UHGV virus genome: UHGV-0279745 | Reading direction: 5' to 3' (one strand) | Origin: a virus | DNA: 64,000 nucleotides | Shown here: piece by piece, positions 1 through 64,000 of the stretch | Position numbering within the stretch: the first letter of the stretch is position 1 | Layout: each line of letters opens with the position of its first letter | The notes under the pieces: generated by a model | Databases searched by the model: none | The model's input: only the letters and a program-made list of their open reading frames with translations | What the model was told of the DNA's origin: nothing | Translations under genes and position numbers: made by a program

Positions 1-576
1 AATGATCTGTCTGACGAACAACGTAAGAACTACGCTTTTCGTACTTTGGAAACGTTTAACAAACGCGAATACTGGGCGTATTATTTAAAACGCATCGACA
101 TGCGCGCTGTAAAAACCACCGATTACGATATCAGGCGTGAGAACGGTGTTGAGACCGTCGAAGACTTTGTGTACACAGACACGGAATTAAACCCCGTACC
201 GAAGGTATTGCCGGACTACGATTACGACGACGATGGCACCGTTGCAATCCCAGATGGCCGTTATGTGGAGTCAGGTGCTGACCTGGTTATTCCGTGGACA
301 GACTTTGATGTTCAGGAATATATGAACGTAACGAGCATTATGCGTGGTAGCCCGCGTAGTTCAATTATCTCTGAACTGGCGCTCTGCTCAGGGTTAGACC
401 AGGTCGCGTCCGGGGATTCTGCAACTGGGTCTAAATTCAGTTATAACGAGGCTATCGGTGTTCAGGCGTTGTACTATATTTCGATGTTTACCAACCTGGC
501 ACAGACGAATGACAAATTGTCTTTGACCATTCGTATCGGACAGCCTGCACCGTTCTTCCTGGGGACAGCTAACTGA
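1..576 (+). CDS. hypothetical protein (5' partial; ORF open to window edge)
   Basis: Frame 1 is open from base 1 to the stop at 574-576; the stop overlaps the next start (TGATG). No motif recognised. Confidence 0.5.
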   Translation, partial: NDLSDEQRKNYAFRTLETFNKREYWAYYLKRIDMRAVKTTDYDIRRENGVETVEDFVYTDTELNPVPKVLPDYDYDDDGTVAIPDGRYVESGADLVIPWTDFDVQEYMNVTSIMRGSPRSSIISELALCSGLDQVASGDSATGSKFSYNEAIGVQALYYISMFTNLAQTNDKLSLTIRIGQPAPFFLGTAN

Positions 577-1220
577 TGTTGATACCCGAGCCGAGACTTC
601 CAGATAAGATGGTAAGAATCGCGGCAATAGACCCCGGTACGAGCCATCTTGGTATGGCAGTATTGGATTGGGAATACGGCAGCGATCAAGCCGAAGTGGT
701 TTGGGCTGATACCATGCATGTATTAGACCCAACGCATCCAAATGCGTTTGCAGAGTGTGTCGGTAAGCGTGACGATCGTTTAGTTAAGCTCGAAGCTTGT
801 TACCGTGAATTTCTTCGGATTGCCTGCCCAACTTTCGTTGCAACAGAGACACCGTTTATGCGGAGAGCAAAACTCTCCGCTTATGAATCTGGTGTCGAAC
901 TACAATTAATGTTGCGACGTACTTTGTGGGACGTTTACCCGGAGAAAATTTTACACGGCTTCAATCCTATCATTGTAAAATCATTCGTTGGGGTGGAAGC
1001 GAAGGGGACGGATAAAACCGATATGTTTCGGGCCGTGACCAAGCTCTATCGCGAACATGCTTTGTTTGATATTACAACGTTAGATGAGCACAGTATTGAT
1101 GCTGTGGCGGTGGGAAATATTTTCGTCAGGGTAAATCTGTTAAACTTAAACAGCCTGCTACCGCCTAAACAAAAGTCGACTAAGACCTCCAGGCGGAGAA
1201 GGCGTCGGAGAAAACGATAA
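576..1220 (+). CDS. RuvC-like Holliday junction resolvase (putative)
   Basis: N-terminal IAAIDPGTSHLGMAV resembles the RuvC-fold catalytic motif; Arg-rich C-terminal tail (RRRRRRRKR); start overlaps upstream stop. Confidence 0.55.
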   Translation: MLIPEPRLPDKMVRIAAIDPGTSHLGMAVLDWEYGSDQAEVVWADTMHVLDPTHPNAFAECVGKRDDRLVKLEACYREFLRIACPTFVATETPFMRRAKLSAYESGVELQLMLRRTLWDVYPEKILHGFNPIIVKSFVGVEAKGTDKTDMFRAVTKLYREHALFDITTLDEHSIDAVAVGNIFVRVNLLNLNSLLPPKQKSTKTSRRRRRRRKR

Positions 1221-1798
1221 TGGAACCGAGCACACAAGCACTACCCACTGAAATACTTGACTTATTGATCCAAGCTGGAAACAGAAAGTTAAGTAAAGAA
1301 CAGTCTGAACAGTTAACGAAACTCTTGAAAGCGGCGTATGGGGATGATGTCGATGTTGACGTCACCCGTTCGGGAACAAAGATTCTTTCCGACTTACGCC
1401 CGACGCTAATCGATAACTTAGGCAAACTGTCAGAACAATTCCATCAGCAGGCAACTGACGCTGTGGAATCTCTAGGGGATGAGATTAGCAAAGAAACCAT
1501 GCTAACCTTATGGCCGAAATTATCCGCTCCCCAGAAGTTCATTATTGCCCTCCTGACGTTAGCGACGGTTGTTGTAACCGGTTTCCTGGGTTACGACACG
1601 CATCAACATTTTCCAGAAGACAGTTTAGATGTTCTGATTGTGACGTTGGTACCGTTCTTTGCGTTGGTTGTTTTTGCGACTTGGCCGATTAAAACGTTGG
1701 CTTATAAGTCTCTTGAGATAGCCACAAAAGTTGTTGAGAAGAAGCTTGAGAAATCAGGCCAGCTTAAGTCGAAGACAGAAAGCCCAACAACGAAATAA
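1220..1798 (+). CDS. predicted membrane protein
   Basis: Two hydrophobic helix-length segments (FIIALLTLATVVVTGFLGY; LIVTLVPFFALVVFATW); TAATG overlap with upstream gene; terminator follows. Confidence 0.55.
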   Translation: MEPSTQALPTEILDLLIQAGNRKLSKEQSEQLTKLLKAAYGDDVDVDVTRSGTKILSDLRPTLIDNLGKLSEQFHQQATDAVESLGDEISKETMLTLWPKLSAPQKFIIALLTLATVVVTGFLGYDTHQHFPEDSLDVLIVTLVPFFALVVFATWPIKTLAYKSLEIATKVVEKKLEKSGQLKSKTESPTTK

Positions 1799-1802
1799 CA
1801 TT

Positions 1803-1842
1803 AACCTCTACCTTCGGGTAGAGGTTACTTCTTTTTATTTTT
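1803..1842 (+). terminator. rho-independent terminator
   Basis: Perfect 10-bp stem (AACCTCTACC/GGTAGAGGTT) with TTCG loop, then T-run. Confidence 0.75.
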
Positions 1843-1887
1843 ACAATTTTTAAACATACTGTGAGACTTAAAAGAAGGAGTGCTATT

Positions 1888-2541
1888 GTGGAACCATTAC
1901 GCTTAATGACCAGAACGTTACTGATACCTATTCAGGACCTGAAGGTTGGACCGTTGGTCACCTCTAATGGGGAAATTGTTGATTTCGTTAAAGAGGAAAA
2001 AATTCTTACGGCGGCTTTTCAAGAGACGCTCCATCGCTATTATCGTGCAGTACCTTTATCCGGCAGTCTAGATTGTCCGGGTGTAGAGGGGAGTACGTCT
2101 GCGTTAATAGCGGAGCATTTAGAAAAGAAAGGGTTTGGAGTCGGGAAAGGACAGGTTTTTGTAGACACTGTCACACTGAACAAATACCAAAACGACCTAA
2201 TGTTACAGATAAGGAGATTACTTGCCCGTTATGGTCTGTTCTCGATTAATTGTAAGTTTGACGACGTTCGGATGTTAGACCACGGTTTTACTACCAGCCT
2301 TAAAATCTGTCGTGGTAAAAGATTCATACAGTTTACCTGGTGGGTGCCGTCCCTACGTGGTGAGAGAAAAACAGTGGAGGGGTTGTACGGTTGGGCTTTA
2401 TGGGCCGAAGTTCCAGTAACGAAACTCGATGCGATTATTCCACAGCATCGAAACGTTCCACTTAGCAGTTTATTTACTTCTGGTGGGAACACCACGTGGG
2501 ATGAATTTGTTAAAAACGTTTTATCGATAGGGGAACAATAA
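1888..2541 (+). CDS. hypothetical protein
   Basis: ORF 1861-2541; start moved to GTG 1888, which sits 8 nt after AAGGAG (1874-1879). Confidence 0.5.
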   Translation: MEPLRLMTRTLLIPIQDLKVGPLVTSNGEIVDFVKEEKILTAAFQETLHRYYRAVPLSGSLDCPGVEGSTSALIAEHLEKKGFGVGKGQVFVDTVTLNKYQNDLMLQIRRLLARYGLFSINCKFDDVRMLDHGFTTSLKICRGKRFIQFTWWVPSLRGERKTVEGLYGWALWAEVPVTKLDAIIPQHRNVPLSSLFTSGGNTTWDEFVKNVLSIGEQ

Positions 2542-3017
2542 TGCAGCAGTTAGATATTACCGAAGACAAAATTTCCGCTAAATTTCCTGAATTACGTGAA
2601 TACGTCAAAGACTTAAATTCGATTCGGGAAACGCCAGTTAGAATCACGTTGGCTGTTGAAGACGATATTACACATGGGGTTGCAATCTGGGAGCCGGGGA
2701 ATCTTATCTACCTGGTAGTGGCCGAAGGTTCTCGACGTAGCGGTGTAGGTTCCTTTTTACTGAAATACGTTCAACTTAATTCAGATCGTCAAATGGTGAT
2801 GTGTCGTGTCCATCCCTCAAACATAGACGGGCTGTGTTTCTTTTCCAAAAAAGGCTTCCAAATAGACCGATGGTTTATTGCCAGTGACTCCCGTCGGTAT
2901 TTTCGTATGACGAACAGTAACGTTGATTCGTCATACGCCCCGCCGGAAGAAGGATATTTGGTGGATTTTATTGAAAACACCCCCATCTTTCTCTCTGTTG
3001 CGGATAAGATTTATTAG
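2541..3017 (+). CDS. GNAT-like acetyltransferase (putative)
   Basis: RRSGVGSFLLKYV resembles the GNAT acetyl-CoA binding motif (R-x-x-G-x-G/A). Confidence 0.4.
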   Translation: MQQLDITEDKISAKFPELREYVKDLNSIRETPVRITLAVEDDITHGVAIWEPGNLIYLVVAEGSRRSGVGSFLLKYVQLNSDRQMVMCRVHPSNIDGLCFFSKKGFQIDRWFIASDSRRYFRMTNSNVDSSYAPPEEGYLVDFIENTPIFLSVADKIY

Positions 3018-3036
3018 AAACAGTTGAGAGCCCAAA

Positions 3037-3516
3037 ATGATTCGTGTCGAATATGAGACGCGGTGCTTGGAAGGCAATAAAGCAAAAGTGTTACGTTGCG
3101 TTGAAGTTATCCCCGCACACGAGGTTGATTTACGTACAGGTCGTGTTCGGGGAGTTCCTGTAACGATACTACAACATAATCCTTGTTCGCAATTTAAAGA
3201 GAAGGCAACTCCAGCAGTACGTTCTCGTCGTCGAGAGGACTTTTCTGATCTCCGCAAATCTTTTACACGGCACTACCGACGCAGTAAATGGAAAGTGTTG
3301 GTATTAATTTTAGTGGACGATTTTATTAAAGACTTGGTTTGGGAGGAGGTGCTAAAAGAGCGCGGTTTTACACCCAAACCTTTCTCGTATCACTGGGAAC
3401 GTTTCAAAAAGAAATATCGTGAAGCGCTATGGTTTTCGCCGAACACACGGAATATGATTCCGCGCTTAGAGTCGATGCCATGGCTACGCGATCATCTTGA
3501 TGAGGTAGACCGATGA
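3037..3516 (+). CDS. hypothetical basic protein
   Basis: Long ORF in a co-directional array; no motif recognised. Confidence 0.5.
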   Translation: MIRVEYETRCLEGNKAKVLRCVEVIPAHEVDLRTGRVRGVPVTILQHNPCSQFKEKATPAVRSRRREDFSDLRKSFTRHYRRSKWKVLVLILVDDFIKDLVWEEVLKERGFTPKPFSYHWERFKKKYREALWFSPNTRNMIPRLESMPWLRDHLDEVDR

Positions 3517-3905
3517 AACGAACTGTCATTACCCTATTTCTAACGTTACTTTCATTTTCCGCGTTCGCGGAATTTAAACCGCACGATATTAGTCGTTTTG
3601 AACCTACAGTGCCGGGCGATAAACCCGTCGTTTTTAAATCTACCGACCAGCCAGTTGTTGCAGTTCAAAACGATGAGTTCGCCACGGTAAATTACGGTAA
3701 AACCGAATTGTGCCCGGCAGGCGGCTACTATTTGGTAAACATCAAACGGCGTACATATCAGTTTGTTGATCCGGGTAGTTGTTCTGCCAGTGTAAAGGTA
3801 ACGTTAGAAACTGTACCCTACGCAAATAAAAGTATTAATGTTCAACGTTTAACTTTCTATGTTGGTGATGAGATCACCGCACGGTACCCATTATACGGGT
3901 ATTAG
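3513..3905 (+). CDS. secreted/periplasmic protein (signal peptide)
   Basis: N-terminus MKRTVITLFLTLLSFSAFA has signal-peptide character (basic n-region, hydrophobic core, AFA site). Confidence 0.55.
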   Translation: MKRTVITLFLTLLSFSAFAEFKPHDISRFEPTVPGDKPVVFKSTDQPVVAVQNDEFATVNYGKTELCPAGGYYLVNIKRRTYQFVDPGSCSASVKVTLETVPYANKSINVQRLTFYVGDEITARYPLYGY

Positions 3906-3928
3906 TGATTAACCCCCGCGGAGTTTGT

Positions 3929-4567
3929 ATGTCTTTTGTAATTGATTTTGAAGTTGGTCATAGACAGAACTTACTCAACCTCGTTAGTTACTGTAATAGC
4001 GGCAGTGTACGTAAAAAGCTTTCGGCTGAGAAAGTGGATGTTTCTTTAATAGGCGCACCCACACCGGAAGGTCGGTATCGAGTAAAGTTAACTAACCGCA
4101 ATGATATTAACGACGCGGTGATGATATCTTACACGAAACTTCAATTGAACGACTTTCTTGATATTCCCGGTAAGTATCTGGATTGGTTCGATTTCGAAAA
4201 CGGCCAACCTAAAAATTACGATAAATGGGCAGAGTCCGCGAAAGTGTCGGTGGAGAAGATGTGTCAAGACCGTGGTATGGTTTTGTCGCGTGCATGGGAC
4301 ACGGGCTCGCAGTGTCACGTTGAGTATGATGAGGATCTCGAGCGCTATGTGGTAATTTACGAATGTGATTCGTTTATTTATAGCGCACGAAATAGATTTA
4401 TTCTACCGCTTCATATTGGGCAAATTATTACGAATAAAACCCTTGACGGACTTAATTACAACAACGAACTGAATAAACGTCCTTTAGGGGGCTTAGATGG
4501 TGAGTTGGACGTCTGGATGGGCAAAGCGTTACTCGAGACCGTCGTTTTAAGTGGTTTAGAAGCGTGA
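3929..4567 (+). CDS. hypothetical protein
   Basis: ORF 3905-4567; ATG 3929 follows GGAG; terminator hairpin follows at 4581-4624. Confidence 0.5.
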   Translation: MSFVIDFEVGHRQNLLNLVSYCNSGSVRKKLSAEKVDVSLIGAPTPEGRYRVKLTNRNDINDAVMISYTKLQLNDFLDIPGKYLDWFDFENGQPKNYDKWAESAKVSVEKMCQDRGMVLSRAWDTGSQCHVEYDEDLERYVVIYECDSFIYSARNRFILPLHIGQIITNKTLDGLNYNNELNKRPLGGLDGELDVWMGKALLETVVLSGLEA

Positions 4568-4580
4568 TAACATCACCGAT

Positions 4581-4624
4581 AGGAGAGAACCCTGAAAAGG
4601 TTCTCTCCTGCTTTCTTTTTTTTT
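4581..4624 (+). terminator. rho-independent terminator
   Basis: 11-bp stem AGGAGAGAACC/GGTTCTCTCCT followed by a T-run. Confidence 0.75.
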
Positions 4625-4654
4625 CACTTCACAACTTCAGTATGGAGGTGACAA

Positions 4655-5203
4655 ATGTATAAAATTGCTATTATTGGTTCTCGAGAAACGCCCGAAGACA
4701 CGATGCATGAAATGTTGGATGTGTTGCAACGTGGGTTCAAAATTCTTCGTAATAAACAGCACAGTATCGAAACGCGGTCAGGCGGTTGTTACAAAGGACC
4801 AGACCAATTACAGTTTATGTTAGCACGTACTGAACCAGGTCCACATATTTGTTATTTGCCTGACGAACGTAAGTTGTGGTTACGTAAGTTACATCCGAAA
4901 GTGGATTTTCGCGTTATTCCACAAGACGTCCGTTATCGTGGGATTGTGGCATCGCTTCACCCTAATCCTGATAAGCTATCGGAAATAGCTTGGGCGTTGC
5001 ATGGACGAAACTTAAATATTGTATCCGGTGATTCTTTGGACGATCATGTAGACGCCGTCTATTATTACGCCGAGCATGATAAAAAGGGAAATCCAAAAGG
5101 GGGTACGGCGATGGGTGTTCGCTACGCACAGTCACTGAACATCCCTTGTTATTATCATGTTACGGATGCATCTAAGTGGTTAGAAGACCTACGCTTATTA
5201 TGA
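4655..5203 (+). CDS. SLOG/DprA-like Rossmann-fold protein (putative)
   Basis: IAIIGSRE...RSGGCYKGPDQ resembles the DprA/Smf/LOG (SLOG) nucleotide-binding core; weak, motif level only. Confidence 0.4.
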   Translation: MYKIAIIGSRETPEDTMHEMLDVLQRGFKILRNKQHSIETRSGGCYKGPDQLQFMLARTEPGPHICYLPDERKLWLRKLHPKVDFRVIPQDVRYRGIVASLHPNPDKLSEIAWALHGRNLNIVSGDSLDDHVDAVYYYAEHDKKGNPKGGTAMGVRYAQSLNIPCYYHVTDASKWLEDLRLL

Positions 5204-5253
5204 AGTTAGTCAGGGCGGGCTTCTCCCCGCTTTAGCTTAAAATGGGGTAAAGG

Positions 5254-6387
5254 ATGTCAACATTAGATTCCGATTTAGAAGTCCTTTGCGATGACTACGA
5301 TCGATTGGTCGCGTTAGAATCGCTTAATGTTAAAGACAATTATCCGGCGGTTGTCGCTATCCGAAAACGGTGGGCTTTAGATGATGTCCACGTTGCGTTG
5401 GAGTCTGCAGCGATGATGGAACGCGCGCAATTTGTTGCGGACACCGAACCTTACGCAGGGGTAGGTAAAGCGGTCGCACGCGCGACCGGCAGAGCGGTTA
5501 AGGGAGTTGGACGCGTTGCTGGAAAAGCAGCAGTGGCAGGAGCCAAAGCGTCTGGAAAATTCGCAGGTAAACATTCTAAGCAATTGGCCTTACGTTTTAT
5601 CGACTTCGCGGAAGCCGCCGGTAAAGAAGTTATTAATGAACTGAAAGAAGCGACGTCCAAAGCATCGTCGTTAGAGCGCAAGCTACAGAAGTTAGAAGCA
5701 CGTTTAAGTTTACTCGGTATCAAGGACACTTTAGAACCGGTTGACTGTGACACGGGAAGTTGGACAACCAAAGTTTGTTTAGAAGACAAGCCTAACGTAA
5801 AAGCATGTATTGAGTTCAGTAAGAACCTGAGTGCAATGGATGCGATGGTCAACGAGTATACCGTTAAAACACGTACGTTAATCGGTAAGAGCAAGAAAGT
5901 TACCGAGAGCGGTTTGGAGAAAGTGGGCCGGTCAACGAACTGGGCGATTAAACGAAGCGCAGGGCTGTTCGGTATTATCGATCCGTTTAAAACGGTGAAG
6001 GCATATCCGTGGCCAGGTAACGTGGTGGTCGTTGAACACAACAACGGTAAGATTGAGTGGGCGATTGCCCGCGATGGTGATTTTGGTCACACAATCAAAT
6101 CTCTAAACTTGCACGAAATCGGTTCAGCTCTCGACGCCGTTAGAAACATTATCCGAGCGTTACGTCAGCGTGGTACGAAACGGCGTAGTGTTGGTTATAC
6201 CGGTATTTACGATGAAATTCAACGTATGCGTAAGGAACTTAAGTCGCTTGAAGGGCGGGAGTTACGCGACGCTACCGTACGTTATAAAAACGCACTGCGT
6301 TTAGAAGATGCGTTTACTACCTCGTTAGTGCGCGTTGCGGAAGGGTTACTGGAGTGGTGCAGGTTGTCACTGATTGAGGTTAAATAA
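5254..6387 (+). CDS. hypothetical protein (Ala/Gly/Lys-rich N-terminal half, coiled-coil segment)
   Basis: 377-aa ORF; no catalytic motif recognised. Confidence 0.55.
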   Translation: MSTLDSDLEVLCDDYDRLVALESLNVKDNYPAVVAIRKRWALDDVHVALESAAMMERAQFVADTEPYAGVGKAVARATGRAVKGVGRVAGKAAVAGAKASGKFAGKHSKQLALRFIDFAEAAGKEVINELKEATSKASSLERKLQKLEARLSLLGIKDTLEPVDCDTGSWTTKVCLEDKPNVKACIEFSKNLSAMDAMVNEYTVKTRTLIGKSKKVTESGLEKVGRSTNWAIKRSAGLFGIIDPFKTVKAYPWPGNVVVVEHNNGKIEWAIARDGDFGHTIKSLNLHEIGSALDAVRNIIRALRQRGTKRRSVGYTGIYDEIQRMRKELKSLEGRELRDATVRYKNALRLEDAFTTSLVRVAEGLLEWCRLSLIEVK

Positions 6388-6854
6388 TGCGTATCACTAT
6401 TATTCTCAAACCCGACAGTAAATACGGAAAGTTATACGGAGATCAGGTACTCAAACTGCACAACATGTTGTTCGCAGAAGAGAAAGTGCGTATTAGTCAG
6501 TTAACCGGACGTGACACGTTCAACCCAATTGAACACTTAGAAGAGATCTGGCCCCAAGATTATCTCTGTGCCTGTGCCGTGGATGACAACGAACAGATTC
6601 TGGGTTTCATGACGTTCTCAATAGGTTCTTGCTCGAAGGACACGTTTGTTTATATTGGGAACTACTACGTGATTCCCGAAGCGCGTTCTCAAGGGGTGGG
6701 TCGTGCGCTTATGGACAAAGTACGTGAATACGGAAAGTCCAAAGGTTGTGGTTGGATGAGTTTGGATGTGTTGGACAACAACGTTAAAGCTATCTCCTTG
6801 TATGAGAAAATGGGATTCCGTACTGAATGCAGGGAAATGATAAAGGAAATCTAA
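6387..6854 (+). CDS. GNAT family N-acetyltransferase
   Basis: RSQGVGRALMDKV...YEKMGF matches GNAT motifs A/B; ATAATG overlap with upstream stop. Confidence 0.7.
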   Translation: MRITIILKPDSKYGKLYGDQVLKLHNMLFAEEKVRISQLTGRDTFNPIEHLEEIWPQDYLCACAVDDNEQILGFMTFSIGSCSKDTFVYIGNYYVIPEARSQGVGRALMDKVREYGKSKGCGWMSLDVLDNNVKAISLYEKMGFRTECREMIKEI

Positions 6855-6855
6855 A

Positions 6856-7488
6856 ATGGCTGCAAGATTCGTACCGTTTCACGACGGGTCTAGATATACT
6901 TTTGGTGTAGAGCGTTACGCTGTGGGTTTTCGTCCTGGTTGGAGAGTGGTACGAATCGATAAGGCGTGCTGGTATTTACCGACGGGCATTTTTGATTACT
7001 TTACACCTGAAGCTTTAACGCGGTTTGTTTCTCTGGGTTCTCCCACGCAACGTGCTGCGTGGGAAAAGAATATCCGTTGTCGATATTTAGGCAAAACAAG
7101 AAACGCCACAGTACGGGCAGTTTATCATGTTGGGAGCCGTTGGTTACACGTCGAACCAACACGTCCACGATGTGCAGTGACGCCCTTTAATGGGGAGTAC
7201 AAAGGTCAGGTATACACAGGGTTGCATTTTGCTTTTCCAGACAACCCCGATCTTAATTACTTCTTAGCCACCCCGAAAGACGTTACGTTAGCTACGTTCT
7301 ATAAATACCTTTTGTTCTATCCTGCGTATGTCGTTGCAGAATTTGAACACAAAGCATTTCCTCTGCCATACGGTAGAGACAGGAGATTAGCAGGATGTTC
7401 TATCGAGAACTTCAGCAATACACCGACGCTCTCCGAAAAGCGACCATCGATGCGGACAACAACCTCAGAGATGTCGTTAGCACTATAG
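6856..7488 (+). CDS. hypothetical protein
   Basis: 210-aa ORF; its 3' 94 nt overlaps the next ORF, so the true end is uncertain. Confidence 0.45.
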   Translation: MAARFVPFHDGSRYTFGVERYAVGFRPGWRVVRIDKACWYLPTGIFDYFTPEALTRFVSLGSPTQRAAWEKNIRCRYLGKTRNATVRAVYHVGSRWLHVEPTRPRCAVTPFNGEYKGQVYTGLHFAFPDNPDLNYFLATPKDVTLATFYKYLLFYPAYVVAEFEHKAFPLPYGRDRRLAGCSIENFSNTPTLSEKRPSMRTTTSEMSLAL

Positions 7489-7766
7489 AACAGTGTTCGG
7501 ATGTATTGTATGCGGAAACGATTGAATCGCCGTCTCATGACGGTGTGAAATCGCTCCAGCTACACGTTTGTAGTAAACACGGGAGTCTGTCGTTAAACTT
7601 CCGTGTAGGTTTAGATTATTACATGGTTCGTAAGAGCTATTTAAGTTGTGACGGCGACCTCTATCCGGTTGTCTGGAACAACGATTATTCTAAGTTTGTT
7701 TATCCGCTTGAAGAACACCGACGCACGGTTTATGAATTTGTGAAAGCTGTTCTTGAGGGGTTCTAA
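7395..7766 (+). CDS. hypothetical protein
   Basis: ATG 7395 is preceded by AGGAGA at 8 nt spacing. Confidence 0.5.
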   Translation: MFYRELQQYTDALRKATIDADNNLRDVVSTIEQCSDVLYAETIESPSHDGVKSLQLHVCSKHGSLSLNFRVGLDYYMVRKSYLSCDGDLYPVVWNNDYSKFVYPLEEHRRTVYEFVKAVLEGF

Positions 7767-7780
7767 GAGAGGGCCTTGTA

Positions 7781-8386
7781 ATGTCAGAGATGATTCTCGA
7801 TTCATTACTATTGATTACAGTATCGTATATCAACAAAACGGGCAAGTTGCCTAAACGTGGCGTTACTATCGAACGTGACGGGTTTAAACACCGCTATCCC
7901 TTAACGAAAATTTTGGATTTAGCTGCACGTTTAGCCAAGATGCGTCGACCGAATAGCGAAGCGGCTCCGAAATACGTATTGCTGGTTTTACAACGCGCGA
8001 TTTCTGAGGTGCGACGTAAACGTCGCCGTGCCGCGTTTCGATTTTATCCCAATTCGACGCAACAAGTGGTGGGGGAATACAACGATATGGTTGTCGATCT
8101 TCGTGCAGGTCGGAGTAATGTAACTGGGCTGGCGTATAACCGCCTTAAACGCATTCTGGACGACAGTGATGCTTTAACCACACCGCAAGAGGGTCAAGCG
8201 GCTCTAACGCTTCTACGTGGCACTGAGCTCGTTATTGTGGACACCGCCGTGGAGGCAGCAAGAATGCAACACTATCTTGCTAAACAAGGGTTAGTCTTGC
8301 TGTGCGTAACGTCTGCACAGGCTGCTAACCTCACCGCACCACAAACGTCTGAAGTGTGGAGTGATCCGATTGTTGATCACCAATAA
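7781..8386 (+). CDS. hypothetical protein
   Basis: 201-aa ORF followed by terminator 8394-8428. Confidence 0.5.
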   Translation: MSEMILDSLLLITVSYINKTGKLPKRGVTIERDGFKHRYPLTKILDLAARLAKMRRPNSEAAPKYVLLVLQRAISEVRRKRRRAAFRFYPNSTQQVVGEYNDMVVDLRAGRSNVTGLAYNRLKRILDDSDALTTPQEGQAALTLLRGTELVIVDTAVEAARMQHYLAKQGLVLLCVTSAQAANLTAPQTSEVWSDPIVDHQ

Positions 8387-8393
8387 AACCTTA

Positions 8394-8428
8394 CCCCTAC
8401 TTAACGGTAGGGGCGGGTTTCTTTTTTT
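8394..8428 (+). terminator. rho-independent terminator
   Basis: CCCCTAC-ttaacg-GTAGGGG followed by a T-run. Confidence 0.7.
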
Positions 8429-8514
8429 ACCCTAAATTTTATTACAGATTGATATTATCAATGTGACAACCGTAGTGAGTCGGTAACTCACCAATTTAAA
8501 AAGAGAGATAAATT

Positions 8515-9129
8515 ATGGAAATTAAGCGCTTTGAACTCCCTAACAACTACACTTTAGTTGAAGTTGCTGAAAATGAAATTGGCGAAAATAGAAAGAATGC
8601 GGGCTTTGTCTCGAAAAATTCGCTTTTGATTTATGAAGGTGAGAAATTAAAGTATACCGTTGGTCATCTCTTCACTGAAAATGGAAAACTCTGGGAATCG
8701 CAGTACGAAAGACTGTTGTCGAAATTCCGTTCCCAATTATTGTTGAGATACCTTCGCGATGAGGAAGACTATAAACTCTTTGTAACAAAAGAACAACTAT
8801 TGGCTGATAAATATCCCGCTTATACGGCATGTTTAGCAGCTCTTAAATTGGTCGGCGGTTATGAGGAGTTCGTGGCGGGCAGTAGCAATTTTGCTATCTC
8901 ACGACACAGAGATCGCGTTATCATCAAAGATTTTGAGGTGACCCATATACGTACCGTCACGCTCAGCCTCAAGCATCCTGAAAAGGTGAGTATCGATGAC
9001 CGGTACGTCGTTGCAAACAAGGCCATTTCTTTTACAGCGAAATACCATACCGTCGGTTACCCTACGAGTAAGGAAGTGTACGAAGAACGTAACCTTGAGA
9101 GCTTAATTTCCACATATTTTGAATTGTAA
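8515..9129 (+). CDS. hypothetical protein
   Basis: 204-aa ORF with AGAGAGA upstream; terminator follows. Confidence 0.55.
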   Translation: MEIKRFELPNNYTLVEVAENEIGENRKNAGFVSKNSLLIYEGEKLKYTVGHLFTENGKLWESQYERLLSKFRSQLLLRYLRDEEDYKLFVTKEQLLADKYPAYTACLAALKLVGGYEEFVAGSSNFAISRHRDRVIIKDFEVTHIRTVTLSLKHPEKVSIDDRYVVANKAISFTAKYHTVGYPTSKEVYEERNLESLISTYFEL

Positions 9130-9137
9130 GTAAAACT

Positions 9138-9164
9138 AAGGGGTGTTTTTACACCCCTTTTATC
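9138..9164 (+). terminator. rho-independent terminator
   Basis: AGGGGTG-ttttta-CACCCCT followed by TTTTAT. Confidence 0.6.
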
Positions 9165-9190
9165 TAAAAGCGCGTAAAGGTAAAACAATA

Positions 9191-9814
9191 ATGCTTAAGA
9201 CCGTGTCTATTGATGGTCCTGATTTTTCTGGGAAATCAACGTTGTGTAAAATGGTAAAAGCGATGTTGGAATCCGCAGGGTTAAAAGTTTGTATTCGGAA
9301 CCATCCGACGTCTGAAACCGAGGCAGGCATTCGTGCACGTAGCTTGGTTGTACAGTCTGCTTCGAAAACAAAAATTGCTGAAGCAATGTGTGATGACTTC
9401 CTTCACACGTTAGACCATGTTGTTGACGAGTATGATGTCGTTATTTTCGATCGCTTCTGTCCTTCAACGATCGTTTATCAGGGGACAGATGGTAAGGACG
9501 TGGTTTTCCAACGTAAGCTAACTCGTCATTTCCATACACCAGACCTTTATATTTGGACAGATGTTGATTACCCAACAGCGTTAGCGCGATTTAAGAAACG
9601 TGTAGAAGAACAAGGTAAGAATTGGGACGATGAGGTACTTACGGTTAAGTACCTAAAGGACAATCAATCTTGGGATGGCTTACGCGACCATTATCGTTTC
9701 GCGCATCACATCTTAACAGAAGGTGGTTGTCTTCACGCATTATTACCAGTAACGCAGAATGACGATTACCGTTTGAAAGCCGCTGAGATTGTTACGCACA
9801 TTTTAGCAAACTAA
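9191..9814 (+). CDS. dNMP/thymidylate-kinase-like P-loop kinase
   Basis: Walker A GPDFSGKST and a DR-containing segment (FDRFCPSTIVYQG) as in thymidylate/dNMP kinases. The ORF-track start 9143 lies inside the upstream terminator hairpin, so ATG 9191 is used. Confidence 0.6.
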   Translation: MLKTVSIDGPDFSGKSTLCKMVKAMLESAGLKVCIRNHPTSETEAGIRARSLVVQSASKTKIAEAMCDDFLHTLDHVVDEYDVVIFDRFCPSTIVYQGTDGKDVVFQRKLTRHFHTPDLYIWTDVDYPTALARFKKRVEEQGKNWDDEVLTVKYLKDNQSWDGLRDHYRFAHHILTEGGCLHALLPVTQNDDYRLKAAEIVTHILAN

Positions 9815-9820
9815 CCGCTT

Positions 9821-9858
9821 AGGTACCACCCAACGGTGGTACCTATATTTTATTTTTT
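9821..9858 (+). terminator. rho-independent terminator
   Basis: AGGTACCACC-caac-GGTGGTACCT followed by a T-rich run. Confidence 0.75.
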
Positions 9859-9899
9859 CTCAGATATATTTTACTTAGGTGAGAGTTATGATTAACTCT
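9854..9899 (+). promoter_or_regulatory. conserved promoter-like motif (copy 1) with downstream stem-loop
   Basis: TTTTTTCTCAGATATATTTTACTTAGGTGAGAG; one of four near-identical copies, each after a terminator and before a gene start. Confidence 0.5.
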
Positions 9900-9934
9900 T
9901 TACACCGACTTGTTAACCTAAAGGAGTATTTACA

Positions 9935-10294
9935 ATGGCTTACAATCACAATTCCATCATTCTGGCAAAGCGTAAATTCGGTCTTCACTTGTCTTACGTA
10001 ATTCGTCATTTGACCACAAAAGACATTACTCAGCGTGAACTTGCCCAGCTTGCGAAAGTTTCACAACCTGTTATCTCGTCTATTAAGAACGATCACTCAG
10101 AACGTTTAAGCTTGCCGATTATGATGAAAGTTGCTGATGCGATTCGTCTGAAATACCAGATTAGTTTTAATTCCGTTAAGGGTCGTTGCTCAGTAACCGT
10201 TCACGTAGAGTCCGCGTTGGACTACGTTGCAAACACGTCCATTAAACGCACCACGAAGAATGTGCGTTTTATCACTAACACCGCAACGCACTAA
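9935..10294 (+). CDS. helix-turn-helix (XRE-like) DNA-binding protein
   Basis: ITQRELAQLAKVSQPVISSIKND fits the HTH_XRE pattern; preceded by promoter-like motif and AAGGAG. Confidence 0.6.
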   Translation: MAYNHNSIILAKRKFGLHLSYVIRHLTTKDITQRELAQLAKVSQPVISSIKNDHSERLSLPIMMKVADAIRLKYQISFNSVKGRCSVTVHVESALDYVANTSIKRTTKNVRFITNTATH

Positions 10295-10315
10295 TCAACC
10301 TGAAGGAGTATTATC

Positions 10316-10987
10316 ATGCCACCGAAAATTGGTAAAACTGTAATTGAAGAAACTGTAAAGAACGAGACTAAAGTTAACGAAGCTCAACCGCCTGTGAAAG
10401 TTGAGCTTTTACCCTGCGTTAATGAAATACTCGGGGTGAAATTCTTAACTTTTAGCCCGTATACTGACCTGGTTTTCGAACTTTATCAAGACCAGCCTTT
10501 CAACTTATTCACACTTGTCTGCACTTATAATGGTGATGTTTTGGCGGTTGCACCTGGTCTCAATAGAGACAAATTACTTACAGGCACGGTTATTACTGAA
10601 ATTCTTCTGCGGTTAATGCATAAGTTTGAAGGGCCTGAACTTGACAAAATCGCTGTTAAGTTAGCGGACTTGCTAATCAATGCCGCCACCTGGTTGTGTT
10701 TTAACCCTTCTATCTATTTCCATTTCAGTACAAATATTCTTCACGCCGTAACAGACGACGGTAAAAAGTATCGCATCTTAATTAAGGGTGGGGTGCAACA
10801 ACCTTTGTTCTCTAGACAAAACTGCCATATTAAGTTTTCGCCTGACTTGGTAGAAGTTTACGGCCAGCGAGTAGCGGCTGGCCACTACGATGCCCATCTC
10901 AGATTTTTCAACTACCTGTATGAAAAATTAGGGAAAGCTGGCTTGACACCCAATCTTGCTTTTACAAACTCTGCCCCTTCTGCATGA
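10316..10987 (+). CDS. hypothetical protein
   Basis: 223-aa ORF with GAAGGAG upstream; terminator follows. Confidence 0.55.
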   Translation: MPPKIGKTVIEETVKNETKVNEAQPPVKVELLPCVNEILGVKFLTFSPYTDLVFELYQDQPFNLFTLVCTYNGDVLAVAPGLNRDKLLTGTVITEILLRLMHKFEGPELDKIAVKLADLLINAATWLCFNPSIYFHFSTNILHAVTDDGKKYRILIKGGVQQPLFSRQNCHIKFSPDLVEVYGQRVAAGHYDAHLRFFNYLYEKLGKAGLTPNLAFTNSAPSA

Positions 10988-10999
10988 TGTTTAATAATT

Positions 11000-11035
11000 G
11001 GGGAACTTCGGTTCCCCTTTCTTTTTTGTTTTTAC
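11000..11035 (+). terminator. rho-independent terminator
   Basis: GGGGAAC-ttcg-GTTCCCC followed by a T-run. Confidence 0.75.
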
Positions 11036-11081
11036 AACTTTAGCGTATTGTTTTGAGACGACCTTTTAAGGAGTAATTAAC

Positions 11082-12080
11082 ATGGCTTTTATGAAGATTA
11101 TAAAACATACCGCCACGGATTTAACAGTAGGTCGGTTAGCACGTAGAGATATTCGCAACCCTCAACTTCAGGCATGTTTATCGGGCCCTAACGGTGCTGT
11201 GATTCGTGAGGCGTTGTGCAATAGTGAACTGAATACGTTCTCTTTACAAAAAGGAAAAACAATCCAAGGGTTTATCATCACAAAACACATTTACGGCGAC
11301 CCAACGTTACACTGCTTGTATATGCATGAAATTGTACCGGGTTGTTTGAACAAACTGAACCTGCTACTGGTACTCGACTATACCGGTTTTACGTATCTTA
11401 ATCGAATCGCCAGTGGTGTAGAAGAAATCGCTGAGCTTAACGACTTAGGATTTAGACACACTCACACTACGTATCGCTTAGGTACACGCTCGTTGTTGGA
11501 TATCGCTCTACCAACAAACGTGAAGAACATCTCCGGCGATTTTTATAAAGAGCTAACCGCTGCACAACGTGAACAGCTTATGTTGCTTTTGGGTACGAGT
11601 GTCGTTGAAAACATCAACGCTGACCCTGTGAGTCGCTCACGTCAAATCATGCCACAAGTCGAAACGTTGGTGGAGTTAGTACGTCATGTCAACCACCACA
11701 CCTACGTTTGGATGGATGGCAATGATATTGTGGGCGCGGTGCAAGTTAAATTGCGTAATCTTAACGAGTGTGAATTAAAAGCCATTGCGGTAAGTGAGAC
11801 ACATCGGGGTCGTGGTATCGGACGGACTTTATTGTATCGTGCTCTACAAATTGCATCGACAACAGCGGCACCATTAGAGATAGGGTGTTTCAATAACAAC
11901 CCTGCATTCAGGCACCTGGCCGTCGAATTATTTAAATTTCGCCCCTACGAATACGAACTTGTTTTAGTGCGTGACGAAAACGTCGTCAGTTGGGAGCGTC
12001 AGAAAAATCATGTCAGATTGGTGTTAGTCGACGAAGCGTCATCGTTACAAGGCGGATATAATGCGGAAACCGATAATTAA
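11082..12080 (+). CDS. hypothetical protein with C-terminal GNAT-like domain
   Basis: C-terminal HRGRGIGRTLLYRALQ resembles GNAT motif A; N-terminal 200 aa unknown. Confidence 0.5.
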   Translation: MAFMKIIKHTATDLTVGRLARRDIRNPQLQACLSGPNGAVIREALCNSELNTFSLQKGKTIQGFIITKHIYGDPTLHCLYMHEIVPGCLNKLNLLLVLDYTGFTYLNRIASGVEEIAELNDLGFRHTHTTYRLGTRSLLDIALPTNVKNISGDFYKELTAAQREQLMLLLGTSVVENINADPVSRSRQIMPQVETLVELVRHVNHHTYVWMDGNDIVGAVQVKLRNLNECELKAIAVSETHRGRGIGRTLLYRALQIASTTAAPLEIGCFNNNPAFRHLAVELFKFRPYEYELVLVRDENVVSWERQKNHVRLVLVDEASSLQGGYNAETDN

Positions 12081-12876
12081 ATGGATGGGTGGGAAAACAC
12101 GCGTTTTGGGTGAATTACAAAAGGTCTTACCTAAACGTACAACCTTTGTAGAACCGTTTGTGGGCGCAGGGTCTGTTTTCCTAAATACGAATTACAGCCG
12201 GTATATTCTATCGGATTCTAACCCCGATTTGATACGCTTACTTTGTGTTGCGCGTGAACAGCCTGAAGAACTGATCGCTGCATCGCAACCGTTGTTCTTA
12301 GACGGTAATACCACTGTAAAGTATATGGAACGTCGTGAACTGTTTAATAGCGGTAAATCGATGTCCGAAGTTGAACGTGCTGCAATGTTTTTATACTTAA
12401 TGCGTCACGGCTATAACGGGATGTGTCGTTATAACAGTAGTGGTGGGTTCAATGTTCCGTTTGGACGTTACCCGAATGGCGTTTATTATCCATTAGAAGA
12501 AATTCGGGATTGGGCTAAACGTTGCGCAGAAGTTGAGTATCTGGAAATTGTTTGTGAAGACTTTCGTTCTGTATTAGCACGGACACCTGAAGATGCCGTG
12601 ATTTATGCTGATCCTCCTTATATTCCGTTATCGGATACCGCGAAACACGCGCAATACCACCGTAAGGAATTCTCACAAACGGATCATCGTGAATTAGCCA
12701 AGTTACTACAGCAGCAGGTGGAACGTGGCAACAGCGTCGTGCTGTCAAATGCAGACACCCTACTCACCCGAGAAATTTATTACGGTTTTGAGTGGCGCAG
12801 TATTGAGGTTGGTCGCTATATGGGTGCGTCTGGTGCCGCTCGGAAAACAGTGACTGAATTACTGGGAGTGCTCTAA
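12061..12876 (+). CDS. dam: DNA adenine methyltransferase (Dam, GATC-type)
   Basis: Near-colinear match to E. coli Dam as recalled: KWMGGK, VEPFVGAGSVFLNT, GYNGMCRYN..GGFNVPFGRY, and catalytic DPPY (ADPPYIPLS). Confidence 0.92.
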   Translation: MRKPIIKWMGGKTRVLGELQKVLPKRTTFVEPFVGAGSVFLNTNYSRYILSDSNPDLIRLLCVAREQPEELIAASQPLFLDGNTTVKYMERRELFNSGKSMSEVERAAMFLYLMRHGYNGMCRYNSSGGFNVPFGRYPNGVYYPLEEIRDWAKRCAEVEYLEIVCEDFRSVLARTPEDAVIYADPPYIPLSDTAKHAQYHRKEFSQTDHRELAKLLQQQVERGNSVVLSNADTLLTREIYYGFEWRSIEVGRYMGASGAARKTVTELLGVL

Positions 12877-13649
12877 TGCGCATAGTGGATATCCACGATT
12901 ATCGTAATGACCATTTAGCAATCGGTGTGGATGGCAAAATGGTTTCGCTAACCCGTGTACGGAAAGGGTTACTGGAAAAGGACGTCATTCGCGAATCTGA
13001 AGATCCGACCTTTATCATTCTTTCGAACACGAATCAGCTGCAAGGAATTTTCTCCGGTCGCACTGACGGTAAGATTTTCTACATGTCAGCAATCGTTGTG
13101 TTTGCGAAGAAGAACATCAATTTCGCACAACTCAAACGGTTGTTAAATGTGGAGGTGTTTGATATAACCTACCCTGCCAACGACCTAAAACGTCGCGATC
13201 AGTTAATGGCGTTTTTGGGTATGCAGCCGACGTCTATCGACTATGAGCTGACGTTTACTGAAAAACCTGAGGTTCGTACCGATTTACCTGATGTCGATGA
13301 TATTGAATCTCTAACGTTAGAAGAAACGTTTACGATTCCTAAGGTGGCTAATGTCAGTTTGGATACGTACTGCCTGGGTTTGTTAGCGATTGGGGCTGCC
13401 GAAGGGCTGTGCTGTCGTAAAGACGGTAAAGTTGAAGGTATCTTAGTCTATTCGAAAATCAACGAAAAGACGTTTGCCACCGAAGGTTTCTTCTATAATG
13501 ACTGTACTTACGGGAATGCACTCTTAACCACATACTGTCGTATTGCGTATTTAAAGGGTGCAGCCGTGCGTCTTACTTTTCCATACTCAGCACCACCGGC
13601 GATGCCTGGTGTTGAAGTAGAAGCTTTAACTGGCCATTTTATCTTTTAA
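12876..13649 (+). CDS. hypothetical protein
   Basis: 257-aa ORF; start overlaps the Dam stop (TAATG). Confidence 0.55.
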   Translation: MRIVDIHDYRNDHLAIGVDGKMVSLTRVRKGLLEKDVIRESEDPTFIILSNTNQLQGIFSGRTDGKIFYMSAIVVFAKKNINFAQLKRLLNVEVFDITYPANDLKRRDQLMAFLGMQPTSIDYELTFTEKPEVRTDLPDVDDIESLTLEETFTIPKVANVSLDTYCLGLLAIGAAEGLCCRKDGKVEGILVYSKINEKTFATEGFFYNDCTYGNALLTTYCRIAYLKGAAVRLTFPYSAPPAMPGVEVEALTGHFIF

Positions 13650-13658
13650 GGACATTGA

Positions 13659-13886
13659 ATGGAAATCAAACGTATTGTAACCAAAGACAAAAAGATTACT
13701 TACGTCGCAGGTGATAACGAATTCTCGGCGGTTATTAATACTGAGAACGTGCTGATTATCGGTTATCCAGGTAAAGTCATTACTCGTAGCCATCAGCGCG
13801 TGATTGACAAGCTCATCGCCAAAGCAAAAGCGCGTGATGGTGTTGGTTCAGTAGAAACCCATACCGGGTTAACGTTGGCACTCTAA
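13659..13886 (+). CDS. hypothetical small protein
   Basis: 75-aa ORF in co-directional array. Confidence 0.45.
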   Translation: MEIKRIVTKDKKITYVAGDNEFSAVINTENVLIIGYPGKVITRSHQRVIDKLIAKAKARDGVGSVETHTGLTLAL

Positions 13887-13924
13887 CCAGCAGGTAATAT
13901 GACCTCTTAACTGGAGACTTAGAG

Positions 13925-14431
13925 ATGAAAGAGACTCTGGATTTTAATCAGCTTGAGCAGCACGATTTTGATCTCGGTGTTCGCGACTTAGAAGCTGACT
14001 ACGAAACGCGTTGTAAAGAATTCTTTAATCGCTACGGGCAATTGATTACCGGGGCATCTGAAGACACCGAATTCTCGTTAGACGATTTCGAAAAGATTCT
14101 ATCTTGCTTTATCACCGACAGCTTAGCGAAACAGGCGTTGCTGGTAGAACAGAACCTGCAAATGGTGGAGCCTACGGATGCTCACGCCGTGCTAAAAGAA
14201 TCCATTATTCCGAACGACGAAATTATGGATGCGGTAGCAGGTATTCGTGGTACGTTCGACAGCGCTGTGGAAGACTATACCGAGCAGCTTCGTGAGTCTG
14301 GGCTAACGTTATGTGCACCTGCGGGCGAACAGTTACCTTCTGAAGAAGAAACGGAAGAAGCACGCAGTCGCTTAGCACGTTATGTGATTACTTCTATTTT
14401 AGTAGACGATCGCGAAGAAAACGTACTGTAA
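13925..14431 (+). CDS. hypothetical acidic protein
   Basis: 168-aa Asp/Glu-rich ORF; terminator follows. Confidence 0.5.
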   Translation: MKETLDFNQLEQHDFDLGVRDLEADYETRCKEFFNRYGQLITGASEDTEFSLDDFEKILSCFITDSLAKQALLVEQNLQMVEPTDAHAVLKESIIPNDEIMDAVAGIRGTFDSAVEDYTEQLRESGLTLCAPAGEQLPSEEETEEARSRLARYVITSILVDDREENVL

Positions 14432-14435
14432 ACTT

Positions 14436-14474
14436 CCCCTCTCTCCGTTTGGAGGGAGGGAGTATTTATTTTTA
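14436..14474 (+). terminator. rho-independent terminator
   Basis: CCCCTCTCTCC-gttt-GGAGGGAGGG followed by a T-run; near-duplicate of the terminator at 15501. Confidence 0.7.
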
Positions 14475-14528
14475 CGCTTTCGTGTCTAATTATGCACACG
14501 TAAACAAAATTAATTGAGGAACAGCTAA

Positions 14529-14864
14529 ATGTGGTTAAGTGCGATTCACCGTGATTTACCAAAACAAGAAATGGTATTTACTGTTGGCGAGCCAGCAACT
14601 GTAGTAGGTGTTGCTAAGTTCGAAAGGGTAGAAGAAGGTCAATTCGTCGTAGTGGACGACAACGAAAACGAATTCATGCTGTTCCACCCTGAGGTCGATA
14701 CCTCTGAAATCTGTGAGGGTTCTCTTTTGTTGTCCTGGCAAGATCCTGAAACCGGTGCATGGAAGTGGCGTGTCGCTAAACCGACGCTTGAAACAGAATC
14801 TGCATACGTGACTGAACACGTATACGTGTTTGGGGAAACTTATGTCGAACCAAAACCACACTAA
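14529..14864 (+). CDS. hypothetical protein
   Basis: 111-aa ORF. Confidence 0.45.
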   Translation: MWLSAIHRDLPKQEMVFTVGEPATVVGVAKFERVEEGQFVVVDDNENEFMLFHPEVDTSEICEGSLLLSWQDPETGAWKWRVAKPTLETESAYVTEHVYVFGETYVEPKPH

Positions 14865-15150
14865 TACCGACGAAACGAATTTACAGCGCTTGCAACGGGC
14901 ACTAACTGCACCGCTAGGTGGCGAGATTCACGAACGCTGGGTAATTGCGAGGGTGGTAGAAATTGACTATTCTCAGGATCAGTTACTGTTAAATAACTGC
15001 TCGACGAACGTGTCCTTCACGCTACCTCGCACTGTATTCCGTCTTACGCCCAACGTTGATGAAATACTGACTATTGACAGGAAACTTCTGTCGATAGAAC
15101 TACAGCATTTCCCGCTACCTGGTAAGTCGGTTAACATCGCGTTATGCTGA
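14842..15150 (+). CDS. hypothetical protein
   Basis: ORF 14830-15150; ATG 14842 preferred over the TTG at 14830. Confidence 0.45.
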   Translation: MSNQNHTNTDETNLQRLQRALTAPLGGEIHERWVIARVVEIDYSQDQLLLNNCSTNVSFTLPRTVFRLTPNVDEILTIDRKLLSIELQHFPLPGKSVNIALC

Positions 15151-15160
15151 TAATTGTCTA

Positions 15161-15206
15161 AAAAATTTAAGATATATTTCATCTATGTGAGAATTCTCAC
15201 TTAACT
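15161..15206 (+). promoter_or_regulatory. conserved promoter-like motif (copy 2, diverged) with palindromic stem-loop
   Basis: AAGATATATTTCATCTATGTGAGAATTCTCACTTAAC; the GTGAGA...TCTCACTTAAC part matches copy 4. Confidence 0.4.
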
Positions 15207-15223
15207 AAATGGAGTAATCTAAA

Positions 15224-15493
15224 ATGGGTAAGATTTATATTGTTGAAAAACGTGCAGGTAATGTTCTTTCCTATTACGAAGAAGGTAAACCTGAAAAGGT
15301 TAAAACACTCAAACTCGACGGATTTGATGTGAAGAGTTTACGCAAGGGTGTGAAGATTACCTTTAAAGGTCTGACTCGCGTAAATAACTTACACATTGTT
15401 AAGGCCGATGGTACGATGGCTGCGTTAGCGCCTGTCAGTGCTGCGAAAACTACAGCCGGTCGTGGTTGCTACGGTAGCAGTCGTAAGATTTAA
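15224..15493 (+). CDS. hypothetical small protein
   Basis: 89-aa ORF downstream of promoter-like motif copy; terminator follows. Confidence 0.5.
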   Translation: MGKIYIVEKRAGNVLSYYEEGKPEKVKTLKLDGFDVKSLRKGVKITFKGLTRVNNLHIVKADGTMAALAPVSAAKTTAGRGCYGSSRKI

Positions 15494-15500
15494 GCAGTGC

Positions 15501-15540
15501 CCCTCTCTCCGTTAGGAGAGAGGGTACTTTTATTTTTCTT
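15501..15540 (+). terminator. rho-independent terminator
   Basis: CCCTCTCTCC-gtta-GGAGAGAGGG followed by a T-run. Confidence 0.75.
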
Positions 15541-15548
15541 CGAGGTGT

Positions 15549-16040
15549 GTGATGACAACAGTTTTAGTAACAAACGATTACATTTTAGCTGATCGGTTGG
15601 TTGATTATGGCGGTACAGTTAAAGCGACACCTAAATTACACAAGTACAAAAACAAATTCGTTGTTTATACTGGGGAACGCGTATTGGACTCGGATTTCTG
15701 GAAAAAGACGATGATGGCCGCAGTAGAAAAATATTTGATTGAAGAAAAGCGAGCCAAGGTTGAAGGATTATTTAAAGATCTTATCGAAAAAGAGCAGTTT
15801 TACGATCAGTTGATCATTTACACAGCTGAGGAAACACACTGGCTCGGTCTGCTAGAGGGTAAATTTGAATCTCGTGTACTGAATAAAAACACGGTTTGGG
15901 CAACGGGCTCTGGTGGAGGATTTGCGCGGGCTGCTTGGGCAACTGGAATATCAGAAAAGAATATTATTCCATTAGTAGGTTCGATTGATACAGCTACATC
16001 ACAAACGTACGACTTATTTTACAGGAAGCACTTACGATGA
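15549..16040 (+). CDS. hypothetical protein
   Basis: 163-aa ORF. Confidence 0.5.
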   Translation: MMTTVLVTNDYILADRLVDYGGTVKATPKLHKYKNKFVVYTGERVLDSDFWKKTMMAAVEKYLIEEKRAKVEGLFKDLIEKEQFYDQLIIYTAEETHWLGLLEGKFESRVLNKNTVWATGSGGGFARAAWATGISEKNIIPLVGSIDTATSQTYDLFYRKHLR

Positions 16041-16558
16041 AGATAAACGCTGTCTTAATTGGCGATGAAATATTCGTTAATACAAAAACGCAATATCTGT
16101 ATTACGAAGGCATTACTGTAATAGAGGATTATTACGGTAAGTACGGTTGGTGGATTCCGTCCCCTAACTCCTTACGATTAGAAGAAGCATTAACTGCTGA
16201 AGAGAACAAACTAGAAGGAGAGTGGACTTATATTAGTTCTATAATTGATGTTAGTGGACGTATTAAGGATGTCTATTGGGCTAAAGAGTCAGGGTGGCGT
16301 GTTACGCTACACCAACTAACACCAGTAAGATTGTTGTACGACCACTCGGACAGTTCAGAGTTAGCGTTTACCATTGAGACGCTCTCGGTACGTAAGGATC
16401 TAGACAACGTAGGGAAAGGGAAGTGGTCTATTGAGCGCATTGAGGAGATTCTCAGCCGCTTTAAAGCTAACAACCAATTTAAACGTTGGTGTACATTGCC
16501 TGAGTTAGTAGAGGAGTTGAAAAAGCGGGATTGCAAGCCGCTACCTTTTAACCCGTAG
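16037..16558 (+). CDS. hypothetical protein
   Basis: 173-aa ORF; ATGA overlap with upstream gene. Confidence 0.5.
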   Translation: MKINAVLIGDEIFVNTKTQYLYYEGITVIEDYYGKYGWWIPSPNSLRLEEALTAEENKLEGEWTYISSIIDVSGRIKDVYWAKESGWRVTLHQLTPVRLLYDHSDSSELAFTIETLSVRKDLDNVGKGKWSIERIEEILSRFKANNQFKRWCTLPELVEELKKRDCKPLPFNP

Positions 16559-16604
16559 TCTTTTTTACAACTGCGGCTATTTTAATGATTAGGAGAATAT
16601 AGAG

Positions 16605-17000
16605 ATGACCGCAATAATAGGTATAATGTCAAGAAAAGCTGATGTCATTAAGACATTTATCGACCAATATAACAACTCACCGTATACGCGTCTTAGATTG
16701 CGTAAACCCCAGAATAGCACAGAATGGGTTCGCTGGTTTAATATTTGGGATAAAACAATAAGTAAAATCAATCCGTTATTCAGAATTAAGGTTGAGCCTG
16801 CTTATTGGATTGTAATGGAAATATCGCTATTACGTATTCTCGAAAAACGTCCTATAGACGTAAAGACGATGTTTGGAATAGATACGTATAAAATGTTGAA
16901 CAATGGTTTTGTGGGTAATGGGGAACACACATTGTATCAAGCGATGCTGGAAATGTGTTTGTTCGATTTAGTTACTTACGAATTGGGGATTTCAAAATGA
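16605..17000 (+). CDS. hypothetical protein
   Basis: 131-aa ORF. Confidence 0.5.
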   Translation: MTAIIGIMSRKADVIKTFIDQYNNSPYTRLRLRKPQNSTEWVRWFNIWDKTISKINPLFRIKVEPAYWIVMEISLLRILEKRPIDVKTMFGIDTYKMLNNGFVGNGEHTLYQAMLEMCLFDLVTYELGISK

Positions 17001-17461
17001 ATTACTTCGAATCTAAAGAAATTGTTGAGTTGTTTAAACAGCGTGAGAAAACTGCATTCCGTGACTTGTACGATTCTGATTATCGCCCACTGTTTGCGGT
17101 ATTAATGCGTCTGGATAAAGAACCCGAAGTCGCGTTAGCAGAGGTACAGCACCACCACGTCAGTTTCGTATTAACCGAAAACATGAGTCGGTGGGTAGAT
17201 GGTATGCTGATCCGTATTGGGCTCTTGGAAACGCCGCATCGTTGGGAAGTGGTTATTCAGAAATCACTGTTCCCACGGGAAGATATTTTCAACAAATATC
17301 GTCCGAAGCAGTATTACAATCACGACGGGTCACCAAAACGTCCTTTCCTGGCACCCCAACATTTTGTAACCTACGTAACGCTACGTTATAAAGACACTGT
17401 GGTGCCGTTTGACACCTACCTGGAAATGCGTGAGATAATTTTAGGGAAGAATCCAACATGA
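16997..17461 (+). CDS. hypothetical protein
   Basis: ORF 16955-17461; ATG 16997 preferred (ATGA coupling with upstream stop). Confidence 0.5.
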   Translation: MNYFESKEIVELFKQREKTAFRDLYDSDYRPLFAVLMRLDKEPEVALAEVQHHHVSFVLTENMSRWVDGMLIRIGLLETPHRWEVVIQKSLFPREDIFNKYRPKQYYNHDGSPKRPFLAPQHFVTYVTLRYKDTVVPFDTYLEMREIILGKNPT

Positions 17462-17940
17462 ATCAATTTTCTGTTGATGCAGAAAGACTAGCGTCATTTA
17501 AAGAACGTGCTCAGTCTGCAGCCAAAAACGGCTATATCGAAAAAGGGGTTCGTGACACCTGCAAGCTAATCAACGACCATCCACACTTGGCGACAATGTG
17601 GAGTTGTGAAGGTCACGGTATGTATTCTAAGTCACCTGGAAATCTGCATATCGTTTTTGCAACAGACGCTATTGGAAGTCAGATTCCAATGCAGGTTATG
17701 ACTGAACTTGCAAAATCGGATTTACCGAATTTCTGGAATCTTAGTTTGTGTCGTCTTTATATACCAGATGCATACACGGATTTGGTATATCTTGAACCTG
17801 ACTATGGATTAAATACCGATGACACTTCTTACTGGTCTTGGAAAATCGGATACATGTGCTTGATTAATCGTCCCGCGTTAATTGAGGCACGTCAAGCTCT
17901 TTATAAAGCATTTCACACAGTATTAGTTGAGAATAAATAA
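17458..17940 (+). CDS. hypothetical protein
   Basis: 160-aa ORF; ATGA overlap. Confidence 0.5.
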   Translation: MNQFSVDAERLASFKERAQSAAKNGYIEKGVRDTCKLINDHPHLATMWSCEGHGMYSKSPGNLHIVFATDAIGSQIPMQVMTELAKSDLPNFWNLSLCRLYIPDAYTDLVYLEPDYGLNTDDTSYWSWKIGYMCLINRPALIEARQALYKAFHTVLVENK

Positions 17941-18632
17941 TGGCTACCAAACAAAAGAAACCGCGTAACAAAAAGTATAACCCGAAAGCCGCTGCTAACC
18001 GTACTGCGCACACCATTGCTGAAAATGCGCTAAACCGCATTACTTTCGTCGGTAGCTCTATTCGTCCTATCGGTCCGTACGCAGGTCGTGGTTTCCAGTT
18101 TACAACGTCACCGCGTATGCGCATGGCGGCTACCGACATGTTAATCGGTGGTTTGTTTGACGAGCCACGTAACTGGAAACTGTGGGTTGCGCATCTGTAC
18201 GAAACAGATAATGGTGTGCAAGCAGAAACCATCGTGGCAACGCTTGACGACTACACGTTAAGTGATTTCTGTCAACACGGTGACAAGATCATCAAGTCGC
18301 TACGTGAGACGGAAGAAAACTACTTCGGTTATGCTTTCGTTGCTGCACCTAACGAACGTTATGATTTTGACCAGGGAGAAGAACGCTTACTGGAAAACTT
18401 CATGCATTCGGGTCTGTTAGACAAATCCTTACACTTACCTGAAGAAGAACTGATGGTTACACGTAAGGACATGGTAACGTTGTTGTTAGCCGATCGTGGT
18501 CGTTTTGATATTACCGAATCACATGTACGTAAAGTACAGAAACTTGTGGATAAGGTAGACGAAACTGACCTGGACACTAACGAAGTCGCATCCCGTATCC
18601 AATCGGTAGTGAATCAGGAAGAGGATTACTAA
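17940..18632 (+). CDS. hypothetical protein (basic N-terminus)
   Basis: 230-aa ORF; TAATG overlap. Confidence 0.55.
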   Translation: MATKQKKPRNKKYNPKAAANRTAHTIAENALNRITFVGSSIRPIGPYAGRGFQFTTSPRMRMAATDMLIGGLFDEPRNWKLWVAHLYETDNGVQAETIVATLDDYTLSDFCQHGDKIIKSLRETEENYFGYAFVAAPNERYDFDQGEERLLENFMHSGLLDKSLHLPEEELMVTRKDMVTLLLADRGRFDITESHVRKVQKLVDKVDETDLDTNEVASRIQSVVNQEEDY

Positions 18633-18634
18633 GC

Positions 18635-19156
18635 GTGATAGCGCGACTTGCGAGTTGGTTTAAGCAACGTCGGGCAAAGGCGGTCGAATGGCCGCCTATT
18701 ACGCACGATGAAAAGGTGGTTGCTTTTCTGAACTATAACAAAGACTTGAAAAGATTAGGCGAGTTAATGCGCTTAACGGAACGTCAGGTTTTTGCTAAGA
18801 TTTCAAGCAGCGCGTTACGTAAAGAAGTGTTCCCACACTTATCCTTTATGGAACAAATCCATGCTGAAAGTGTGGAGAAATTTCTTTCGTTAGTAAATAA
18901 TGAGACTCCACGAATACGGTACTCGGTTACGGATTCATCTGATGCTGTCGGTACGGTCGATTTCGGACGATTGTATCAGAGCATTAAAGACGTGGGCCAT
19001 ATACATGTTAAACGAGTATCAGAAACATCTGTAGTGATTTATCACCATACTGAGCATGATTTGTTAGGGTGCGTTATAACACTAACAAATTTACATAGTT
19101 TTTACGTTGATTTACTTACAGGGTTTTATCCAGAACCATGGTGTTTTATACGATGA
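18635..19156 (+). CDS. hypothetical protein
   Basis: 173-aa ORF with GTG start. Confidence 0.5.
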   Translation: MIARLASWFKQRRAKAVEWPPITHDEKVVAFLNYNKDLKRLGELMRLTERQVFAKISSSALRKEVFPHLSFMEQIHAESVEKFLSLVNNETPRIRYSVTDSSDAVGTVDFGRLYQSIKDVGHIHVKRVSETSVVIYHHTEHDLLGCVITLTNLHSFYVDLLTGFYPEPWCFIR

Positions 19157-19362
19157 AAAGAGCTAATGGATACATCATCTCAGCGATTGTTTCAACCGTG
19201 CTGGTTGTGACGATGCTGATGTTTTATGTCCGTGTGTCAGATGACTCGCGCAAAGAAAGCCTTTATCGTGAGTGTATGTCAGGAAAGACCGTAGACGATC
19301 CACGTTACGCCGAATTAGTAATGGCGTGTACGGAATACGCTAAACGAATGGGAGATGGATGA
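19138..19362 (+). CDS. small membrane-anchored protein (paralog 1 of a pair)
   Basis: One hydrophobic helix (YIISAIVSTVLVVTMLMFYV) then LYREC...C domain, paralogous to the next ORF. Confidence 0.45.
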   Translation: MVFYTMKRANGYIISAIVSTVLVVTMLMFYVRVSDDSRKESLYRECMSGKTVDDPRYAELVMACTEYAKRMGDG

Positions 19363-19559
19363 TGAAAATTTGGTTGCCGATTCTAGTTTTTATCCTTATC
19401 GCAGGTGCACTAGCAAGTGCTGAGTACGATAATCGTGTTCTAGAAACAAAACGTGAATTGTATCAGGATTGTATAAAGGATTACACACCCGGTACAGAGC
19501 TTCATGCACAGGCTGTGAAAAGTTGTGCGTTGATGGCTGAATCGCAGACTCGTTCCTAA
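19359..19559 (+). CDS. small signal-peptide/membrane protein (paralog 2 of a pair)
   Basis: N-terminal MMKIWLPILVFILIAGALASA then LYQDC...C, paralogous to the previous ORF. Confidence 0.45.
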   Translation: MMKIWLPILVFILIAGALASAEYDNRVLETKRELYQDCIKDYTPGTELHAQAVKSCALMAESQTRS

Positions 19560-19933
19560 TGCGTATCTGGACGTTACAGCTCGCTAAGTGGCGGTTAGCT
19601 AAGCAGAAAGGGTTTCACGCAGTGGATATCACTGTGAAGTCAGGGCGAAAGGAACTCGCCCCCGACTGGGATTTCTTAATGGCGTATAAAAACTCTGCAA
19701 AGGATGCAGCTGCTGAACGCGAGTACACGATAAAGTATTTGTACAAACTCGAACGACTGTTAGATACCGACGCCGAAACTTTAGTGTCGTTACTTAGGCA
19801 CGATGACTTGGTTTTGATGTGTTATTGTCCCGCAGGTAAGTTTTGCCATCGTCATCTACTGGCGAGCAAGCTTCAAGAGGTGGGATTGATATTCGGTATC
19901 GACATTGTGTTGTGTGGAGAATTAACGGACTGA
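19559..19933 (+). CDS. hypothetical protein with CxC...CHRH motif (DUF4326/DUF488-like?)
   Basis: LVLMCYCPAGKFCHRHLL resembles the conserved Cys/CHR motif of DUF4326/DUF488-type families; recall-level only. Confidence 0.4.
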   Translation: MRIWTLQLAKWRLAKQKGFHAVDITVKSGRKELAPDWDFLMAYKNSAKDAAAEREYTIKYLYKLERLLDTDAETLVSLLRHDDLVLMCYCPAGKFCHRHLLASKLQEVGLIFGIDIVLCGELTD

Positions 19934-19960
19934 TTTGATTTTTTAGCTGTAAAATGACTT

Positions 19961-20005
19961 CCTACCGCCCGATTCTATGGGCGGTAGGTGTTTTTATTTT
20001 TTTTG
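19961..20005 (+). terminator. rho-independent terminator
   Basis: CCTACCGCCC-gattctat-GGGCGGTAGG followed by a T-run. Confidence 0.75.
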
Positions 20006-20020
20006 ATCTGGGAGGTTTTA

Positions 20021-20581
20021 GTGACTACTTACGTACCTGATTTAAGTCTGGCCTCAGCCGAATTAGTGGTCGCTTTAATCAACCACGATAACGGTTCACG
20101 GTTGTCTCTAAACGAAATCCGTATTAGCAACACTATGGCAAACCCGTCCCCGACCACTTCGCGTCGTAACACACTGACAGAGATTACAAAAATCAGGAAA
20201 CCTGATGGTGCTTCTGTGGTTGTTTATTACGACCGTCTGGATGCGGACGAAGTGTTAGCGTCTGAACCTATTTTGATTTCGTTAGACGGTACTGAAGACA
20301 ACCTTCGTGACATTTTAGGTGTTGTAAATGAATTCTGCGGAACGAACTTACAACCCGAAGATTTACGTGCTGCAGATATCACCTTAGGTAACGAACCCAT
20401 TGCTGTTAACGTTGCTGACGATTCTCCTGCGTGGATGAATGCGTTCATGGTAACGTTATTCGATACAACAGAACGAGCATTAGCAAACGAAGATGATGCG
20501 ATCTTCTGTATTGGTGATGATGCCGTTCTTACCTTTGAGGTTCCAGATGACGATTCAGCTGAAGAAAACCCGGCTACATGA
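20021..20581 (+). CDS. family-X paralog (fibre-associated hypothetical protein)
   Basis: Start placed at GTG 20021, 5 nt after GGAGG; the ORF-track start 19988 lies in the terminator. N-terminus VPDLSLASAELVVALINHD and ...VVVYYDRL match five other paralogs. Confidence 0.55.
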   Translation: MTTYVPDLSLASAELVVALINHDNGSRLSLNEIRISNTMANPSPTTSRRNTLTEITKIRKPDGASVVVYYDRLDADEVLASEPILISLDGTEDNLRDILGVVNEFCGTNLQPEDLRAADITLGNEPIAVNVADDSPAWMNAFMVTLFDTTERALANEDDAIFCIGDDAVLTFEVPDDDSAEENPAT

Positions 20582-20783
20582 ACTTGACCGTTTTACCGGT
20601 AATGGAGGCCAAAGCAAACTTTTATCAAAACTTAACAATCCCAAATCATGAAGCGCGGAGTTGGGCATCACTTTCACGTTAGAAGATGATGGATTAAAAC
20701 CAGTATAATAATCCGCTTATAAAAATGTTGAGGGGTAAAACACTTCCTCAGATCTTTTAGCTCCCGATAGAGAATTAAATATC

Positions 20784-23700
20784 ATGGCTAAAGCGGTAAA
20801 GAAAATTCGTTTACACGATTTACGTCCATACACCGGGGATATCGGTGAAGGCGTTTTACTTTTTTCGAAAGACGAAAGGGATTATCAGTTACCTGTCCGC
20901 GAGATTGTTGCGGATATTGACACCGTCAGAAACGCGGTTGCTGACGCACAAACGGCGGCGGCCAAATCGCAACAGTCTGCAACAGAAGCCACACAAGCAA
21001 AAGACTTAGCAGAAACAGCGAAGCAACAAACTGACACGTTAGCTTCCACAGTTAGCGAGCAAGCGGGAACCGTTGCCACTAAAACTGCCGAGGTTAGCAA
21101 AAAACACGCTGAAGTTTTAGCCGCGAAAACTGCCGTAGATACTGTATTACAGTCGGTAAATGAGAAAGCTCAAGCTGTCGCTACAAGCGAACAATCGGTG
21201 ACGGCTGCAGCGGCTGACGTAACTAAGAAAGCAGAAACGGTTACGCAACAGGCCGGACAAGTCCAACAGACGGCTACCGGTGTCGAGAATACTGCGGCTT
21301 CAGTTGAGGCCAGTAAGGGCGCAGTGGAGAAGATTGCTGCACAGGTCGCGAAAGATAAAGAAAGTTCAGAAGGCGCAGCAACACGTTCGGAGTCAGCTGC
21401 CTTACGTGCGGAGAAAATCGCTGCGCAGGGCTTAATCGACGCTAGTACAACCGGTAAAGGTATCGTTAAACTTAACGATACACTGACTAGCGAATCCGTG
21501 ACTGAGGCCGCCACACCGTCCACGGTTAAACAGCTGAATGACGAATTACAGTTAAAAGCCAATAAACATTCGCCGAATTTTACGGGTAAACCGTCATCCC
21601 CAACACCCCCGAAAGATTCAAACGACACGAGTATTTCCACAACGGCCTGGGTGCGTGACGCGATTGCGGAACTGGTTGGTTCTTCACCCGAGACGTTAAA
21701 TACCTTAGCGGAATTAGCTGAGGCGTTAGGTAATGACCCTAACTTCGCAACAACGATTACTGGGGAACTTGCGCAGAAACAACCTCTCAGTCCGTTGCTC
21801 ACCGCCATTGCCGCAGTCACCACAGCGGCAAATAAACTCATGTATTTCACTGGCAGTAATAAAGTCGGATTAACGGATTTTACAGAAACTGCCAGATCCT
21901 TGTTAGCGAAAGGGTCAACTGCGGATATCATCAATTTCTTGGGATTAAAGGCTACTGTAGATAAAGCGAATGGCGCGTTACAGAAAAACTCTAACGGCGC
22001 TGATATCCCAGATAAAGAAACGTTTGCTCGCAATATCGGTCTGTCTCCTGACACCTATCTGCGTTTCCGTGGCGAAATGCCAGTAGATGCTGATATTAAC
22101 ACATTTGCTCCAGATGCCAATTACACAGGAACGTGGGCTAAGTCGACGTCAACCAATGCGTCGATGGCAAAACATTTCCCAGAAGACGGTGCAGTCGGTT
22201 ATCTGGAAGTGTATAAAGCCGGTAATTACAGTGGCGCACAGCGTTTTACCTGCCGTAATGGTAACGTGTACAACCGTATGCTGAGTGGCGCGTGGAATGG
22301 TGCCAATGGACCCTGGTCACCGTGGAGAATGGTAACTACTGGTGTACGTCCATTATCTACCTCTATAGACTTGAACAGTTTGGGTGGCGCTGAGCATATG
22401 GGTAACTGGCGAAACTCAAGCAGTTCGCTGGCTGTTTTTAGCAGACATTACCCTGAAGAAGGTGGCGGTGCGCAAGGCGTACTAGAAGTAATGGAAGGTG
22501 GTCTTTTCGGACGGTTGCAGCGATACACCACACGTCGTGGTACGATGTATGTTCGTGGTTTGACCGCAACGTGGGATTCATCAAACCCGCAATGGGAAGA
22601 TTGGATTCAGGTTGGTTATCAGACTGACGGTGCTTTCTTTAAAGCCAATTTTAACGATCTCGTTAAACCGGGACGTTTCAGTGTCACTGGTGAAGCAACT
22701 AACGGTCCACTTACCGGTTCTTCTGGTGAAACCATATTAGGCGTTTGTGAAGTTACCTTACGCTTAGACGGTACAGGGGTCGAACAGAATTATACTACAT
22801 ACGGTACGGGTACAGAAACTAAAGGTCGTAAATTCCAACGTATCCGTACGGGTAACGCTTGGAGTGACTGGCGTGAGGTTTTCACATCGTATTCGCTTCC
22901 GTTGGTATTAGGTATCGGCGGTGAACGTGCGAATGTTGATCCTTTAGACTGGCAAACCTATGACTTTAAACCAGGTGAGTTAATCTGTACGCCGCTTAAC
23001 ACCATGAAAAATATTCCTACGGGAATGGATTGGGGTGTTATTGACGGTAACTTAGTTAGCATTCTGGTTGGTCCATCAGATGGCGCTACATCAGGCCGGA
23101 GTATGTTGGTTTGGCGTAGTACGGTGTCTACTGCCAACTATCGATTCTTTGCAGTACGTATCGCTGGTGATAAAGGTAGTCGTACGATTACACCACGCCA
23201 GATGCCTGTATTGAATGCAGCACACACCTGGGCAGAAAAACAGACCTTTGCAAAAGGGTTAGCAGGTGAGTTAACAGGCAATGCTTCAACCGCAACGAAA
23301 TTAAAGACCGCACGTAGAATTGGTGGGGTCGCCTTCGACGGTAGTGGTGATATTAACCTCCCAGGTGTTAACCAACAGGGTAATCAAAACACCACGGGTA
23401 ATGCCGGGACAGCCACTAAACTTCAAACTGCCAGAAATATTAACGGTGTGAGATTCGATGGTTCTGCTGACATCAATATCAACACCCTGGTAGGTCGTGG
23501 TCGGGTTACTGCACTAACCGGTTCAAACAAAGGTACGCCTGGTATTCAGATGTACGAAGTTTACAATAACGGTTATCCGACCGCTTATGGTAACTTACTG
23601 CATTTGGGTGGTTCTGCCGCATTAGGTGAAGGTGAACTGTTAATCGGTTGGTCGGGCACGAGTGGTGCGCACGCGCCCGTTTATATTCGTAGTCGACGTG

Positions 23701-25385
23701 ATACAGCGGATGCGCCGTGGTCAGATTGGGCACAAGTTTATACTGCCCGTGATAGTATTCCTGGTGTAAATACCACAGGTAATCAAGATACTACTGGTAA
23801 CGCTGCTACCGCGACGAAACTGAAAACTGCTCGCAGAATCGGGGGCGTTACCTTTGACGGTACTGGGGATATCAATTTACCGGGGGTTAACCAGCAAGGT
23901 AACCAGAATACGACAGGTAATGCAGCAACCGCTACTAAGTTACAAACAGCACGTAAGATCGGCGGTGTTAACTTTGACGGTTCGCAAGACATTAGTCTGC
24001 CCGGTGTGAACCAAACCGGTAACCAATCGACTACGGGGAATGCTGCGACAGCGACTAAGCTCCAGACTGCGCGAAATATAGGTGGCGTAGCTTTTGATGG
24101 TACTAAAGACATCAACTTACCTGGCGTAAACCAAACGGGCAATCAGTCGACCACCGGAAACGCGGCCACTGCAACAAAATTGCAGACAGCGCGTACCATT
24201 AACGGTATCGCATTTGACGGCACCAAAAACATCGAAATAACGGCTGAAAGTTTAAATCTTGGCCAAACTGTAGAATTGGCCGGTGGGTCATTGCAGAAGA
24301 AACAGAATGGTGCCGATATTCCAGATAAGAGAAAATTCTTACGAAATGTTGGTGCCGCGAACACAACAACTGTGTCTTTTAATGGTGGTGCCGGATGGTT
24401 CAAACTGGCAACTGTAACGATGCCGCAAGCCAGTTCCGTGGTTTACATAAGCCTGATTGGTGGTGCAGGGTTTAACGTTGGTTCCCCACATCAAGCAGGT
24501 ATCTCTGAGCTGGTTCTGCGCGCAGGAAATGGGAATCCAAAAGGTATTACTGGTGCGTTATGGCGACTGACCTCAGTCGGCTTCACTAATTTTGCATGGG
24601 TGAATACATCTGGTGACACTTACGATATTTATGTTGAAATAGGTAATTACGCCACCGGTGTTAATATTCAGTGGGATTACACTAGTAATGCCAACGTAAC
24701 GATTCATACATCGCCAAGTTATACGGCTAATAAACCCGCAGGACTAACAGACGGTACCGTCTATCTGATTTACAGCACACACAACAAGCCTAACGCTGGT
24801 GACATCGGTGCGTTACCGTCAGGGGGCGGTACTATAGGTGGCGATTTAACCGTTAACGGTAAATTGGTCACTAAGTACCCTGATTTTCGAATCGCTTACG
24901 GCAACTACGGCTTTATGTTACGTAACGATGGTGCCAATACCTATTTCTTAGTAACCGACGCCGGTCAAGCTGCAACGGGTTCCTGGAACGGTCTACGTCC
25001 GTTGTATTTTAATAATGCTAACGGTCAAGTAACCTTTGGTCATAACGTTACTGGCAGCGGTAACGGTTCGTTTAACGACGTACAGATTCGTTCTGACCGT
25101 CGTAACAAACGTAATCTGGTGAAACTAGATAAAGCTTTGGATCGGTTAGAGTTACTAACCGGTTATTTGTACGAAATTCAGCATCCTGACGACGGCTGGC
25201 AGACCTCTGTAGGTCTAATTGCTCAAGACGCATTAGAAGCGTTACCTGAACTTGTGTCTGAGGATGATGATGTCATTTCAGGCGAAAAACGTTTACGTCT
25301 AAACTACAATGGTGTTATTGCGCTGTTAGTAGAGGGTATGAAAGCGTTGCGTCAAGAGATTAACGAAATCAAAGGGAGATCCTAG
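20784..25385 (+). CDS. long tail fibre protein with C-terminal intramolecular chaperone (S74-like) domain
   Basis: 1533 aa: Ala/Thr/Gln-rich N-terminal region, six 40-aa repeats (GNQxTTGNAATATKLQTAR..GV.FDG..DINLPGVNQ), and C-terminal SDRRNKRN...GLIAQDALEALPELV resembling the autoproteolytic chaperone domain of endosialidase-type fibres. Confidence 0.88.
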   Translation: MAKAVKKIRLHDLRPYTGDIGEGVLLFSKDERDYQLPVREIVADIDTVRNAVADAQTAAAKSQQSATEATQAKDLAETAKQQTDTLASTVSEQAGTVATKTAEVSKKHAEVLAAKTAVDTVLQSVNEKAQAVATSEQSVTAAAADVTKKAETVTQQAGQVQQTATGVENTAASVEASKGAVEKIAAQVAKDKESSEGAATRSESAALRAEKIAAQGLIDASTTGKGIVKLNDTLTSESVTEAATPSTVKQLNDELQLKANKHSPNFTGKPSSPTPPKDSNDTSISTTAWVRDAIAELVGSSPETLNTLAELAEALGNDPNFATTITGELAQKQPLSPLLTAIAAVTTAANKLMYFTGSNKVGLTDFTETARSLLAKGSTADIINFLGLKATVDKANGALQKNSNGADIPDKETFARNIGLSPDTYLRFRGEMPVDADINTFAPDANYTGTWAKSTSTNASMAKHFPEDGAVGYLEVYKAGNYSGAQRFTCRNGNVYNRMLSGAWNGANGPWSPWRMVTTGVRPLSTSIDLNSLGGAEHMGNWRNSSSSLAVFSRHYPEEGGGAQGVLEVMEGGLFGRLQRYTTRRGTMYVRGLTATWDSSNPQWEDWIQVGYQTDGAFFKANFNDLVKPGRFSVTGEATNGPLTGSSGETILGVCEVTLRLDGTGVEQNYTTYGTGTETKGRKFQRIRTGNAWSDWREVFTSYSLPLVLGIGGERANVDPLDWQTYDFKPGELICTPLNTMKNIPTGMDWGVIDGNLVSILVGPSDGATSGRSMLVWRSTVSTANYRFFAVRIAGDKGSRTITPRQMPVLNAAHTWAEKQTFAKGLAGELTGNASTATKLKTARRIGGVAFDGSGDINLPGVNQQGNQNTTGNAGTATKLQTARNINGVRFDGSADININTLVGRGRVTALTGSNKGTPGIQMYEVYNNGYPTAYGNLLHLGGSAALGEGELLIGWSGTSGAHAPVYIRSRRDTADAPWSDWAQVYTARDSIPGVNTTGNQDTTGNAATATKLKTARRIGGVTFDGTGDINLPGVNQQGNQNTTGNAATATKLQTARKIGGVNFDGSQDISLPGVNQTGNQSTTGNAATATKLQTARNIGGVAFDGTKDINLPGVNQTGNQSTTGNAATATKLQTARTINGIAFDGTKNIEITAESLNLGQTVELAGGSLQKKQNGADIPDKRKFLRNVGAANTTTVSFNGGAGWFKLATVTMPQASSVVYISLIGGAGFNVGSPHQAGISELVLRAGNGNPKGITGALWRLTSVGFTNFAWVNTSGDTYDIYVEIGNYATGVNIQWDYTSNANVTIHTSPSYTANKPAGLTDGTVYLIYSTHNKPNAGDIGALPSGGGTIGGDLTVNGKLVTKYPDFRIAYGNYGFMLRNDGANTYFLVTDAGQAATGSWNGLRPLYFNNANGQVTFGHNVTGSGNGSFNDVQIRSDRRNKRNLVKLDKALDRLELLTGYLYEIQHPDDGWQTSVGLIAQDALEALPELVSEDDDVISGEKRLRLNYNGVIALLVEGMKALRQEINEIKGRS
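23265..23483 (+). repeat. tandem 120-bp (40-aa) repeat block 1 within the tail fibre gene
   Basis: Two units encoding G(E/N).(T/N)TGNA.TATKL.TAR.I.GV.FDGS.DIN.... Confidence 0.8.
23778..24240 (+). repeat. tandem 120-bp (40-aa) repeat block 2 within the tail fibre gene
   Basis: About four consecutive units GNQ(D/N/S)TTGNAATATKLQTAR.IGGV.FDG..DI.LPGVNQ. with high DNA-level identity. Confidence 0.85.
25091..25382 (+). other. C-terminal intramolecular chaperone / autoproteolysis domain of the tail fibre
   Basis: SDRRNKRN...LTGYLYEI...GLIAQDALEALPELV matches the conserved pattern of endosialidase-type C-terminal chaperone domains as recalled. Confidence 0.7.
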
Positions 25386-26167
25386 TGGCAGTTGTCGGCG
25401 TAGGTGGTTGGATTGGTTCTTCAGCAAAAGCTGAAACTGGTAACGATTGGATGTCTGGCGCGATGCGCACACTTGGTGTGCCGGTTCCAGGCTGGATGTC
25501 GCAATTGGCGGGAAAATCAAAAGAGGTCCATTATTCTATTGGTGCTAACCATAGCTATAATAAGGATACTCTTATTAACTATTTACGTTCTTTAGGCTCT
25601 ACTGCTGTCGTTGTGACTATTACGGGGGATTTAGTGTCTTATAGTAGCGGAGTTCCTTGTTTAGAGTTCCCTGGCGACCTACCGAACTCCTCCATTACAC
25701 TCGTTATCAATCCTGGGGTTACAGTATACGGCAGAGGAGGCAACGGTGGTTCTAACTCGCCAGGCGGTGCAGGTGGAACCGCAGTACAGAACGGAATAGG
25801 AAACAGGTTACGTATAACTAACCGTGGCGCTATTGCCGGAGGCGGTGGCGGCGGTGGCGGCGGTAACAGGGGTAGACTAATATTTGGTGGTGGCGGTGGT
25901 CGCCCATTCGGTGCTGGTGGGTCTTCCTCTCATATGAGTTCCGGTGCAACTGCTGGTACTATTTCCGCTCCTGGTAAAGGATCTGTTGGTGAGGGGTCTC
26001 TTAGTGCATATACAGGCGGTTCGGGTGGTAATGTCGGTGCTGCTGGAGGAAGATGTAATACTCAAGGTAACGGTACAGAATATAACGGCGGAGCAGCTGG
26101 TAAAGCTGTTACTGGTAATGCGCCAAGATGGGACGCAGTAGGTGCAATATACGGTTCACGTGTTTAA
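25385..26167 (+). CDS. glycine-rich protein (poly-Gly tract), fibre-associated
   Basis: GTG start overlaps the fibre stop by 1 nt (TAGTG); contains GGGGGGGGGN and many GG/GGS tracts. Confidence 0.6.
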   Translation: MAVVGVGGWIGSSAKAETGNDWMSGAMRTLGVPVPGWMSQLAGKSKEVHYSIGANHSYNKDTLINYLRSLGSTAVVVTITGDLVSYSSGVPCLEFPGDLPNSSITLVINPGVTVYGRGGNGGSNSPGGAGGTAVQNGIGNRLRITNRGAIAGGGGGGGGGNRGRLIFGGGGGRPFGAGGSSSHMSSGATAGTISAPGKGSVGEGSLSAYTGGSGGNVGAAGGRCNTQGNGTEYNGGAAGKAVTGNAPRWDAVGAIYGSRV

Positions 26168-26242
26168 TTAAAAAGGAGGGTAGATGGGGTAGCGTCAGGA
26201 TGGGTCGGATCTTCAGCTAGGAATGAAACGGGCGAACAATGG

Positions 26243-26686
26243 ATGAGCGCTGCTGGTAGTAAATTAGGATTGGGTAGACCTTTTATGATGAGTCAAATGG
26301 TGGGAAGATCTATGGGCTGTAAAATTGCAACTGCTGCATATAGCGATTCTTTAGGTAAGAAATGGGGCGCGGTAGGGCCAAGCTGGCCGTTAAACCAGAA
26401 AAATCAGGGAACCATTCAAAACGCGGGTAACTGCGGGGTGGGAACTTTAGTAGGTATCGAGTTACAGTTAACGACGATAGTTGCTAACGCAAAACCCACT
26501 TTAGCGGTTTACTTACAAGGTGGGAGAGCCTCTAACATTACCGTAAATTTAGGTGGCAACACTTGTACGCTGACCTATCAGCAGGTTATTAACGGACAGC
26601 ATTATTACTGGACTAATAACATCAGCGCTGCGTTCCAAAACGTAATGAAATCAACAGGCGCGCTACGTGATTTGCGAATTAGTTAA
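26243..26686 (+). CDS. paralog of the glycine-rich protein N-terminus (5' end uncertain)
   Basis: Homology to the N-terminus of the 25385 ORF (GW[IV]GSSA+xETGxxWMS[AG]A) begins in frame upstream of ATG 26243, directly after the TAA of the preceding gene. Confidence 0.5.
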   Translation: MSAAGSKLGLGRPFMMSQMVGRSMGCKIATAAYSDSLGKKWGAVGPSWPLNQKNQGTIQNAGNCGVGTLVGIELQLTTIVANAKPTLAVYLQGGRASNITVNLGGNTCTLTYQQVINGQHYYWTNNISAAFQNVMKSTGALRDLRIS

Positions 26687-26773
26687 TTATTTTCAACTGA
26701 AATCGTAATTGAGGGGAGGGGGGTGAAATGATTCTAGTAACATTTTATCCCCCTACTGTAGGGGGTAAACTTT

Positions 26774-27289
26774 ATGGGACAATTCGTGCCGGATTTGTCA
26801 CTGACCTCACCTAACATGGTTATTTCGTTGATCAATCACGACCTTCAGCTTGATCTGCAAGAAACCGATGTTGAGTTTAGCGAACTAAAATCTAGCGACG
26901 CGATGGATCGTGATACCACTGCTGTTGTAAAGATCAAACGTCCGGGCAGCAGAACGTTACAGATCTATTACAATCGTTTAACCGCAGAGCGGTGGTTAAA
27001 CCAGCAACCTATTCTGGTAAAGGTCACCGGTAATGGCTTTACTACGCACGATCTGATCGACGGAATTAATGCGGTCTGTGGTAGTAATTTACAAGCCGAC
27101 GATCTTACCGACGAATCATTTACCGTAGGGAGGGACGCTGTAACATTACAAGTTTCACCCAACTCGCTAGGTTATAAAGGCCAATTCTCCGTTCTGGTTT
27201 TCGGTAACGATGAAGAAGCCGCAGTAACAAAAGACAACGATTTGATCGTTACTGCAGATAATCGTGTCTTAACATTCGGAGGTCACTAA
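26774..27289 (+). CDS. family-X paralog (fibre-associated hypothetical protein)
   Basis: MGQFVPDLSLTSPNMVISLINHD and ...LQIYYNRL are paralogous to 20021-20581; precedes the second fibre-like gene. Confidence 0.55.
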   Translation: MGQFVPDLSLTSPNMVISLINHDLQLDLQETDVEFSELKSSDAMDRDTTAVVKIKRPGSRTLQIYYNRLTAERWLNQQPILVKVTGNGFTTHDLIDGINAVCGSNLQADDLTDESFTVGRDAVTLQVSPNSLGYKGQFSVLVFGNDEEAAVTKDNDLIVTADNRVLTFGGH

Positions 27290-27909
27290 TGGCTGAACTG
27301 GTAGGAAAGGTACGCGTTCACGAACTACCGACACTTTCAGAAGACGTCACAGGTGTAGTCGTCTTAGCGTCTAAAGAACAAACTGAATACCAACTCCCGA
27401 TTGAAAAATTAGGGGGTGGTGAGGTTACAGTGAGTCCGTCGGCGAATAACATCCTTAAGTCTAACAGTGATGGGTTGTTTGTTAATGGTGCGCATCCGAT
27501 TGTACCAAAAATAGATGCAAAAACCGTATCGGGAAATATGGTAGTAGAAAAAACGTTGACGGGTGGTGCGGTAATCTGCAAAACAACGGTTGACGTTAAT
27601 AACAGGCTGGGTGTTACGCAATTATCAGGGGTATCAATTTATAGCCAGTGTCTGTTGGAAAATAAACTGGTTTACCTGGCAGCAGATGGTGGTATTATTG
27701 ATGCGTACTTCTACGTTAGTGGTACAAAAACCACAGCGAGTACAATAACCCACACCATTCGGGTTGTCTTAGCGAAAGTACCTTCTAAAGTTGTCGATAT
27801 CACCGATTTGTCTGAAACCGAAGTACAATACGAGAATAGTAATTTACCTGTTAAGATCGTTATTAAACATCTTGCAGGGACAACACTTTCTCAGAACGGA
27901 ATGAAATAA
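27289..27909 (+). CDS. short tail-fibre-like protein (fibre N-terminal domain paralog)
   Basis: N-terminus MAELVGKVRVHELPTLSEDVTGVVVLASKEQTEYQLPIEKL is paralogous to the N-terminus of the 1533-aa fibre; ATGA coupling with upstream gene. Confidence 0.6.
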   Translation: MAELVGKVRVHELPTLSEDVTGVVVLASKEQTEYQLPIEKLGGGEVTVSPSANNILKSNSDGLFVNGAHPIVPKIDAKTVSGNMVVEKTLTGGAVICKTTVDVNNRLGVTQLSGVSIYSQCLLENKLVYLAADGGIIDAYFYVSGTKTTASTITHTIRVVLAKVPSKVVDITDLSETEVQYENSNLPVKIVIKHLAGTTLSQNGMK

Positions 27910-27916
27910 TTTTTAG

Positions 27917-27956
27917 GTAGTAGGGGCTTAGCCCCTACTACCTTTTTTATTTTTTC
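27917..27956 (+). terminator. rho-independent terminator
   Basis: GGTAGTAGGGGC-tta-GCCCCTACTACC followed by a T-run. Confidence 0.8.
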
Positions 27957-28002
27957 TCAGATATATATTACCTAGAGGAGAGTGAAATTTACGTTCACTC
28001 CA
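27951..28002 (+). promoter_or_regulatory. conserved promoter-like motif (copy 3) with downstream stem-loop
   Basis: TTTTTTCTCAGATATATATTACCTAGAGGAGAG, then stem-loop GGAGAGTGAA...TTCACTCC. Confidence 0.5.
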
Positions 28003-28029
28003 TTAGTTATAGCCGAAAAGGAGGATTAG

Positions 28030-28881
28030 ATGCATCACCCGTATTATCTCCCGCACATTCTAGCAAATAGGGACCCCGCTTATTATTACGGACAAACAGA
28101 AGGATCTTTTAATCGACTATACATTCGTGAATTTGATACCGATGAAATGACGGATGACCAGTACCTAGAGTATCTAAAAGACCTTTACAGTTTTTCAAAA
28201 TCGAATAAAGATGGCTTTGGACGCCTCTCAGTCATTAGCGATGGTGAATATCGTCATTTAGCTAAGCCTGTTACGTACCCTATTATTACGCGAGCTTATA
28301 CATCGGATAGGCAATATCTTGCTGAACTAAAAATTCCTCTACGGATAGACGGGCCCCAAATTAGCTGTATGGAAGTAGAAATTCAACCAATTGCTGAAGA
28401 CTATATTGAGGACTACTTCAAGAAAGCTAAAGACGTACTCGACGAGGGTTTAAGTTTCTCTGAAGAAGGCACGATTTGTCTTCTCTCGCTACTCTCGAAG
28501 ACTTATGTCACAGCAAATTTCCGTGTCTCTGATTCCAGTAACTACAATACACTTACTCCCTCTAAGACAAAACCGGTTTATTGGGACGATCGGTTAGTCG
28601 ACAGACACCGTTGGCTTACTATCTTAGATAAAGTAAAATTCGAACCCCCTAAACACACCGAAGACAATTTTACTTTATTACACAACTTCGAACCGATCTA
28701 TATCCCGACGCATTTTGAACAAGCCTTACGTCATCGGTTGAAATATGTGTTGGAATTACGGTACGGAAAGATAAATGGGCTAACCTGTTCTGGTGAATTG
28801 AATGAAGATGAACGCGAGAAAATAAAAATCGTGTTTGATAAGTTGGTTGAAGATTACATTAAGAAGGAAGGGCAATTATGA
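28030..28881 (+). CDS. hypothetical protein
   Basis: 283-aa ORF; AAGGAGG upstream; first gene after promoter-like motif copy at 27957. Confidence 0.55.
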   Translation: MHHPYYLPHILANRDPAYYYGQTEGSFNRLYIREFDTDEMTDDQYLEYLKDLYSFSKSNKDGFGRLSVISDGEYRHLAKPVTYPIITRAYTSDRQYLAELKIPLRIDGPQISCMEVEIQPIAEDYIEDYFKKAKDVLDEGLSFSEEGTICLLSLLSKTYVTANFRVSDSSNYNTLTPSKTKPVYWDDRLVDRHRWLTILDKVKFEPPKHTEDNFTLLHNFEPIYIPTHFEQALRHRLKYVLELRYGKINGLTCSGELNEDEREKIKIVFDKLVEDYIKKEGQL

Positions 28882-29321
28882 AACCAAATACTACTAACGG
28901 CATTATGTTACTTTGTGATTCTGAAACGTTAGCAAACCGTATTCGTGGTTTGATGCAAGTACGTTGGCAGCAAAAAGTTCTCGTCGACTATGCTGCCCCA
29001 TTTGTTCACATTACCTGGTTGCCAGAAGCCAGCGATTTCAAAGAACGTATAACCACAAGAAGAATTAAAGAATGGTTATCAGCAATCATTAATAAGCAGA
29101 TTACCGTTATCAATTTCCAACTTTTCGGTACCGCTGAAGAACATGAAATCTTGAAACAGTGTTTAAGAGCGTTGGCTGTTTCCTTTTCTGTTCGTGGTAG
29201 CTGCTACACGGCTTATTTTATCGGTTCGCTTGAACTGTTTAAGAATACGCTAATGCTTCAGCTAAAAGATGACTACAAACTTTTAGATAAAATCGATTTC
29301 GAATTCCCAGGCATGATTTAA
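28878..29321 (+). CDS. hypothetical protein
   Basis: 147-aa ORF; ATGA overlap. Confidence 0.5.
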   Translation: MKPNTTNGIMLLCDSETLANRIRGLMQVRWQQKVLVDYAAPFVHITWLPEASDFKERITTRRIKEWLSAIINKQITVINFQLFGTAEEHEILKQCLRALAVSFSVRGSCYTAYFIGSLELFKNTLMLQLKDDYKLLDKIDFEFPGMI

Positions 29322-29332
29322 GGAACTATAAC

Positions 29333-30178
29333 ATGTTACAGTTCGAACTCACCAAAGAAGAAAAAGTCATTAACAGATTTAAGATCTCCCCTATCCCTAC
29401 TGAAGAACAAATTAAGGAAATCGCTGAGCTACAAAAAACGTACACTTTTTACTATAAAGTTAAATCGGAAACATTTAACATTTTCTGGGTAGAAGGTGAT
29501 GTCGATTTTCCTAACAAACTCATTAGTGCGATTACGGATATTTTAGTACGGTCTGTTGAGGTGTCTAAAGATCCAGAATTACCAGAACAATCGACTTGTG
29601 GGCTAATGGACAAGCCAACTATGAAAGACACCGCTCGTTACACAAGCGAGTTTCCACTTACCCCTAAACAAGCAGATAAAATTGAACCAATACTACACCA
29701 TTTTTTCAGCGATAAATTCACGTATGTGATTGAAGACAACGTGCTTAAAGCGAGCTATAAATATACTGGTTATCGTGCTCTTATAGATCAACTATTGAAA
29801 GATATAGAGGACGAGAATATTCTGCTATTTACCGTTGAAAATATCACAGAAGCCGATGCTGATGAGCTTATTATCCGCGCCGTGGATGTTGAAAAAGAAC
29901 TCGGTGGATTTATAATTTGTCAAAGCAAGTATCTTAAAGATAACTTACATCTCCTGATCAGAAACAAACCACGGTTTCTTAAAGCTTTGAAAACTCATGT
30001 GCGGGAAATTAAGAGATGTAATGAATCTTTTAAACACGTTCTCGAGAAATACGAAAAGGAAGTCAGCGAACGTCTTTCACGCCACTTTTTTGGGGAGTTC
30101 GAAAAACACGTTGACAAATACGCCCAGTTGTTTGATAAGTTTTGTAACGAGATGAGAGAAATTCGAAATCTTAAATAA
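29333..30178 (+). CDS. hypothetical protein
   Basis: 281-aa ORF. Confidence 0.5.
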   Translation: MLQFELTKEEKVINRFKISPIPTEEQIKEIAELQKTYTFYYKVKSETFNIFWVEGDVDFPNKLISAITDILVRSVEVSKDPELPEQSTCGLMDKPTMKDTARYTSEFPLTPKQADKIEPILHHFFSDKFTYVIEDNVLKASYKYTGYRALIDQLLKDIEDENILLFTVENITEADADELIIRAVDVEKELGGFIICQSKYLKDNLHLLIRNKPRFLKALKTHVREIKRCNESFKHVLEKYEKEVSERLSRHFFGEFEKHVDKYAQLFDKFCNEMREIRNLK

Positions 30179-30220
30179 CGAAGGCTTAAACACCACACTA
30201 TCTACCTAAAGGAGCATTAA

Positions 30221-30736
30221 ATGTCAGTAAATATTAACATGAATCTTTATACTAAACGTGAACGTCAGATTCTGGCGAATCAACCTGGCGTTACGACCAT
30301 CGACGGTAAACCTATTGACCGTTTAAAAGTTATCGTTGCGCGAAATTGTCATGAACGCGATTGGGATATCACCTACTTCCGTTGCTGTTCGGTCGCAAAC
30401 GCGCTTACTCAACTCTCTAACTATCACCCAGGACCGCTATTAAAAGACTGGGTTTGGTTAGTCCCTAAAACTCCCTCAGCAATTGAGTATCCCGCTGGGT
30501 TAGTCTATATTCGACCTGTCGCTTACCCAGAACGTCTGAAAGAGTATCTTGAAGTTATCTGGAACCGCCCTCGTAAAGAGCTGGCGTCGATTATTAATTT
30601 ACTGCAGCAGATCGATATCCCCGGTGTTTCGAATTTGAAACTCACGTCTCGCGATATTAACCAAGCTTACTGGGAACTGGAGTGGACTGAACCGAAATTC
30701 GAAAACACTAACCGTATTTTCTTGCACCGGGGGTAA
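30221..30736 (+). CDS. hypothetical protein
   Basis: 171-aa ORF preceded by ACCTAAAGGAGCATT. Confidence 0.5.
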   Translation: MSVNINMNLYTKRERQILANQPGVTTIDGKPIDRLKVIVARNCHERDWDITYFRCCSVANALTQLSNYHPGPLLKDWVWLVPKTPSAIEYPAGLVYIRPVAYPERLKEYLEVIWNRPRKELASIINLLQQIDIPGVSNLKLTSRDINQAYWELEWTEPKFENTNRIFLHRG

Positions 30737-30738
30737 AA

Positions 30739-31020
30739 ATGTTAGATTGGTTGTTGGGATTAATTAACTCACGTCAACAGGAGCTTTATAAAGAAAACGC
30801 ACGGTTACGGCAGGAACTTAGTAACAATCGTCAAACCAAACGACAATTAATTCGGATGGTAAAACAACAGGCGCGTTGTATACGGGATATCGATTATCAG
30901 TATCACCGTCTGAATACCTTAGACCCAACAACAAAAGCTTTAGGCAGTACGATTGGACATGCACGTAAAGTCAGTCACGATGCGTTAGTTCGATTAGATA
31001 CAATAGAAGAGAAACTGTGA
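30739..31020 (+). CDS. hypothetical small protein
   Basis: 93-aa ORF; basic/coiled-coil character. Confidence 0.45.
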   Translation: MLDWLLGLINSRQQELYKENARLRQELSNNRQTKRQLIRMVKQQARCIRDIDYQYHRLNTLDPTTKALGSTIGHARKVSHDALVRLDTIEEKL

Positions 31021-31054
31021 TTAGCTCTCCCTCGGGAACGCCGAGGGAGATAAG

Positions 31055-31453
31055 GTGATTTACATGATGCGTTTAGTTTACTTAAAAAGGCGTTTGTTAT
31101 TAAAAGCCCAACTGTTTGTTAACGGGAAAGTTAAAAACTGGCTGTGTGGTAAAAGAGTACAATATGTCGTTAAAGAAGGCGACTGGTATACGGAGGTTGT
31201 GACTTCCCCTAACGGTGAACTTATAAACGTTACTATTCGTGACGTTATGGTTAAGGTTGGCAGGGGAGGCGGTCGGTTGTTTGAATCGGAAACTATAAGA
31301 GTCGCTGCTAAACAATTGAAAGAAGGTCGAGTTATATTCAACTCTACTGCCCAGAAATACTACGACAATTTATTCGAGTGTCAACGAGCAATGGAGAGAA
31401 TGACCCGTGAGATGCGAAAAATGCACATCACGGAGATCACTATAGGAGTTTAA
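31055..31453 (+). CDS. hypothetical protein
   Basis: 132-aa ORF; start ambiguous between GTG 31055 and ATG 31064. Confidence 0.45.
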   Translation: MIYMMRLVYLKRRLLLKAQLFVNGKVKNWLCGKRVQYVVKEGDWYTEVVTSPNGELINVTIRDVMVKVGRGGGRLFESETIRVAAKQLKEGRVIFNSTAQKYYDNLFECQRAMERMTREMRKMHITEITIGV

Positions 31454-31455
31454 CG

Positions 31456-31764
31456 ATGGAAAGTAAAATCACAAACACATCGGTACCTGAGAACATTGTC
31501 AACTATATTCTCCGCGGTGGGTTGTTAGAAGACAATAAAGAAACGTGCGATAAACTCGTTTCTCAACTACTGCCTATTCGTTCAGAATACTGCGAAATCG
31601 TTATCTTAGGTTCCGAGTATTGCGTACGCTCTTACTGCCGTCGTTTCGAAGCCTTACGCGTTCCACGTACGTTAGGTGGCGTGATCTTACTGATTTCGTC
31701 TTTTCAAGACGCTCATGTGCGTGTGGCGACCTGGATTGCCAAAGGAGGCGATAGTGGTTTTTAA
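31456..31764 (+). CDS. hypothetical protein
   Basis: 102-aa ORF. Confidence 0.45.
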   Translation: MESKITNTSVPENIVNYILRGGLLEDNKETCDKLVSQLLPIRSEYCEIVILGSEYCVRSYCRRFEALRVPRTLGGVILLISSFQDAHVRVATWIAKGGDSGF

Positions 31765-32062
31765 ATTGCTAGGTTTCGGAAAATGCAAAGCGTGCGCAGA
31801 GCACGAAGAATTTATCAAGCTATTAGAAGAAACAGTTGAAACACAACAAGAACTTATCTCTGAATACCGTGCGAAAACAGGTTCAGTAGAATATTTGACT
31901 GTTCTCGTTTGTGCTATTGCTGAATTGGGTTGTGAGGGTAAATTGCCTAAAGAGGAGATATTAAAACTATTAAAAGAAAAAACGTCGTTTTACCGTAAAG
32001 ATATTGAAGACTGTAAACGTGAGATTATAAGAGCGAATTGGGAGATTATCAATGAAGCGTGA
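31754..32062 (+). CDS. hypothetical protein
   Basis: ORF 31715-32062; start placed at GTG 31754 after AAAGGAGG (31741-31748). Confidence 0.45.
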   Translation: MVFKLLGFGKCKACAEHEEFIKLLEETVETQQELISEYRAKTGSVEYLTVLVCAIAELGCEGKLPKEEILKLLKEKTSFYRKDIEDCKREIIRANWEIINEA

Positions 32063-32333
32063 AACAATTGTATTTTGTCAAAACGGTGATGTAAAACAGT
32101 ACCGGGGTAAGAAGTTAATTCGTACGTTAGATTATCGCGAAGCAAAACGTTTCGTTGAAGAGTGTGCGTGGTTAATGCATTACGAAGGGAACTATCGTGC
32201 CATCTTAGAAGCGCCGCGTTTAGAACGTGCAGTTGCGCAGATGGCAATAGGTAATCCTAAGAACTGTTACCTAGCACGCAAACCAAAATACCTACAGCGT
32301 GTCTCGCTAGGCAGTTTTATTGCGGGATTTTAA
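32052..32333 (+). CDS. hypothetical protein
   Basis: 93-aa ORF. Confidence 0.45.
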   Translation: MKRETIVFCQNGDVKQYRGKKLIRTLDYREAKRFVEECAWLMHYEGNYRAILEAPRLERAVAQMAIGNPKNCYLARKPKYLQRVSLGSFIAGF

Positions 32334-32337
32334 TAAA

Positions 32338-32390
32338 AATAATTTCAGATATATATTACTTAGGTGAGAGTACAAAAGCTCTCACTTAAC
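32338..32390 (+). promoter_or_regulatory. conserved promoter-like motif (copy 4) with downstream stem-loop
   Basis: ATTTCAGATATATATTACTTAGGTGAGAG, then stem-loop GTGAGAG-tacaaaag-CTCTCAC. Confidence 0.5.
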
Positions 32391-32415
32391 GAAAACCATT
32401 TTAGGAGAATATACC

Positions 32416-32910
32416 ATGAACTTCACTAGACTTGATTACACTAACGAATTAGTCGACAAAGAAAAATACAAATTCACAGTTGACTTGGGTTATGGGCTGT
32501 GGGACGTAGAAAAAGACGTCCTATACAAAGAATTCCGTGAGCAGTTCGGTGCTTTGTTCTGCGCAGGTTTCCGTAGAAACTCTATCGATGTCGGTTATAG
32601 CGCAACACCGTATACCGACGAAGAAATGTTTAAGCTGATAACAGAGATTGTCGGAACACGTGTGGCTAAACGTTTTAATTATTCTAACGAACTTGTTTCG
32701 AAAGACCATTACAAATTCACCGTTAGATTACACGTACCCCTCACCGAAGAAGATAAGAATACACTCTATAAAGCCCTACAAACCGAATTCGGTAAAACAC
32801 TCAAAGTCGGGTTCCGTAGTCGTAGTATCGACATCGGTATTAGCGTAGACTTGTGCAGTGACGATGACCTTTACGAATTAGTTTCGGAAGTTATCAGAAA
32901 ACATCTCTAA
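32416..32910 (+). CDS. hypothetical protein with internal tandem duplication (2 x ~80 aa)
   Basis: Two repeats: YTNELVDKEKYKFTVDL...GFRRNSIDVGYS and YSNELVSKDHYKFTVRL...GFRSRSIDIGIS. Confidence 0.55.
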   Translation: MNFTRLDYTNELVDKEKYKFTVDLGYGLWDVEKDVLYKEFREQFGALFCAGFRRNSIDVGYSATPYTDEEMFKLITEIVGTRVAKRFNYSNELVSKDHYKFTVRLHVPLTEEDKNTLYKALQTEFGKTLKVGFRSRSIDIGISVDLCSDDDLYELVSEVIRKHL

Positions 32911-32965
32911 GCATAAATCAACTCATTATCACTTCGACATGTAAAAACTAAAAAGGAAGATAAAA

Positions 32966-33742
32966 ATGAAAACTGTTGAGTTTAAAAATAGCAGTCTTTG
33001 GGCATACTCGCACATCATTACGAGTTTCCTGAAAAACGTTACTTCGCACCTCGCTTATCAGTTTTGTGGAAATGAGCTCACTATCGGTGGTTTTAACGAG
33101 GAAGAATTAAAACGTGCAAAAGAGTTCATTGACGATGTTCTTCATGGTGATGCGACGTGTTTAGTTGCGAGTTACGTTGCTAAAGACAAAGGAAGATTAA
33201 ACATCATGGCAATTTTCAGGGCGCTCTCCGAAAAAGTATACGAAGTTGAGAAGGTTAGTCATGGCGTTTATATTGTTTACTTTAAACGTTCGGCGGAGAA
33301 AAACGCTGATAAACTTCTGGAGTATTTCGACTGTAACCCAGGGGAAGGTATGGATGTTTATACGCTCGGTTATGATGGGGTACCTCACCGGAATAACCTT
33401 ATTCGTATTGACGAACCTTTTTCAGTCAATGATAGCTCCACGCCTATAGAGTTGGTTCTGGTACACAAAGATCGATTCGCGCATTACGATTCTGATACTA
33501 TTCAACGTGTCCTGAACAACGTTAATATACAGTTTTCACAAACCGAACACCTGGTACGTGCTTGTGTTAGGTCTAACGGCACAACATCATTTTTCCTCGA
33601 ACGTCAAATCGTTTGGCAGACTTATCTGGCTTTGATGGAAGAACTCGATAGGATCGAACCAGTTCAGGTTGGTACAAATTGCTTATATTGGATAAAAACA
33701 AAGGGGTTCATGAATGAAAACACTCAATTCAGATTTGCGTGA
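32966..33742 (+). CDS. hypothetical protein
   Basis: 258-aa ORF. Confidence 0.5.
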   Translation: MKTVEFKNSSLWAYSHIITSFLKNVTSHLAYQFCGNELTIGGFNEEELKRAKEFIDDVLHGDATCLVASYVAKDKGRLNIMAIFRALSEKVYEVEKVSHGVYIVYFKRSAEKNADKLLEYFDCNPGEGMDVYTLGYDGVPHRNNLIRIDEPFSVNDSSTPIELVLVHKDRFAHYDSDTIQRVLNNVNIQFSQTEHLVRACVRSNGTTSFFLERQIVWQTYLALMEELDRIEPVQVGTNCLYWIKTKGFMNENTQFRFA

Positions 33743-34142
33743 TTATATCCGTAAGTATCCAGCCAGTATTCCTGTACTGGCTTCACTTACGCTTTCAGGT
33801 ACTGACGTTAACGTCTTAACTGTGGAACAATTTCACGAGATAATAAAAACCGCATATAACTCCATTACCGCAACGTCAGTACGTAAACGTTGCGATTACC
33901 CAGACGGTGATTTCGGTACAGAGATGTTTACCGATTACGCGGTTGCGTTTCTGTTAGGCCGACACTGTCTCGATAAACTTAACACTGCTGTAGAAGGGGA
34001 AACAGTGACGGAAATAGTCAATGCTTGGCAGCAACGTATTCTGAATGACCCTTACTGTCGCCAAGCGTTAAAACGTATGTCCACAACGGCGATTACAAAC
34101 GACCAGCGTGCTTTAGAGTTCTTTAAGCACAACTACAGCTAA
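33714..34142 (+). CDS. hypothetical protein (paralog of 35008-35439)
   Basis: Shares L+DxIRNYIR..P and W..R..NDP...MS.T with the 35008 ORF. Confidence 0.5.
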   Translation: MKTLNSDLRDYIRKYPASIPVLASLTLSGTDVNVLTVEQFHEIIKTAYNSITATSVRKRCDYPDGDFGTEMFTDYAVAFLLGRHCLDKLNTAVEGETVTEIVNAWQQRILNDPYCRQALKRMSTTAITNDQRALEFFKHNYS

Positions 34143-34163
34143 TTTACCAAAAGGAAAAATGAC

Positions 34164-34931
34164 ATGTTTAATATCGAAATTACCCCGCTCGTTAAAACTG
34201 AAATCCGTCCGGTTCCCGAAGCACAATTACTCGATCAACTTTATCGCATATTCCTGGATAAAGGTGTACATTTCCGTGTAGAACAAGTCAATGATGAAAG
34301 CATCGTGTTCTACTGGACTCACAGCAACGATTATCTTTGTGACACTATTGCGAAAGAAATCGGTGAGTTACTCAACCCAGCAGAAGGTACCACGAACGCC
34401 TGGGTAGAAACGACCGAGACTGAACAACCGAAAGCCGAGGCCGAAAAACAGCAGAAAGACGAACCGCACGTCCTCTGGTACGAAGGTAAGAAGATTAAGG
34501 AAATTAAAGAAGCGTTAGAGACCCTCTATCACGACGATTTAGGCATTTACTGGGATAACAGCAAGCTCGTCGTTCGATTGAAGAAAGACGATCGTAACCT
34601 CATGGAAGATATTCGTTCTATCGTTAAGCTGATCGATAACGACGCTGTTCGACTTATTTCGATTCATGGTATCGGAAAAGATACCGCTGATGAACTCATG
34701 CGTGTGGCTGTTCACGAACATAAGGAGAAAATTCATCAATCCGTTTACAAAGGTGAAACGCTCACCGTTTTGATCGACAACGATGTTGAGGTTTTCAAAT
34801 CATTAACGAACTTTATGCGAATAGTTTCAACGGATTCTTATATCGAAAAAGCACGTGCCATGGTTCTCGAAAAGATTTTTGATATTTACAACAAAGATTG
34901 CGATTGTCCTAATTGTCAAAAACGTCGATAA
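34164..34931 (+). CDS. hypothetical protein (C-terminal CDCPNC motif)
   Basis: 255-aa ORF ending in DCDCPNCQKRR. Confidence 0.5.
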   Translation: MFNIEITPLVKTEIRPVPEAQLLDQLYRIFLDKGVHFRVEQVNDESIVFYWTHSNDYLCDTIAKEIGELLNPAEGTTNAWVETTETEQPKAEAEKQQKDEPHVLWYEGKKIKEIKEALETLYHDDLGIYWDNSKLVVRLKKDDRNLMEDIRSIVKLIDNDAVRLISIHGIGKDTADELMRVAVHEHKEKIHQSVYKGETLTVLIDNDVEVFKSLTNFMRIVSTDSYIEKARAMVLEKIFDIYNKDCDCPNCQKRR

Positions 34932-35007
34932 TTAACGACGTTCTAAATTCATCTAAGGGGTGGTAATCCGCCCCTCTATTATTGTATTTACCTAAAGGAG
35001 TATTAAA

Positions 35008-35439
35008 ATGTTTTTCGTACTAAAAGATGAAATCCGTAACTACATTCGTAACAACCCGATTGCTCTGGGCGTTTTAGCAGGTTTCTGTCGTCCAAATACT
35101 GATTTCGATTTAGTTAAGTTAGAAGAATATCAGGAAATTGTGAATACTAACTACTTGCACATCTGTAGCTGGGGTAAACGCCCTCGCGAAGAGTACCCTG
35201 TAGGTGAGTTAGGTGACACTATGCACCGTGACCAGAATCTGATGCACGAATTCGTTGAATACACACTGGAAAATCTTAACTATCCGCTTCTGGTCGACAC
35301 TGTACCAGAAATGGTTGACGAGTGGTTAAGTCGTGTTTACAATGATCCTACTGCCAGCACCCTGCTGAGCCAGATGTCGCAAACTTCTCGCGATATCGAC
35401 ACCCGCACGCTGATGTACTTAGCACACAACGTTCGTTAA
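35008..35439 (+). CDS. hypothetical protein (paralog of 33714-34142)
   Basis: Paralogous N- and C-terminal motifs; terminator follows. Confidence 0.5.
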   Translation: MFFVLKDEIRNYIRNNPIALGVLAGFCRPNTDFDLVKLEEYQEIVNTNYLHICSWGKRPREEYPVGELGDTMHRDQNLMHEFVEYTLENLNYPLLVDTVPEMVDEWLSRVYNDPTASTLLSQMSQTSRDIDTRTLMYLAHNVR

Positions 35440-35446
35440 TCTCACT

Positions 35447-35500
35447 CCGCTATAGGCTTCGGTCTATAGCGGAATTAATTTTCTTTCCCTTTTCTTTTTT
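35447..35500 (+). terminator. rho-independent terminator
   Basis: CCGCTATAG-gcttcggt-CTATAGCGG followed by a T-rich tract. Confidence 0.65.
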
Positions 35501-35605
35501 GTTATTTTGACACTACTTTACTTACCCTCTACTCGACTATTCCTATGCTGGCTGAGGGATGTAAAACGACCTCTTAAACCTTTTTACTTATTGTGAGTTA
35601 ACGCG

Positions 35606-36454
35606 ATGTCTCTTACGTCAAAACAGAAACTGCTAAAACTCATCAACACTGAAAACAATATTGTTCCGCCATTGACCTTCAGTGATGTTGATATCGGCGA
35701 ACCTACTGGTACTAGGGTTGATACCCAGGTGGTTCTGACTTCTAAACTCAAAGGCGATGAGTCTACTACTTTAACAGTGACTTACCATCGTCGTAATTTG
35801 CCCGAATACCTAACAGGTGAATTGGTATTCGGTAACGACGGTGTTGTAACCGCTACAGATTTGCTTAATGCAATCAACGCAAAATACGATTTAAATATCC
35901 TGCCGTCGGATATCGTTGATGCGAAAGTTGAAGGTGAAACCCATCAGCTTACCGCTAACGAGAAATCCTACGAATGGTGTGGCGAGGTGACACTTACGCT
36001 ACGCGATCCTATTGATCTGGCTAAACTGTTACCTGTTACTCAATTAGAAAACCTGGTAGAGTATCCGTCCACTAAGAAAGGTAACGCAGCGGTTTATTCT
36101 TATCCAATTGACTTCACCGCAGAAAAAGATTACCTCGATCCGATTACCATTAACGACACTGTCGACCTGGCTGAGTTAGCCACTAAACTGGTCAACGTCG
36201 TTGATGAGAAATGGGTAAGCGTACCTAAAAACGCTGCTAATAACCTCTACGGTGCTAAGGTTATCTACGATGGCCCTACCGCAGGTTACGAAGGTGCAAA
36301 TACGAAGTACACGCGTGTGCTGGTACTCGCACTCAGTGGACTGTGTGCTAACCTGACCGGTAATCTGTTAATCCACTTTAACGGTACCGATCGTCCGAAG
36401 TCGAAGATTGAATTAGCTAAAACTAATTCGGTCTTACCGGGATTCTTAGATTAA
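35606..36454 (+). CDS. family-X paralog (putative virion-associated protein)
   Basis: N-terminal KLINTENN...LTFSDVDIGEP...TLTVTYHRRNL matches the family-X signature. Confidence 0.55.
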   Translation: MSLTSKQKLLKLINTENNIVPPLTFSDVDIGEPTGTRVDTQVVLTSKLKGDESTTLTVTYHRRNLPEYLTGELVFGNDGVVTATDLLNAINAKYDLNILPSDIVDAKVEGETHQLTANEKSYEWCGEVTLTLRDPIDLAKLLPVTQLENLVEYPSTKKGNAAVYSYPIDFTAEKDYLDPITINDTVDLAELATKLVNVVDEKWVSVPKNAANNLYGAKVIYDGPTAGYEGANTKYTRVLVLALSGLCANLTGNLLIHFNGTDRPKSKIELAKTNSVLPGFLD

Positions 36455-36467
36455 GAGGATTACAGTA

Positions 36468-36944
36468 ATGACCAGTCAAGAAACTATCTTCGACCTTATT
36501 AAAAAGGCTAACCCAGACGCTGAGCTTGACACCGCCAAAGTTACATTGGGTGAGCCCGTCGTAAGTACCGGTGCGTACAACACCGAAGTTACGGTTGCGT
36601 CAATTAAGAATCTCGGTTATGCTAATAAGCAAACGTTCCAGTATAACCGCATCGATGCAGGTTTGTATTTCCTCAACGTATTGCCGAAACTGTTAGTTGA
36701 ATCAGCCACCACGACTGCGGACCTGTTGCCTGTAATTAACGAACAATATGGCTTAACCCTTACTGAAGACGACGTATGGGTAGAGCAGGTTGGTGAGTTA
36801 CCGCTGGACGGCAGCGCAATCGAGCACGGCATTTTCTTCCGTCCTGAGTGCCTAACCTGGGTCGGTGGTTTTACAGTGCGCGTTGCGCGTAAACCGACTG
36901 TTGAAACACCGCCAGCTAATCCATCGCGCGCTAAGAAGAAATAA
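36468..36944 (+). CDS. family-X paralog (putative virion-associated protein)
   Basis: DLIKKANPDAELDTAKVTLGEP...TFQYNRID matches the family-X signature; terminator follows. Confidence 0.55.
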   Translation: MTSQETIFDLIKKANPDAELDTAKVTLGEPVVSTGAYNTEVTVASIKNLGYANKQTFQYNRIDAGLYFLNVLPKLLVESATTTADLLPVINEQYGLTLTEDDVWVEQVGELPLDGSAIEHGIFFRPECLTWVGGFTVRVARKPTVETPPANPSRAKKK

Positions 36945-36947
36945 CGA

Positions 36948-36984
36948 CAGGGTGGGGTAATCCCACCCTCTTTTCTTTTTTTGT
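36948..36984 (+). terminator. rho-independent terminator
   Basis: AGGGTGGG-gtaat-CCCACCCT followed by a T-run. Confidence 0.75.
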
Positions 36985-37005
36985 GTAAAAGAGGAGTTAA
37001 ACAAA

Positions 37006-37596
37006 ATGGCCGAACGTTGGACTAAAGAAGGTATTATTGCTTCGAAAACAGATTTAGAAGGAGGGTACGTAAACGACCCTGACGATAAAGGTGGGGAAAC
37101 CTGTCACGGTGTAACACTAACAACTGCACGCGAATACGGGTATAAAGGGAGAATGAAGGATCTGACCCGTGCGCAGGCGTTTGATATTTACGATCGCGGT
37201 TGGTGGAAGAAACTTAAACTCGATGAGATTTTAGCTATCTCACCCTTACTCGCAGACCGGATGTTTGATTTTGCTATTAACTCTGGCCGCGTTAACTGTG
37301 TGAAATCGTTACAACGTATTCTGAACGTTTTAAATAACGAAGGGAAACTTTACGCAGATATTGACACTGATGGCGGTATGGGACCTAAAACGCTAGGTGC
37401 CCTGAATGCTTATCTGAATTACCGTAAAGACGAGGGGTTAGGCATCTTAATCTTTGCCTTAATCTCACACCAGGTAACTTACTACACAGAAATCTCCGAA
37501 AAGCGTAAGAAGAATGAAAAATTCGCTTACGGTTGGTATGCGCGTGTGTTCAGGGAAATGCCGGATTATGTGGCGAAGGCGGGGTTAGTAAAATGA
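37006..37596 (+). CDS. GH108-family lysozyme-like peptidoglycan hydrolase (putative endolysin)
   Basis: N-terminal KTDLEGGYVNDPDDKGGETCHGVT matches the GH108 signature (EGG..D..D.GG.T..G[IV]T) as recalled. Confidence 0.7.
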   Translation: MAERWTKEGIIASKTDLEGGYVNDPDDKGGETCHGVTLTTAREYGYKGRMKDLTRAQAFDIYDRGWWKKLKLDEILAISPLLADRMFDFAINSGRVNCVKSLQRILNVLNNEGKLYADIDTDGGMGPKTLGALNAYLNYRKDEGLGILIFALISHQVTYYTEISEKRKKNEKFAYGWYARVFREMPDYVAKAGLVK

Positions 37597-37697
37597 ACTG
37601 GTTTGCTAAACTCTTAGCACTATTGTGGAAAGCGTTAACGTCTGGACGGAAACGTAAAGACGAAAAGCGTGGGTACGAATTTTTCTGGTTTCTATAA
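37593..37697 (+). CDS. 34-aa amphipathic/basic peptide, translationally coupled to the lysozyme gene
   Basis: ATG 37593 overlaps the lysozyme TGA (ATGA); translates to MNWFAKLLALLWKALTSGRKRKDEKRGYEFFWFL; below the ORF-track size cutoff. Confidence 0.3.
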   Translation: MNWFAKLLALLWKALTSGRKRKDEKRGYEFFWFL

Positions 37698-37712
37698 GGG
37701 AAGGTGTGGGTA

Positions 37713-38378
37713 ATGGAGAAGCTTCAATATAAACGTTTAGACAATAAGTGGTTTGTATTAACGGAGGATTACCATTATCCGTTTACGTTACGTGAAATTT
37801 ATCACGACCACGTACACTTAGACCGTGCGGTTTATTTAACGGGTGTATTGCCTGACACACAACTGTGGTTAACGGCACCGAAAGGGTTCGTTACCGATTT
37901 AGCGTCGATTCCTGAACACCTCCAGGGAATTTTCCATCCTGACGGGCCGTGGGCACCTGCGGCCTGCATTCACGACCTACTCTATCAAAAATGCAGTACG
38001 GAACGTAGCTATCCCATGACACCGGGTGGTAACGTTTCGCGTATTATCGACAAAGAGTTTTCTGACTTAACGTTCCTGCGTATTATGCAGTCGTTAGAAA
38101 TCTCGCCTTATATCTGCCAAACATTTTATAAGGCCGTCGTTGAATTCGGCTGGGATTCCTACGTAGATCCTAATGCAAAGCCATCCTACAACACTAACGC
38201 GTTTCGTACGTTAGATTATAATCGAAACTATTTATTCGTTCGCGAGTTTAAGGAACCTGCAATCCCTGACCACGAACGTATTGATATCACCACAGATCAG
38301 CCCGTTAATGTCAAATACCTGAACATCAAACGTGCTTTTCTGTCTGGGAGGGAAGATGTTTCATCCAAATCCGAGTAA
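37713..38378 (+). CDS. DUF1353-like protein
   Basis: GFVTDLASIPEHL...ACIHDLLY resembles the DUF1353 signature (F.TDGASIP...HD.LY); ATG 37713 preferred over GTG 37704. Confidence 0.45.
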   Translation: MEKLQYKRLDNKWFVLTEDYHYPFTLREIYHDHVHLDRAVYLTGVLPDTQLWLTAPKGFVTDLASIPEHLQGIFHPDGPWAPAACIHDLLYQKCSTERSYPMTPGGNVSRIIDKEFSDLTFLRIMQSLEISPYICQTFYKAVVEFGWDSYVDPNAKPSYNTNAFRTLDYNRNYLFVREFKEPAIPDHERIDITTDQPVNVKYLNIKRAFLSGREDVSSKSE

Positions 38379-38871
38379 CTTTAAACTCAAAGAGTTAGTA
38401 CCACAGTCTTATATTGCCAAATACGGCGATTCTGCAATTCGGTTTATGAATCCGTTGTTAATGATTTCGCTACAACAGATTCGTAACCGTTTCGGTAGAA
38501 TGGTGATTAACTCGCCTGCTGCGCAACAGCGTGGCCTAAGAACCTTAGACTTTTTCATCAACCAAGAAAAGCCTAAAGGCGGTAACTATAAACAACGTGC
38601 TTTACAACTCTACTCTGATTCGGGGAGTCAGCACAAGTTCGGTAATGCGATTGATGCAACGTTGTTGGACAGTACCGTAAAGCAGGTTCACGACTACATC
38701 GCCGCTAACCCTGATGAGTTTCCGTTCATTCACTTTATTGAATGCGACATCAGTTGGTTACACATCGACGTTCGTAACCAACCTAACATTACTTTCTGGT
38801 CACCAAATCGAGGTACTGTGAAAGTGGTTAAGCAAAAACCAATCGACTGGAGCTCCTTAGTCGAGATTTAA
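38356..38871 (+). CDS. peptidase M15-like (zinc D,D-/L,D-peptidase fold) cell-wall hydrolase (putative)
   Basis: SGSQHKFGNAIDAT and SWLHIDVRN resemble the M15 zinc-ligand motifs (SxHxxGxAxD ... H.D); ATG 38356 follows GGGAGGGAAG. Confidence 0.5.
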   Translation: MFHPNPSNFKLKELVPQSYIAKYGDSAIRFMNPLLMISLQQIRNRFGRMVINSPAAQQRGLRTLDFFINQEKPKGGNYKQRALQLYSDSGSQHKFGNAIDATLLDSTVKQVHDYIAANPDEFPFIHFIECDISWLHIDVRNQPNITFWSPNRGTVKVVKQKPIDWSSLVEI

Positions 38872-38954
38872 CTATTTCTAAGGTGTTTATACCTTATTTT
38901 GTATAAAGACGCTTAGAATGCGTTCTACGCACGATTTGACGGTTAAAATGAATA

Positions 38955-38990
38955 TACCCTACTCCTTATCGGGAGTAGGGTAGTTTTTAT
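38955..38990. terminator. terminator between convergent genes
   Basis: ACCCTACTCC-ttatcg-GGAGTAGGGT followed by TTTTTAT on the plus strand. Confidence 0.65.
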
Positions 38991-39469
38991 TATTCCGCAG
39001 GATGGAGCATTGTTCCGGTGTCAGGAGCTACACCTTCTTTACAGTGGAAGAAAGTAATGCCTTTACCATCACCCGTTTTATATTCTAAAGTAGAATACGC
39101 AAACGTTGGTGTTTTTGAAAGTAACCCATTTACACGGTAGTAACGTTGCCCCGTGATAGGATCGATATTTCCATTAACTTTACCTAATAAATCTTTATAA
39201 AGTTGGGGTGACTCAATCTTACCATTTGGCCAAGTGGCTACCCAGTTAGCGCCAGTATCGATCACAGTTACTGAACCTAACATTAGGTTAGTCGAACTAA
39301 CGACAGGTTTGTAATTTACAAAATCCTGCTCTACACCCATACAGGTGTAAATAACCATGTCGTGTGGCTCTACGGGTACAGTTGAGAATTGGCCGTTAGC
39401 GGTGGGTTGTAAAGCACATCCTGCTAATGAAAAAACACCAACCATAGCGATAAGAAAACGTTTTAGCAT
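38990..39469 (-). CDS. lipoprotein (signal peptide with lipobox LAGC)
   Basis: MLKRFLIAMVGVFSLAGCALQP has a type II signal peptide/lipobox; start trimmed from the ORF-track 39529 to ATG 39469. Confidence 0.6.
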   Translation of the reverse strand: MLKRFLIAMVGVFSLAGCALQPTANGQFSTVPVEPHDMVIYTCMGVEQDFVNYKPVVSSTNLMLGSVTVIDTGANWVATWPNGKIESPQLYKDLLGKVNGNIDPITGQRYYRVNGLLSKTPTFAYSTLEYKTGDGKGITFFHCKEGVAPDTGTMLHPAE

Positions 39470-39531
39470 GTTTTCACCTTTTATAAAAAAGTTAAAAATA
39501 ATAATTTTACAGACGACCCTTACTGCCATCT

Positions 39532-39560
39532 GTCATAACTATTAAAACCACTTCTATAAT
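39532..39560 (+). promoter_or_regulatory. putative sigma70-like -10 element upstream of high-expression family-X gene
   Basis: TATAAT at 39555-39560, 48 nt upstream of ATG 39608, in a divergent intergenic region; -35 match is weak (GTCATA). Confidence 0.3.
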
Positions 39561-39607
39561 CCGAACAATACTATGCAATCCACCCTGCCACACACGAGGT
39601 AAAAACG

Positions 39608-40144
39608 ATGGCTAAAGCTTTCAATCTGCAGCTCATTGAAGCTGTTAAAGCTAAAAACCCAGACACTGCGTCTAAACTGACCGTAGAAGACGTTGATTTT
39701 GGCGCTGTTGCTGCGTTCAGCGGCAAATCTGGACGTAATACTAAAATTACGCTGACTGCAAAAGAAAAAAGTGCTAACTTTACCGGCAGCAAAGAATTCC
39801 ATTATATCCGTCTGGCATCCCAAGACCTGATCGGTGCTAAAGCTTACCAGCAGGAAGGTAGCCTCGAACTGGAAAACGCTGCCATTGTAGCCAAACTGAA
39901 CGAAGAGATGGTTACTAAAGGTTATGTAGATGACGCGTTTGCAGAAGGCGAACTCACCATCGAAAAATCTGATGGCGAAAGCGGTGCTAAAGTTTACACC
40001 GTTAAAGTAAACGATGCGCACATCAAATTCTTAGCCGGTACCATTGCCACCTTCACCTATACCAACCCGGTTCCTCCGAAGGTAGCTCTGAGCGGCCTGG
40101 AAGGTGAACTGGATAGCTTCACCGCTCCGGGTATCGGGGGCTAA
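39608..40144 (+). CDS. family-X paralog with high-expression codon usage (putative abundant virion protein)
   Basis: Family signature (TKITLTA...FHYIRL); strongly biased codon choice (CTG, CCG, GGT/GGC, CGT, AAA, GAA) unlike neighbours. Confidence 0.65.
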   Translation: MAKAFNLQLIEAVKAKNPDTASKLTVEDVDFGAVAAFSGKSGRNTKITLTAKEKSANFTGSKEFHYIRLASQDLIGAKAYQQEGSLELENAAIVAKLNEEMVTKGYVDDAFAEGELTIEKSDGESGAKVYTVKVNDAHIKFLAGTIATFTYTNPVPPKVALSGLEGELDSFTAPGIGG

Positions 40145-40214
40145 GTAAGTTAAATCGGGGAGGGGGTAACCTCCCCGATATTTCTTTAACTCGTACTATT
40201 AAGGATTTAAGATA

Positions 40215-40745
40215 ATGGCAGCTACTAACCAGATGATGTTGGTCGCGCTTTATAATGCTGCTAACACTGAGCTACCACATCAGATTACTGATAAAGAAGT
40301 GTCCTTTGGTCTCCCTACTGCGCTGGAAGGCGAAGGTAAGAATACCAAAGTTACCATGACTGCACTGCCGGGTTCTGAGAATTTCAAAGGCGCAATCGAA
40401 CTGAAATACGATCGTCTGGAGCCGGGTGTTGTAGGTCGTATTGAGCTAACTGACGATCTGTCTCGCTGGGTTCAAGAAAATGAACTGCGCGCTTGGTTAC
40501 AATATTACATCAACAAAGTAAAACCTGACGACGCTATCGCACCAGCTGACGTTGTGTACAACACCGAAGACCAGAAAGACGAACATGAAAACGTCACTCT
40601 GCGTACCGTGACGTGCACCGTTACTGAAAGAAACCTCCGTTATAAACCAGGTGTAATGGCAACTTTCGTAATTACGCCGAAAGTTGTTGATAATCGTATT
40701 GACCTGGCCACCACCAACGGCGAGCTGGACGGTTTTACGTCCTAA
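40215..40745 (+). CDS. family-X paralog with high-expression codon usage (putative abundant virion protein)
   Basis: Family signature (TKVTMTAL...LKYDRL); similar codon bias; bidirectional terminator follows. Confidence 0.65.
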   Translation: MAATNQMMLVALYNAANTELPHQITDKEVSFGLPTALEGEGKNTKVTMTALPGSENFKGAIELKYDRLEPGVVGRIELTDDLSRWVQENELRAWLQYYINKVKPDDAIAPADVVYNTEDQKDEHENVTLRTVTCTVTERNLRYKPGVMATFVITPKVVDNRIDLATTNGELDGFTS

Positions 40746-40801
40746 GAAAAAATAAAAATACCTACCTCCTATTACGGGAGGTAGGTATACTATTTTTTTT
40801 C
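40746..40801. terminator. bidirectional rho-independent terminator
   Basis: TACCTACCTCC-tattacg-GGAGGTAGGTA flanked by an A-run (left) and T-run (right), between convergent genes. Confidence 0.8.
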
Positions 40802-40809
40802 GCTGTCGA

Positions 40810-41481
40810 TTACAGCCCTTGCTCTAACGCAAACGCTTTTATCGAATCGTAATCACGTGCTTCAGCCCAAGCCCTGACTTCTCTTTTCTGCTCAGACATT
40901 GCGTGGTGTAGTTTTTGATCGCGCTCAACGATTGCTGCCAGCAACGTCTTGCACTGTTCTAACGTAAACGGTTCGATACGGGTGTTGTTAGCCGTTAACC
41001 AATACGCTGGCGCAGTTTCTGACTGGATATAACGACTCAGTGCTACCTGTGACTTCTCATCTGCCTGGAAAGTGAAATCACCTACCTGAATCTCAGCATA
41101 GCGTGCATCCTGATAACGGAATTCCAAAGCGCTTAGAATTTTCTGAACATCGGTAAAGATGTACCGCACCGTGGAACGTAAACCTGTACGAATTTCTTCC
41201 AGGTCAATCCCCAACGTGTCGTTAACAAAGTCTTTCGCTTTCTGTAGCGTAAACCGTGCTTCGATTTCAGACATGTCGTAGTTACGCATTTGTTCCAATG
41301 CTTCGCGATCAGACATCCCATCAATCAACTTATAGTGCAGTAACGCACAAAACCCTGTACGGCCGTGATCTTCGCTACCGATTTTCTCCATGTAGTTACC
41401 ATGACGATCAATCGGTAAATCGTGCGCAAAATAACGGCGACGGATTTCTTCTTTCGTTAAGCCTTCACCAGTAGCAGACAT
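40810..41481 (-). CDS. hypothetical protein (last gene of rSAM-containing operon)
   Basis: 223-aa ORF overlapping the upstream gene end by 25 nt. Confidence 0.55.
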   Translation of the reverse strand: MSATGEGLTKEEIRRRYFAHDLPIDRHGNYMEKIGSEDHGRTGFCALLHYKLIDGMSDREALEQMRNYDMSEIEARFTLQKAKDFVNDTLGIDLEEIRTGLRSTVRYIFTDVQKILSALEFRYQDARYAEIQVGDFTFQADEKSQVALSRYIQSETAPAYWLTANNTRIEPFTLEQCKTLLAAIVERDQKLHHAMSEQKREVRAWAEARDYDSIKAFALEQGL

Positions 41482-42029
41482 TCATCGTCTCCTTTAATCA
41501 ACCCTAATTCGATTAACAGTTCAAAATCGATATGACGGAATCTTGTGTCGAAGTCCGATTCCCAATCGATACGGATACCCTGGCATTCTTCTGGCGTTAG
41601 CTCAGGAAAAATCACGCTATTAAATTTCTCCCGCTCATCGTAAAACCCATCAATCGGTGAGTTCGGGTTACGTGTTGCGAAGATAGTAATGCCGGGGAAG
41701 GACAATGCCAACACAGTGATAGATTCTGCGCTGGGTTCGCTTAAAGAGCGGCGTAGAAACGCAATTTTGTGACGTGGGAAATCCAATACCCGTTCTTCAA
41801 ACCCTGGGTTACGTTTTTCAATTTCCGCGACCGACAGGTCAGTAAGTTCGGTGCAGTACATTGGGATGATTACAGTCACACCGTGACGAATCAGCAAGCG
41901 TTTTACGTCATCGGTGAAATCTTCACCGTTAATCACCACATAACAACCAAATAGCTTACTGTTTTCCAGAAACTTATCCAGAAGTCGAATTCTACGCTTC
42001 GTAATATTGTTGATCAGAATTGGTTTCAT
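41457..42029 (-). CDS. hypothetical protein (rSAM-operon accessory)
   Basis: 190-aa ORF; start overlaps the 3' end of the radical SAM gene. Confidence 0.5.
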   Translation of the reverse strand: MKPILINNITKRRIRLLDKFLENSKLFGCYVVINGEDFTDDVKRLLIRHGVTVIIPMYCTELTDLSVAEIEKRNPGFEERVLDFPRHKIAFLRRSLSEPSAESITVLALSFPGITIFATRNPNSPIDGFYDEREKFNSVIFPELTPEECQGIRIDWESDFDTRFRHIDFELLIELGLIKGDDECLLLVKA

Positions 42030-43314
42030 CTTTGGCTTCTCTTAATAATTTTTCCTTTTGGGCACGTTCACGAACACAGCGTGGGCAATAACACATGCTC
42101 GTGTCGTGGAACGCTTTTGCTGACGTCGTACCCATCTTCTGTTTCCAGTATTCCGCCACCATCAGTTTCGCTGTCGTCCAGCCACACTGACGTCGTTCAG
42201 CGTGATACGCTTTACGGTCTTCTAACGTTCCTTCCCCGTTCTCGTAAGAAGCCGCCGCGCAGCTACCACAAGCGTGTTTCATCGGACAACCTAAACAGGT
42301 CTCTGGGTAGTTGGTATATTGCGTTTGAATCTCTTCTAACAATTTACCGTTGTCCAGACTGACGAATTCCCGACCTACCAACTCAAACACCGCAGAACGC
42401 GACGTTACCGTTGACATAAAGCGGTTACAGCCAAAGATCTTACGGTCAAATCCTAAGCACGTCATGTGCGTTAACGTCCCACAGAACGGACGTAAGCGTT
42501 CTGGGTTCAGCCGTACGGTGTCATTATACAGTAACTGGTCACGCCAGTTCGGTTCCCAAATCGTATCGAAATCCAACCCTTCTGGAATGATGTGCGATAA
42601 GATATTACGTGGGTTGGTGTGTAATCCTTTCTCAACCCAGTAATCTATCACATCCATCATCTGTAAAGCGATTGACGTCGCCATGCTACGTGGCATAACG
42701 TCTTCGAAAGTTACGTTTCCAGAAATTGTCCCACCGCCAGTAATGTCAATTAATGACTTCATCCCCGCAGCATAGAACGGCAGCGTTTCTAACGTAAAGG
42801 TTGCTTTTACGCCGAGCTCTGCAATGCCAACCTCTTTTAAGTAGTTATAGCCACGTACTGCGGCTTCGTAAGAACCCTGGCGTGTTGTTGTGAATATACG
42901 ATAACGGTCATGGGATTCAGGTAAGCCGTCAATCGAAACCCCAACCGAAAGTTTGTCTTTCCAACGTTCTACAATCTCACGGTTCAACGGACGATCTAAC
43001 AGCGTTCCGTTCGTGGAGATACTAAACATAAACGGTCGGTTGTGTTCTTTACACAACTGCTCAGCGGTTTCAAACGCAGCCAGCAGCAGTTTAGGTTGCA
43101 TGAACGGTTCACCACCGATAATGTCAATAATAACTTCAACATTCGGTTCGTTTTTATCACGTTCAAAACAGGCGTGTAAGAAATCAACAATATCTGCCGC
43201 TTTGTTGTTACGCGGGTACTTACGTTCGTAACAATACTCGCAGTCCAGGTTACACGAAAGGTTGGTTACGATCTGATACGTTAACTGCTTAGGGAATTCA
43301 TTTACTTGACTCAT
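41992..43314 (-). CDS. radical SAM enzyme with C-terminal SPASM-like Cys cluster
   Basis: CNLDCEYC (CxxxCxxC) near the N-terminus, GGEPFM glycine-rich SAM motif, and C-terminal clusters CGTLTHMTC...C and CLGCPMKHACGSC; GAGGGG SD before ATG. Confidence 0.85.
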   Translation of the reverse strand: MSQVNEFPKQLTYQIVTNLSCNLDCEYCYERKYPRNNKAADIVDFLHACFERDKNEPNVEVIIDIIGGEPFMQPKLLLAAFETAEQLCKEHNRPFMFSISTNGTLLDRPLNREIVERWKDKLSVGVSIDGLPESHDRYRIFTTTRQGSYEAAVRGYNYLKEVGIAELGVKATFTLETLPFYAAGMKSLIDITGGGTISGNVTFEDVMPRSMATSIALQMMDVIDYWVEKGLHTNPRNILSHIIPEGLDFDTIWEPNWRDQLLYNDTVRLNPERLRPFCGTLTHMTCLGFDRKIFGCNRFMSTVTSRSAVFELVGREFVSLDNGKLLEEIQTQYTNYPETCLGCPMKHACGSCAAASYENGEGTLEDRKAYHAERRQCGWTTAKLMVAEYWKQKMGTTSAKAFHDTSMCYCPRCVRERAQKEKLLREAKDETNSDQQYYEA

Positions 43315-44221
43315 TTGCCGCCCCTCTATTACGCCCTGCCATCACCACACGACGAATATATTCGTACGCCTCTACACCGATAGAGAAGGCCAGTTGGTTA
43401 CATCCCGATTCCAGAACGTTAGGTGCATTCTGGAGTTGGTGCTCACCACCGTCTGCATTAATCCAAAGACTTTCGCTGCAAACGTTACACCCTTCTTCAA
43501 ACACTTTACTTACTGTAAAGCCGCATTCACGACTATTTACTACATTCAGTCGTTCAATGTTATCCTGAACCTGATAGTAGCCGTAAATAAAGTTCATGAC
43601 GTGGTCGGGCGATAAAGGTTTTGGCATTTTCGCATCTAAGAGTAACGTCATTGCACGGAAACCGTAATGGTAAATCGCGCTGTGCAGCTGAATAATATCT
43701 TCGTGCCAGCGTTTGTCCCCTAAACGGTCCCGTGTCAGGACACCCCAAGTCTGGACATTATCCAGCTCGTAGATCGTTTCCAGTGCTTCGTAACAGCCTT
43801 CGTCAATAAAGCGCATAAACGGGCGCTCAGACGACTTAAACCCATCGATGCTAACGTAGACATTGTCAAACTGTTTTAGCAACGGGAGATGCGATTTACG
43901 CATCTTTAAGCCATTGGTATACAACTGGTGTTTGAGTTCTGGACGAATCACTTTTAATTCGTCAACAAACGCCTCAATTTTACGGGTTGCCAGTAATGGC
44001 TCACCACCCGTCCACTGAATTTCGGTAATGGTTGGATTAGCTTCCAACGCTTCCAAAATTCGTTCACGTTGAAACTCTCGCGGAGAATCTTCACGATTCA
44101 TGTAATAGGCTCCACCGCAGAAGCTACAATCCAGGTTGCACTTGGACGTAGCGACTACGGACAATACGGTGGGTTTATCGTATAAACGATTCGATAACCT
44201 TGGTTCTGCATTGGTTGTCAT
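43298..44221 (-). CDS. radical SAM enzyme (second, shorter; twitch-like C-terminal Cys)
   Basis: CNLDCSFC (CxxxCxxC), GGEPLL motif, C-terminal C-x14-C-x2-C...C; 3' end overlaps the next rSAM start by 17 nt. Confidence 0.85.
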   Translation of the reverse strand: MTTNAEPRLSNRLYDKPTVLSVVATSKCNLDCSFCGGAYYMNREDSPREFQRERILEALEANPTITEIQWTGGEPLLATRKIEAFVDELKVIRPELKHQLYTNGLKMRKSHLPLLKQFDNVYVSIDGFKSSERPFMRFIDEGCYEALETIYELDNVQTWGVLTRDRLGDKRWHEDIIQLHSAIYHYGFRAMTLLLDAKMPKPLSPDHVMNFIYGYYQVQDNIERLNVVNSRECGFTVSKVFEEGCNVCSESLWINADGGEHQLQNAPNVLESGCNQLAFSIGVEAYEYIRRVVMAGRNRGAANESSK

Positions 44222-44242
44222 TGCAGGTGACTCCGGTCGTTT

Positions 44243-45130
44243 TTAAATATAATCAATGGCGAACAAAGGATCGTCGTCTACGTTAGCACCAGGGGTTAAC
44301 AAGAATGGAGAGTTATACGCTTCCAAAATACGGTTAAGGTCTTTATAACGGACATTTAAACGTTCTAAATCCGCTAACGTTACGTTACGGTCCAACACCG
44401 CCGACACTGCTGCTTTCTCTTCGTCAGTTAACGTGACTTTCGTCATTAAGAAACTAACGAGTTTTGCCAGATCCGCTTCTGTTGACGGATGCTCGCCAAT
44501 ACGCGTTTGAATCAAATGCTGCATCCAAGGCTTACGGATGCGTTTTGTGATTTCGTGTTCATCCGTCAGGGCAACCCACACGGAACGTTCACGATCCCAC
44601 ACGAACTTATAGCTATACGCCATTAAATCCGCTAAGCAATTAATCCCTAACGCTTCGTACCCTTCAATTTCGATATACGATTCCGTATCGAAATAGTTCT
44701 TCGTTTCTGGTGTTACCAGGGTAAAGAAATACGGGAACGAACCTAAGTAATCCGGCGACCACCAACGACGGGCAACCGGTTTTGCGCCCATTTCTTCAAA
44801 TGGGGTAAAGAACAATTCCATATCTACGGAGTTATTCAAAATCCCGTCACTAAAGAAATATTTACCCGCAACCAGTTTACCACGCAACTCGGAGTCACCG
44901 GTAAAGACCACTACACTTTCTGCCGTCAGATCACGAATCTTAAACGTATTTTCTACACGATAGTTTTTACGATCGGTGAAGAAACGTCCGCGCACTTTAG
45001 GCCATTCGCCCGGCAACTGAGTCAACAGACGAACTTCATCTGCTAAGTGTGCACGTACGGAATCAGGGGAAGAAATGTGAAGTGGATGATTGAAAATTGT
45101 TTTGTACGCTAAATGTAAATCATTCTTCAT
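44243..45130 (-). CDS. hypothetical protein (rSAM-operon accessory)
   Basis: ORF 44243-45142; ATG 45130 preferred (TGGAG 7 nt upstream). No motif recognised. Confidence 0.5.
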   Translation of the reverse strand: MKNDLHLAYKTIFNHPLHISSPDSVRAHLADEVRLLTQLPGEWPKVRGRFFTDRKNYRVENTFKIRDLTAESVVVFTGDSELRGKLVAGKYFFSDGILNNSVDMELFFTPFEEMGAKPVARRWWSPDYLGSFPYFFTLVTPETKNYFDTESYIEIEGYEALGINCLADLMAYSYKFVWDRERSVWVALTDEHEITKRIRKPWMQHLIQTRIGEHPSTEADLAKLVSFLMTKVTLTDEEKAAVSAVLDRNVTLADLERLNVRYKDLNRILEAYNSPFLLTPGANVDDDPLFAIDYI

Positions 45131-45279
45131 TGATTGCTCCAATTATTTCACGGTCAAACGGACATTCAGGGTATAGAAACCACCGCACCGTTGCCTACCG
45201 ATAACTTGAAACTCAGTAGTAAACCCGTACAATTAACTCAGTTATTGCGTAATAGACATACTACCACTGGAGGGCTTAG

Positions 45280-45486
45280 TTACCTTCCCCCCGCACCTTT
45301 ACTACAGCTACCACTGCACGACCAGCTACATCCGCCGTTACAGTTATAATGGCTTAAAGGTAAACCGGCAAGGTTATTGGTTGAAGACACAGTGCCCTGG
45401 TTTGCAATATAGTTGTTTGCGTTAGCGGTCGTAATATACCCTTCCGCTGTTACTAACCGATCACGAAGGTTCTTAAGGCTAATCAC
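45280..45486 (-). CDS. Cys-rich repeat protein C (short paralog)
   Basis: GTG start 2 nt after the stop of paralog B with GGGAGG SD; N-terminal ISLKNLRDRL then NCNGGCSWSCSGSC. Confidence 0.55.
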   Translation of the reverse strand: MISLKNLRDRLVTAEGYITTANANNYIANQGTVSSTNNLAGLPLSHYNCNGGCSWSCSGSCSKGAGGR

Positions 45487-45488
45487 AA

Positions 45489-45887
45489 TTACCTCCCAGA
45501 ACACCCACCAGAACAACTACCTGAGCAGCCTGCAGAACAGTTTCCTACACACGAGTTAGAACAACTCCCCGTACAGCTTCCTGAACAGCCACCAGAACAG
45601 GTATTCGAACATCCACTACAGCCTGCACTACAACCTGATACACAGTTTGCAGAACAGGAAGAACCACAGCCGCCTGATGCGTTCCCTGTACAACCACCAG
45701 AACAGCTCGAACAGGTCCAGCTACAGCTCCCACCACAGTCATAGTGGTTGCGAGCTTGCCCACCGAATAAGTCTGCGTTGTTCGTCGCTTTCCCACGAAT
45801 ATAGTTTTGTACTGCACCCGTATTCTTCAATGCAGTGTTGTCAATGTTATTTAGCCGCGCTTGTAGCGCAGGTAATCCAATTGCCAT
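45489..45887 (-). CDS. Cys/Gly/Ser-rich CxxxC-repeat protein B
   Basis: Strong SD (AAGAGGTGA); ~45-aa N-terminal region then DCGGSCSWTCS and ~20 CxxxC-spaced Cys. Confidence 0.65.
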   Translation of the reverse strand: MAIGLPALQARLNNIDNTALKNTGAVQNYIRGKATNNADLFGGQARNHYDCGGSCSWTCSSCSGGCTGNASGGCGSSCSANCVSGCSAGCSGCSNTCSGGCSGSCTGSCSNSCVGNCSAGCSGSCSGGCSGR

Positions 45888-45897
45888 TTTTCACCTC

Positions 45898-46293
45898 TTA
45901 GGTTGGGCCAGAACAGCCACCAGAGCAAGCACCAGAACAACCCGTAGAACAACGGCCCGAGCAAGCACCCCCACAGGTCCCACTGCAACCTGAGCAGCCA
46001 CCGGAACACGTTGAACTACATCCAGTACACTGGTTACCGCACGCAGAGGAGCAGCTACCTACACACACTGACGTACAGGTGCCCGAACAACTCGTACAGC
46101 CATGCGTACAACCGTTTGAGCACGTCCAGCTGCAACTCCCCCCGCAGTCTAACCGACTTGGCGTCCAACCCGAAAAAGTGTCGGCGGCATTATGTGCTTT
46201 CGACGCAACTTGCGGATCAACACGTGGGCCAGTTGCCATTTGGTTCTCTACGTTGGTGATTCGGTCACGTACATTTTTAACACTGATCGCCAT
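45898..46293 (-). CDS. Cys/Gly/Ser-rich CxxxC-repeat protein A
   Basis: N-terminal MAISVKNVRDRITNVENQ... then DCGGSCSWTCS and a CxxxC-repeat core; first gene after the minus-strand terminator. Confidence 0.65.
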   Translation of the reverse strand: MAISVKNVRDRITNVENQMATGPRVDPQVASKAHNAADTFSGWTPSRLDCGGSCSWTCSNGCTHGCTSCSGTCTSVCVGSCSSACGNQCTGCSSTCSGGCSGCSGTCGGACSGRCSTGCSGACSGGCSGPT

Positions 46294-46304
46294 CACGTAT
46301 CCTT

Positions 46305-46350
46305 AAAATAAAAAAGAATGGAGGACTACGCCCATAAGCATAGTTCCTCC
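46305..46350 (-). terminator. rho-independent terminator (minus strand) between fibritin-like gene and Cys-rich gene A
   Basis: Minus-strand RNA forms GGAGGAACUAUGC-uuaugg-GCGUAGUCCUCC followed by a U-run (A-run 46307-46315 on plus). Confidence 0.65.
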
Positions 46351-46360
46351 TGTAATAAAG

Positions 46361-47560
46361 TTATTTCGTACCCGCTTCTGCCTGAACGTCATCACGGGAC
46401 GTCAAGTTAGCGTTAACGTGTACTGAAGCCTGAACCACACCACCGTATTTCTTGTGGAGATAGCCTGTGTGTGGGTTATCTGCCGCAATATGGTTTTGCA
46501 GGTTCTGATTCGCCTGACTGATCGCGTTCGTGTTATTCGCGACCTGTTGTTTAAGCGCATCCAAGTTTTGTTGCAGATTATCAATTTTCTGATCGGACTC
46601 ATTACCCCGCTGTTCTAACGCAGCAATGCGCTGAATCGCTTGATTGAGTTTGGTGCTCAGATCGTTGATATTTTTCTGTAACTGTAACACTAGCGAATTT
46701 AGGTTCGCCAATGCCAATGCCATTTTCTGGTAGTTTTGTGCAACGATGTTAAGTTGGTCGTTCCACGCTTCCAAAGATTTGACAACAGCATCAATACGTT
46801 TTCCTAACGCTTCATCCGCTTTCTTCAACGCATTAATATCAGTAATGGTTGCATCGATGGCAGACTGTACGTCACGGATAAGTGCACGGATCTCCGTTTC
46901 TGTTAACCCGTTAACCTGGTGAATATCCAGATGGTGGACGTTACCCGTGGCGTTAATGTGCGCGTTCAGCGCGTCCAGGAAATCGTTTTTCAGGCTTTCG
47001 AGAATCGCTTTGATGTTCTCAAGCTGTACAGCATCGCCCGCCGTTATCGCATCTTTAATGCCAGCGAGCACTGTAATGATATATTCGAAGCCGTAAATAT
47101 CGCCGACGTCTTTATACGTCGGTGCCGACGGAAATGTATCAGGAACATTTCGCAAGTCTTTAAAGCCAACAGTTCGATTATCGAGATTCAACTCAGCAAT
47201 CGCCTGTTCTATCGCAGTCACGTTTGCCGACTGCGGACCCCCGACTACTTGCGCCGATACCGTGATATCGGTCGGAATCGCGGTGTTCGTTACAACAACC
47301 GCCATTACCACTTCCCGGTTCTTCGTCAATTTCTCGTAAGCCGGGTGTGCAAAAATCAACTCATAGTCCGTTCCGCGCTCATACGTCGCATCGGGGCGGT
47401 TAGCAACCCGCAAGCGGAACGTATCAGCATAAAACGGACCGTCAGGAAAAGCAAACGCACGGTTAACTTTACCTGTGCCTAACGTAACCTGACGCTCCAC
47501 GGCGTTAGAGGTTAGGGTTCCCGTTAAATCTAAAGGGTATTGGTATACAATGGAGGCCAT
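46361..47560 (-). CDS. fibritin-like coiled-coil fibre protein
   Basis: N-terminal domain shared with the three giant fibre proteins (PDGPFY...GTDYELIF); long Asn/Gln/Leu/Ala-rich heptad region; start trimmed to ATG 47560 after AAGGAGAG. Confidence 0.7.
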   Translation of the reverse strand: MASIVYQYPLDLTGTLTSNAVERQVTLGTGKVNRAFAFPDGPFYADTFRLRVANRPDATYERGTDYELIFAHPAYEKLTKNREVVMAVVVTNTAIPTDITVSAQVVGGPQSANVTAIEQAIAELNLDNRTVGFKDLRNVPDTFPSAPTYKDVGDIYGFEYIITVLAGIKDAITAGDAVQLENIKAILESLKNDFLDALNAHINATGNVHHLDIHQVNGLTETEIRALIRDVQSAIDATITDINALKKADEALGKRIDAVVKSLEAWNDQLNIVAQNYQKMALALANLNSLVLQLQKNINDLSTKLNQAIQRIAALEQRGNESDQKIDNLQQNLDALKQQVANNTNAISQANQNLQNHIAADNPHTGYLHKKYGGVVQASVHVNANLTSRDDVQAEAGTK

Positions 47561-47600
47561 GGCCACTCTCCTTAATCCGAGACGTCCTTGTCTCGTGGCG

Positions 47601-50600
47601 TTAAGATGTAAACATAAGATTGAACTGGAGCTTATCGATATCGCGGGTTTGTGCTGGGTTAACCGCATCGTACGTGGTTGCCACGTAGACCGTTAATGTC
47701 CCGTCAGCAAACGAAGTTTTCACCGGTGGCGTAGTCCCTGTCTGTCCATCAGTTACAATGACGACAGGTTGAGCCGGGAGTTGATGGAACTGACCCTTAA
47801 CCGCTTTATACACCAAACCAGATTGCGCTGATAACTCCGTGTCGGTATAGACGATAAACGGCGTGTCGATATCTGTCTGTTTAATGACAGTGTTCGTCTC
47901 AACGTCAATCAGCTGAACAGCACCGAACTTCGTACGGTAGCTATCGTATTCATTTTTTGGAATGACAAACGTAGCATGTACACGGACTTCTTCGGCGGGC
48001 TTAAATCCGGCGTGTTCTTTTTCCAGATAGCTGTTAGCAGTTAACGTTACTGTCTGTTCAGTCATCGTACCACCAGACTGGTTTAACCCGTAACGAACTT
48101 GGGTTATACCTGTCGGAGCCGCAAGCCTGATTTTTAGTCTACGGTTAGCGGTGCCGGGATTACCAGGCACTCTAACACGCAGGCTCAAAGCCAGATATGC
48201 ATTCGTACCGGTAGTCGGTTTCGTATACGCACCCAACCACTTCATATTCGCGGTTGCCGCTTGACTGTTCTCAGAAGCAGTAGCCGCTACAACGTTTGCA
48301 GCGACCGCTTTCTGCCAGAACTGGTCAGCGCAGTTCTCATACGCTACTCTACCGATACTTTTATAACCTGCATAGGTTTCCTGTATCGGCAGATTGGGGC
48401 GTGTTGTGATCCCGCTCAACGCATTCCATCTCTGACCATCGACATACCCCGCACCATTGCTCGCGGATGCCGTGGGGGCTTTCAGCGGTTGGTTAACCAA
48501 GGTTTGGAGTGGACCCGTTTTTCGATCGTACGCCGCTGCAACGTCGTGCTGATCTCTAACAGCAGCGTGTTCTTCTAATTCACGAACCCTGCCTAACCGT
48601 TTCACTTTATCGATGTTAATAGCAACTATGCGCTTTTTATCGGTTGTAACTGTACCAACAAATAATCGCGAAGTCGTATCCGGCAGCTTTTCCAGCCCGA
48701 TCCGATATTGAGCTTTCGAACCTACAAGAGCAGCATGAACATAGAACGTCTGGTTAGCATGGTTTTCTGGGAATTCGTTGCTTAAATCCACCGACCACGT
48801 CGGTAATGTATAGCTATTACTACCGAAATCTAACCTGACCTCTTCCGTCAAGTATAGAATCCAACCTTCCGCAGTCTCCACGCCTGCAATAATAACCGCC
48901 TGCCCCGCTGTTGAGAATGTGGTATCATTAACGAACTCTTCGACTGTATATGCGTTACCTGAACAGAAAACGCGGTCAGCTTTAGAGAAAATTCGTGCCA
49001 TCTTGTCCCAATTACCCGCACCCATGTAACAACCAGATTCTGGGTTGTGGGCAGGAGCCATCTGACGCAACTGTGACTTACCGGGAACGCGAGTCCAACC
49101 CGACCCAGGGTTAAAGGTATACTTCGCAGCGTAACCCAAAGCATTTAGGTCCCCGATATTCCGTATTGTCAGCGTATAAGGCAACCATAGACCGAAGTTT
49201 ACACCGTCGGCAGAAGCAAAAATTGGCTGGCCTACACGTCGCGTTTTATTGCCCGCTTCTTCCCTCAGAGACTGATAACTTAAGCCGTAATCAAGGTCTA
49301 AGAACCAATCAACGAGTTTGAAAGTAGCCGAGTTAAAACGTAGATAACCGTTTTCTTTGGTCGGACTTACCATGAAGTAATAGATGTCGAGAACTCGACG
49401 TCCGTTACTCAGGGTTTTCATACATGAGACTTGTAATAAGTCGAACTCACAAACAGTGTTAATGCCTAGCAACCAGAGCGCAAACAACGCGTTGCCGCTT
49501 TGGTGTGCTGCACTGATGCGTTCGTTCGCGTAACCGTTTGCTTGACCAGATGGTGCACCGTCGACAATCATCCTAATCATCTTCTGGCGATCCGCTTCCT
49601 CTAACGTCAGCCGTTCTGATGACAGGGCAAAGTTACCGTAGATGTTTCGATATGGGAAGGTTTCCGCTTTCGTCAAATACCAACCGTTTAATTGCCCGTG
49701 ACGCTCCTCAGGAGTCATGCAAGCAGCCATACAGCTTAACTGTTCGTAAAGGGTTGCATCAACTTCTCGACGGTTGTTGTTCGGACCATAACCACTATAT
49801 CCGGGAACGTCATAAGGTTTACTTGGGTCAACTTCTACTTCGATCGTATAGCGGTTGCGCGGATTGGATAGCCAAACCTTATTCGAACCACCAATACCGA
49901 CAGGATGAGAAAGACCGATTGTATAGATAGAACCGCGACCTTTATCCCATGTAAATGTTGCTTCGCCTGAGGTATTGTTTGGGTTATCATAACGCAGATA
50001 ATCAAAAAACTCTTTGCCTTGCGTACTTTTAATAGTAACGTTCGGCATCTGGTCCGCATCGTTAATCTGCCAGCAGGAAAGCATCATTCCCGAGACATTA
50101 GGTTTAGCATACGTCGCAAAACAACGATTGTTTGCTTGGCCGCCACCCCACTTACGACTGGTTTCTACAGTTGAGCCATCCGCGAACGTCAGTGTGGTAG
50201 TATCAACCTTAATGGGGAAACGTTCGGCACCCTCTAACGTAACTCTGCCCGTTAACGTATCGATTGTGAAACTTGTTGACCATTGACGGAAATTAATCGT
50301 CGAACCGTCGGCAGCCGCAAACCACACGGTGGGTACATGGTTCACACGAATCACGCTGTCGCGCACCGCACAAGCATGGCTACATTCTGGACCGTGAACA
50401 AAACTGTGACCGATTGTCCATTTAGCCCGTGCCTCTGGCGGGTAATACGTAAAGAACTGACCAGTCTGCGACTCTTCGGTCTTCTGACCAATTCGTAAAC
50501 AGAGGTTATCTCCGAATTGCCCCATTTCTCCGGTTAGGGTTACACGTTCAAATTCTAACTCAGTATTGTTAGTCAAATCGGCTTTACGTAAACGCCATGC

Positions 50601-52784
50601 CGCCACGGCATAAGCAGAGTTATTTACCGTGGAACGAAGAAGATAAACGTGGTCGTCAACTAACACAACATCGTCGGCTTCTGGCCAAGGATTCCAGGTT
50701 TGTTCCACAGTACCGCTGGGGTTGCCATTACGGTACTTAGGCATTGTAACACGACACACCACCGTGTGTTTACTGTGGTCCATCGAACCATTGAACAACA
50801 CCAAATAACGGTTATTGTCAGAACCCAGACAAATAATCGCTTCCTGACCACCGATCAATATCGCTTTTAAGGTCACCCCAGGGTATTTACTCATCCCAAC
50901 AGGATGGTATTTCACCGAAGTTTGCTGAGGGTTCACAAACACATTCGACGTATTGATATCAGCATAGCCGTAGTAAATAGCCTCTGTACCAGGTACACCA
51001 TTAGAAGCATTACGTAACGAATAAACTTTACCTTGTTGGAATCCTACAACGCCTTTCTGATAGGACTGGTTCTTTGTAAAACCTGAATAATTACCGAGCG
51101 CCGGAATGGGTAAGAAGTTTTTGTTACCGAACTTCGCCCCACCGACAGTCCACGCAGGTAAGATGGTATTCAGTTTATCAGAAACTTTCTTGATCTCTTT
51201 TGCGAACAACCACCCTTGACGCGAAGTGGCAGCTTTATCGTTCGTGGTATCAATCGCATCCCACAACTGTAAGATACCATCCACAGTCGCACTGCCAATC
51301 GGGACATTATCCAAATCGGCGGTAGTGTGCGTGTGCTCCTTCACACTTTTATTTTTCAGCACATTCGCTAACGCTTTTGTTACCGGTTTAGCGATCGGCA
51401 TGGTGTTATCCATCTTATCGATACCGAAATCGGTTTTCGTTAAGGTTAACACCATTTTATCGCCCGTCTTAACAAACCCTTTACCGTTAACCGTATAGTC
51501 ATCGTCAACGTACAGGTCCAAGCGGTCTTTTAATTCGGTCACCGCCTTTTGGGAAATAGCAGTGCCTAGTGCTACGGATGTTGCGATATTCGTAATCGAA
51601 AACACCCCATAAACCGACTCGGTTGCTGTGGGAATATTCGCGTTCAACGTTAGCGGATTAGACTGCTTCGCCGTACCGTACGGTTTTACGCTGTCTGATG
51701 GTTTGAAATAGGCATTCGCTTCAAGTAACGTTACAGACGTCAGGTACATGTTCACCATTTCTGGTGTAACCAAATACACAGAGTTGTAAACCGGCGCTAA
51801 TACATCCTGCTCTGACCCAGAGTGTACCCAAAGCGTATTCAGTCCCGCACTAAATTCAACCGCTAAACCCGATTCGTTGTTGTCCTGGTCCGCTTTAATC
51901 ACTAACGGTTGCGGTGAGGTAATTAACCACTTATCACCACGGATACTGATAATGTGCCCGCCTGCGGTTTTAAACGTCAGTTCGTTACCGTTCGTGCTCC
52001 CCCATCGACCGTAAACAGTGCCGAGGGCTTCACCCATTAACTGATCAACGTCTGACTGCTCAATACCCGCCGAACCCATCAGCGTAGCCAACTCGTCAAT
52101 CGTCAGTCCAAACGCTTTTGTCGCGTCAACAGCACGTCCCAAAACCGGAAGGGCACCAACGTCAGTGGTCGTATACTGGTGTGCGTTAGGATTAAGGTGG
52201 TGTTGGTATAACTCCTCGTCGAAAACCTTTTTACCGTTCTCGTAAATCAGGTTAGTGACTTCGGTAAACGCTGCATCTAACTCTGTTGAACGTTGAACGA
52301 TTTTCTTACGGATGTCGTTTAACGCTTTAACAACCTCATCCCTCAGAATAGCTTCTTCTAAGTTAGCAGGAGGATCGATGGGTTGAATAACTGGCGCATA
52401 CGCCATTAACTCTGACCAGTCCACGTTACGTGGGTCTTTCAGGTCAGTACGAACTAAGAACTTTCCGATTTCAGATTGCGGTACACGATACTGGCGTGCT
52501 ACCCCTAAAATCTCATATTCGATTTCTGTTGCGGTCAGCAACATGAACCCGCCGTAGATCTGATCTTGCTCAGCTTCTGCGAGTTCTTTAAAGTAATAGC
52601 CTAAATAGTAGTCCAACCCCTCAATCAGAGTACGACGTCCGTTAGGCGCGGTATCGTCGGCTACTGTGAGTTTTAATCCGATACGATAAAAAGGTCCTTC
52701 AGGCGGAATGACCACATTAAATCGGTTAGGGTACGTCGCTGTGCTTAACGTACCGTTAAACTGCGCCGCGTCTTCTCTCGGCAT
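47601..52784 (-). CDS. giant virion fibre/spike-like protein (1727 aa)
   Basis: N-terminal domain (PPEGPFYRIGLKLTV...GLDYYLGYYF) shared with neighbouring fibre proteins; AGGAG SD. Confidence 0.75.
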   Translation of the reverse strand: MPREDAAQFNGTLSTATYPNRFNVVIPPEGPFYRIGLKLTVADDTAPNGRRTLIEGLDYYLGYYFKELAEAEQDQIYGGFMLLTATEIEYEILGVARQYRVPQSEIGKFLVRTDLKDPRNVDWSELMAYAPVIQPIDPPANLEEAILRDEVVKALNDIRKKIVQRSTELDAAFTEVTNLIYENGKKVFDEELYQHHLNPNAHQYTTTDVGALPVLGRAVDATKAFGLTIDELATLMGSAGIEQSDVDQLMGEALGTVYGRWGSTNGNELTFKTAGGHIISIRGDKWLITSPQPLVIKADQDNNESGLAVEFSAGLNTLWVHSGSEQDVLAPVYNSVYLVTPEMVNMYLTSVTLLEANAYFKPSDSVKPYGTAKQSNPLTLNANIPTATESVYGVFSITNIATSVALGTAISQKAVTELKDRLDLYVDDDYTVNGKGFVKTGDKMVLTLTKTDFGIDKMDNTMPIAKPVTKALANVLKNKSVKEHTHTTADLDNVPIGSATVDGILQLWDAIDTTNDKAATSRQGWLFAKEIKKVSDKLNTILPAWTVGGAKFGNKNFLPIPALGNYSGFTKNQSYQKGVVGFQQGKVYSLRNASNGVPGTEAIYYGYADINTSNVFVNPQQTSVKYHPVGMSKYPGVTLKAILIGGQEAIICLGSDNNRYLVLFNGSMDHSKHTVVCRVTMPKYRNGNPSGTVEQTWNPWPEADDVVLVDDHVYLLRSTVNNSAYAVAAWRLRKADLTNNTELEFERVTLTGEMGQFGDNLCLRIGQKTEESQTGQFFTYYPPEARAKWTIGHSFVHGPECSHACAVRDSVIRVNHVPTVWFAAADGSTINFRQWSTSFTIDTLTGRVTLEGAERFPIKVDTTTLTFADGSTVETSRKWGGGQANNRCFATYAKPNVSGMMLSCWQINDADQMPNVTIKSTQGKEFFDYLRYDNPNNTSGEATFTWDKGRGSIYTIGLSHPVGIGGSNKVWLSNPRNRYTIEVEVDPSKPYDVPGYSGYGPNNNRREVDATLYEQLSCMAACMTPEERHGQLNGWYLTKAETFPYRNIYGNFALSSERLTLEEADRQKMIRMIVDGAPSGQANGYANERISAAHQSGNALFALWLLGINTVCEFDLLQVSCMKTLSNGRRVLDIYYFMVSPTKENGYLRFNSATFKLVDWFLDLDYGLSYQSLREEAGNKTRRVGQPIFASADGVNFGLWLPYTLTIRNIGDLNALGYAAKYTFNPGSGWTRVPGKSQLRQMAPAHNPESGCYMGAGNWDKMARIFSKADRVFCSGNAYTVEEFVNDTTFSTAGQAVIIAGVETAEGWILYLTEEVRLDFGSNSYTLPTWSVDLSNEFPENHANQTFYVHAALVGSKAQYRIGLEKLPDTTSRLFVGTVTTDKKRIVAINIDKVKRLGRVRELEEHAAVRDQHDVAAAYDRKTGPLQTLVNQPLKAPTASASNGAGYVDGQRWNALSGITTRPNLPIQETYAGYKSIGRVAYENCADQFWQKAVAANVVAATASENSQAATANMKWLGAYTKPTTGTNAYLALSLRVRVPGNPGTANRRLKIRLAAPTGITQVRYGLNQSGGTMTEQTVTLTANSYLEKEHAGFKPAEEVRVHATFVIPKNEYDSYRTKFGAVQLIDVETNTVIKQTDIDTPFIVYTDTELSAQSGLVYKAVKGQFHQLPAQPVVIVTDGQTGTTPPVKTSFADGTLTVYVATTYDAVNPAQTRDIDKLQFNLMFTS

Positions 52785-52878
52785 CGTAAAGACTCCTACT
52801 TTTAAATAAAATGGATACCCCTCCCCGTTACAGGGAGGGGTTACCTACGGACACACAACTGCCCGCAGGCAGCCTGTC

Positions 52879-55800
52879 CTAAGTACGATCCCCTAACTGC
52901 TTCCCGTTAAGTTCTCGTTTCAGTACAGCCAAAATCCACTTCCACGCTTTACTCGTGATGTGGTACGGATTGCGTTTCTCCATTAAGAACTGACTTTCGC
53001 CGCTACGGAGTTCGAAGCTCTGCGCATTGAGTTGGTCTTGGCGAACACCTTTCTCGTCAGTGACATCTAACGAACAGGTAAAGTTAAGCTCGTAGCCTTC
53101 AGGATTATTACCCGGTGGTTCTAAGACAATATAAATGTCCTGCCCTACACGTAGGTCCTTTGGCGTAAGGGTAACTGCTTTACCTGTGTCCGCGCTGGTC
53201 GAAAGCGCAAACGGCACGCTATCGATAGCTGATACATACGCGTCCTTCCCAGCATCACCGATAATCACCTTACCCGGCCAGTTACACTTCACCGTTCCTG
53301 TCACTTTTGCAACACGGTACTGCTGTTTATCAGCACCTTGTGCAAAGCGTAAAATGAGTTTATGCCGATACCGGTTTGCGGCAGCTTTGGATGTACTCCA
53401 CTCATTGTTCCAGGATGCATGAAGTTCACCTTTCTTGGCCATCAAAGCACCACGAGACAGCTTACGTGGGAAGAATTGTGCCGGAAGTTGCCCTTCGTGG
53501 GAAATCGCTACACTCCCTTGTCCGGTTGGAAGTGCTATTGTTTCCGTAGGGCAATAATTTAACTCGTACACGTGTGTTGTAGGATCGATCAATTTCTGAT
53601 AGTAATCGCCGTCCTTACTGTCCGCTAACCAACCAACGGAAGAGTCCGTATACGATTCAAACAGTGAACGTAAATAGTGATACTTATCGATATCGATGTT
53701 ACCCGTTTTTGGATCGATCAGGGCATGGTTAATAGTGAGGAAACACTTCTCACTCAAACCATTAAACGCCAGCCCCACTCCGTCGCCGGTAAAATAGTCT
53801 ACCAGGTCAAATGGAAGCGTCATTTCTATTTGTCGCAAGTTGATAGTCGTTGAACCAAACTGCGAAAAAGATAGCGCTAAACGAAGTACACGAGTATTAA
53901 CATTATAACGATAACGAATCATCCCACGCGGCGCATGGTTCGCGGAGATCTTATCACCGTTTGGACCCCACCCAATTAAATCGAGTATTTCGGCGTTTGC
54001 TACTTCACCATTAAACAAAACGTCTTTAGTCGTGATTTCAACTGACGTTTCCCTTCCGGCATCCATCAACATCGAACCGTTATTCAACTCGAAGCTCTTG
54101 TGCCAAACTTCAGAAGTCGAACCAGCACCTACACCCACCTTACAAGTTTTACTAGTAAGGTTAATACGCACATAACGGCGTCCCACTGTACCACCCTGCG
54201 AGCTTGCGCACAAAATAAGATCAGGTGCCGCAGACAGTGCCTTGGTCCCTCCAATGTCATCAACATCGAAAACGAATGAGCCTTCGAACGTTGGTGCGTT
54301 ATTTTCCTTCGGGTTAAATGGCGTGAACCAACAATAAGGCGTCGCGCCCTCGGTTGAGAAAATCAACTCTAAGTCAGATTTAACATTTAATCCGTGGGAA
54401 TAAGAAAAGAGACCGCGACTTAAGGTACAAAGCGTTCCACCGCTTCCGCTACCTAAGGTTTTTCGATATATTAAAGCGCGGGGTTCAGCAATAGCACGGT
54501 TTAATAACGGCAACCGTGGGTTATCCGTTAACGTCCAGTCGACAGAACTGAGTCCGTGTGCTTTACGAGCGTCGATGTGCTCACTAACCTCGGTACTTTT
54601 CCCGAAATCAAACGTAGTTTCAAAACTCACGGTTTTATTCGAGTAAGATTCACCGGCAACAATATCAACGTAGCCGATATAACCGCGCTCAGGGTCAACT
54701 GCAATACTCTGAATTGGCTCAGTACGCGAATACAGAGAGCCTGTGAGCATGTTAACGTACAGATAATGACGAATGCCTACGTGTGTTGTAACGAACTCTT
54801 GGAGAAGCTCTACGTGCGTTTCAGGGCCACTGAAATAAACGGGGTAGTCACCGTCGTAAATTTCGAATTGCACCGCTGCGGATTTAGCCGTGTCGCTACA
54901 CTCAGCTTTAACCGCCACGGTGTAGTTTTCAACGTCTGCTGATGTTTCATACACTGCAACGAGCGGAGACTGGCCTGTGGCTGCCTGGATACCGTTAATG
55001 TAAACTGTAACCGGGCCACCCCCTGCGGCATAAACCCAAAGCTTCGGCTGGCGTGCTCTTACCCGCGTTTTGGCCAACACAGTAACAACTGACTGGTCAC
55101 CCATCTGTGAGGCAGTTTTACCTACCGGAACAGATTGGAAACCCATTAGTGGTGGTTCTTCAATACCTGTCCAGTTAATGCCCTTACCAGCACTCACTTT
55201 CCCCGTAGGCCAAGTCGTCTCAATTTGGTTGTTCGGTGAGAACCAGTTAAACATCGGCGTAGTTTGCAGGTCAATCGAACCTGTAACGGCGCTATCAGCT
55301 TTCGCACCGTTCAGCAAATAGAAATACTTCAAATCTTGAACGGAGATTGCCGTACCCTGACTATTAAAACGCCAGTCTGCACCTTTTACCGCAGCAAAAT
55401 CCGTTACCGACCCTTCTTTCGCGTTTGCAATCGCCGCAGCAACCACATCTAAACGCGCCGAAAGTTCTTTTAAGATGTTCGGTACCACTGCACGGTTTTC
55501 AACCAAACCGTTCTGGTTAGTTGCGTAACGACCGATACCGTAAACGGATTGCGAGGCTTTATAAATGCCTAGTTCCGACCAATCGTGATGGTGACCCGCA
55601 TCCGCTAAGCCGCTAAGCGCCGCATTTAACTCGGTAGACAACGGCTTGTCAACGTCTGCGGTGTTATCCGCTTGCCCTAACCCCAGATCAGCTTTCGTGA
55701 TTGTCCTGGAGCCGTCGTTCATCGGCTTACCGTTAATCATGGTCGTTTTAGCCACATACCCCGATAGGTCAGTCGAGTATGGTGCTAACGACGCCGGTGT

Positions 55801-57081
55801 TGCAGCAACCCCAGTCGTTTCTGTACCTTTACCTGTTTTAAGTTTAGCGACGCCTTTTTCGGCGGTTGTCGCTTTTGTTGGGTCGATAGTCCCGACAATG
55901 GGATCGGCGCGAGAACCTTTACCGGTAAAGCTAATCCCATTACGACCTTCAATGTACACCTTCGAATCGTCAGGGTCGCCACCGCCACCAGAACCCGCAT
56001 CTGGATCTTGTTGGTATTCCATCAACGCCGTGGTAGTCAGTAACGGGTTACCGTTCAGGGTGAGTTTGTTCATCCCTAAAGCATCGCCTGTTGACTCGAT
56101 GCGTAATGTGTTTTTACCGGCACGCCAATTAATGTAACGTCCTGCACCTGTGCCTTCCAGATGTCCTACCGCTAATACCACAGAACCGTTGGATTTTAAC
56201 GTAAAACCATCGTTAGCAAAAATGATTTCGGACTCACCGTTTTTCGAACGGAACTGTGCGCGGTTTCCTGACAGCGTACAGTTAAACACGCCCCGTACTT
56301 CCGAAGAAATCCAGTGAGAGATATACGTGTCGATAACTGACTGGGGTAAACGAAACGCTTTCAGCTCATCCGTCAGTGCTTTCAACTTTAACCCGTAGGC
56401 CATAAAGGTGTCGGGCGTTTTCAAGTTAACAGGATGCGCGTTAATCTGCGCGGATGTGGTTTCGTGCGGGTTCTTCGCTGCGATATGTGCTGGGTAGTTA
56501 AATGCTTCGATTTCTTTACCCAACGCAGTCACTAACGCTTTAACTTCAGCTAATTTGTCTTTAATTAGCTGGTTAGCGTCGTCGGTTTTCAATTCAATAT
56601 CGTGAACTGCCGACGCTAAATATTTTTTGTTCAGCAAATCCGCCCAGGACGTTGCTGCTGGCGTCGCTGGATATAACGATGGTCTACCGTCTAATAACAA
56701 CCAGTCAGCACTGACTGGGTTATTCAAATATTTCACCAGTTCATCGAGAATATCAACAAACGGGTCGTAGAACGTACCGCCGAGCATTTGTCCTTCAAAG
56801 GTTACGATACCCTTGATGGATGGGTTGATAAGGTGTACCCCACAATACACGTTGGCTGCTACCGAGTCATCCAGTTCCGTCAGCTGATATTGCAGTTCGT
56901 AGTCCACCCCACGACTCAGTGGGGTGGTTGAACCTGGTTGTCTGACGACCAAATCTTCAAAGAACGGGCGGTGGTCTAAAATCACCACCCGATCGTTGTT
57001 ATTTTCTGACCCGATGATACGCTCCTCTAAGAAGTGATTCTCGGCTTTCGTCCCCCGAGGATCGTAAGGATACGCTTTCAT
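52879..57081 (-). CDS. tail fibre protein (~1400 aa)
   Basis: Shared N-terminal domain; typical tail-fibre motifs (AEKGVAKLKT; TKADLGLGQADNTADVDKPLS); ATG 57081 preferred over TTG 57084. Confidence 0.8.
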   Translation of the reverse strand: MKAYPYDPRGTKAENHFLEERIIGSENNNDRVVILDHRPFFEDLVVRQPGSTTPLSRGVDYELQYQLTELDDSVAANVYCGVHLINPSIKGIVTFEGQMLGGTFYDPFVDILDELVKYLNNPVSADWLLLDGRPSLYPATPAATSWADLLNKKYLASAVHDIELKTDDANQLIKDKLAEVKALVTALGKEIEAFNYPAHIAAKNPHETTSAQINAHPVNLKTPDTFMAYGLKLKALTDELKAFRLPQSVIDTYISHWISSEVRGVFNCTLSGNRAQFRSKNGESEIIFANDGFTLKSNGSVVLAVGHLEGTGAGRYINWRAGKNTLRIESTGDALGMNKLTLNGNPLLTTTALMEYQQDPDAGSGGGGDPDDSKVYIEGRNGISFTGKGSRADPIVGTIDPTKATTAEKGVAKLKTGKGTETTGVAATPASLAPYSTDLSGYVAKTTMINGKPMNDGSRTITKADLGLGQADNTADVDKPLSTELNAALSGLADAGHHHDWSELGIYKASQSVYGIGRYATNQNGLVENRAVVPNILKELSARLDVVAAAIANAKEGSVTDFAAVKGADWRFNSQGTAISVQDLKYFYLLNGAKADSAVTGSIDLQTTPMFNWFSPNNQIETTWPTGKVSAGKGINWTGIEEPPLMGFQSVPVGKTASQMGDQSVVTVLAKTRVRARQPKLWVYAAGGGPVTVYINGIQAATGQSPLVAVYETSADVENYTVAVKAECSDTAKSAAVQFEIYDGDYPVYFSGPETHVELLQEFVTTHVGIRHYLYVNMLTGSLYSRTEPIQSIAVDPERGYIGYVDIVAGESYSNKTVSFETTFDFGKSTEVSEHIDARKAHGLSSVDWTLTDNPRLPLLNRAIAEPRALIYRKTLGSGSGGTLCTLSRGLFSYSHGLNVKSDLELIFSTEGATPYCWFTPFNPKENNAPTFEGSFVFDVDDIGGTKALSAAPDLILCASSQGGTVGRRYVRINLTSKTCKVGVGAGSTSEVWHKSFELNNGSMLMDAGRETSVEITTKDVLFNGEVANAEILDLIGWGPNGDKISANHAPRGMIRYRYNVNTRVLRLALSFSQFGSTTINLRQIEMTLPFDLVDYFTGDGVGLAFNGLSEKCFLTINHALIDPKTGNIDIDKYHYLRSLFESYTDSSVGWLADSKDGDYYQKLIDPTTHVYELNYCPTETIALPTGQGSVAISHEGQLPAQFFPRKLSRGALMAKKGELHASWNNEWSTSKAAANRYRHKLILRFAQGADKQQYRVAKVTGTVKCNWPGKVIIGDAGKDAYVSAIDSVPFALSTSADTGKAVTLTPKDLRVGQDIYIVLEPPGNNPEGYELNFTCSLDVTDEKGVRQDQLNAQSFELRSGESQFLMEKRNPYHITSKAWKWILAVLKRELNGKQLGDRT

Positions 57082-57094
57082 CAAAAAATTCTCC

Positions 57095-60000
57095 TTAATC
57101 GCGAATGATTACCGCCTGCACTTTATTGTTGGTGTCGATAAACGACATTACGCGCTCCTTGTTAAGATAAGGAGGTATCGGTAACGCAGCGTAATCCGCC
57201 AGGTTGTTATTAAATTCAGTTGCCACTAACGCATTAAGCGTTTCGGGGTCTGAACTGACACCGGTCAATTCCATAACGCGCACACGATTTAATGAGGAAT
57301 AGTTGCTAATATAGTCTAACAACGTACCATAGACTTTATTCGCGGTTGCGCTGTCTGCCGTAGAACGGATGTTGGCACGAACCTCATCCTCATAAAGTCC
57401 CCCTAAACCGTAGTAAATAGGGGTATACGGATCGTTAACGATAGGTGCGATATTGAACCCTGTTAGACGGTCAGTTAGAGGGATTTTCTGCGTAGCTCCC
57501 CCTGCTGCCGTGCAACTTACGTATTTATCAGTCGCAGATAAAAACACCACGATGGTATACGTAGTGCCCGCTAAGGTCAATGTTGCGTTAAACGTTATTG
57601 CGTTATTTGCAGCACGGGTGTGGGTAAACGTTACGTCAGGTTGTAACGTATTCCACGGTGCAGGCGTAACACGCTTCGTTGGTGTGAAACCTAACACTAC
57701 CGATTTCCCGCTACCGAAGTTCAAACCGAACCCTGCGTAACAATATTCACCGTTGCTGTCAGTTAAACGATAACCACGAGTGATAAGTAACGACAACCGC
57801 ATAAACTCGCCGTCGGTGTTTTTCCAACAACCTAAAACAGTTTCTAGCACCGTGCCGGTTTTTGCGTTGCTTTCTGTTTCCCAACTGACTCGCATTCCTG
57901 CGTTCTTAAAAGCTGGGAACATGTTGTGGATAAACCCGTGTAGGTTATCGCTTACCCCTTTCGCGTCAAAAATCCACTTGGATGCGAGCTGGTCGTATTT
58001 CACCCCGTCTAAAGCTTTATACTGCCCACCGGCAACATAACGCCAATCTGCTTCACCGCGTACTACTGCCTGGAGTCCAGAAGCCCAGCAAGGCGCGCCT
58101 ACCGTTAAGTTAGCTAACCCAAGCGCTGCACGTGACGCGGAGCGCTGAATGTGTGCGTTGTCATCGGCTTTATGATCTTTCAGTTCACGGAAATCACCCA
58201 ACCGTGTGACATTACGCATTTCCGTAACGAACACCTCAGAAATGTCGTTAACACCAATCAACCCTACACGCGTCATGGTATCCGTTTCAGCCTGACTGTA
58301 GCTGTCGTGGACAATATACTTCGCTTTGTTGTCAACGATGTCAACAAAAATCCCTGCGTAGATTTCTGTATTCAATTTCGGAAAACGTTCACTGACGTTA
58401 ATCGTCATCAACGGAACGTCGTACGTTTCACCACCGATAAAATACGTTGAAGCTGGAAGCGTGACCAGAATTTTGTCTTTGACCGTAAGGTCTATTAAGT
58501 CGTTACCAGACTCACCAAAACGTATAATGTCAAGACGTGCCTCCGAGTCAACGCCGCCGACAGCGCGCTCCAATTTTTCAATCTGGGAAGTCTGCGCCAT
58601 TACCACACTCCCATCGAGTGCTAAAGTCGCATCATCCACATCCAGACCAAATTTAATCAGACCACGTTGCGCTGTGGTTGCGTTCCCAGTACCAAAAGCG
58701 GTAAACGGGTGTTGGTGAACTTTAGGCGAGTATTTATCTAACTCCGCACGTTGTGCTGTAGAAATCGGTAAATCAACATCAGGCGTATTCGCAACATTAC
58801 CTAAACCAAAGGTAATCTTATCGATAGTGACCGAGCTGGTAAGTTGCATGTCGTTAATGTACGATTTAACTGCAACTAACTTACCGGTGAACTCAGCATC
58901 GAGTTTTTTAATCAGTGCTGGCGTTGCTGCAAGGTTTTCAGCGGTACCGAACTCATCGGTCAACTGCCAAGCTGCCAGAGCTGTTGTATCAGTCGCGGTA
59001 GGGAGAATAAAGGTCGCTACGAACGGCGAGGCTTTTATCCCGCTACCGGTGATCGTAACCGTTGTTGTCGAGTTTGCGTAGAATAAACCTGTACCACCTG
59101 CGGTATTGCCTGGTAGATACGGGGCCACGGTGGTGGGGTCTAAAAGTTTTTTACCACGCCACAACAATCCTCGGTCATCAGGGTATAGCACAAGCTGGTT
59201 AGTACCTGCTTGGAACGTTACGGGGTTGTTACCCACGTTAACATCAGTTGAACCTTGGCCAATAAACTTGATGGATTTCGGATCAACGACAAACTGAGCG
59301 CCTAAACGTGTCTCGTCAACAACATCCGGTGCTTTCTTAATGGTAACCGTGTTACCTTTGTTTTGCGAACTAATGGTAACGGCGTCGGCAACATTATTGA
59401 TCAGCGATTTAAAGTGGTGCTGATTCTCTAATGCTTCTAACGCGGCGTCCATGTTATTGAAGTTAATCCGACCGCTATACGTTTTACTGTTTACGGTAAT
59501 AACGACGTCAAACACATTCCCTGTACGCTTCAGTTGAAAACGTAGCGCAAAATCCCCATCCGGTATTGCCGGATTAGGAGCTTGCGAAATATACCGAACT
59601 GCCGGTACCGGACTACCGTAACCGTGCAACGCCAGTTCGATAGTAAGAGTACCGGACCAGACTTCACCGCTAATCTCTACGTACTTACCGGAGTTACTAC
59701 CAGGATTTTCGTAGAAACGTAAACCAACCCTACCGACCGCTTCATTACCAGACGCTGTTTTACGTCCAGTAACAATAAAGTCAATATCTTGCAGGTTGGC
59801 AGGCACCGCATTAAAGTTAGCACTGAAACCGCTTTTCGCTCCTGTATAACGAAGCGCACCGTGATATCTGTGACCACTACTAACATAGCTTTCGCTAAAA
59901 TAAGGACTCACGTATTTCGACATCGAGACCGGATCAACTTCCGTCGTGAACGAAGTAAAACCCGGAAGTGTGGTAATCGTGCCGTTAACGTTCTTGCTCG

Positions 60001-61417
60001 CCGATTCACGAAGCAGTTTTTTCTGTGCGGTTAACGTTGCTTGTGTTGGGTACTTAGCATTAACGTAATCCGTTAACTGCTGTTTCGTTTTCCCGTAAGC
60101 TAACGCGGCATCCGACGCAATACCATTCAGTTCTAACGCACGGATCGGACCCCACGTATCGGTGTGCGGGTTGTCCTTACGTGTAACGTGTTCGTGTGCA
60201 GGCGCGTTACGATACAGCTGCTCAACTAACTGATGGTATTTAACTATTAACTGGTAAACATCGTTATCGACGTCAGGTTCTGGTGCGCCGGGTAAAGAAC
60301 GAATTTGAATATAATCGTTTTCGGCCGCATACCAGTTTAGATTAATGTTCGTTTTAAACTTCAACCATTTAGCAACATCCGTTTTCGAATACCCTGCCGA
60401 GAACTCATCAGGCGGCGTATCGACATTGAATGTGTAATCCATGGTCTGTTTATTTGTTTTTACTACGATGACGTAAACACCGTTTCCGGGTTGACGGGTT
60501 ACACTAAAATCGATATCGTTTTTTAACTCATCGTCAGTTAAACCGTTGATTAACGTATAATCGTAGTTTGTTGAACCGCTACCAATAGCGACCGTTAAGA
60601 CCAGTGAGATTTTGCGCTGTTTTAGCTGCAACCGTAGAATGCTTGCCCCGCCGTTAGCATAACAGAGCATCCAATCGATCTGTTCGTTTGGATTCAATTT
60701 CGTCATGTCTGGCAGAATAGCAGGAATTCTGTGTTTCACTGACAGGGCGTAGTCGTTAAAGGTTGCAGTTTTATAACTCAAGCTATAACGATGACGGGTA
60801 GTGTTGTAGGTGAAGCCACCTTTATTGTCGTATACGGCATACTGCTCGGAAGTGATAACCTTGCTATTAGCACGGTATTCTAAATCCAGGGTATTACGCG
60901 CGATGGGGTTAAGCCGACTCACGACTTCCCCTAACGAATCGCCTAATCCAGCAATAGCCTGCATTAATTCCAGTTCACCTTTCCAATTCTCCCAATCGAA
61001 CTGGATATCGACCGGCGGAAAGTAAACGTCCCCGATGACGGTGTCCCACTGACACGCAGACGGGTATTTATCTTTATTGAGTTCGCGTTCTGCGGTAATC
61101 TGTTGTTGGGTAGCCTGACCACAACCAACGGCGTGGTAATCTACCGTGAAATTCGATTTGTATTTGTCGTTAACAATCCAAATCATCCCGTGAATGAGAT
61201 AGGCTGTGCGCAACATACCGGTCTCGTACGGGTGTGTAATAACGTAATCGTCGCCTAAGGTCAGTGTTTTGCCGCCGCTCTTGACCACCAGGGATGTGGT
61301 GAAAAAAGGGGCGTGGGCAGGTACCAACATTCGGTATTTCGTACCAATGACGGCGACCGCTTCACCGGTTATTTTATTCCCCGGTTTTTTGAAGTGTGGG
61401 TCTAGGACGACAGCCAT
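57095..61417 (-). CDS. tail fibre protein (1440 aa)
   Basis: Shared N-terminal domain; tail-fibre motif ITFGLGNVANTPDVDLPIS; AGGAG SD; first gene of the minus-strand operon. Confidence 0.8.
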   Translation of the reverse strand: MAVVLDPHFKKPGNKITGEAVAVIGTKYRMLVPAHAPFFTTSLVVKSGGKTLTLGDDYVITHPYETGMLRTAYLIHGMIWIVNDKYKSNFTVDYHAVGCGQATQQQITAERELNKDKYPSACQWDTVIGDVYFPPVDIQFDWENWKGELELMQAIAGLGDSLGEVVSRLNPIARNTLDLEYRANSKVITSEQYAVYDNKGGFTYNTTRHRYSLSYKTATFNDYALSVKHRIPAILPDMTKLNPNEQIDWMLCYANGGASILRLQLKQRKISLVLTVAIGSGSTNYDYTLINGLTDDELKNDIDFSVTRQPGNGVYVIVVKTNKQTMDYTFNVDTPPDEFSAGYSKTDVAKWLKFKTNINLNWYAAENDYIQIRSLPGAPEPDVDNDVYQLIVKYHQLVEQLYRNAPAHEHVTRKDNPHTDTWGPIRALELNGIASDAALAYGKTKQQLTDYVNAKYPTQATLTAQKKLLRESASKNVNGTITTLPGFTSFTTEVDPVSMSKYVSPYFSESYVSSGHRYHGALRYTGAKSGFSANFNAVPANLQDIDFIVTGRKTASGNEAVGRVGLRFYENPGSNSGKYVEISGEVWSGTLTIELALHGYGSPVPAVRYISQAPNPAIPDGDFALRFQLKRTGNVFDVVITVNSKTYSGRINFNNMDAALEALENQHHFKSLINNVADAVTISSQNKGNTVTIKKAPDVVDETRLGAQFVVDPKSIKFIGQGSTDVNVGNNPVTFQAGTNQLVLYPDDRGLLWRGKKLLDPTTVAPYLPGNTAGGTGLFYANSTTTVTITGSGIKASPFVATFILPTATDTTALAAWQLTDEFGTAENLAATPALIKKLDAEFTGKLVAVKSYINDMQLTSSVTIDKITFGLGNVANTPDVDLPISTAQRAELDKYSPKVHQHPFTAFGTGNATTAQRGLIKFGLDVDDATLALDGSVVMAQTSQIEKLERAVGGVDSEARLDIIRFGESGNDLIDLTVKDKILVTLPASTYFIGGETYDVPLMTINVSERFPKLNTEIYAGIFVDIVDNKAKYIVHDSYSQAETDTMTRVGLIGVNDISEVFVTEMRNVTRLGDFRELKDHKADDNAHIQRSASRAALGLANLTVGAPCWASGLQAVVRGEADWRYVAGGQYKALDGVKYDQLASKWIFDAKGVSDNLHGFIHNMFPAFKNAGMRVSWETESNAKTGTVLETVLGCWKNTDGEFMRLSLLITRGYRLTDSNGEYCYAGFGLNFGSGKSVVLGFTPTKRVTPAPWNTLQPDVTFTHTRAANNAITFNATLTLAGTTYTIVVFLSATDKYVSCTAAGGATQKIPLTDRLTGFNIAPIVNDPYTPIYYGLGGLYEDEVRANIRSTADSATANKVYGTLLDYISNYSSLNRVRVMELTGVSSDPETLNALVATEFNNNLADYAALPIPPYLNKERVMSFIDTNNKVQAVIIRD

Positions 61418-61485
61418 TCTCTACTCCTATAGTCCGTGGGCGTCGAAGTTCATACTATGACTTGAATCTATAGAGGAAAAGAGCT

Positions 61486-62748
61486 GTGACTACTGCTTAT
61501 CAAGTGCGGCCCGACAGCGCTTTTGGCTTCTCTCGAGAGTCCCGTACCTGGGGAGCCATCGATGTCACGCAACCCTTAAATACGTTGTGTTCAGACTACC
61601 ACACCTTTGAGATCGGTTTAAGTGCACTTGGTAAAGACTATACGTTAGTCAGCCAATACCATCTTGCCGAACTACAAAACCGAACAGACACTTTACAAGA
61701 TTGGTTAAATGAAAAAGCCGGAAACGTCATCCCTACTCTAAAAGCCGGATTGCCGAAACTCGAATTCGGTTGGGCACATTACCAATCGATTAATGCCGAC
61801 GTACCCGTTGAAACATATCTGTGTCCGTCTGGGTACCACCACAGTCAAGATTTCAGCTTAGATGATGCTGATGACGTTGTCATCGTTTGTGAGGACAAGT
61901 GGAAGGACAAATACCGTAATAGTGTACTGTACAACATTAACGGTCAATGGGTACCGCACCAGACAGATACCGTAGGTGTCCGATTACCCGGGGCCGGTAA
62001 AATCGTACGGAGAGCCTGTACGCCAGATATCGGCTGTATGGTTTTTGGTCAGTTAGGGAATGTTAAAACTTACCCCATTGCCAACCTTACCCTAAACAAG
62101 CTCGACACTACACGTGACTATTACTCCACGTTAATGATTTCGCTACCTGAGTCTATTACGGGAAAAACGGTGGGTTTCGTCATCGGTGGACTGTTACGTT
62201 GGTTACCTCCTGGCGGTTATTTCTCCGACCGTGCGATCATGATTTCTTTACCGAATTTTGATCTTGCGCGGACCGTTCTGGAAACCCGTCGCTATTACGA
62301 CTGGGACGCCATCGGTGTAGGGGATTTATCAACGCCTACTAATGTCCAACGCATTCGCAACCCCGAAACATTAAAGGCGCTTTTACTCCACGAGTCTTCG
62401 TTTATCTTTACGGTAGATAATCCGTATTTAGAAGAAGAGGTTGTGGGTGTATCGCATAACGCAGTTTGGGGACGTTGTTATCTCAAGGACCCTAGCGATC
62501 CTGATTCTGAAAAACCATTAGGGTACTTAAATAATCGCTTCGGAAAGACGGTGGGCTATTGGCCTACATGGGAGGAGGGTGAGTGGGTATTTAACACCAC
62601 CGAATTCGACAGTCAAAACTACGTCTTTCGTGAAGCCCGGTGGTATAATCAGAAGAAGATTAACGACGCGCAAGCAATCGTCGGTCCATTCGGTCCCTGG
62701 GAAAAAGTGTATTTAGAAATGCATCGCTTTAGAGCACGAAAAAAATAA
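61486..62748 (+). CDS. hypothetical protein (possibly virion-associated)
   Basis: 420-aa ORF with GTG start after GAGGAAAAGAG; divergent from the fibre operon; bidirectional terminator follows. Confidence 0.55.
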   Translation: MTTAYQVRPDSAFGFSRESRTWGAIDVTQPLNTLCSDYHTFEIGLSALGKDYTLVSQYHLAELQNRTDTLQDWLNEKAGNVIPTLKAGLPKLEFGWAHYQSINADVPVETYLCPSGYHHSQDFSLDDADDVVIVCEDKWKDKYRNSVLYNINGQWVPHQTDTVGVRLPGAGKIVRRACTPDIGCMVFGQLGNVKTYPIANLTLNKLDTTRDYYSTLMISLPESITGKTVGFVIGGLLRWLPPGGYFSDRAIMISLPNFDLARTVLETRRYYDWDAIGVGDLSTPTNVQRIRNPETLKALLLHESSFIFTVDNPYLEEEVVGVSHNAVWGRCYLKDPSDPDSEKPLGYLNNRFGKTVGYWPTWEEGEWVFNTTEFDSQNYVFREARWYNQKKINDAQAIVGPFGPWEKVYLEMHRFRARKK

Positions 62749-62797
62749 AGTAACCTCCTACCCTCTAAGAGGGTAGGAGTAGCACGTTTTTTTTTCG
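62739..62797. terminator. bidirectional rho-independent terminator
   Basis: CTCCTACCCTC-taag-AGGGTAGGAG flanked by an A-run and T-run, between convergent genes. Confidence 0.8.
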
Positions 62798-62798
62798 C

Positions 62799-63026
62799 TT
62801 AGTCTTTTTTGTAGACAATTGCGTTACCGTGCAGTTTGTTGTTGCCGGAAATACCGATAACTTTGAATGCGTCGCCGCCAATTTTTTCAGCTTCAGCAGC
62901 CAGCTTACCCGTTACATGATCAACGGTGTCGCCGAAAGCGCTAACGTTACCGATTTTCTTAAACTCTTCTGGAATATGCTCAGCAGAAGAGAACTCTTTA
63001 ATAGACATAACAGCTCTCCATTTCAA
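62799..63026 (-). CDS. DUF1471-like (YdgH/BhsA/McbA-type) small protein, no signal peptide
   Basis: KKIGNVSAFGDTVDHVTGKLAAEAEKIGGDAFKVIGISG...NAIVYKK matches the DUF1471 pattern as recalled. Confidence 0.5.
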   Translation of the reverse strand: MKWRAVMSIKEFSSAEHIPEEFKKIGNVSAFGDTVDHVTGKLAAEAEKIGGDAFKVIGISGNNKLHGNAIVYKKD

Positions 63027-63214
63027 AAGGAAGGTGGTCTAAGACCGACGTGTGTTACAACCGAAGCATAAGATAGCTCCTCCCCGTAGGGAGGAGTAGA
63101 GTGCGCGAAAAAAGTGGCCTGCTTAACTAAACGATGGGTTTAAGAAAAGTGTTGATAAAAAGCTTTACCAACGTCAGGTCACAATATATAAACACAACGT
63201 AAGAAAAAGGGGAA

Positions 63215-64000
63215 TTATTGCGGAGGTGATGTCGGACCATGTTTACCTTGGTGAATGTGAACGCTAAAGGTAATACCGGAAATAATGGCATCTTTAACCG
63301 TAAAGACACCCACACCTTCACCCGTACCACCGTATTTGAAGTTCTTAGCGATTTCCAAATTACCGGTGAACATCGCTTCCTTCCCTTCTTGTTTAAAGTT
63401 CGGCGTTTTGAACGTTGTCGAACTGCCCGCTTCTGTTAACCAGGTTTGTGTTTTAAACGTAACGGAATTCGCTGCTTCCGTATTGCGGACTTCGCATTTT
63501 TCATTAATCGTTTTCGTTTCCAGGTTAATAGAACGCTTTGAATAAATGAACGCATCTTCTTTGTTGATGTTCACTTTTGAAAGCATCGCATTCTCAAACC
63601 CGAGATCATCTTCAACCGAGTTAATGTAATACTTATTCCCTTTGTGGTCAACACACTGCCACGTGCCATTTGCATTATCAAACTGAAATAACCACGCCGC
63701 TTTCTCACCGTTCACCATACTTGTTCTTAGCGTGATATGTTTGTCAATCGTCGAGATATTCAACACATACGCATTGGACAGGTCATCCGCCATCTGGTTT
63801 TCAGAATCAGCAGACCACGCGTAAACCGCATCCTCTAATCGCTTAACGTTAGCAAAGTTCAGATCAATCCAAAAATAAATATCGGTTTTCCCCAAACGTA
63901 ACAAGATAACGTAATCTTCTCGTTTAACGTCAGGGGAATTAATTCGGTTGGAGTTAAACTTCCACCACTTTGCTGTTATCGTGTTACCCGTCTTAATGGT
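63215..64000 (-). CDS. hypothetical protein (5' partial; frame open to window edge)
   Basis: The minus-strand frame of the 63215-63904 ORF stays open upstream to base 64000; the TTG at 63904 is probably internal. Confidence 0.45.
   Translation of the reverse strand, partial: TIKTGNTITAKWWKFNSNRINSPDVKREDYVILLRLGKTDIYFWIDLNFANVKRLEDAVYAWSADSENQMADDLSNAYVLNISTIDKHITLRTSMVNGEKAAWLFQFDNANGTWQCVDHKGNKYYINSVEDDLGFENAMLSKVNINKEDAFIYSKRSINLETKTINEKCEVRNTEAANSVTFKTQTWLTEAGSSTTFKTPNFKQEGKEAMFTGNLEIAKNFKYGGTGEGVGVFTVKDAIISGITFSVHIHQGKHGPTSPPQ

What the first reader, a model, noticed from the sequence alone, without database searches (positions are those of the whole stretch)
38990..39469. Phage lipoprotein on the opposite strand between the lysis and structural regions (candidate superinfection-exclusion factor)
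This is the only minus-strand gene in a 20-kb plus-strand stretch. It has a type II signal peptide and lipobox (LAGC) and its own divergent promoter region. By analogy with known phage lipoproteins that mask receptors or block DNA entry, it may protect the infected cell; that is inference from class and context only.
Basis: inference. Interest (0 to 1): 0.5.

Follow-up and report, generated by a model that had tools for sequence, protein, structure and literature searches.

The report
Conserved jumbo-phage outer-membrane lipoprotein gene
The gene is real: it encodes a small lipoprotein, conserved in SPN3US-like and Goslar-like giant phages, that the infected cell probably anchors to the inner face of its outer membrane, with its own phage-type promoter and terminator; its function is untested, and blocking further phage entry is the most likely but unproven role.

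Summary
Observation confirmed. Window 38990-39469 (-) encodes a 159-aa protein with a textbook type II signal peptide (lipobox LAGC, Cys18). It is the only minus-strand gene between 1 and 40745 and the only lipobox ORF in the window. The window is a new SPN3US-like jumbo phage. The protein is the homolog of SPN3US gp159, Asesino gp174 and Goslar gp088 (phrog_9559, function unknown). The family is small and confined to jumbo phages of enterobacteria. It is under strong purifying selection.

The gene is an independent transcription unit. A conserved TATGAC element (the phiKZ late-promoter type, TATG) is followed at once by a 5' hairpin whose sequence co-varies among phages. A bidirectional terminator lies downstream.

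An o-spanin role is unlikely, because SPN3US carries a separate TMD-protein plus lipoprotein pair elsewhere. A specific endolysin-inhibitor role is weakened by phyletic patterns.

Best guess (about 0.4): a late-made envelope factor for superinfection exclusion or protection of progeny. Interest is moderate.

The parts
38990..39469 (-). Lipoprotein gene (159 aa precursor; phrog_9559; homolog of SPN3US gp159, Asesino gp174 and Goslar gp088)
   Evidence: ORF and translation. PHROG hit E 5e-66. 55 phage records at 47-58% aa identity. Identical protein on 6 metagenome contigs, with only synonymous differences in the 5 compared.
39416..39469 (-). Type II signal peptide with lipobox LAGC; Cys18 (codon 39416-39418) is the predicted lipidated first residue of the mature protein, and +2 is Ala (outer-membrane sorting under the E. 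coli +2 rule)
   Evidence: Read directly from the sequence. Cys18 is invariant and L15 nearly invariant in 17 homologs.
39035..39355 (-). Predicted beta-barrel core (residues about 39-145). Invariant Cys43 lies in the first core strand and invariant Cys143 in the last. The subfamily-invariant motif ESPQLYKDLLGK spans residues 86-97.
39532..39538 (-). Conserved promoter element (T)TATGAC. The phiKZ-type late promoter core is TATG, with the predicted +1 at G 39534, giving a 65-nt 5' UTR.
   Evidence: TATGAC lies 40-65 nt upstream of the start codon in all 8 phages compared. TATG is also present in Goslar. phiKZ nvRNAP late promoters are TATG with +1 at the G (PMC4666361, PMC12809450). No sigma-70-like site on this strand. 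WTATGAC is depleted in the window, 6 vs 16.8 expected.
39509..39533 (-). 5'-terminal stem-loop of the predicted transcript (ACAGATGGC ... GTCGTCTGT)
   Evidence: RNAfold -11.6 kcal/mol. A hairpin starts at or within 3 nt of the predicted +1 in all 8 phages, with at least five different stem sequences. Goslar has GGAA..TTCC.
38955..38982 (.). Bidirectional intrinsic-terminator-like hairpin between the convergent M15-like gene (38353-38871, +) and the lipoprotein gene
   Evidence: Terminator scan: 11-12 bp stem on both strands, with a T-run on the + strand and a T-rich tail on the - strand.
39570..39573 (+). Invariant TATG 36 nt upstream of the divergently transcribed small DUF7941 head-protein paralog gene (39608-40144); the partner promoter in the shared 138-nt intergenic region
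   Evidence: CATA on the lipoprotein strand is invariant in 8/8 phages. Position. The SPN3US homolog gp160 is a head protein at >300 copies per capsid (PMC5694885).

Best explanation
The gene encodes a lipoprotein made by the infected cell and not built into virions.

Shown or directly predicted from sequence:
- It is exported by Sec, lipidated at Cys18 and, lacking Asp at +2, sorted by Lol to the inner leaflet of the outer membrane.
- There it displays a roughly 105-residue disulfide-stapled beta-barrel on a roughly 20-residue tether in the periplasm.
- It is transcribed as its own unit from a phage-RNA-polymerase (TATG, late-type) promoter, with a stabilising 5' hairpin and its own terminator.

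Inferred function: it modifies the cell envelope to stop further phage particles from productively entering infected cells (superinfection exclusion). Because it is made late, it would also keep newly released virions from being wasted on infected cells and envelope debris.

Inferred mechanism: the conserved ESPQLYKDLLGK face binds a conserved periplasmic-side partner. Candidates are an outer-membrane component used during entry, or the incoming phage's own envelope-penetrating apparatus. A host-specific surface receptor is less likely.
For: - Lipoprotein features are invariant across the family.
- It is absent from the SPN3US virion mass-spectrometry tables, whereas its neighbours gp158 and gp160 are virion proteins (PMC5105663, PMC5694885).
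- Purifying selection is strong: 13-18 synonymous and 0 non-synonymous differences.
- It has its own conserved promoter, 5' hairpin and terminator in every genus examined.
- It is always embedded among virion or adhesin-like genes. In Goslar it follows the tail-fibre and tail-fibre-assembly genes directly. This is comparable to T5 llp next to pb5. Llp is likewise periplasmic, lipidated and disulfide-constrained at its termini (PMC9586334).
- The o-spanin alternative is disfavoured.
- From my own knowledge, not checked here: nearly all characterised non-spanin lipoproteins of virulent phages of Gram-negative bacteria are exclusion factors.
Against: - No homology or fold similarity to Llp, Cor or any other known exclusion protein.
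- The promoter is of the late type, whereas Llp is made early (PMC9586334), as are T4 Imm and Sp (my own knowledge).
- The family is retained in every member of its clade like a core gene, and its sequence tracks phage phylogeny rather than host or receptor.
- As far as I recall, SPN3US adsorbs via flagella. This is my own knowledge and was not checked here; an outer-membrane lipoprotein could not mask flagella.
- No experiment exists on any family member.
Confidence: 0.4

Rival explanations
1. It is a periplasmic inhibitor or regulator of a peptidoglycan hydrolase, working like MliC/PliC/PhiA. The barrel would bind a phage muralytic enzyme. One candidate is the GH108 (TtsA/SagA-type) endolysin two genes away. 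Another is the tail-associated M15-like enzyme of an incoming particle, which would be a Spackle-like form of exclusion or control of lysis timing.
For: - PhiA is the proposed inhibitor of SagA. The window's endolysin is a SagA/TtsA homolog (7dnp E 9e-13; 6v40 E 1e-44).
- Like MliC/PliC/PhiA, the protein has a Y-x-C in the first strand and a Cys in the last strand. It has a [ST]GA-aromatic loop (TGANW vs SGAxY) in the same order (PMC8334348).
- BFVD gives a weak hit to an RB49 'LprI-like lysozyme inhibitor' protein.
- The gene is convergent with the M15-like gene in the window, SPN3US, STsAS and L013.
Against: - No match to Pfam MliC (PF09864) at E<=10 in any of 18 members.
- The profile-profile comparison is not significant once the signal peptide is removed: score 14.3, P 0.09, against 11.5 for a reversed control.
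- PhiA itself showed no binding or inhibition of SagA in vitro and lacks the SGxxY motif (PMC8334348).
- The GH108 endolysin occurs in 443 phage records and the lipoprotein in about 57. The closest endolysin homologs (CR8, CR9) lack the lipoprotein.
- The M15-like gene is absent next to the lipoprotein in the Erwinia phages.
Confidence: 0.12
2. It is a lysis component, an o-spanin-like outer-membrane lipoprotein that helps disrupt the outer membrane at the end of infection.
For: It is an outer-membrane lipoprotein with a late-type promoter. In most relatives it lies within 2 kb of the endolysin. No spanin or holin is annotated in SPN3US.
Against: - No adjacent or overlapping gene encodes an N-terminally anchored i-spanin-like protein.
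- There is no C-terminal TMD, so it is not a u-spanin.
- The mature protein is a folded barrel with about 8% Pro, not the short Pro-rich type.
- SPN3US has a separate tandem pair elsewhere: a 156-aa N-terminal-TMD protein followed by a 159-aa lipoprotein (180017-180976). This pair has the classic spanin architecture. Its lipoprotein is conserved in SPN3US-like, Asesino-, Machina- and Wellington-type phages that carry the finding's family; Goslar-type phages were not among the hits.
- In the Machinavirus phages and Goslar the gene is separated from the endolysin.
Confidence: 0.07
3. It is a small-ligand or lipid-binding barrel (calycin/YceI/lipocalin-like), or another envelope-physiology factor. 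It would keep the outer membrane of the infected cell intact or altered through the long jumbo-phage latent period, without acting on other phages.
Against: These are generic barrel matches at 2-10% identity. No ligand-binding motif was identified. The most conserved segment (residues 86-113) appears to be an insertion relative to the shorter MliC-type barrels and reads more like a protein-binding surface; this is an inference from spacing, not checked on a structural superposition.
Confidence: 0.12

Closest known systems
T5 Llp (and the related Cor lipoproteins of T1/phi80/N15)
   Same: [quoted passage not shown] It is small and constrained by a disulfide joining its two ends (Llp Cys11-Cys58; here invariant Cys43 and Cys143). 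It is a separate gene placed in the virion or host-recognition gene region. Llp sits next to pb5; the Goslar homolog sits next to the tail-fibre and tail-fibre-assembly genes (PMC9586334).
   Different: There is no detectable sequence or fold similarity. The mature protein is more than twice as large (141 vs about 60 residues). It is a beta-barrel. Its promoter is of the phiKZ late type rather than early. A strongly conserved motif is shared by phages of different host genera, whereas, from my own knowledge, Llp/Cor types follow receptor specificity.
MliC/PliC lysozyme inhibitors and Brucella PhiA
   Different: Pfam and profile-profile tests are negative. The SGxxY loop is only loosely mirrored (TGANW). 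Canonical MliC/PliC are not among the top structural hits. The protein carries a roughly 40-residue extra segment that holds its most conserved motif. The phyletic distribution does not follow the endolysin.
o-spanins (lambda Rz1 type)
   Same: An outer-membrane lipoprotein of a phage of Gram-negative bacteria, with a late-type promoter, near the endolysin.
   Different: There is no partner i-spanin gene. The protein is a folded barrel rather than short and Pro-rich. A separate spanin-like gene pair exists in SPN3US and relatives.
T4 Spackle (Sp)
   Same: The proposed logic could be the same: a periplasmic phage protein that neutralises the cell-wall-piercing enzyme of a superinfecting particle.
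   Different: From my own knowledge, Sp is a soluble, helical, early protein, not a lipoprotein barrel. No similarity was found or expected. The analogy is functional only and untested.

Membership tests
Bacterial-type lipoprotein (type II signal peptide) | Basic n-region, hydrophobic h-region, lipobox [LVI][ASTVI][GAS]C within about 15-25 residues of the start | tested here: met
   MLKRFLIAMVGVFS-LAGC; K3, R4; Cys18. Cys is invariant in 17/17 homologs.
Bacterial-type lipoprotein (type II signal peptide) | Actual diacylglyceryl modification and signal peptidase II cleavage (globomycin-sensitive) | not testable with these tools
   Needs a lipidation or globomycin assay.
Llp/Cor superinfection-exclusion lipoproteins | Sequence or structural homology to Llp or Cor | tested here: not met
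Llp/Cor superinfection-exclusion lipoproteins | Gene placed beside the receptor-binding or tail-fibre gene | tested here: inconclusive
   Met in Goslar, after the tail-fibre and assembly genes. In the window and SPN3US the constant neighbour is a small DUF7941 paralog, which is a head protein in SPN3US (PMC5694885).
Llp/Cor superinfection-exclusion lipoproteins | Expression blocks adsorption or entry of the cognate phage by inactivating its receptor | not testable with these tools
   Needs plating and adsorption assays.
MliC/PliC (Pfam PF09864) | Match to the family profile | tested here: not met
   No PF09864 hit at E<=10 in 18 members. hhalign gave 35.7% probability on the signal peptide plus first strand only. 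With signal peptides removed the score was 14.3, P 0.09, against 11.5 for a reversed control.
MliC/PliC (Pfam PF09864) | SGxxY loop that inserts into the lysozyme active site | tested here: not met
   The corresponding loop is [TGDNVE]G[ASNY]x[WF]. Gly73 is invariant, but the Ser whose hydroxyl is critical (PMC8334348) is not conserved.
MliC/PliC (Pfam PF09864) | Eight-stranded barrel closed by a first-to-last-strand disulfide | tested here: inconclusive
Two-component spanin, o-spanin subunit | Lipoprotein gene embedded in, overlapping or adjacent to a gene for an N-terminally membrane-anchored i-spanin | tested here: not met
   The neighbours are an M15-like protein and a DUF7941 protein, neither with a TMD. 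A pair with that architecture lies elsewhere in SPN3US.
Unimolecular spanin (T1 gp11 type) | N-terminal lipobox plus C-terminal transmembrane segment | tested here: not met
   The C-terminus is hydrophilic or low-complexity in all members.
phiKZ-type late (nvRNAP) promoter | TATG with transcription starting at the G | tested here: inconclusive
   TATGAC is conserved in 8/8 relatives, and TATG in Goslar. The motif definition comes from phiKZ (PMC4666361). No transcript data for this clade were available. TATG alone is not clearly enriched in the window's intergenic regions.

The most novel reading that the evidence does not exclude
The family could be a previously unrecognised, highly diverged phage branch of the MliC/PliC/PhiA barrel inhibitors. 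An outer-membrane-tethered protein made late by nucleus-forming jumbo phages would neutralise a peptidoglycan-degrading enzyme in the periplasm. That enzyme could be the tail-borne enzyme of a superinfecting particle or the phage's own SagA/TtsA-type muramidase. Either way it would be a Spackle-like exclusion or lysis-control mechanism reached with a different fold. It would also link phage lysis modules to the Brucella SagA-PhiA pair.
Probability: 0.1. Interest if true: 0.65.

Novelty: new variant of a known kind. Interest (0 to 1): 0.35.

Why it matters
Nucleus-forming jumbo phages such as SPN3US and Goslar are model systems and candidates for phage therapy. I found no paper characterising how they deal with the cell envelope late in infection, or whether they exclude other phages. 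This gene is a conserved, clearly delimited envelope-targeted factor, and SPN3US already has an amber-mutant genetic system (PMC5105663). If it is an exclusion factor, it would affect phage-cocktail design and would add a new structural class beside Llp/Cor. The conserved TATGAC-plus-hairpin unit is also a compact candidate promoter and 5' UTR module for studying late transcription in this clade.

Tried and rejected
1. Pfam, NCBIfam and PADLOC scans of the protein found nothing beyond the signal peptide.

2. The PDB sequence search with the family profile returned only spurious pyrroline-5-carboxylate reductase hits, E about 0.02.

3. MliC homology was tested. I rebuilt an MliC/PliC alignment from the E. 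coli MliC sequence, verified against 2f09, plus PDB-derived sequences. The large protein search returned only near-identical enterobacterial MliC and added little diversity. hhalign was not significant. I could not obtain the PhiA sequence, because the MliC profile does not reach 7dpy at E<=10.

4. The o-spanin and u-spanin readings were rejected on architecture, and because a separate candidate spanin pair exists in SPN3US.

5. A specific partnership with the M15-like gp158 homolog was rejected, because that gene is missing next to the lipoprotein in the Erwinia phages. A specific partnership with the GH108 endolysin was weakened by phyletic counts.

6. No sigma-70 promoter was found for the gene.

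7. The SPN3US infection-proteome paper (J Virol 2019, PMC6384053) is not held, so timing of expression could not be checked.

8. Literature searches for gp159, or for a jumbo-phage lipoprotein and exclusion, found nothing relevant.

9. The afdb50 fold library was unavailable.

10. Enrichment of TATG in the window's intergenic regions is not clearly above chance. The promoter call therefore rests on cross-phage conservation.

Full report
**Observation.** The minus-strand ORF at 38990-39469 encodes 159 aa starting MLKRFLIAMVGVFSLAGC, with AAAGGTGA 6 nt upstream of the ATG. This is a canonical type II signal peptide: basic n-region, hydrophobic core, lipobox LAGC and Cys18. It is the only plausible minus-strand gene between position 1 and 40745. 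A minus-strand block begins at 40810. It is also the only lipobox ORF in the window. Upstream on the + strand lie four genes:
- a GH108+PG_binding_3 endolysin at 37006-37596;
- a 34-aa ORF at 37593-37697;
- a DUF1353 protein at 37704-38378;
- an endolysin-like (phrog_894) protein at 38353-38871.

On the other side are two small DUF7941 paralogs, at 39608-40144 and 40215-40745.

**What the window is.** The best matches in the phage collection are SPN3US-like and Erwinia jumbo phages, at only 47-58% aa identity for this protein and at most 71% nt identity for the region. The window is thus from an undescribed relative. Six metagenome contigs encode exactly the same protein.

**The family.**
- The protein belongs to phrog_9559, function unknown.
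- Homologs are SPN3US gp159, Asesino gp174 and, more distantly, Goslar gp088. The representative P0018 is 87% identical to the Goslar protein.
- A full HMMER profile search of 1.8 billion representatives found only 14 proteins.
- tblastn found 55 phage records, all phages of Salmonella, Erwinia, Escherichia or Proteus.
- Invariant positions across 17 members down to 30% identity are Cys18, Cys43, Gly73, Arg109, Tyr111, Ser126, Gly133, Gly135 and Cys143.
- Within the SPN3US/Erwinia subfamily, the stretch ESPQLYKDLLGK is essentially invariant.
- The +2 residue after the lipid-modified Cys is never Asp. Under the E. coli sorting rule this predicts an outer-membrane location.
- Five relatives differ from the window gene by 13-18 nucleotides, all synonymous, so the gene is under strong purifying selection.
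- SPN3US gp159 is absent from the virion tables searched. Its neighbours gp158 (tail-associated) and gp160 (head, >300 copies) are virion proteins (PMC5105663, PMC5694885).

**Transcription unit.**
- A hairpin at 38955-38982 scores as a terminator on both strands.
- The 138-nt region between the lipoprotein gene and the divergent 39608 gene has no sigma-70-like site on the minus strand.
- In all eight phages compared, from five or so independent lineages, TATGAC lies 40-65 nt upstream of the lipoprotein start. A hairpin follows immediately, and its stem sequence differs between lineages while pairing is kept.
- Goslar has TATG 36 nt upstream with a GGAA/TTCC hairpin, and a hairpin after the stop codon.
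- In phiKZ, TATG with the G as +1 is the late promoter recognised by the non-virion RNA polymerase (PMC4666361, PMC12809450).
- The divergent head-protein gene has an invariant TATG 36 nt upstream.
- WTATGAC is under-represented in the window, 6 against 16.8 +/- 3.8 expected.

I infer a late-type phage promoter with +1 at 39534 and a 65-nt leader starting with a protective stem-loop. This is inference from conservation and from the phiKZ precedent. TATG alone is too short to be judged by within-window counts, and no transcript data were accessible.

**Structure.**
- With a 17-sequence alignment, AF2 gives pLDDT 84 and pTM 0.72. The core, residues about 39-145, is all-beta. A 10-sequence alignment gave a poorer model, pLDDT 69.
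- BFVD returns family members and weak hits, including an RB49 'LprI-like lysozyme inhibitor' protein.
- Cys43 lies in the first core strand and Cys143 in the last, so a strand-closing disulfide is plausible. I had no coordinates to measure it.

**The PhiA/MliC lead.** PhiA has the MliC/PliC fold with a first-to-last-strand disulfide. It was proposed as the inhibitor of the muramidase SagA (PMC8334348). The window's endolysin is a SagA/TtsA homolog. That is an attractive correspondence, so I tested it, with these results:
- Pfam MliC does not match any of 18 family members at E<=10.
- hhalign against a rebuilt MliC/PliC alignment aligns only the signal peptide and the Y-x-C strand, at 35.7% probability.
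- With signal peptides removed, the score is 14.3 (P 0.09) against 11.5 for a reversed control.
- PhiA itself showed no binding or inhibition in vitro (PMC8334348).
- The GH108 endolysin is found in 443 phage records, whereas the lipoprotein occurs in about 57.

The lead survives only as a low-probability reading.

**Spanin alternative.** No neighbour has an N-terminal membrane anchor, and the protein has no C-terminal TMD. I scanned the whole SPN3US genome. This found a second lipoprotein, at 180497-980976 in error-free coordinates 180497-180976 (lipobox LTGC), immediately after a 156-aa protein with an N-terminal TMD and a Pro-rich periplasmic tail (180017-180487). That is the classic separated-spanin layout. 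The second lipoprotein is conserved in 73 phage records. These include the SPN3US-like, Asesino-, Machina- and Wellington-type phages that carry the finding's family; Goslar-type phages were not among the hits. PHROGs gives both proteins no function, so the spanin call is by architecture only. Even so, it makes an o-spanin role for the finding unlikely.

**Gene neighbourhood.**
- The one constant neighbour in the SPN3US/Erwinia clade is the divergently transcribed small DUF7941 paralog. This corresponds to SPN3US paralog family B, head proteins (PMC5694885).
- The endolysin-DUF1353 cluster is usually adjacent. In the Machinavirus phages it is separated from the lipoprotein by three paralogs.
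- The M15-like gene is absent next to the lipoprotein in the Erwinia phages.
- In distant metagenome relatives the gene lies among large DUF7941 proteins with LRR or DUF285 domains, or convergent with the M15_3 and DUF1353 genes.
- In Goslar it follows a P1 S-like tail-fibre gene and its assembly gene.

The consistent theme is a stand-alone gene inside the late virion-gene region.

**Interpretation.**
- *Shown:* the gene, the lipoprotein signal, family conservation and selection, the conserved upstream motif with its hairpin and the terminator, and the barrel prediction.
- *Inferred:* outer-membrane periplasmic location, late timing, and function.

Among known roles for phage lipoproteins, spanin is disfavoured and Llp/Cor homology is absent. 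The Llp analogy still fits in several respects: both are periplasmic lipoproteins with a terminus-stapling disulfide, and both are separate genes in the virion or host-recognition region. Exclusion factors are also thought to protect progeny from adsorbing to lysed-cell fragments (PMC9586334), which is compatible with late expression. I therefore keep an exclusion or anti-readsorption role as the best explanation at about 0.4. Because one motif is invariant across phages of several host genera, the likely partner is conserved: an envelope component or the phage's own entry apparatus. The rivals are a peptidoglycan-hydrolase inhibitor (0.12), a ligand-binding or envelope-physiology factor (0.12) and a lysis component (0.07). 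The remainder is unassigned.

**Novelty and score.** The gene family is already present in dozens of deposited genomes as 'hypothetical protein' or an automatic 'Lipoprotein' label, and it is uncharacterised. It is best called a new variant of a known kind: a phage-encoded envelope lipoprotein with a different fold, a different promoter class and a jumbo-phage setting. Interest is moderate, 0.35. The finding is well defined and testable in tractable systems, but it is not surprising in kind and its function is unproven.

Noticed in passing
window 37593-37697 (+): A 34-aa cationic, amphipathic ORF (MNWFAKLLALLWKALTSGRKRKDEKRGYEFFWFL) overlaps the endolysin stop codon (ATGA). A 34-50 aa gene occupies the same position in the close metagenome relatives and in Asesino, Wellington, ChrisDB and Caitlin. 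It has no Pfam or PHROG match. It may be a lysis accessory peptide (holin-, antiholin- or disruptin-like).
   Followed up: partly
SPN3US NC_027402 180017-180487 and 180497-180976 (L024 32518-33477); outside the window: An unannotated tandem pair with the classic i-spanin/o-spanin layout. The first gene encodes a 156-aa protein with an N-terminal TMD and a Pro-rich tail (phrog_8719). The second encodes a 159-aa lipoprotein with lipobox LTGC (phrog_8165). The lipoprotein is conserved in 73 phage records, including CR5-like phages.
   Followed up: partly
window 38353-38871 (+): An endolysin-like protein (phrog_894; a faint Peptidase_M15_3 hit in a distant homolog), homologous to SPN3US gp158. Mass spectrometry placed gp158 in the tail, not the head, so this is a candidate virion-associated cell-wall hydrolase. 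It is missing at this position in the Erwinia relatives.
   Followed up: partly
window 37704-38378 (+): A DUF1353 protein labelled 'tail assembly chaperone' in PHROGs and RefSeq. It lies next to the endolysin and the small ORF in every relative where the endolysin was within the fetched region. The label looks doubtful, and a lysis-module role is possible.
   Followed up: no
window 19138-19362 and 19359-19559 (+): Two small tandem ORFs (74 and 66 aa), each with an N-terminal transmembrane or signal segment and a shared LY(R/Q)(E/D)C motif. Neither has a PHROG match.
   Followed up: no
window 19988-20581, 26774-27289, 35606-36454, 36468-36944, 39608-40144, 40215-40745 (+): Six paralogs share the DUF7941 N-terminal domain, equivalent to SPN3US head 'paralog family B'. 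The number of small paralogs next to the lipoprotein gene varies from 1 to 3 among relatives (L004 three, L005/L006/L007/L014 two, L015 one).
   Followed up: partly
window 61417-61486: The divergent genes 57095-61417 (-) and 61486-62748 (+) share a 68-nt spacer with overlapping, nearly palindromic TATG motifs (catagTATGaac / catacTATGac). This looks like a bidirectional late promoter.
   Followed up: no
whole window: The heptamer WTATGAC occurs 6 times against 16.8 +/- 3.8 expected from shuffles. This is consistent with avoidance of a promoter-like word inside genes. Two of the six lie in intergenic regions just upstream of genes (13897 and 39532).
   Followed up: partly
window 41992-43314 and 43298-44221 (-): Two adjacent radical-SAM proteins, with DUF4376 and an unknown protein just downstream of them on the minus strand at 40810-42029. 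This block is conserved next to the locus in SPN3US, Asesino, Wellington and a distant metagenome relative.
   Followed up: no
SPN3US NC_027402 160063-160272 (-); outside the region examined in the window: SPN3US carries a 69-aa DUF1471 (YdgH/BhsA/McbA-type) protein, another small secreted enterobacterial-type envelope protein encoded by this phage group.
   Followed up: no

What the first reader, a model, noticed from the sequence alone, without database searches (positions are those of the whole stretch)
39608..40745. Codon-usage island: two adjacent genes with strongly host-optimised codons
Both ORFs use mainly CTG, CCG, GGT/GGC, CGT, AAA, GAA, ATC and TTC, unlike the AT-richer codon choice of neighbouring small genes. 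They are bounded by a divergent promoter region with a TATAAT hexamer and a strong bidirectional terminator. This fits very highly expressed late proteins such as major virion components.
Basis: seen in the sequence. Interest (0 to 1): 0.5.

Follow-up and report, generated by a model that had tools for sequence, protein, structure and literature searches.

The report
Abundant jumbo-phage virion filament protein genes
The two genes really are a codon-usage island; they encode paralogous small DUF7941 proteins whose homologues are among the most abundant virion proteins of SPN3US-type jumbo phages, so this is a correct but largely already-explained finding.

Summary
ORFs 39608-40144 (A) and 40215-40745 (B) have the two highest E. 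coli codon adaptation indices of about 82 ORFs in the window: 0.608 and 0.489, against a mean of 0.278 (sd 0.076). No synonymous resample out of 20,000 reached either value. GC3 is ordinary, so this is not a composition island.

The window is a Seoul-like (SPN3US-type) nucleus-forming jumbo phage. A and B are paralogues (28% identity) of the chimallivirus-specific DUF7941 family.
- They are orthologous to SPN3US gp160, published at more than 300 copies per particle.
- They are homologous over their full length to Goslar gp23, published at about 2,140 copies per virion.
- Both AlphaFold2 models have pLDDT 91.

In a complete relative, in Goslar and in SPN3US, CAI tracks the published abundance.

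The exact TATAAT hexamer is not conserved. A TATG motif, the phiKZ late-promoter consensus, and the leader after it are conserved.

New detail: A is a sharply bounded hypervariable cassette, 46-98% identical among relatives whose flanks are 84-100% identical. Copy number ranges from 1 to 3. The filament function and the position in the virion are inferred, not shown.

The parts
39470..39607 (.). Divergent intergenic control region between the minus-strand lipoprotein-like gene and gene A
   Evidence: The upstream half is AT-rich and variable among relatives. The last ~36 nt are almost invariant in 9 loci.
39555..39560 (+).
   Evidence: Present in the window. It reads TAAAAT in five relatives and is lost in L012. 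The sigma-70 scan reported no -35/-10 pair here.
39572..39575 (+). Conserved TATG: candidate late promoter and transcription start of the phiKZ non-virion RNA polymerase type
   Evidence: Invariant in all 9 aligned loci, within TATGCAATCCA. It matches the 4-bp phiKZ late-promoter consensus, whose last G is the start point (PMC12809450). This is a low-information motif and its function is inferred.
39576..39607 (+). Conserved 5' leader of gene A, with Shine-Dalgarno GAGG at 39596-39599
   Evidence: Near-invariant in 9 loci, even where the coding sequence that follows is only 54-64% identical.
39608..40144 (+). Gene A: 178-aa short-form DUF7941 protein. It has the highest CAI in the window, is the orthologue of SPN3US gp160, and is a hypervariable cassette.
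   Evidence: - CAI 0.608.
- Pfam PF25613 at 34.5 bits against a cut-off of 27; PHROG 4862, E 8e-40.
- AF2 pLDDT 91.1.
- Alleles are 46-98% identical among relatives.
40154..40179 (+). Hairpin between A and B with an interrupted T-tract (ATTTCTTTA): candidate partial terminator or attenuator
   Evidence: 10-pair stem with 7 GC pairs. Conserved in 8 of 9 loci, and the ninth has a different hairpin. There is no TATG between it and gene B.
40215..40745 (+). Gene B: 176-aa short-form DUF7941 paralogue of A, with the second-highest CAI and a conserved sequence
   Evidence: - CAI 0.489.
- 28% identical to A, E 2e-17.
- PF25613 at 38.5 bits.
- AF2 pLDDT 91.1, with the same order of secondary-structure elements as A.
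- 91-99% identical among 8 of 9 loci.
40758..40788 (.). Bidirectional intrinsic terminator shared with the convergent DUF4376 gene
   Evidence: 13 pairs on the + strand and 12 on the - strand, with an A-run upstream and a T-run downstream. The stem TACCTACCTCC/GGAGGTAGGTA is invariant in 9 loci while the loop varies.

Best explanation
A and B form a small phage transcription unit. It encodes two paralogous ~19-kDa short-form DUF7941 proteins that are made in very large amounts, and the codon-usage island is the footprint of translational selection on that output.

Likely layout:
- Transcription starts at the conserved TATG (39572-39575), read by the phage's own non-virion RNA polymerase.
- It runs through a conserved leader and gene A.
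- It is partly stopped at a hairpin with a weak T-tract (40154-40179), which would make B less abundant than A.
- It ends at the bidirectional terminator (40758-40788).

Each protein is a globular domain of about 150 residues followed by a C-terminal tail of about 25 residues carrying a near-invariant L-x4-GELDGFT motif. By analogy with Goslar gp22 and gp23, the tail of one protomer docks on the globular domain of the next. This would give head-to-tail flexible filaments that stay associated with the virion, probably anchored through longer DUF7941 paralogues at the peripheral baseplate, and that aid first contact with the host.

Shown here:
- the codon bias and its significance;
- family membership and fold;
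- the match to a solved baseplate protein;
- conservation of the motif and of the regulatory elements;
- the cassette-like hypervariability of A.

Inferred:
- the actual abundance in this phage;
- promoter class and attenuation;
- polymerisation;
- location in the virion;
- a role in adsorption.
For: Codon bias:
- A and B rank 1 and 2 of 82 ORFs, with 0 of 20,000 resamples reaching them. The phage-referenced index agrees.
- The bias holds across alleles. The first copy scores 0.42-0.61 and is the top or joint-top gene in each of the 9 loci.

CAI tracks measured abundance in relatives:
- In p98232 the capsid protein is 0.710, the internal head proteins 0.706 and 0.681, the A orthologue 0.548 (8th of 243) and the sheath 0.459.
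- In Goslar, gp41, gp23 and gp22 rank 1, 2 and 4, against about 2,140 and 580 copies for gp23 and gp22.
- In SPN3US, gp141, gp160 and gp143 rank 1, 3 and 5. Published abundance is high, high and middle respectively.

Family and fold:
- PF25613 scores above its gathering cut-off for both proteins.
- hhalign to Goslar gp23 gives 96.9%, including the C-terminal DGF.
- Both AF2 models have pLDDT 91.1.
- BFVD hits are all jumbo-phage proteins. They include longer proteins annotated as tail fibre or tail protein that contain this fold.
- Representative search: 185 clusters. Some are multi-module proteins with 3-4 tandem copies of the module.

Other support:
- C-terminal motif columns L161, L168 and F171 are invariant, and G166, E167, D169 and T172 are at least 90% conserved.
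- Purified Goslar gp22 forms filaments, and AlphaFold predicts head-to-tail oligomers for gp22 and gp23.
- The TATG, the leader and both hairpins are conserved.
Against: - No expression or proteomic data exist for this phage.
- In SPN3US, gp160 and the rest of paralogue family B were found in tailless particles and assigned to the head. This conflicts with a baseplate-anchored filament.
- The Goslar authors saw no DUF7941 density on their baseplate. Filament formation was shown only for the long form gp22, not for a short form like A or B.
- TATG is only 4 bp, and I did not find it within 90 nt upstream of most other top-CAI genes in p98232.
- A TAnAAT-like element is retained in 8 of 9 loci, so sequence alone does not exclude a host-type -10 element.
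- I could not run a multimer prediction, so tail-to-domain docking is untested for A and B.
Confidence: 0.75

Rival explanations
1. A and B are abundant head proteins, either a capsid-surface decoration or an internal head component, rather than baseplate-anchored filaments. The codon bias has the same cause (high copy number), but the location and role differ.
For: SPN3US gp160, gp141 and the other paralogue family B proteins were detected in particles of a tailless mutant. Copy numbers above 300 'per capsid' were estimated by densitometry on that mutant (PMC5694885). PHROG neighbours 1037, 3589 and 2935 are filed under 'head and packaging'. The Goslar baseplate map shows no DUF7941 density.
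Against: - The only experimentally placed family member, phiKZ gp127, sits in the outer peripheral baseplate. It is the sole strong structural match of the model of A.
- The Goslar composite model of 28 proteins left gp22 and gp23 unmodelled.
- Self-assembling filaments could co-purify with tailless heads, which would reconcile the SPN3US result.
- Longer proteins containing this fold are annotated as tail fibre or tail protein. Goslar DUF7941 proteins carry carbohydrate-binding, glycoside hydrolase or LRR domains. These fit a host-contact role.
Confidence: 0.2
2. The codon-usage island reflects foreign origin (recent horizontal acquisition from a host or another element) or local mutational or compositional bias, not expression level.
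For: Gene A is a sharply bounded cassette whose alleles are exchanged among otherwise near-identical genomes. Recombination does act here.
Against: - GC and GC3 of A and B are within 0.5 sd of the window mean.
- All homologues found by sequence or fold are chimallivirus proteins.
- Every A allele keeps a high CAI despite 46-98% identity.
- The same bias is seen in the distant homologues SPN3US gp160 and Goslar gp23.
- dS of A is depressed relative to its neighbours, as expected under selection on synonymous sites.
Confidence: 0.03
3. A and B are very highly expressed but are non-structural intracellular proteins. Their homologues' presence in virion preparations would then be co-purification of self-assembled filaments.
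For: - Goslar gp22 alone forms long filaments and bundles in vitro, so such material could pellet or band with virions or tailless heads.
- One of the top-CAI genes in p98232 (611 aa, phrog_8316) is not annotated as structural, so high CAI is not limited to genes annotated as virion components.
Against: - Homologues were found in CsCl-purified virions of two different phages, at stoichiometries comparable to or above the tail sheath.
- The phiKZ gp127 N-terminal domain is resolved as an ordered part of the baseplate periphery.
Confidence: 0.07

Closest known systems
Salmonella phage SPN3US gp160 (SPN3US_0160, AEP83993.1), a high-abundance member of 'paralog family B' (Ali et al. 2017, PMC5694885)
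   Same: - Size is similar: 175 aa against 178 and 176.
- It is 44% identical to A and 36% to B in global alignment.
- The neighbourhood is the same: GH108 endolysin, DUF1353, M15-like, minus-strand small gene, gp160, minus-strand DUF4376, radical SAM pair.
- It ends in the same TNGELDGF motif.
- Its CAI is elevated (0.417, 3rd of 59).
- My family HMM hits SPN3US gp138-145, 148, 151, 154, 155 and 160, so DUF7941 covers much of paralogue family B.
   Different: SPN3US has one copy here. The window has two, and relative L013 has three. SPN3US's codon bias is weaker (0.417 against 0.608). The window phage is under 60% identical in protein and has no megablast match in the phage collection.
Escherichia phage Goslar gp23 and gp22, DUF7941 'fibre cloud' proteins (bioRxiv 10.64898/2026.04.21.720040)
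   Same: - It is an adjacent pair of DUF7941 paralogues next to a GH108-type peptidoglycan hydrolase gene.
- gp23 (180 aa) is the short form, like A and B, and aligns over its full length (hhalign 96.9%).
- The pair have the second- and fourth-highest CAI in their 50-kb region, after the capsid protein.
- They are among the most abundant virion proteins.
   Different: - Goslar's pair is one long form (297 aa, with a C-terminal domain) plus one short form, transcribed divergently. The window has two short forms in tandem on one strand.
- Sequence identity is only 23-28%.
- The C-terminal motif in gp23 is ADGF rather than GELDGFT.
- Filament formation was shown only for gp22.
Pseudomonas phage phiKZ gp127 (PDB 9xqd chain 0, outer peripheral baseplate)
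   Different: Identity is 14%. gp127 is a long form of about 290 aa whose linker and C-terminal domain pair with gp126. It is not reported as a very high-copy protein. Foldseek against the PDB did not list it among its top 50 hits, and a sequence-profile search of the PDB found nothing.
Highly expressed phage structural genes with host-adapted codons (general phenomenon; from my own knowledge, e.g. major capsid genes of coliphages)
   Same: Host-preferred synonymous codons are concentrated in the most abundantly made late proteins. Here the major capsid and internal head genes of the relative show the same signature.
   Different: None in principle. The particular family is a poorly understood, chimallivirus-specific one.

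Membership tests
DUF7941 (Pfam PF25613), chimallivirus-specific virion protein family | Significant match to the Pfam model above its gathering score | tested here: met
   A scores 34.5 bits and B 38.5 bits against a cut-off of 27. Only model positions 7-83 of 276 are matched. The precomputed PF25613 annotation is present on nearly all homologues.
DUF7941 (Pfam PF25613), chimallivirus-specific virion protein family | Shared fold with an experimentally solved family member (phiKZ gp127 N-terminal domain) | tested here: met
DUF7941 (Pfam PF25613), chimallivirus-specific virion protein family | Restricted to phiKZ-like nucleus-forming jumbo phages | tested here: met
   - tblastn hits are only to Erwinia, Salmonella, Escherichia, Cronobacter, Enterobacteria and Proteus jumbo phages.
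- The BFVD fold hits that carry a name are all jumbo-phage or uncultured myovirus proteins.
- There is no other PDB fold match.
- Seoul-like phages encode chimallin, according to 10.1101/2024.12.31.630880.
DUF7941 (Pfam PF25613), chimallivirus-specific virion protein family | [quoted passage not shown] | not testable with these tools
   Only monomer prediction was available. The indirect support is a near-invariant C-terminal L-x4-GELDGFT motif and a confidently modelled tail (pLDDT 66-86).
DUF7941 (Pfam PF25613), chimallivirus-specific virion protein family | Presence in purified virions at high copy number | not testable with these tools
   This is known for the homologues SPN3US gp160 and Goslar gp23 and gp22. 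Here there is only the CAI proxy.
Orthologue of SPN3US gp160 | Best reciprocal-type similarity and conserved gene order | tested here: met
   A is 44-46% identical to SPN3US gp160 over more than 92% of its length. The flanking genes are the same in SPN3US, p98232 and seven metagenome or isolate loci.
Translationally selected (highly expressed) gene class | Codon adaptation far above the genome background, not explained by base composition, and shared with known abundant genes of the same genome type | tested here: met
   - Ranks 1 and 2 of 82 ORFs; 0 of 20,000 resamples reach them; GC3 is ordinary.
- The orthologue ranks 8th of 243, alongside the capsid, internal head and tail-tube-adjacent genes.
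- dS is depressed.
Sigma-70 host-type promoter | -35 and -10 hexamers at proper spacing, conserved among relatives | tested here: not met
   The exact TATAAT at 39555-39560 has no reported -35 partner. It changes to TAAAAT in five loci and is lost in one.
phiKZ-type late promoter (non-virion RNA polymerase) | TATG motif overlapping the transcription start, upstream of a late gene | tested here: inconclusive
   TATG at 39572-39575 is invariant in 9 loci and is followed by a conserved leader. The consensus is as described for phiKZ. However, the motif is 4 bp, it was not found within 90 nt upstream of most other top-CAI genes, and the start site was not mapped.
Intrinsic (Rho-independent) terminator | GC-rich hairpin followed by a T-run | tested here: met
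   40758-40788 fits on both strands, and 40154-40179 has an interrupted T-tract. The region holds 8 terminator-like sites against 2.6 +/- 1.6 in shuffles. The stems are conserved in relatives.

The most novel reading that the evidence does not exclude
Gene A is the major, hypervariable subunit of a virion-attached filament. It would be a phage counterpart of antigenically variable pilin or flagellin. A conserved promoter and leader on one side and a conserved terminator on the other act as recombination flanks, so whole alleles are swapped among otherwise near-identical persistent jumbo phages. Copy number varies from 1 to 3. Allele identity would then tune which host surfaces the filament cloud can bind, or let the phage evade host or animal immune recognition of its most abundant exposed protein.
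Probability: 0.2. Interest if true: 0.6.

Novelty: new member of a known kind. Interest (0 to 1): 0.33.

Why it matters
The result shows that a simple codon-adaptation scan picks out the highest-copy virion proteins in nucleus-forming jumbo phages. This includes members of a family, DUF7941 (covering much of SPN3US paralogue family B), whose function and position in the virion are still disputed between 'head' and 'baseplate filament cloud'.

Within that family, CAI separates the few high-copy paralogues from the many low-copy ones. That gives a cheap way to predict stoichiometry in uncultured relatives.

Gene A is a sharply bounded hypervariable cassette, and copy number ranges from 1 to 3, in widely distributed persistent Seoul-like phages. 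This provides natural variants for testing whether these abundant proteins determine adsorption or host range.

Tried and rejected
- Megablast of the region against the phage collection found no match. Relatives were found only by protein search and in E. coli and plasmid records.
- A two-sequence HMM found no further paralogues in the window. A broader family HMM was needed.
- The third homologue search, using the alignment, mostly re-listed close relatives.
- hhalign of the family against the long form Goslar gp22 was weak, at probability 12.5%.
- I looked for a shared extended promoter motif upstream of the 16 top-CAI genes of p98232. No common motif was evident, and a TATG appeared within 90 nt upstream of 6 of the 16.
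- I looked for a flagellin-like pattern of conserved ends and a variable middle in A. Variation is spread fairly evenly: mean column entropy is 0.60, 0.68 and 0.49 bits for residues 1-75, 76-152 and 153-178. I therefore do not claim that pattern.
- dN/dS is 0.13-0.31 for A and 0.10-0.17 for B, against 0.02-0.11 for the neighbours. It stays below 1 and is inflated by depressed dS, so I do not claim positive selection.
- The 155-aa antisense ORF at 39554-40021 was considered and rejected as a gene. Its length varies from 85 to 179 aa among relatives, and it is the expected by-product of avoiding TTA, CTA and TCA codons on the sense strand.
- Horizontal transfer or a compositional-island explanation was rejected, for the reasons given under rival explanations.
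Full report
**What is at the coordinates**

The stated interval holds two same-strand ORFs.
- A is 39608-40144 (178 aa).
- B is 40215-40745 (176 aa).

They are separated from a divergently oriented lipoprotein-like gene by an AT-rich spacer of 138 nt. A convergent DUF4376 gene follows them. A and B are paralogues, 28% identical over their full length (E 2e-17).

**Checking the observation**

- A has CAI 0.608 and B has 0.489. These are the two highest of 82 called ORFs (mean 0.278, sd 0.076).
- Keeping each amino-acid sequence and redrawing synonymous codons from the window's background usage gives 0.318 +/- 0.029 for A and 0.293 +/- 0.028 for B. None of 20,000 draws reached the observed values (z 10.2 and 6.9).
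- The largest single shift is leucine CTG, at 0.63 against 0.17 in the background.
- GC3 is 0.449 and 0.455, against a window mean of 0.431 (sd 0.050). This is not a compositional island.
- A host-independent index uses weights from the major capsid protein and two internal head proteins of a relative. It ranks A and B first and second again, at 0.628 and 0.501 against a mean of 0.284.

The exact TATAAT (39555-39560) and the bidirectional terminator (40758-40788) exist as described. There is also a hairpin between the genes at 40154-40179.

**Which genome this is**

- The region has no near-identical match among deposited phages.
- Protein A finds 62 jumbo phages of Erwinia, Salmonella, Escherichia, Cronobacter and Proteus, all at under 60% identity.
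- Gene order matches Salmonella phage SPN3US gp156-gp164. The SPN3US counterpart of A and B is the single gene gp160.
- Much closer relatives (75-98% protein identity) sit on 220-227 kb contigs in E. coli, Salmonella and Shigella isolate assemblies.
- Two relatives are filed as plasmids: NZ_CP173450.1 in E. coli 98232 and NZ_CP134650.1 in Enterobacter ludwigii.
- These correspond to the 'Seoul-like' persistent, chimallin-encoding jumbo phages described in bioRxiv 10.1101/2024.12.31.630880.

**What the proteins are**

- Both match Pfam DUF7941 (PF25613) above its gathering score, though only over the N-terminal ~75 residues.
- Both match PHROG 4862 strongly, and match 'virion structural protein' PHROGs weakly.
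- An exhaustive profile search finds only 185 clusters at 50% identity. Most are 160-185 aa, and some are larger proteins with 3-4 tandem copies of the module.
- AlphaFold2 models of A and B are confident (pLDDT 91.1 each). They share the same order of secondary-structure elements: one helix, four strands, one long helix, three strands, then a C-terminal tail of about 25 residues.
- Foldseek against the PDB finds nothing significant.
- Against predicted viral structures, all named matches are jumbo-phage or uncultured myovirus proteins. Several are longer proteins annotated as tail fibre or tail protein that contain this fold.
- The A/B family aligns over its full length with Goslar gp23 (hhalign 96.9%, 157 columns), including the C-terminal DGF.
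- Across A-type and B-type sequences, the C-terminal motif L-x4-GELDGFT is invariant or nearly so.

**What is published about the homologues**

SPN3US (Ali et al. 2017, PMC5694885):
- gp160 and gp141 are the two high-abundance members of a 20-member 'paralog family B'.
- Their spectral-count-per-mass values are above that of the tail sheath.
- Densitometry on a tailless mutant gave more than 300 copies each per particle, so the authors regarded the family as head proteins.

Goslar cryo-EM preprint, 2026 (bioRxiv 10.64898/2026.04.21.720040):
- It defines DUF7941 as chimallivirus-specific.
- It estimates about 2,140 copies of gp23 and about 580 copies of gp22 per virion.
- It shows that purified gp22 forms filaments.
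- It fits phiKZ gp126-gp127 into baseplate density.
- It proposes a 'DUF7941 fibre cloud' anchored at the peripheral baseplate.

My family HMM hits SPN3US gp138-145, 148, 151, 154, 155 and 160. Much of paralogue family B is therefore the DUF7941 family, and the two papers disagree about where it sits in the virion.

**Does codon adaptation track abundance in this group?**

Complete relative p98232 (243 ORFs, mean 0.301):

| Gene | CAI | Rank |
|---|---|---|
| Major capsid protein | 0.710 | 1 |
| Internal head protein (PHROG 2497) | 0.706 | 2 |
| Adjacent 421-aa ORF, taken as its paralogue (not scanned) | 0.681 | 3 |
| 611-aa protein (phrog_8316) | 0.648 | 4 |
| A orthologue | 0.548 | 8 |
| Tail sheath | 0.459 | 13 |
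| B orthologue | 0.405 | 25 |

Goslar, first 50 kb:

| Gene | CAI | Rank |
|---|---|---|
| Capsid gp41 | 0.743 | 1 |
| gp23 | 0.659 | 2 |
| gp22 | 0.467 | 4 |

This order matches their measured copy numbers.

SPN3US, 100-150 kb (59 ORFs):

| Gene | CAI | Rank | Published abundance |
|---|---|---|---|
| gp141 | 0.527 | 1 | high |
| gp160 | 0.417 | 3 | high |
| gp143 | 0.390 | 5 | middle |

Within the window, four other DUF7941 paralogues have ordinary to mildly elevated CAI of 0.28-0.37: 35606-36454, 36468-36944, 26774-27289 and 19988-20581.

The inference of very high expression is as well supported as it can be without experiments.

**Regulatory anatomy**

I aligned the region upstream of A from nine loci.
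- The last ~36 nt, TATGCAATCCA(C)CCCTRCCAC..ACGAGGTAAAAA, are nearly invariant, even where the coding sequence that follows is only 54-64% identical.
- The exact TATAAT hexamer is TAAAAT in five loci and is lost in one.
- The sigma-70 scan found no -35/-10 pair at that site.

phiKZ-type phages transcribe late genes with their own non-virion polymerase from a TATG motif whose G is the start point (PMC12809450). I therefore read TATG at 39572-39575 as the likely start. This gives a 32-nt leader with GAGG at 39596-39599. The reading is an inference from a 4-bp motif. I did not find TATG within 90 nt upstream of most other top-CAI genes in p98232, many of which probably sit inside operons.

Between A and B there is no TATG. 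The hairpin there is conserved in 8 of 9 loci but is followed by an interrupted T-tract. A bicistronic unit with partial termination would give more A than B, which agrees with the CAI order. The downstream terminator stem is invariant in all nine loci while its loop varies.

Gene A is a hypervariable cassette.
- In loci whose flanking genes are 84-100% identical to the window, A is only 54-56% identical while B is 94-95%.
- Among nine loci, A alleles are 46-98% identical to each other. B alleles are 91-99% identical, with one divergent exception (L015, 56-58%).
- At the nucleotide level, identity to L012 falls from 90-100% in the flanks to 50-72% inside A. It returns to 96% at 40161.
- One locus (L013) has a third copy, with low CAI (0.29). 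SPN3US has a single copy.
- dN for A against these loci is 10-100 times that of the neighbours. dN/dS stays at 0.13-0.31, and dS is depressed as expected for a codon-constrained gene. I therefore interpret this as exchange of old alleles rather than demonstrated positive selection.
- Variation is spread along the protein rather than confined to a central region.

**Best explanation and rivals**

Rivals:
- The main rival keeps the abundance but places the proteins on or in the head, as the SPN3US tailless-mutant data suggested. Self-assembled filaments co-purifying with heads could reconcile the two views.
- Foreign origin or compositional bias is effectively excluded.
- A purely intracellular role with co-purification is unlikely, but not excluded.

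**Novelty**

- Structural genes with host-adapted codons are a textbook phenomenon.
- The abundance of the SPN3US orthologue was published in 2017.
- The family was characterised in a 2026 preprint.

This is a new member of a known kind. The modest additions are:
- the explicit link between much of paralogue family B and DUF7941;
- CAI as a discriminator of high-copy from low-copy paralogues;
- the conserved TATG, leader and attenuator architecture;
- the cassette-like hypervariability and copy-number variation of the most highly expressed paralogue.

Noticed in passing
whole window; relatives NZ_CP173450.1 (L004-L008) and NZ_CP134650.1: The window belongs to a ~222-kb SPN3US-like jumbo phage lineage. 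Close relatives are deposited as circular 'plasmids' of E. coli and Enterobacter ludwigii and as 220-227 kb contigs in many Salmonella, E. coli and Shigella isolate assemblies. This matches the 'persistent virulent phages' (Seoul-like cluster) of bioRxiv 10.1101/2024.12.31.630880.
   Followed up: partly
window 39608-40144 versus L011-L017 and p98232: Gene A is a sharply bounded allelic cassette. Nucleotide identity drops to 50-72% inside the gene, between flanks of 90-100%. A alleles are 46-98% identical, while gene B is 91-99% identical with one exception (L015).
   Followed up: yes
L013:4208-4738: One relative carries a third tandem short-form DUF7941 gene. It is 33-42% identical to the A-type alleles and 32-37% to the B-type alleles, and it has an ordinary CAI of 0.29. 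SPN3US has only one copy at this position.
   Followed up: partly
window 38990-39469 (-): This is a lipoprotein-like gene (MLKRFLIAMVGVFSLAGC..., with signal peptide and lipobox) transcribed divergently from gene A. It is the positional counterpart of SPN3US gp159 and has no Pfam match. It occurs in two allele classes, about 64-69% and 84-88% identical to the window. Its function is unknown; it lies close to the GH108 endolysin and M15-like genes.
   Followed up: partly
window 40810-41481 (-): This DUF4376 gene is the SPN3US gp161 counterpart, which Ali et al. listed in paralogue family B. It also exists in two sharply different allele classes among relatives: 100% or 65-67% identical. My DUF7941 family HMM did not hit it.
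   Followed up: partly
window 39554-40021 (-): A 155-aa antisense ORF overlaps gene A. Its length varies from 85 to 179 aa in relatives. It is best explained as a by-product of the sense strand avoiding TTA, CTA and TCA codons, not as a gene.
   Followed up: yes
window 35606-36454, 36468-36944, 26774-27289, 19988-20581 (+): There are four more DUF7941 paralogues in the window. The 282-aa one matches the whole Pfam model, so it is a long form like Goslar gp22 and SPN3US gp141. Their CAI values are 0.28-0.37.
   Followed up: partly
window 35008-35439 (+) and 17940-18632 (+): These are the third- and fourth-highest CAI genes in the window (0.423 and 0.414; resampling z 5.5 and 4.6). They have no Pfam match and may be further abundant proteins.
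   Followed up: no
window 41992-43314 (-) and 43298-44221 (-): A pair of radical-SAM protein genes sits immediately downstream. The pair is conserved in SPN3US (gp163 and gp164), Erwinia phage Phobos and p98232. Its role in a virion-gene neighbourhood is unexplained.
   Followed up: no
p98232 137326-139164 (L006:37326-39164, -): A 611-aa protein (phrog_8316, no Pfam match) has the fourth-highest CAI of the relative's genome (0.648). It is not annotated as structural, and I did not identify it. High CAI is thus not limited to genes annotated as virion components.
   Followed up: no

What the first reader, a model, noticed from the sequence alone, without database searches (positions are those of the whole stretch)
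41457..46350. Candidate phage-encoded radical-SAM maturation system: three Cys-rich repeat proteins plus two overlapping rSAM/SPASM enzymes
Directly seen: on the minus strand, after a terminator at 46305-46350, come three tandem paralogous Cys/Gly/Ser-rich genes (45898-46293, 45489-45887, 45280-45486), a 299-aa unknown ORF, and two radical SAM genes (43298-44221 and 41992-43314, overlapping by 17 nt), followed by two overlapping unknown ORFs. Both enzymes carry CxxxCxxC and GGEP motifs, and the larger has a C-terminal SPASM-like cluster (CLGCPMKHACGSC). Established knowledge: SPASM/twitch rSAM enzymes commonly crosslink Cys-rich peptides (sactipeptides, ranthipeptides/SCIFF) or modify proteins (anaerobic sulfatase maturase). 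Inference: the Cys-rich proteins are substrates, giving either a crosslinked virion component or a released modified peptide. I cannot recall a described phage system with this architecture.
Basis: partly seen in the sequence, partly recalled or inferred. Interest (0 to 1): 0.92.

Follow-up and report, generated by a model that had tools for sequence, protein, structure and literature searches.

The report
Radical-SAM-matured cysteine-ladder tail-fibre module
A giant Salmonella-type phage encodes three small proteins made of a cysteine at every fourth position, next to two radical-SAM enzymes of the kind that cross-link peptides. In other phages the same cysteine run is the far end of the tail fibre, so phages probably use antibiotic-style peptide chemistry to build part of their host-recognition apparatus.

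Summary
The window is an SPN3US-like jumbo phage. The three Cys/Gly/Ser genes are real: all 21, 20 and 4 cysteines are conserved while synonymous sites are saturated.

The large enzyme is a radical-SAM/SPASM protein. Its best matches are PapB and the NCBIfam 'CXXX-repeat target' maturase TIGR04115, and its best solved relative is the thioether-forming CteB. It scores far below both family cut-offs and has no RRE domain. The small enzyme is a twitch-like radical-SAM protein, not a SPASM one.

Of 80 viral loci with a relative of the large enzyme, 78 carry a same-strand CX2-3 cysteine run within a few kb.

The new point concerns tail fibres. In P2-like and lambda-like prophages and in other phages, the same cysteine run is the C-terminus of true tail-fibre proteins. 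It is followed by the same accessory protein, which has a novel fold, and the same enzyme pair.

My best reading is that this is a RiPP-like cassette that covalently cross-links a tail-fibre tip module, rather than a released peptide. The chemistry and the presence of these proteins in virions are inferred, not shown. In SPN3US the cysteine genes are unannotated or called in the wrong frame, so published virion proteomics could not have detected them.

I rate it a new variant of a known, bioinformatically defined kind, of high interest.

The parts
46304..46350 (-). Intrinsic-terminator-like hairpin (stem 46320-46350) plus U-run. It separates the gp167-like structural gene from the Cys-rich genes.
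   Evidence: RNA fold -21.4 kcal/mol, z -5.24, 0 of 200 shuffles as stable; sequence read.
45898..46293 (-). Cys-ladder protein 1 (131 aa). It has a 49-aa N-terminal helical or junction part, then an 82-aa core with 21 Cys, mostly at CX3 spacing, and no Asp or Glu.
   Evidence: phrog_6085 at 1.6e-40. TIGR04114 at 14.4 bits, below the cut-off of 20. Purifying selection with 21 of 21 Cys conserved.
45489..45887 (-). Cys-ladder protein 2 (132 aa). It has a 50-aa junction part containing NNADLFGGQ....YDCGGSCSWTC, then an 82-aa core with 20 Cys.
   Evidence: TIGR04114 at 20.4 bits against a cut-off of 20. 20 of 20 Cys conserved. The AF2 model has a helical N-terminus and a low-confidence core, pLDDT 48.
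45280..45486 (-). Cys-ladder protein 3 (68 aa, GTG start). This is a minimal version with the junction part plus CNGGCSWSCSGSC only (4 Cys).
   Evidence: Orthologues are 84-90% identical in SPN3US and the Erwinia phage. A similar trio with a minimal third member occurs in L089.
44243..45130 (-). Accessory protein (295 aa from the ATG; the ORF is callable from TTG at 45142). It is conserved next to the enzyme pair in every related locus, has a novel fold, and is a presumed substrate-presenting or assembly factor.
43298..44221 (-). Small radical-SAM enzyme (307 aa). It has CX3CX2C, a GGEP motif and three conserved C-terminal cysteines (twitch-like). It has no SPASM domain.
   Evidence: PF04055 at 6e-14. 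Only generic rSAM hits in NCBIfam. Homologues are paired with the large enzyme in prophages. Conserved cysteine columns. Fused to the large enzyme in L029.
41992..43314 (-). Large radical-SAM/SPASM enzyme (440 aa), a predicted thioether-type peptide maturase. It has no RRE domain and carries an extra C-terminal CxCxxC motif in the jumbo-phage clade.
   Evidence: PF04055 at 3.4e-15. PapB at 1.2e-33 and TIGR04115 at 6.5e-33 over the full length. Conserved C278, C286, C296, C340, C343, C349, C352 and C377. CteB 5WGG at E 4e-38, aligned from chain residue 102.
41457..42029 (-). 190-aa ORF overlapping the 3' end of the large rSAM gene by 38 nt. It is conserved only in SPN3US-like phages and its function is unknown.
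   Evidence: phrog_7988. No Pfam or NCBIfam hit. The profile search of the PDB gives nothing significant.
40810..41481 (-). DUF4376 protein (223 aa), the last gene of the minus-strand unit. A DUF4376 gene also lies just downstream of the enzyme pair in the unrelated phage contig L088.
   Evidence: PF14301 at 8e-11. phrog_8169, with a weak tail-protein phrog_2837 hit. L088 context.
40758..40788 (.). Bidirectional terminator-like hairpin that closes the convergent transcription units.
46361..47668 (-). Context gene: orthologue of the SPN3US gp167 virion (tail-side) structural protein, immediately upstream. The true start is probably the internal ATG giving MASIVYQYPL.
   Evidence: phrog_2163 at 7e-104. 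Synteny. gp167 was detected in SPN3US virions (PMC5694885 Suppl. Table 1).
47601..52784 (-). Context gene: orthologue of the SPN3US gp168 baseplate or tail-fibre candidate (1727 aa).
   Evidence: Synteny. gp168 is a tail protein and baseplate/tail-fibre candidate (PMC5105663 and PMC5694885).

Best explanation
The locus is a four-component, RiPP-like maturation cassette for a tail-fibre tip module.

**Components**
- The three small proteins are stand-alone versions of a C-terminal 'cysteine ladder': a junction motif ...NAD.LGGQ....Y.C.G.CSW(T/S)C followed by (C-x-x-x)n made of Gly, Ser and Thr. In other phages this ladder terminates true tail-fibre proteins.
- The large rSAM/SPASM enzyme is related to PapB, CteB and the CXXX-repeat maturases.
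- The small enzyme is a twitch-like rSAM protein.
- The accessory protein has a novel fold and probably stands in for the missing RRE domain by binding or presenting the junction region.

**Proposed action**
In the reducing cytoplasm, where disulfides cannot form, the two enzymes install covalent cross-links along the ladder. The most likely chemistry is Cys-S to backbone or side-chain carbon thioethers. This would turn an intrinsically unstructured run into a rigid, reduction- and protease-proof rod or knob. [quoted passage not shown]

**Shown**
- The genes are real and conserved.
- The enzyme family relationships.
- The tight enzyme/Cys-run co-occurrence.
- The fusion of the module to tail fibres elsewhere.
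- The conservation of the accessory protein.

**Inferred**
- The substrate relationship.
- The thioether chemistry and its acceptor atoms.
- The division of labour between the two enzymes.
- The accessory protein's role.
- Virion incorporation.
For: **Enzymes**
- The large enzyme's top NCBIfam hits are PapB (1.2e-33) and the TIGR04115 CXXX-repeat maturase (6.5e-33, full length). The Cys proteins hit the partner family TIGR04114.
- Scores to TIGR04115 rise continuously through related viral loci: 115, 157, 183, 191, 242, 266, 400 and 444 bits against a cut-off of 350.
- The best solved relative is CteB, a thioether-forming SCIFF maturase, at E 4e-38 including the SPASM region.

**Co-occurrence**
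- 78 of 80 IMG/VR loci with a relative of the enzyme have a same-strand (C-x2-3)>=5-C run within -4 to +5 kb (median about 1 kb upstream).
- Only 4 such runs occur in the 286 kb of flanking sequence outside that range, and none elsewhere in the window.

**Tail fibres**
- In a Campylobacter P2-like prophage the order is baseplate J, Tail_P2_I, tail fibre (PF12571) ending in the Cys run, a 250-aa accessory protein, the large rSAM, the small rSAM, then the sheath.
- In Deferribacter and another GpJ-type prophage, a fibre with the same NADQLGGQ..YYRCS.CSWTC junction precedes the accessory protein and the enzymes.
- PHROG tail-fibre families (E down to 1e-55) occupy the N-terminal parts, and phrog_6085 the C-terminal part, of these proteins.
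- The junction region is homologous at E 1e-9 to 1e-15.
- Gut-phage loci that are true TIGR04115 members lie just after baseplate-wedge and tail-fibre genes.

**Other support**
- The accessory protein is present in all 31 loci of the clade except L021.
- The small and large enzymes are fused in L029.
- In the window the cassette is the 3' end of the tail-fibre gene string.
- All cysteines are conserved under saturated synonymous divergence.
- AF2 gives no fold for the unmodified core.
Against: - No biochemical or proteomic evidence exists for any modification or for virion incorporation.
- SPN3US gp161-gp166 are absent from the 86-protein virion list (PMC5694885 Suppl. Table 1). This is weak evidence, because the true Cys ORFs were not in the annotation that was searched.
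- The window's three proteins are short and lack a recognisable fibre shaft or baseplate-attachment domain.
- Some related loci (L028, L088, L089) carry small stand-alone substrates away from obvious tail genes.
- A terminator-like hairpin separates the Cys genes from the structural gene upstream.
- The core has no Asp or Glu, so the one characterised chemistry of the nearest family (PapB, Cys to the carbon next to a carboxylate in CXXXD) cannot apply as such.
- The large enzyme scores far below the curated cut-offs of both nearest families.
Confidence: 0.5

Rival explanations
1. This is a released RiPP. The roughly 49-aa N-terminal parts would be leader peptides. The cross-linked Cys cores would be cleaved off and act as free peptides, for example as a bacteriocin, a superinfection-exclusion factor, a signalling peptide or an anti-defence peptide, in or outside the infected cell.
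For: The architecture of short precursors followed by rSAM/SPASM enzymes is the classic RiPP layout, and the family hits are RiPP maturases. Three tandem paralogous precursors are typical of RiPP clusters. Some related loci have small stand-alone precursors that are not next to tail genes (L028 and L089). The enzymes and neighbouring products were not found in SPN3US virions.
Against: No protease, transporter or immunity gene is detectable among the conserved neighbours. The supposed leader is homologous to the internal shaft-to-tip junction of 250-600-aa tail-fibre proteins, where it cannot be an N-terminal leader. The cassette sits in tail-fibre gene strings in four unrelated phage types. 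The large enzyme lacks an RRE.
Confidence: 0.15
2. The cysteine runs are metal-binding, Fe-S-binding or disulfide-bonded fibre elements, comparable to the metal-ion-stabilised tips of other tail fibres, and are not covalently modified. The rSAM pair would then act on something else, or only assist cluster or metal loading.
For: Dense CX3C arrays are good metal ligands. Metal ions on the axis of phage fibres are established knowledge for T4 gp37 and gp12 (from my own knowledge; not tested here). The core lacks the acceptor residues used by PapB. AF2 finds no fold for the apo monomer.
Against: The near-obligate linkage of the run to a SPASM peptide-maturase homologue (78 of 80 loci) is hard to explain without an enzyme-substrate relationship, as is the curated pairing of TIGR04114 with TIGR04115. 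Neither enzyme resembles cluster-assembly or metal-chaperone proteins.
Confidence: 0.12
3. The two rSAM enzymes serve a non-peptide function, such as nucleotide or cofactor modification, a viperin-like activity, or activation of a glycyl-radical enzyme. Their adjacency to the Cys-rich genes would be incidental.
For: There are weak hits of the N-terminal rSAM core to MoaA, QueE, NrdG and viperin models. Some SPFM genomes annotate the genes as MoaA or AlbA.
Against: Those hits cover only the generic core and score 25-50 bits, against 115-117 bits over the full length for peptide maturases. Co-occurrence with Cys runs holds down to 24% identity. No partner genes for such pathways lie in the locus.
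Confidence: 0.03

Closest known systems
NCBIfam TIGR04115 'radical SAM peptide maturase, CXXX-repeat target family' with its target TIGR04114 / Pfam PF27846 (tSAM_targ_Cxxx)
   Same: Both pair an rSAM/SPASM enzyme lacking an RRE with a neighbouring protein that carries tandem C-x-x-x repeats rich in Gly, Ser and Thr. The window's large enzyme aligns over the full length of the model. Related viral loci grade into true members at 400-444 bits. Cys protein 2 reaches the TIGR04114 cut-off, and homologues carry PF27846.
   Different: The window enzyme scores 115 bits against a cut-off of 350, so it is a divergent sister branch. That branch adds an obligatory second, twitch-like rSAM enzyme, a novel-fold accessory protein and a conserved ...Y.C.G.CSWTC junction motif. 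To my knowledge the family's product and biological role are uncharacterised. The searchable literature says nothing about a phage or tail-fibre context.
PapB/PapA (freyrasin) ranthipeptide system of Paenibacillus polymyxa (NF047865)
   Same: This is the closest biochemically characterised relative by family score (1.2e-33). PapB is an rSAM enzyme with two auxiliary clusters that installs six consecutive thioether rings in tandem CXXXD motifs (PMC12373016). That is a repeated four-residue-spaced Cys ladder, as here.
   Different: The score of 117 bits is below the cut-off of 340. The phage cores contain no Asp or Glu, so the acceptor must differ. The substrates are 68-132-aa proteins or tail-fibre C-termini rather than a small secreted peptide. 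Two enzymes plus an accessory protein are needed rather than one.
CteB / SCIFF maturase (PDB 5WGG; TIGR03974)
   Same: This is the best solved-structure relative (E 4e-38), covering the rSAM core and the SPASM domain. It forms a Cys thioether in a Cys-rich peptide.
   Different: CteB has an N-terminal RRE of about 100 residues, which the phage enzyme lacks; the alignment starts at CteB residue 102. SCIFF precursors are peptides of about 45 aa with six Cys, not long CX3 ladders.
His-Xaa-Ser system (HxsB/HxsC paired rSAM maturases)
   Same: It pairs a SPASM-type and a smaller rSAM enzyme acting on a tandem short-repeat protein. HxsB and HxsC are among the hits of the large and small enzymes respectively (3.9e-21 and 4.5e-10).
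   Different: The repeats are His-x-Ser rather than Cys-x-x-x. Scores are far below the cut-offs, and there is no phage or fibre context.
Tail-fibre assembly chaperone systems (e.g. P2 gpG, T4 gp38/gp57A)
   Same: The cassette occupies the same genomic slot, immediately after the tail-fibre gene, in the P2-like prophage. The presumed purpose is also the same: producing a stable distal fibre tip.
   Different: Those are non-enzymatic folding chaperones. Here the slot holds two radical enzymes and a novel-fold protein with no detectable similarity to known chaperones.

Membership tests
Radical SAM superfamily (PF04055) | CX3CX2C cluster motif, a GGE SAM-binding motif and an HMM score above the gathering threshold | tested here: met
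   Large enzyme: CNLDCEYC, IGGEP, 57 bits against 29.5. Small enzyme: CNLDCSFC, TGGEP, 53 bits against 29.5.
SPASM-domain rSAM enzymes | C-terminal seven-cysteine set (C..G..C, gap, CX2CX5CX3C, gap, C) for two auxiliary 4Fe-4S clusters | tested here: met
   For the large enzyme, C278, C286, C296, C340, C343, C349, C352 and C377 are invariant or nearly so across 16 relatives down to 27% identity. The spacing is CX2CX5CX2C. The region aligns to the SPASM parts of TIGR04115 and CteB. The Pfam SPASM model itself did not hit at E <= 0.1. The small enzyme has only three conserved C-terminal cysteines, so it is not SPASM.
TIGR04115 CXXX-repeat-target maturase (equivalog_domain) | Score at or above the curated cut-off of 350 bits | tested here: not met
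   114.7 bits, though over the full length (residues 10-371 to model positions 3-345 of 359). Related viral loci reach 400 and 444 bits.
TIGR04115 CXXX-repeat-target maturase (equivalog_domain) | Adjacent target protein with tandem CXXX repeats | tested here: met
   There are three adjacent targets. 17 of 20 and 16 of 19 Cys-Cys gaps are 3 residues. 78 of 80 related viral loci carry such a run.
TIGR04114 / PF27846 CXXX-repeat target | Repeat HMM score at or above 20 bits | tested here: inconclusive
   Protein 2 scores 20.4 bits (just met). Protein 1 scores 14.4 and protein 3 scores 12.4 (not met). Homologues carry a weak PF27846 label. PF27846 is absent from the local Pfam copy.
PapB family ranthipeptide maturase (NF047865) | Score at or above 340 bits | tested here: not met
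   116.8 bits.
PapB family ranthipeptide maturase (NF047865) | Substrate with Cys-X3-Asp/Glu motifs, the acceptor carbon lying next to a carboxylate | tested here: not met
   The cores contain no Asp or Glu. The PapB chemistry is taken from PMC12373016.
SCIFF maturase / RRE-dependent RiPP rSAM enzymes | N-terminal RiPP recognition element (PqqD-like domain) | tested here: not met
Released RiPP biosynthetic cluster | Leader peptidase and/or exporter or immunity gene in the cluster | tested here: not met
   The accessory protein, the 190-aa ORF and the DUF4376 ORF give no protease or transporter hits in Pfam, NCBIfam, PHROGs or PDB profile searches. A host protease cannot be excluded.
Phage tail fibre protein | Recognisable fibre shaft or baseplate-attachment domain in the same polypeptide | tested here: not met
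   The window's three proteins have only a roughly 49-aa helical or junction part. The homologous module is, however, fused to true tail-fibre domains in L005, L022, L024, L029 and L030.
Phage tail fibre protein | Presence in purified virions | not testable with these tools
   The SPN3US virion proteome lists gp167-173 but not gp161-166. The correct Cys ORFs are unannotated or called in the wrong frame in SPN3US, so they could not have been identified.
Non-peptide rSAM functions (NrdG activase, QueE, MoaA, viperin) | Full-length match above the curated cut-off | tested here: not met
   Only N-terminal core matches were found: 28-47 bits against cut-offs of 131-284, and pVip 45-47 bits over about 100 residues.

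The most novel reading that the evidence does not exclude
Many unrelated phages end a tail fibre, or a small fibre-associated protein, in a ribosomally made cysteine ladder that radical-SAM enzymes staple covalently inside the reducing host cytoplasm. These phages include jumbo myoviruses, P2-like and lambda-like prophages, and abundant gut phages. This would be the first case of RiPP-type enzymology building a virion structure. It would also give a biological role, maturation of the phage host-recognition apparatus, to the orphan 'CXXX-repeat' rSAM system (TIGR04114/TIGR04115). The chemistry would probably be new, because the ladder has no carboxylate acceptor.
Probability: 0.45. Interest if true: 0.9.

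Novelty: new variant of a known kind. Interest (0 to 1): 0.8.

Why it matters
If true, it links two fields that have not met: radical-SAM peptide natural-product chemistry and phage structural biology.

- **A new stabilisation principle for virions.** Enzymatic thioether-type stapling would be made in the cytoplasm, where disulfides cannot form, and would add to known means such as metal ions, chaperone-assisted trimerisation and HK97-type isopeptide bonds.
- **A function for an orphan system.** The widespread CXXX-repeat rSAM system would gain a testable role.
- **Possible new chemistry.** A cross-link acceptor other than Asp or Glu is implied.
- **A gap in a model phage.** Three conserved genes in SPN3US are missing or mis-framed in the reference annotation, and so were invisible to its virion proteomics.
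- **Practical relevance.** Fibre tips determine host range, so this bears on phage engineering. PapB-like enzymes are being developed as peptide-stapling tools, and enzymes that staple Gly/Ser/Thr ladders would widen that toolbox.

Tried and rejected
2. **Structure of a Cys-ladder protein.** AF2 with 18 sequences gave pLDDT 48 and an unstructured core, which is uninformative about the mature form.
4. **Defence-system models.** PADLOC gave only generic viperin-core hits, so I rejected this.
5. **Literature.** Ten searches, on SPN3US with radical SAM, CXXX-repeat, ranthipeptide with phage, SPASM with tail fiber, PF27846 and others, found no description of this system. The Haft & Basu 2011 and Hudson 2019 papers were not held.
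6. **Accessory protein in the gut-phage loci.** I looked for it in the loci that are true TIGR04115 members and did not detect it. Those loci have a different 180-200-aa neighbour with no PHROG hit.
7. **Trp cyclophane idea.** I considered that the invariant Trp in CSWTC marks a cyclophane cross-link made by the small enzyme. Loci with the alternative junction motif (...GD..I..GC.SGC, no Trp) also have the small enzyme, so I dropped this as unsupported.
8. **Searches not run.** I did not run the genome contigs or metagenome scans.

Full report
**Observation.**
- The three Cys/Gly/Ser-rich genes are 45898-46293, 45489-45887 and 45280-45486. Each is preceded by a Shine-Dalgarno-like sequence, and the third starts at a GTG.
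- A 299-aa ORF lies at 44243-45142. Its likely start is the ATG at 45130.
- The small radical-SAM gene is 43298-44221 and the large one is 41992-43314. They overlap by 17 nt.
- Two further overlapping ORFs follow, at 41457-42029 and 40810-41481.
- The hairpin upstream (stem 46320-46350, then a U-run) folds at -21.4 kcal/mol. No shuffle out of 200 is as stable.
- A bidirectional terminator-like hairpin at 40758-40788 closes the unit.

**Source of the window.** The window is a jumbo phage of the SPN3US (Seoulvirus) group.
- The rSAM region is about 72% identical in DNA to SPN3US and its relatives.
- Gene order matches SPN3US gp161-gp170.
- An IMG/VR contig of 225 kb carries an identical large enzyme (L007).

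**The Cys-rich genes are real.** Orthologues of all three exist in SPN3US and in Erwinia phage pEa_SNUABM_29.
- Synonymous sites are saturated (pS 0.62-0.83) while pN is 0.08-0.22.
- All 21, 20 and 4 cysteines align.
- In SPN3US two of the three genes are unannotated. The third is replaced by a wrong-frame call, gp166.
- Gene callers rarely find these genes. Only 18 homologues were returned from 5.8 billion proteins.
- Each long protein has an N-terminal part of about 49 aa, then an 82-aa core with 20-21 Cys, mostly at CX3 spacing. The core is otherwise Gly, Ser and Thr and contains no Asp or Glu.

**The enzymes.** Both have the CX3CX2C and GGEP motifs and pass the Pfam Radical_SAM threshold.

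*Large enzyme.*
- Its best NCBIfam hits are PapB (ranthipeptide maturase, 1.2e-33) and TIGR04115 ('radical SAM peptide maturase, CXXX-repeat target family', 6.5e-33, aligned over the full length).
- Both scores, about 115 bits, are far below the curated cut-offs of 340 and 350.
- Eight C-terminal cysteines are invariant or nearly so in relatives down to 27% identity, which is a SPASM-type set.
- The best solved relative is CteB, the thioether-forming SCIFF maturase (E 4e-38). The alignment starts at CteB residue 102, so the phage enzyme has no RRE.

*Small enzyme.*
- It gives only generic rSAM hits.
- It has three conserved C-terminal cysteines, so it is twitch-like rather than SPASM.

Hits to NrdG, QueE, MoaA and viperin cover only the N-terminal core.

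**Enzyme-substrate link.** The Cys proteins weakly match TIGR04114, the curated target family of TIGR04115. Protein 2 just reaches the cut-off.
- Several homologues carry PF27846, which is the Pfam version of that model.
- A scan of IMG/VR with an alignment of 16 large enzymes confirmed 485 relatives.
- Of the 80 loci kept, 78 carry a same-strand (C-x2-3)>=5-C run within -4 to +5 kb of the enzyme, typically about 1 kb upstream.
- Only 4 such runs occur in 286 kb of the remaining flanks, and none elsewhere in the window.
- Scores to TIGR04115 rise stepwise through these loci to 400-444 bits.

The window enzyme is therefore a divergent branch of that family rather than a member.

**Tail-fibre context.** Distant relatives of the large enzyme (33-40% identity) lie in prophages of unrelated morphotypes, always directly after a tail-fibre gene that ends in the cysteine run.
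- In Campylobacter pinnipediorum the order is baseplate J, Tail_P2_I, tail fibre (PF12571 N-terminus, C-terminus ...GCNGCSGSCSGSCSSGC...), a 250-aa protein, large rSAM, small rSAM, DUF1353, then sheath.
- In Deferribacter abyssi and another GpJ-type element, a fibre of 258-302 aa ends in ...NADQLGGQAGSYYRCSDCSWTCSSSC... followed by a long ladder. Then come a 250-277-aa protein and the enzymes.
- PHROG tail-fibre families (E down to 1e-55) cover the N-terminal parts of such proteins. phrog_6085, the family of the window's Cys proteins, covers their C-termini.
- The window's 'leaders' are homologous to the internal shaft-to-ladder junction of these fibres (E 1e-9 to 1e-15).
- Gut-phage loci that are true TIGR04115 members also lie just after baseplate-wedge and tail-fibre genes.
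- In the window, the cassette is the 3' end of the string encoding the gp170, gp169, gp168 and gp167 orthologues. These are tail or baseplate proteins in SPN3US virions.

**The fourth component.** The 299-aa ORF is homologous to the 250-aa proteins of the prophages (E 3e-10; weaker for Campylobacter).
- An iterative search finds it in 31 loci, that is every locus of the clade except L021.
- Its AF2 model is confident (pLDDT 85, pTM 0.80).
- The family is tiny, with 44 representatives among 1.84 billion proteins.
- The small enzymes are also homologous across the clade.
- In one locus the small and large enzymes are fused into a single 686-aa protein.

**Mechanism proposed.**
- *Shown:* a conserved four-part cassette of Cys-ladder module, accessory protein, small rSAM and large rSAM/SPASM. 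It is tightly linked genomically, and the ladder is the distal end of tail fibres in several phage types.
- *Inferred:*
  - The enzymes cross-link the ladder covalently, most likely by Cys thioethers as in CteB and PapB.
  - The accessory protein presents the junction region in place of an RRE.
  - The product is a rigid, non-reducible rod or knob on the fibre and baseplate apparatus.
  - Enzymatic thioethers would make sense because virions assemble in a reducing cytoplasm where disulfides cannot form.
- *Open question on chemistry:* PapB needs an Asp or Glu acceptor (PMC12373016) and the cores have none. The acceptor must therefore differ, so the chemistry may be new.
- AF2 finds no fold for the unmodified core. 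This is compatible with a structure that depends on modification, oligomerisation or metal.

**Caveats.**
- Nothing shows the modification or virion incorporation.
- SPN3US gp161-166 are not among the 86 virion proteins, but the correct ORFs were not searchable.
- The window's proteins lack a fibre shaft.
- Some related loci have small stand-alone substrates away from tail genes.
- A released RiPP, a metal-binding ladder, or unrelated enzyme function remain possible, in that order of decreasing likelihood.

**Novelty.** The kind of system is known only as a bioinformatic definition (TIGR04114/TIGR04115, PF27846). Its nearest characterised relative is PapB/freyrasin.
- Ten literature searches found no description of a phage or tail-fibre context.
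- I classify it as a new variant of a known kind.
- The distinguishing features are the tail-fibre-linked substrate, the obligatory second twitch-like enzyme, the novel-fold accessory protein and the acceptor-less ladder.

Noticed in passing
L001 (SPN3US NC_027402) 9167-10196; JN641803 143191-144220: In the reference annotations of the model phage SPN3US, two of the three Cys-ladder genes are unannotated. The third is replaced by a wrong-frame CDS (SPN3US_0166 / ACQ60_gp100). Published virion proteomics therefore could not have identified them.
   Followed up: partly
L029 5131-7188: The small and large rSAM enzymes are fused into one 686-aa ORF with two CX3CX2C motifs. This Rosetta-stone fusion supports their joint function.
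   Followed up: partly
L089 7361-7579; L028 4871-5173; window 45280-45486: Minimal substrates exist with only 2-4 cysteines, for example ...YYDCGGSCSWTASGR and ...GCESCAMGCHGPQ. In L089, as in the window, two long ladder proteins are followed by one minimal one. Why a minimal paralogue is kept is unexplained.
   Followed up: no
L005 8068-8433; L015 8508-9275; L018 8490-9269; L020 8544-9260: A DUF1353-type protein follows the cassette both in the Campylobacter P2-like prophage and in CR5, Phobos and Derbicus-type jumbo phages. A DUF4376 protein follows it in the window and in the unrelated contig L088. These may be further accessory or fibre-assembly components.
   Followed up: no
window 41992-43314 (residues about 413-418, CYCPRC); alignment A1 columns about 466-473: Jumbo-phage versions of the large enzyme carry an extra C-terminal CxCxxC motif beyond the SPASM domain. 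The motif is absent from the prophage versions.
   Followed up: no
Salmonella phages SPFM1, 5-10, 14, 15, 20: In a subset of SPFM genomes the rSAM and accessory genes give only fragmentary BLAST coverage (5-21%) despite strong HMM scores. Either the locus is heavily rearranged or diverged there, or those assemblies carry frameshift errors.
   Followed up: no
window 39608-40144 and 40215-40745 (+): Two tandem paralogues (28% identical, E 2e-17) are related to SPN3US gp160 (35% identical, E 7e-30). gp160 is an abundant head protein of 'paralog family B'. They converge on the cassette at a bidirectional terminator at 40758-40788.
   Followed up: partly
window 38990-39529 (-): This ORF has an internal start that gives a lipoprotein-like signal (MLKRFLIAMVGVFSLAGCALQ, lipobox LAGC). 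It may be a phage-encoded lipoprotein.
   Followed up: no
window 46361-47668 / 47601-52784 (-): The 435-aa ORF call overlaps the end of the 1727-aa gene by 68 nt. By comparison with SPN3US gp167 (MAEIIYQYPL...), the true start is probably the internal ATG giving MASIVYQYPL.
   Followed up: no
L034 7091-8641: In one gut-phage locus the Cys ladder is the C-terminus of a 517-aa protein made of RCC1 beta-propeller repeats (PF13540 at 2.5e-27). The ladder can therefore be appended to different receptor-binding-type scaffolds.
   Followed up: no
PMC5694885 main text versus its Supplementary Table 1: The paper's text lists gp161 among the paralog family B head proteins. Its table lists gp160 (18.5 kDa), which matches the size of SPN3US_0160. 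This is probably a numbering slip and matters when reading whether the DUF4376 protein (gp161) is in virions.
   Followed up: partly
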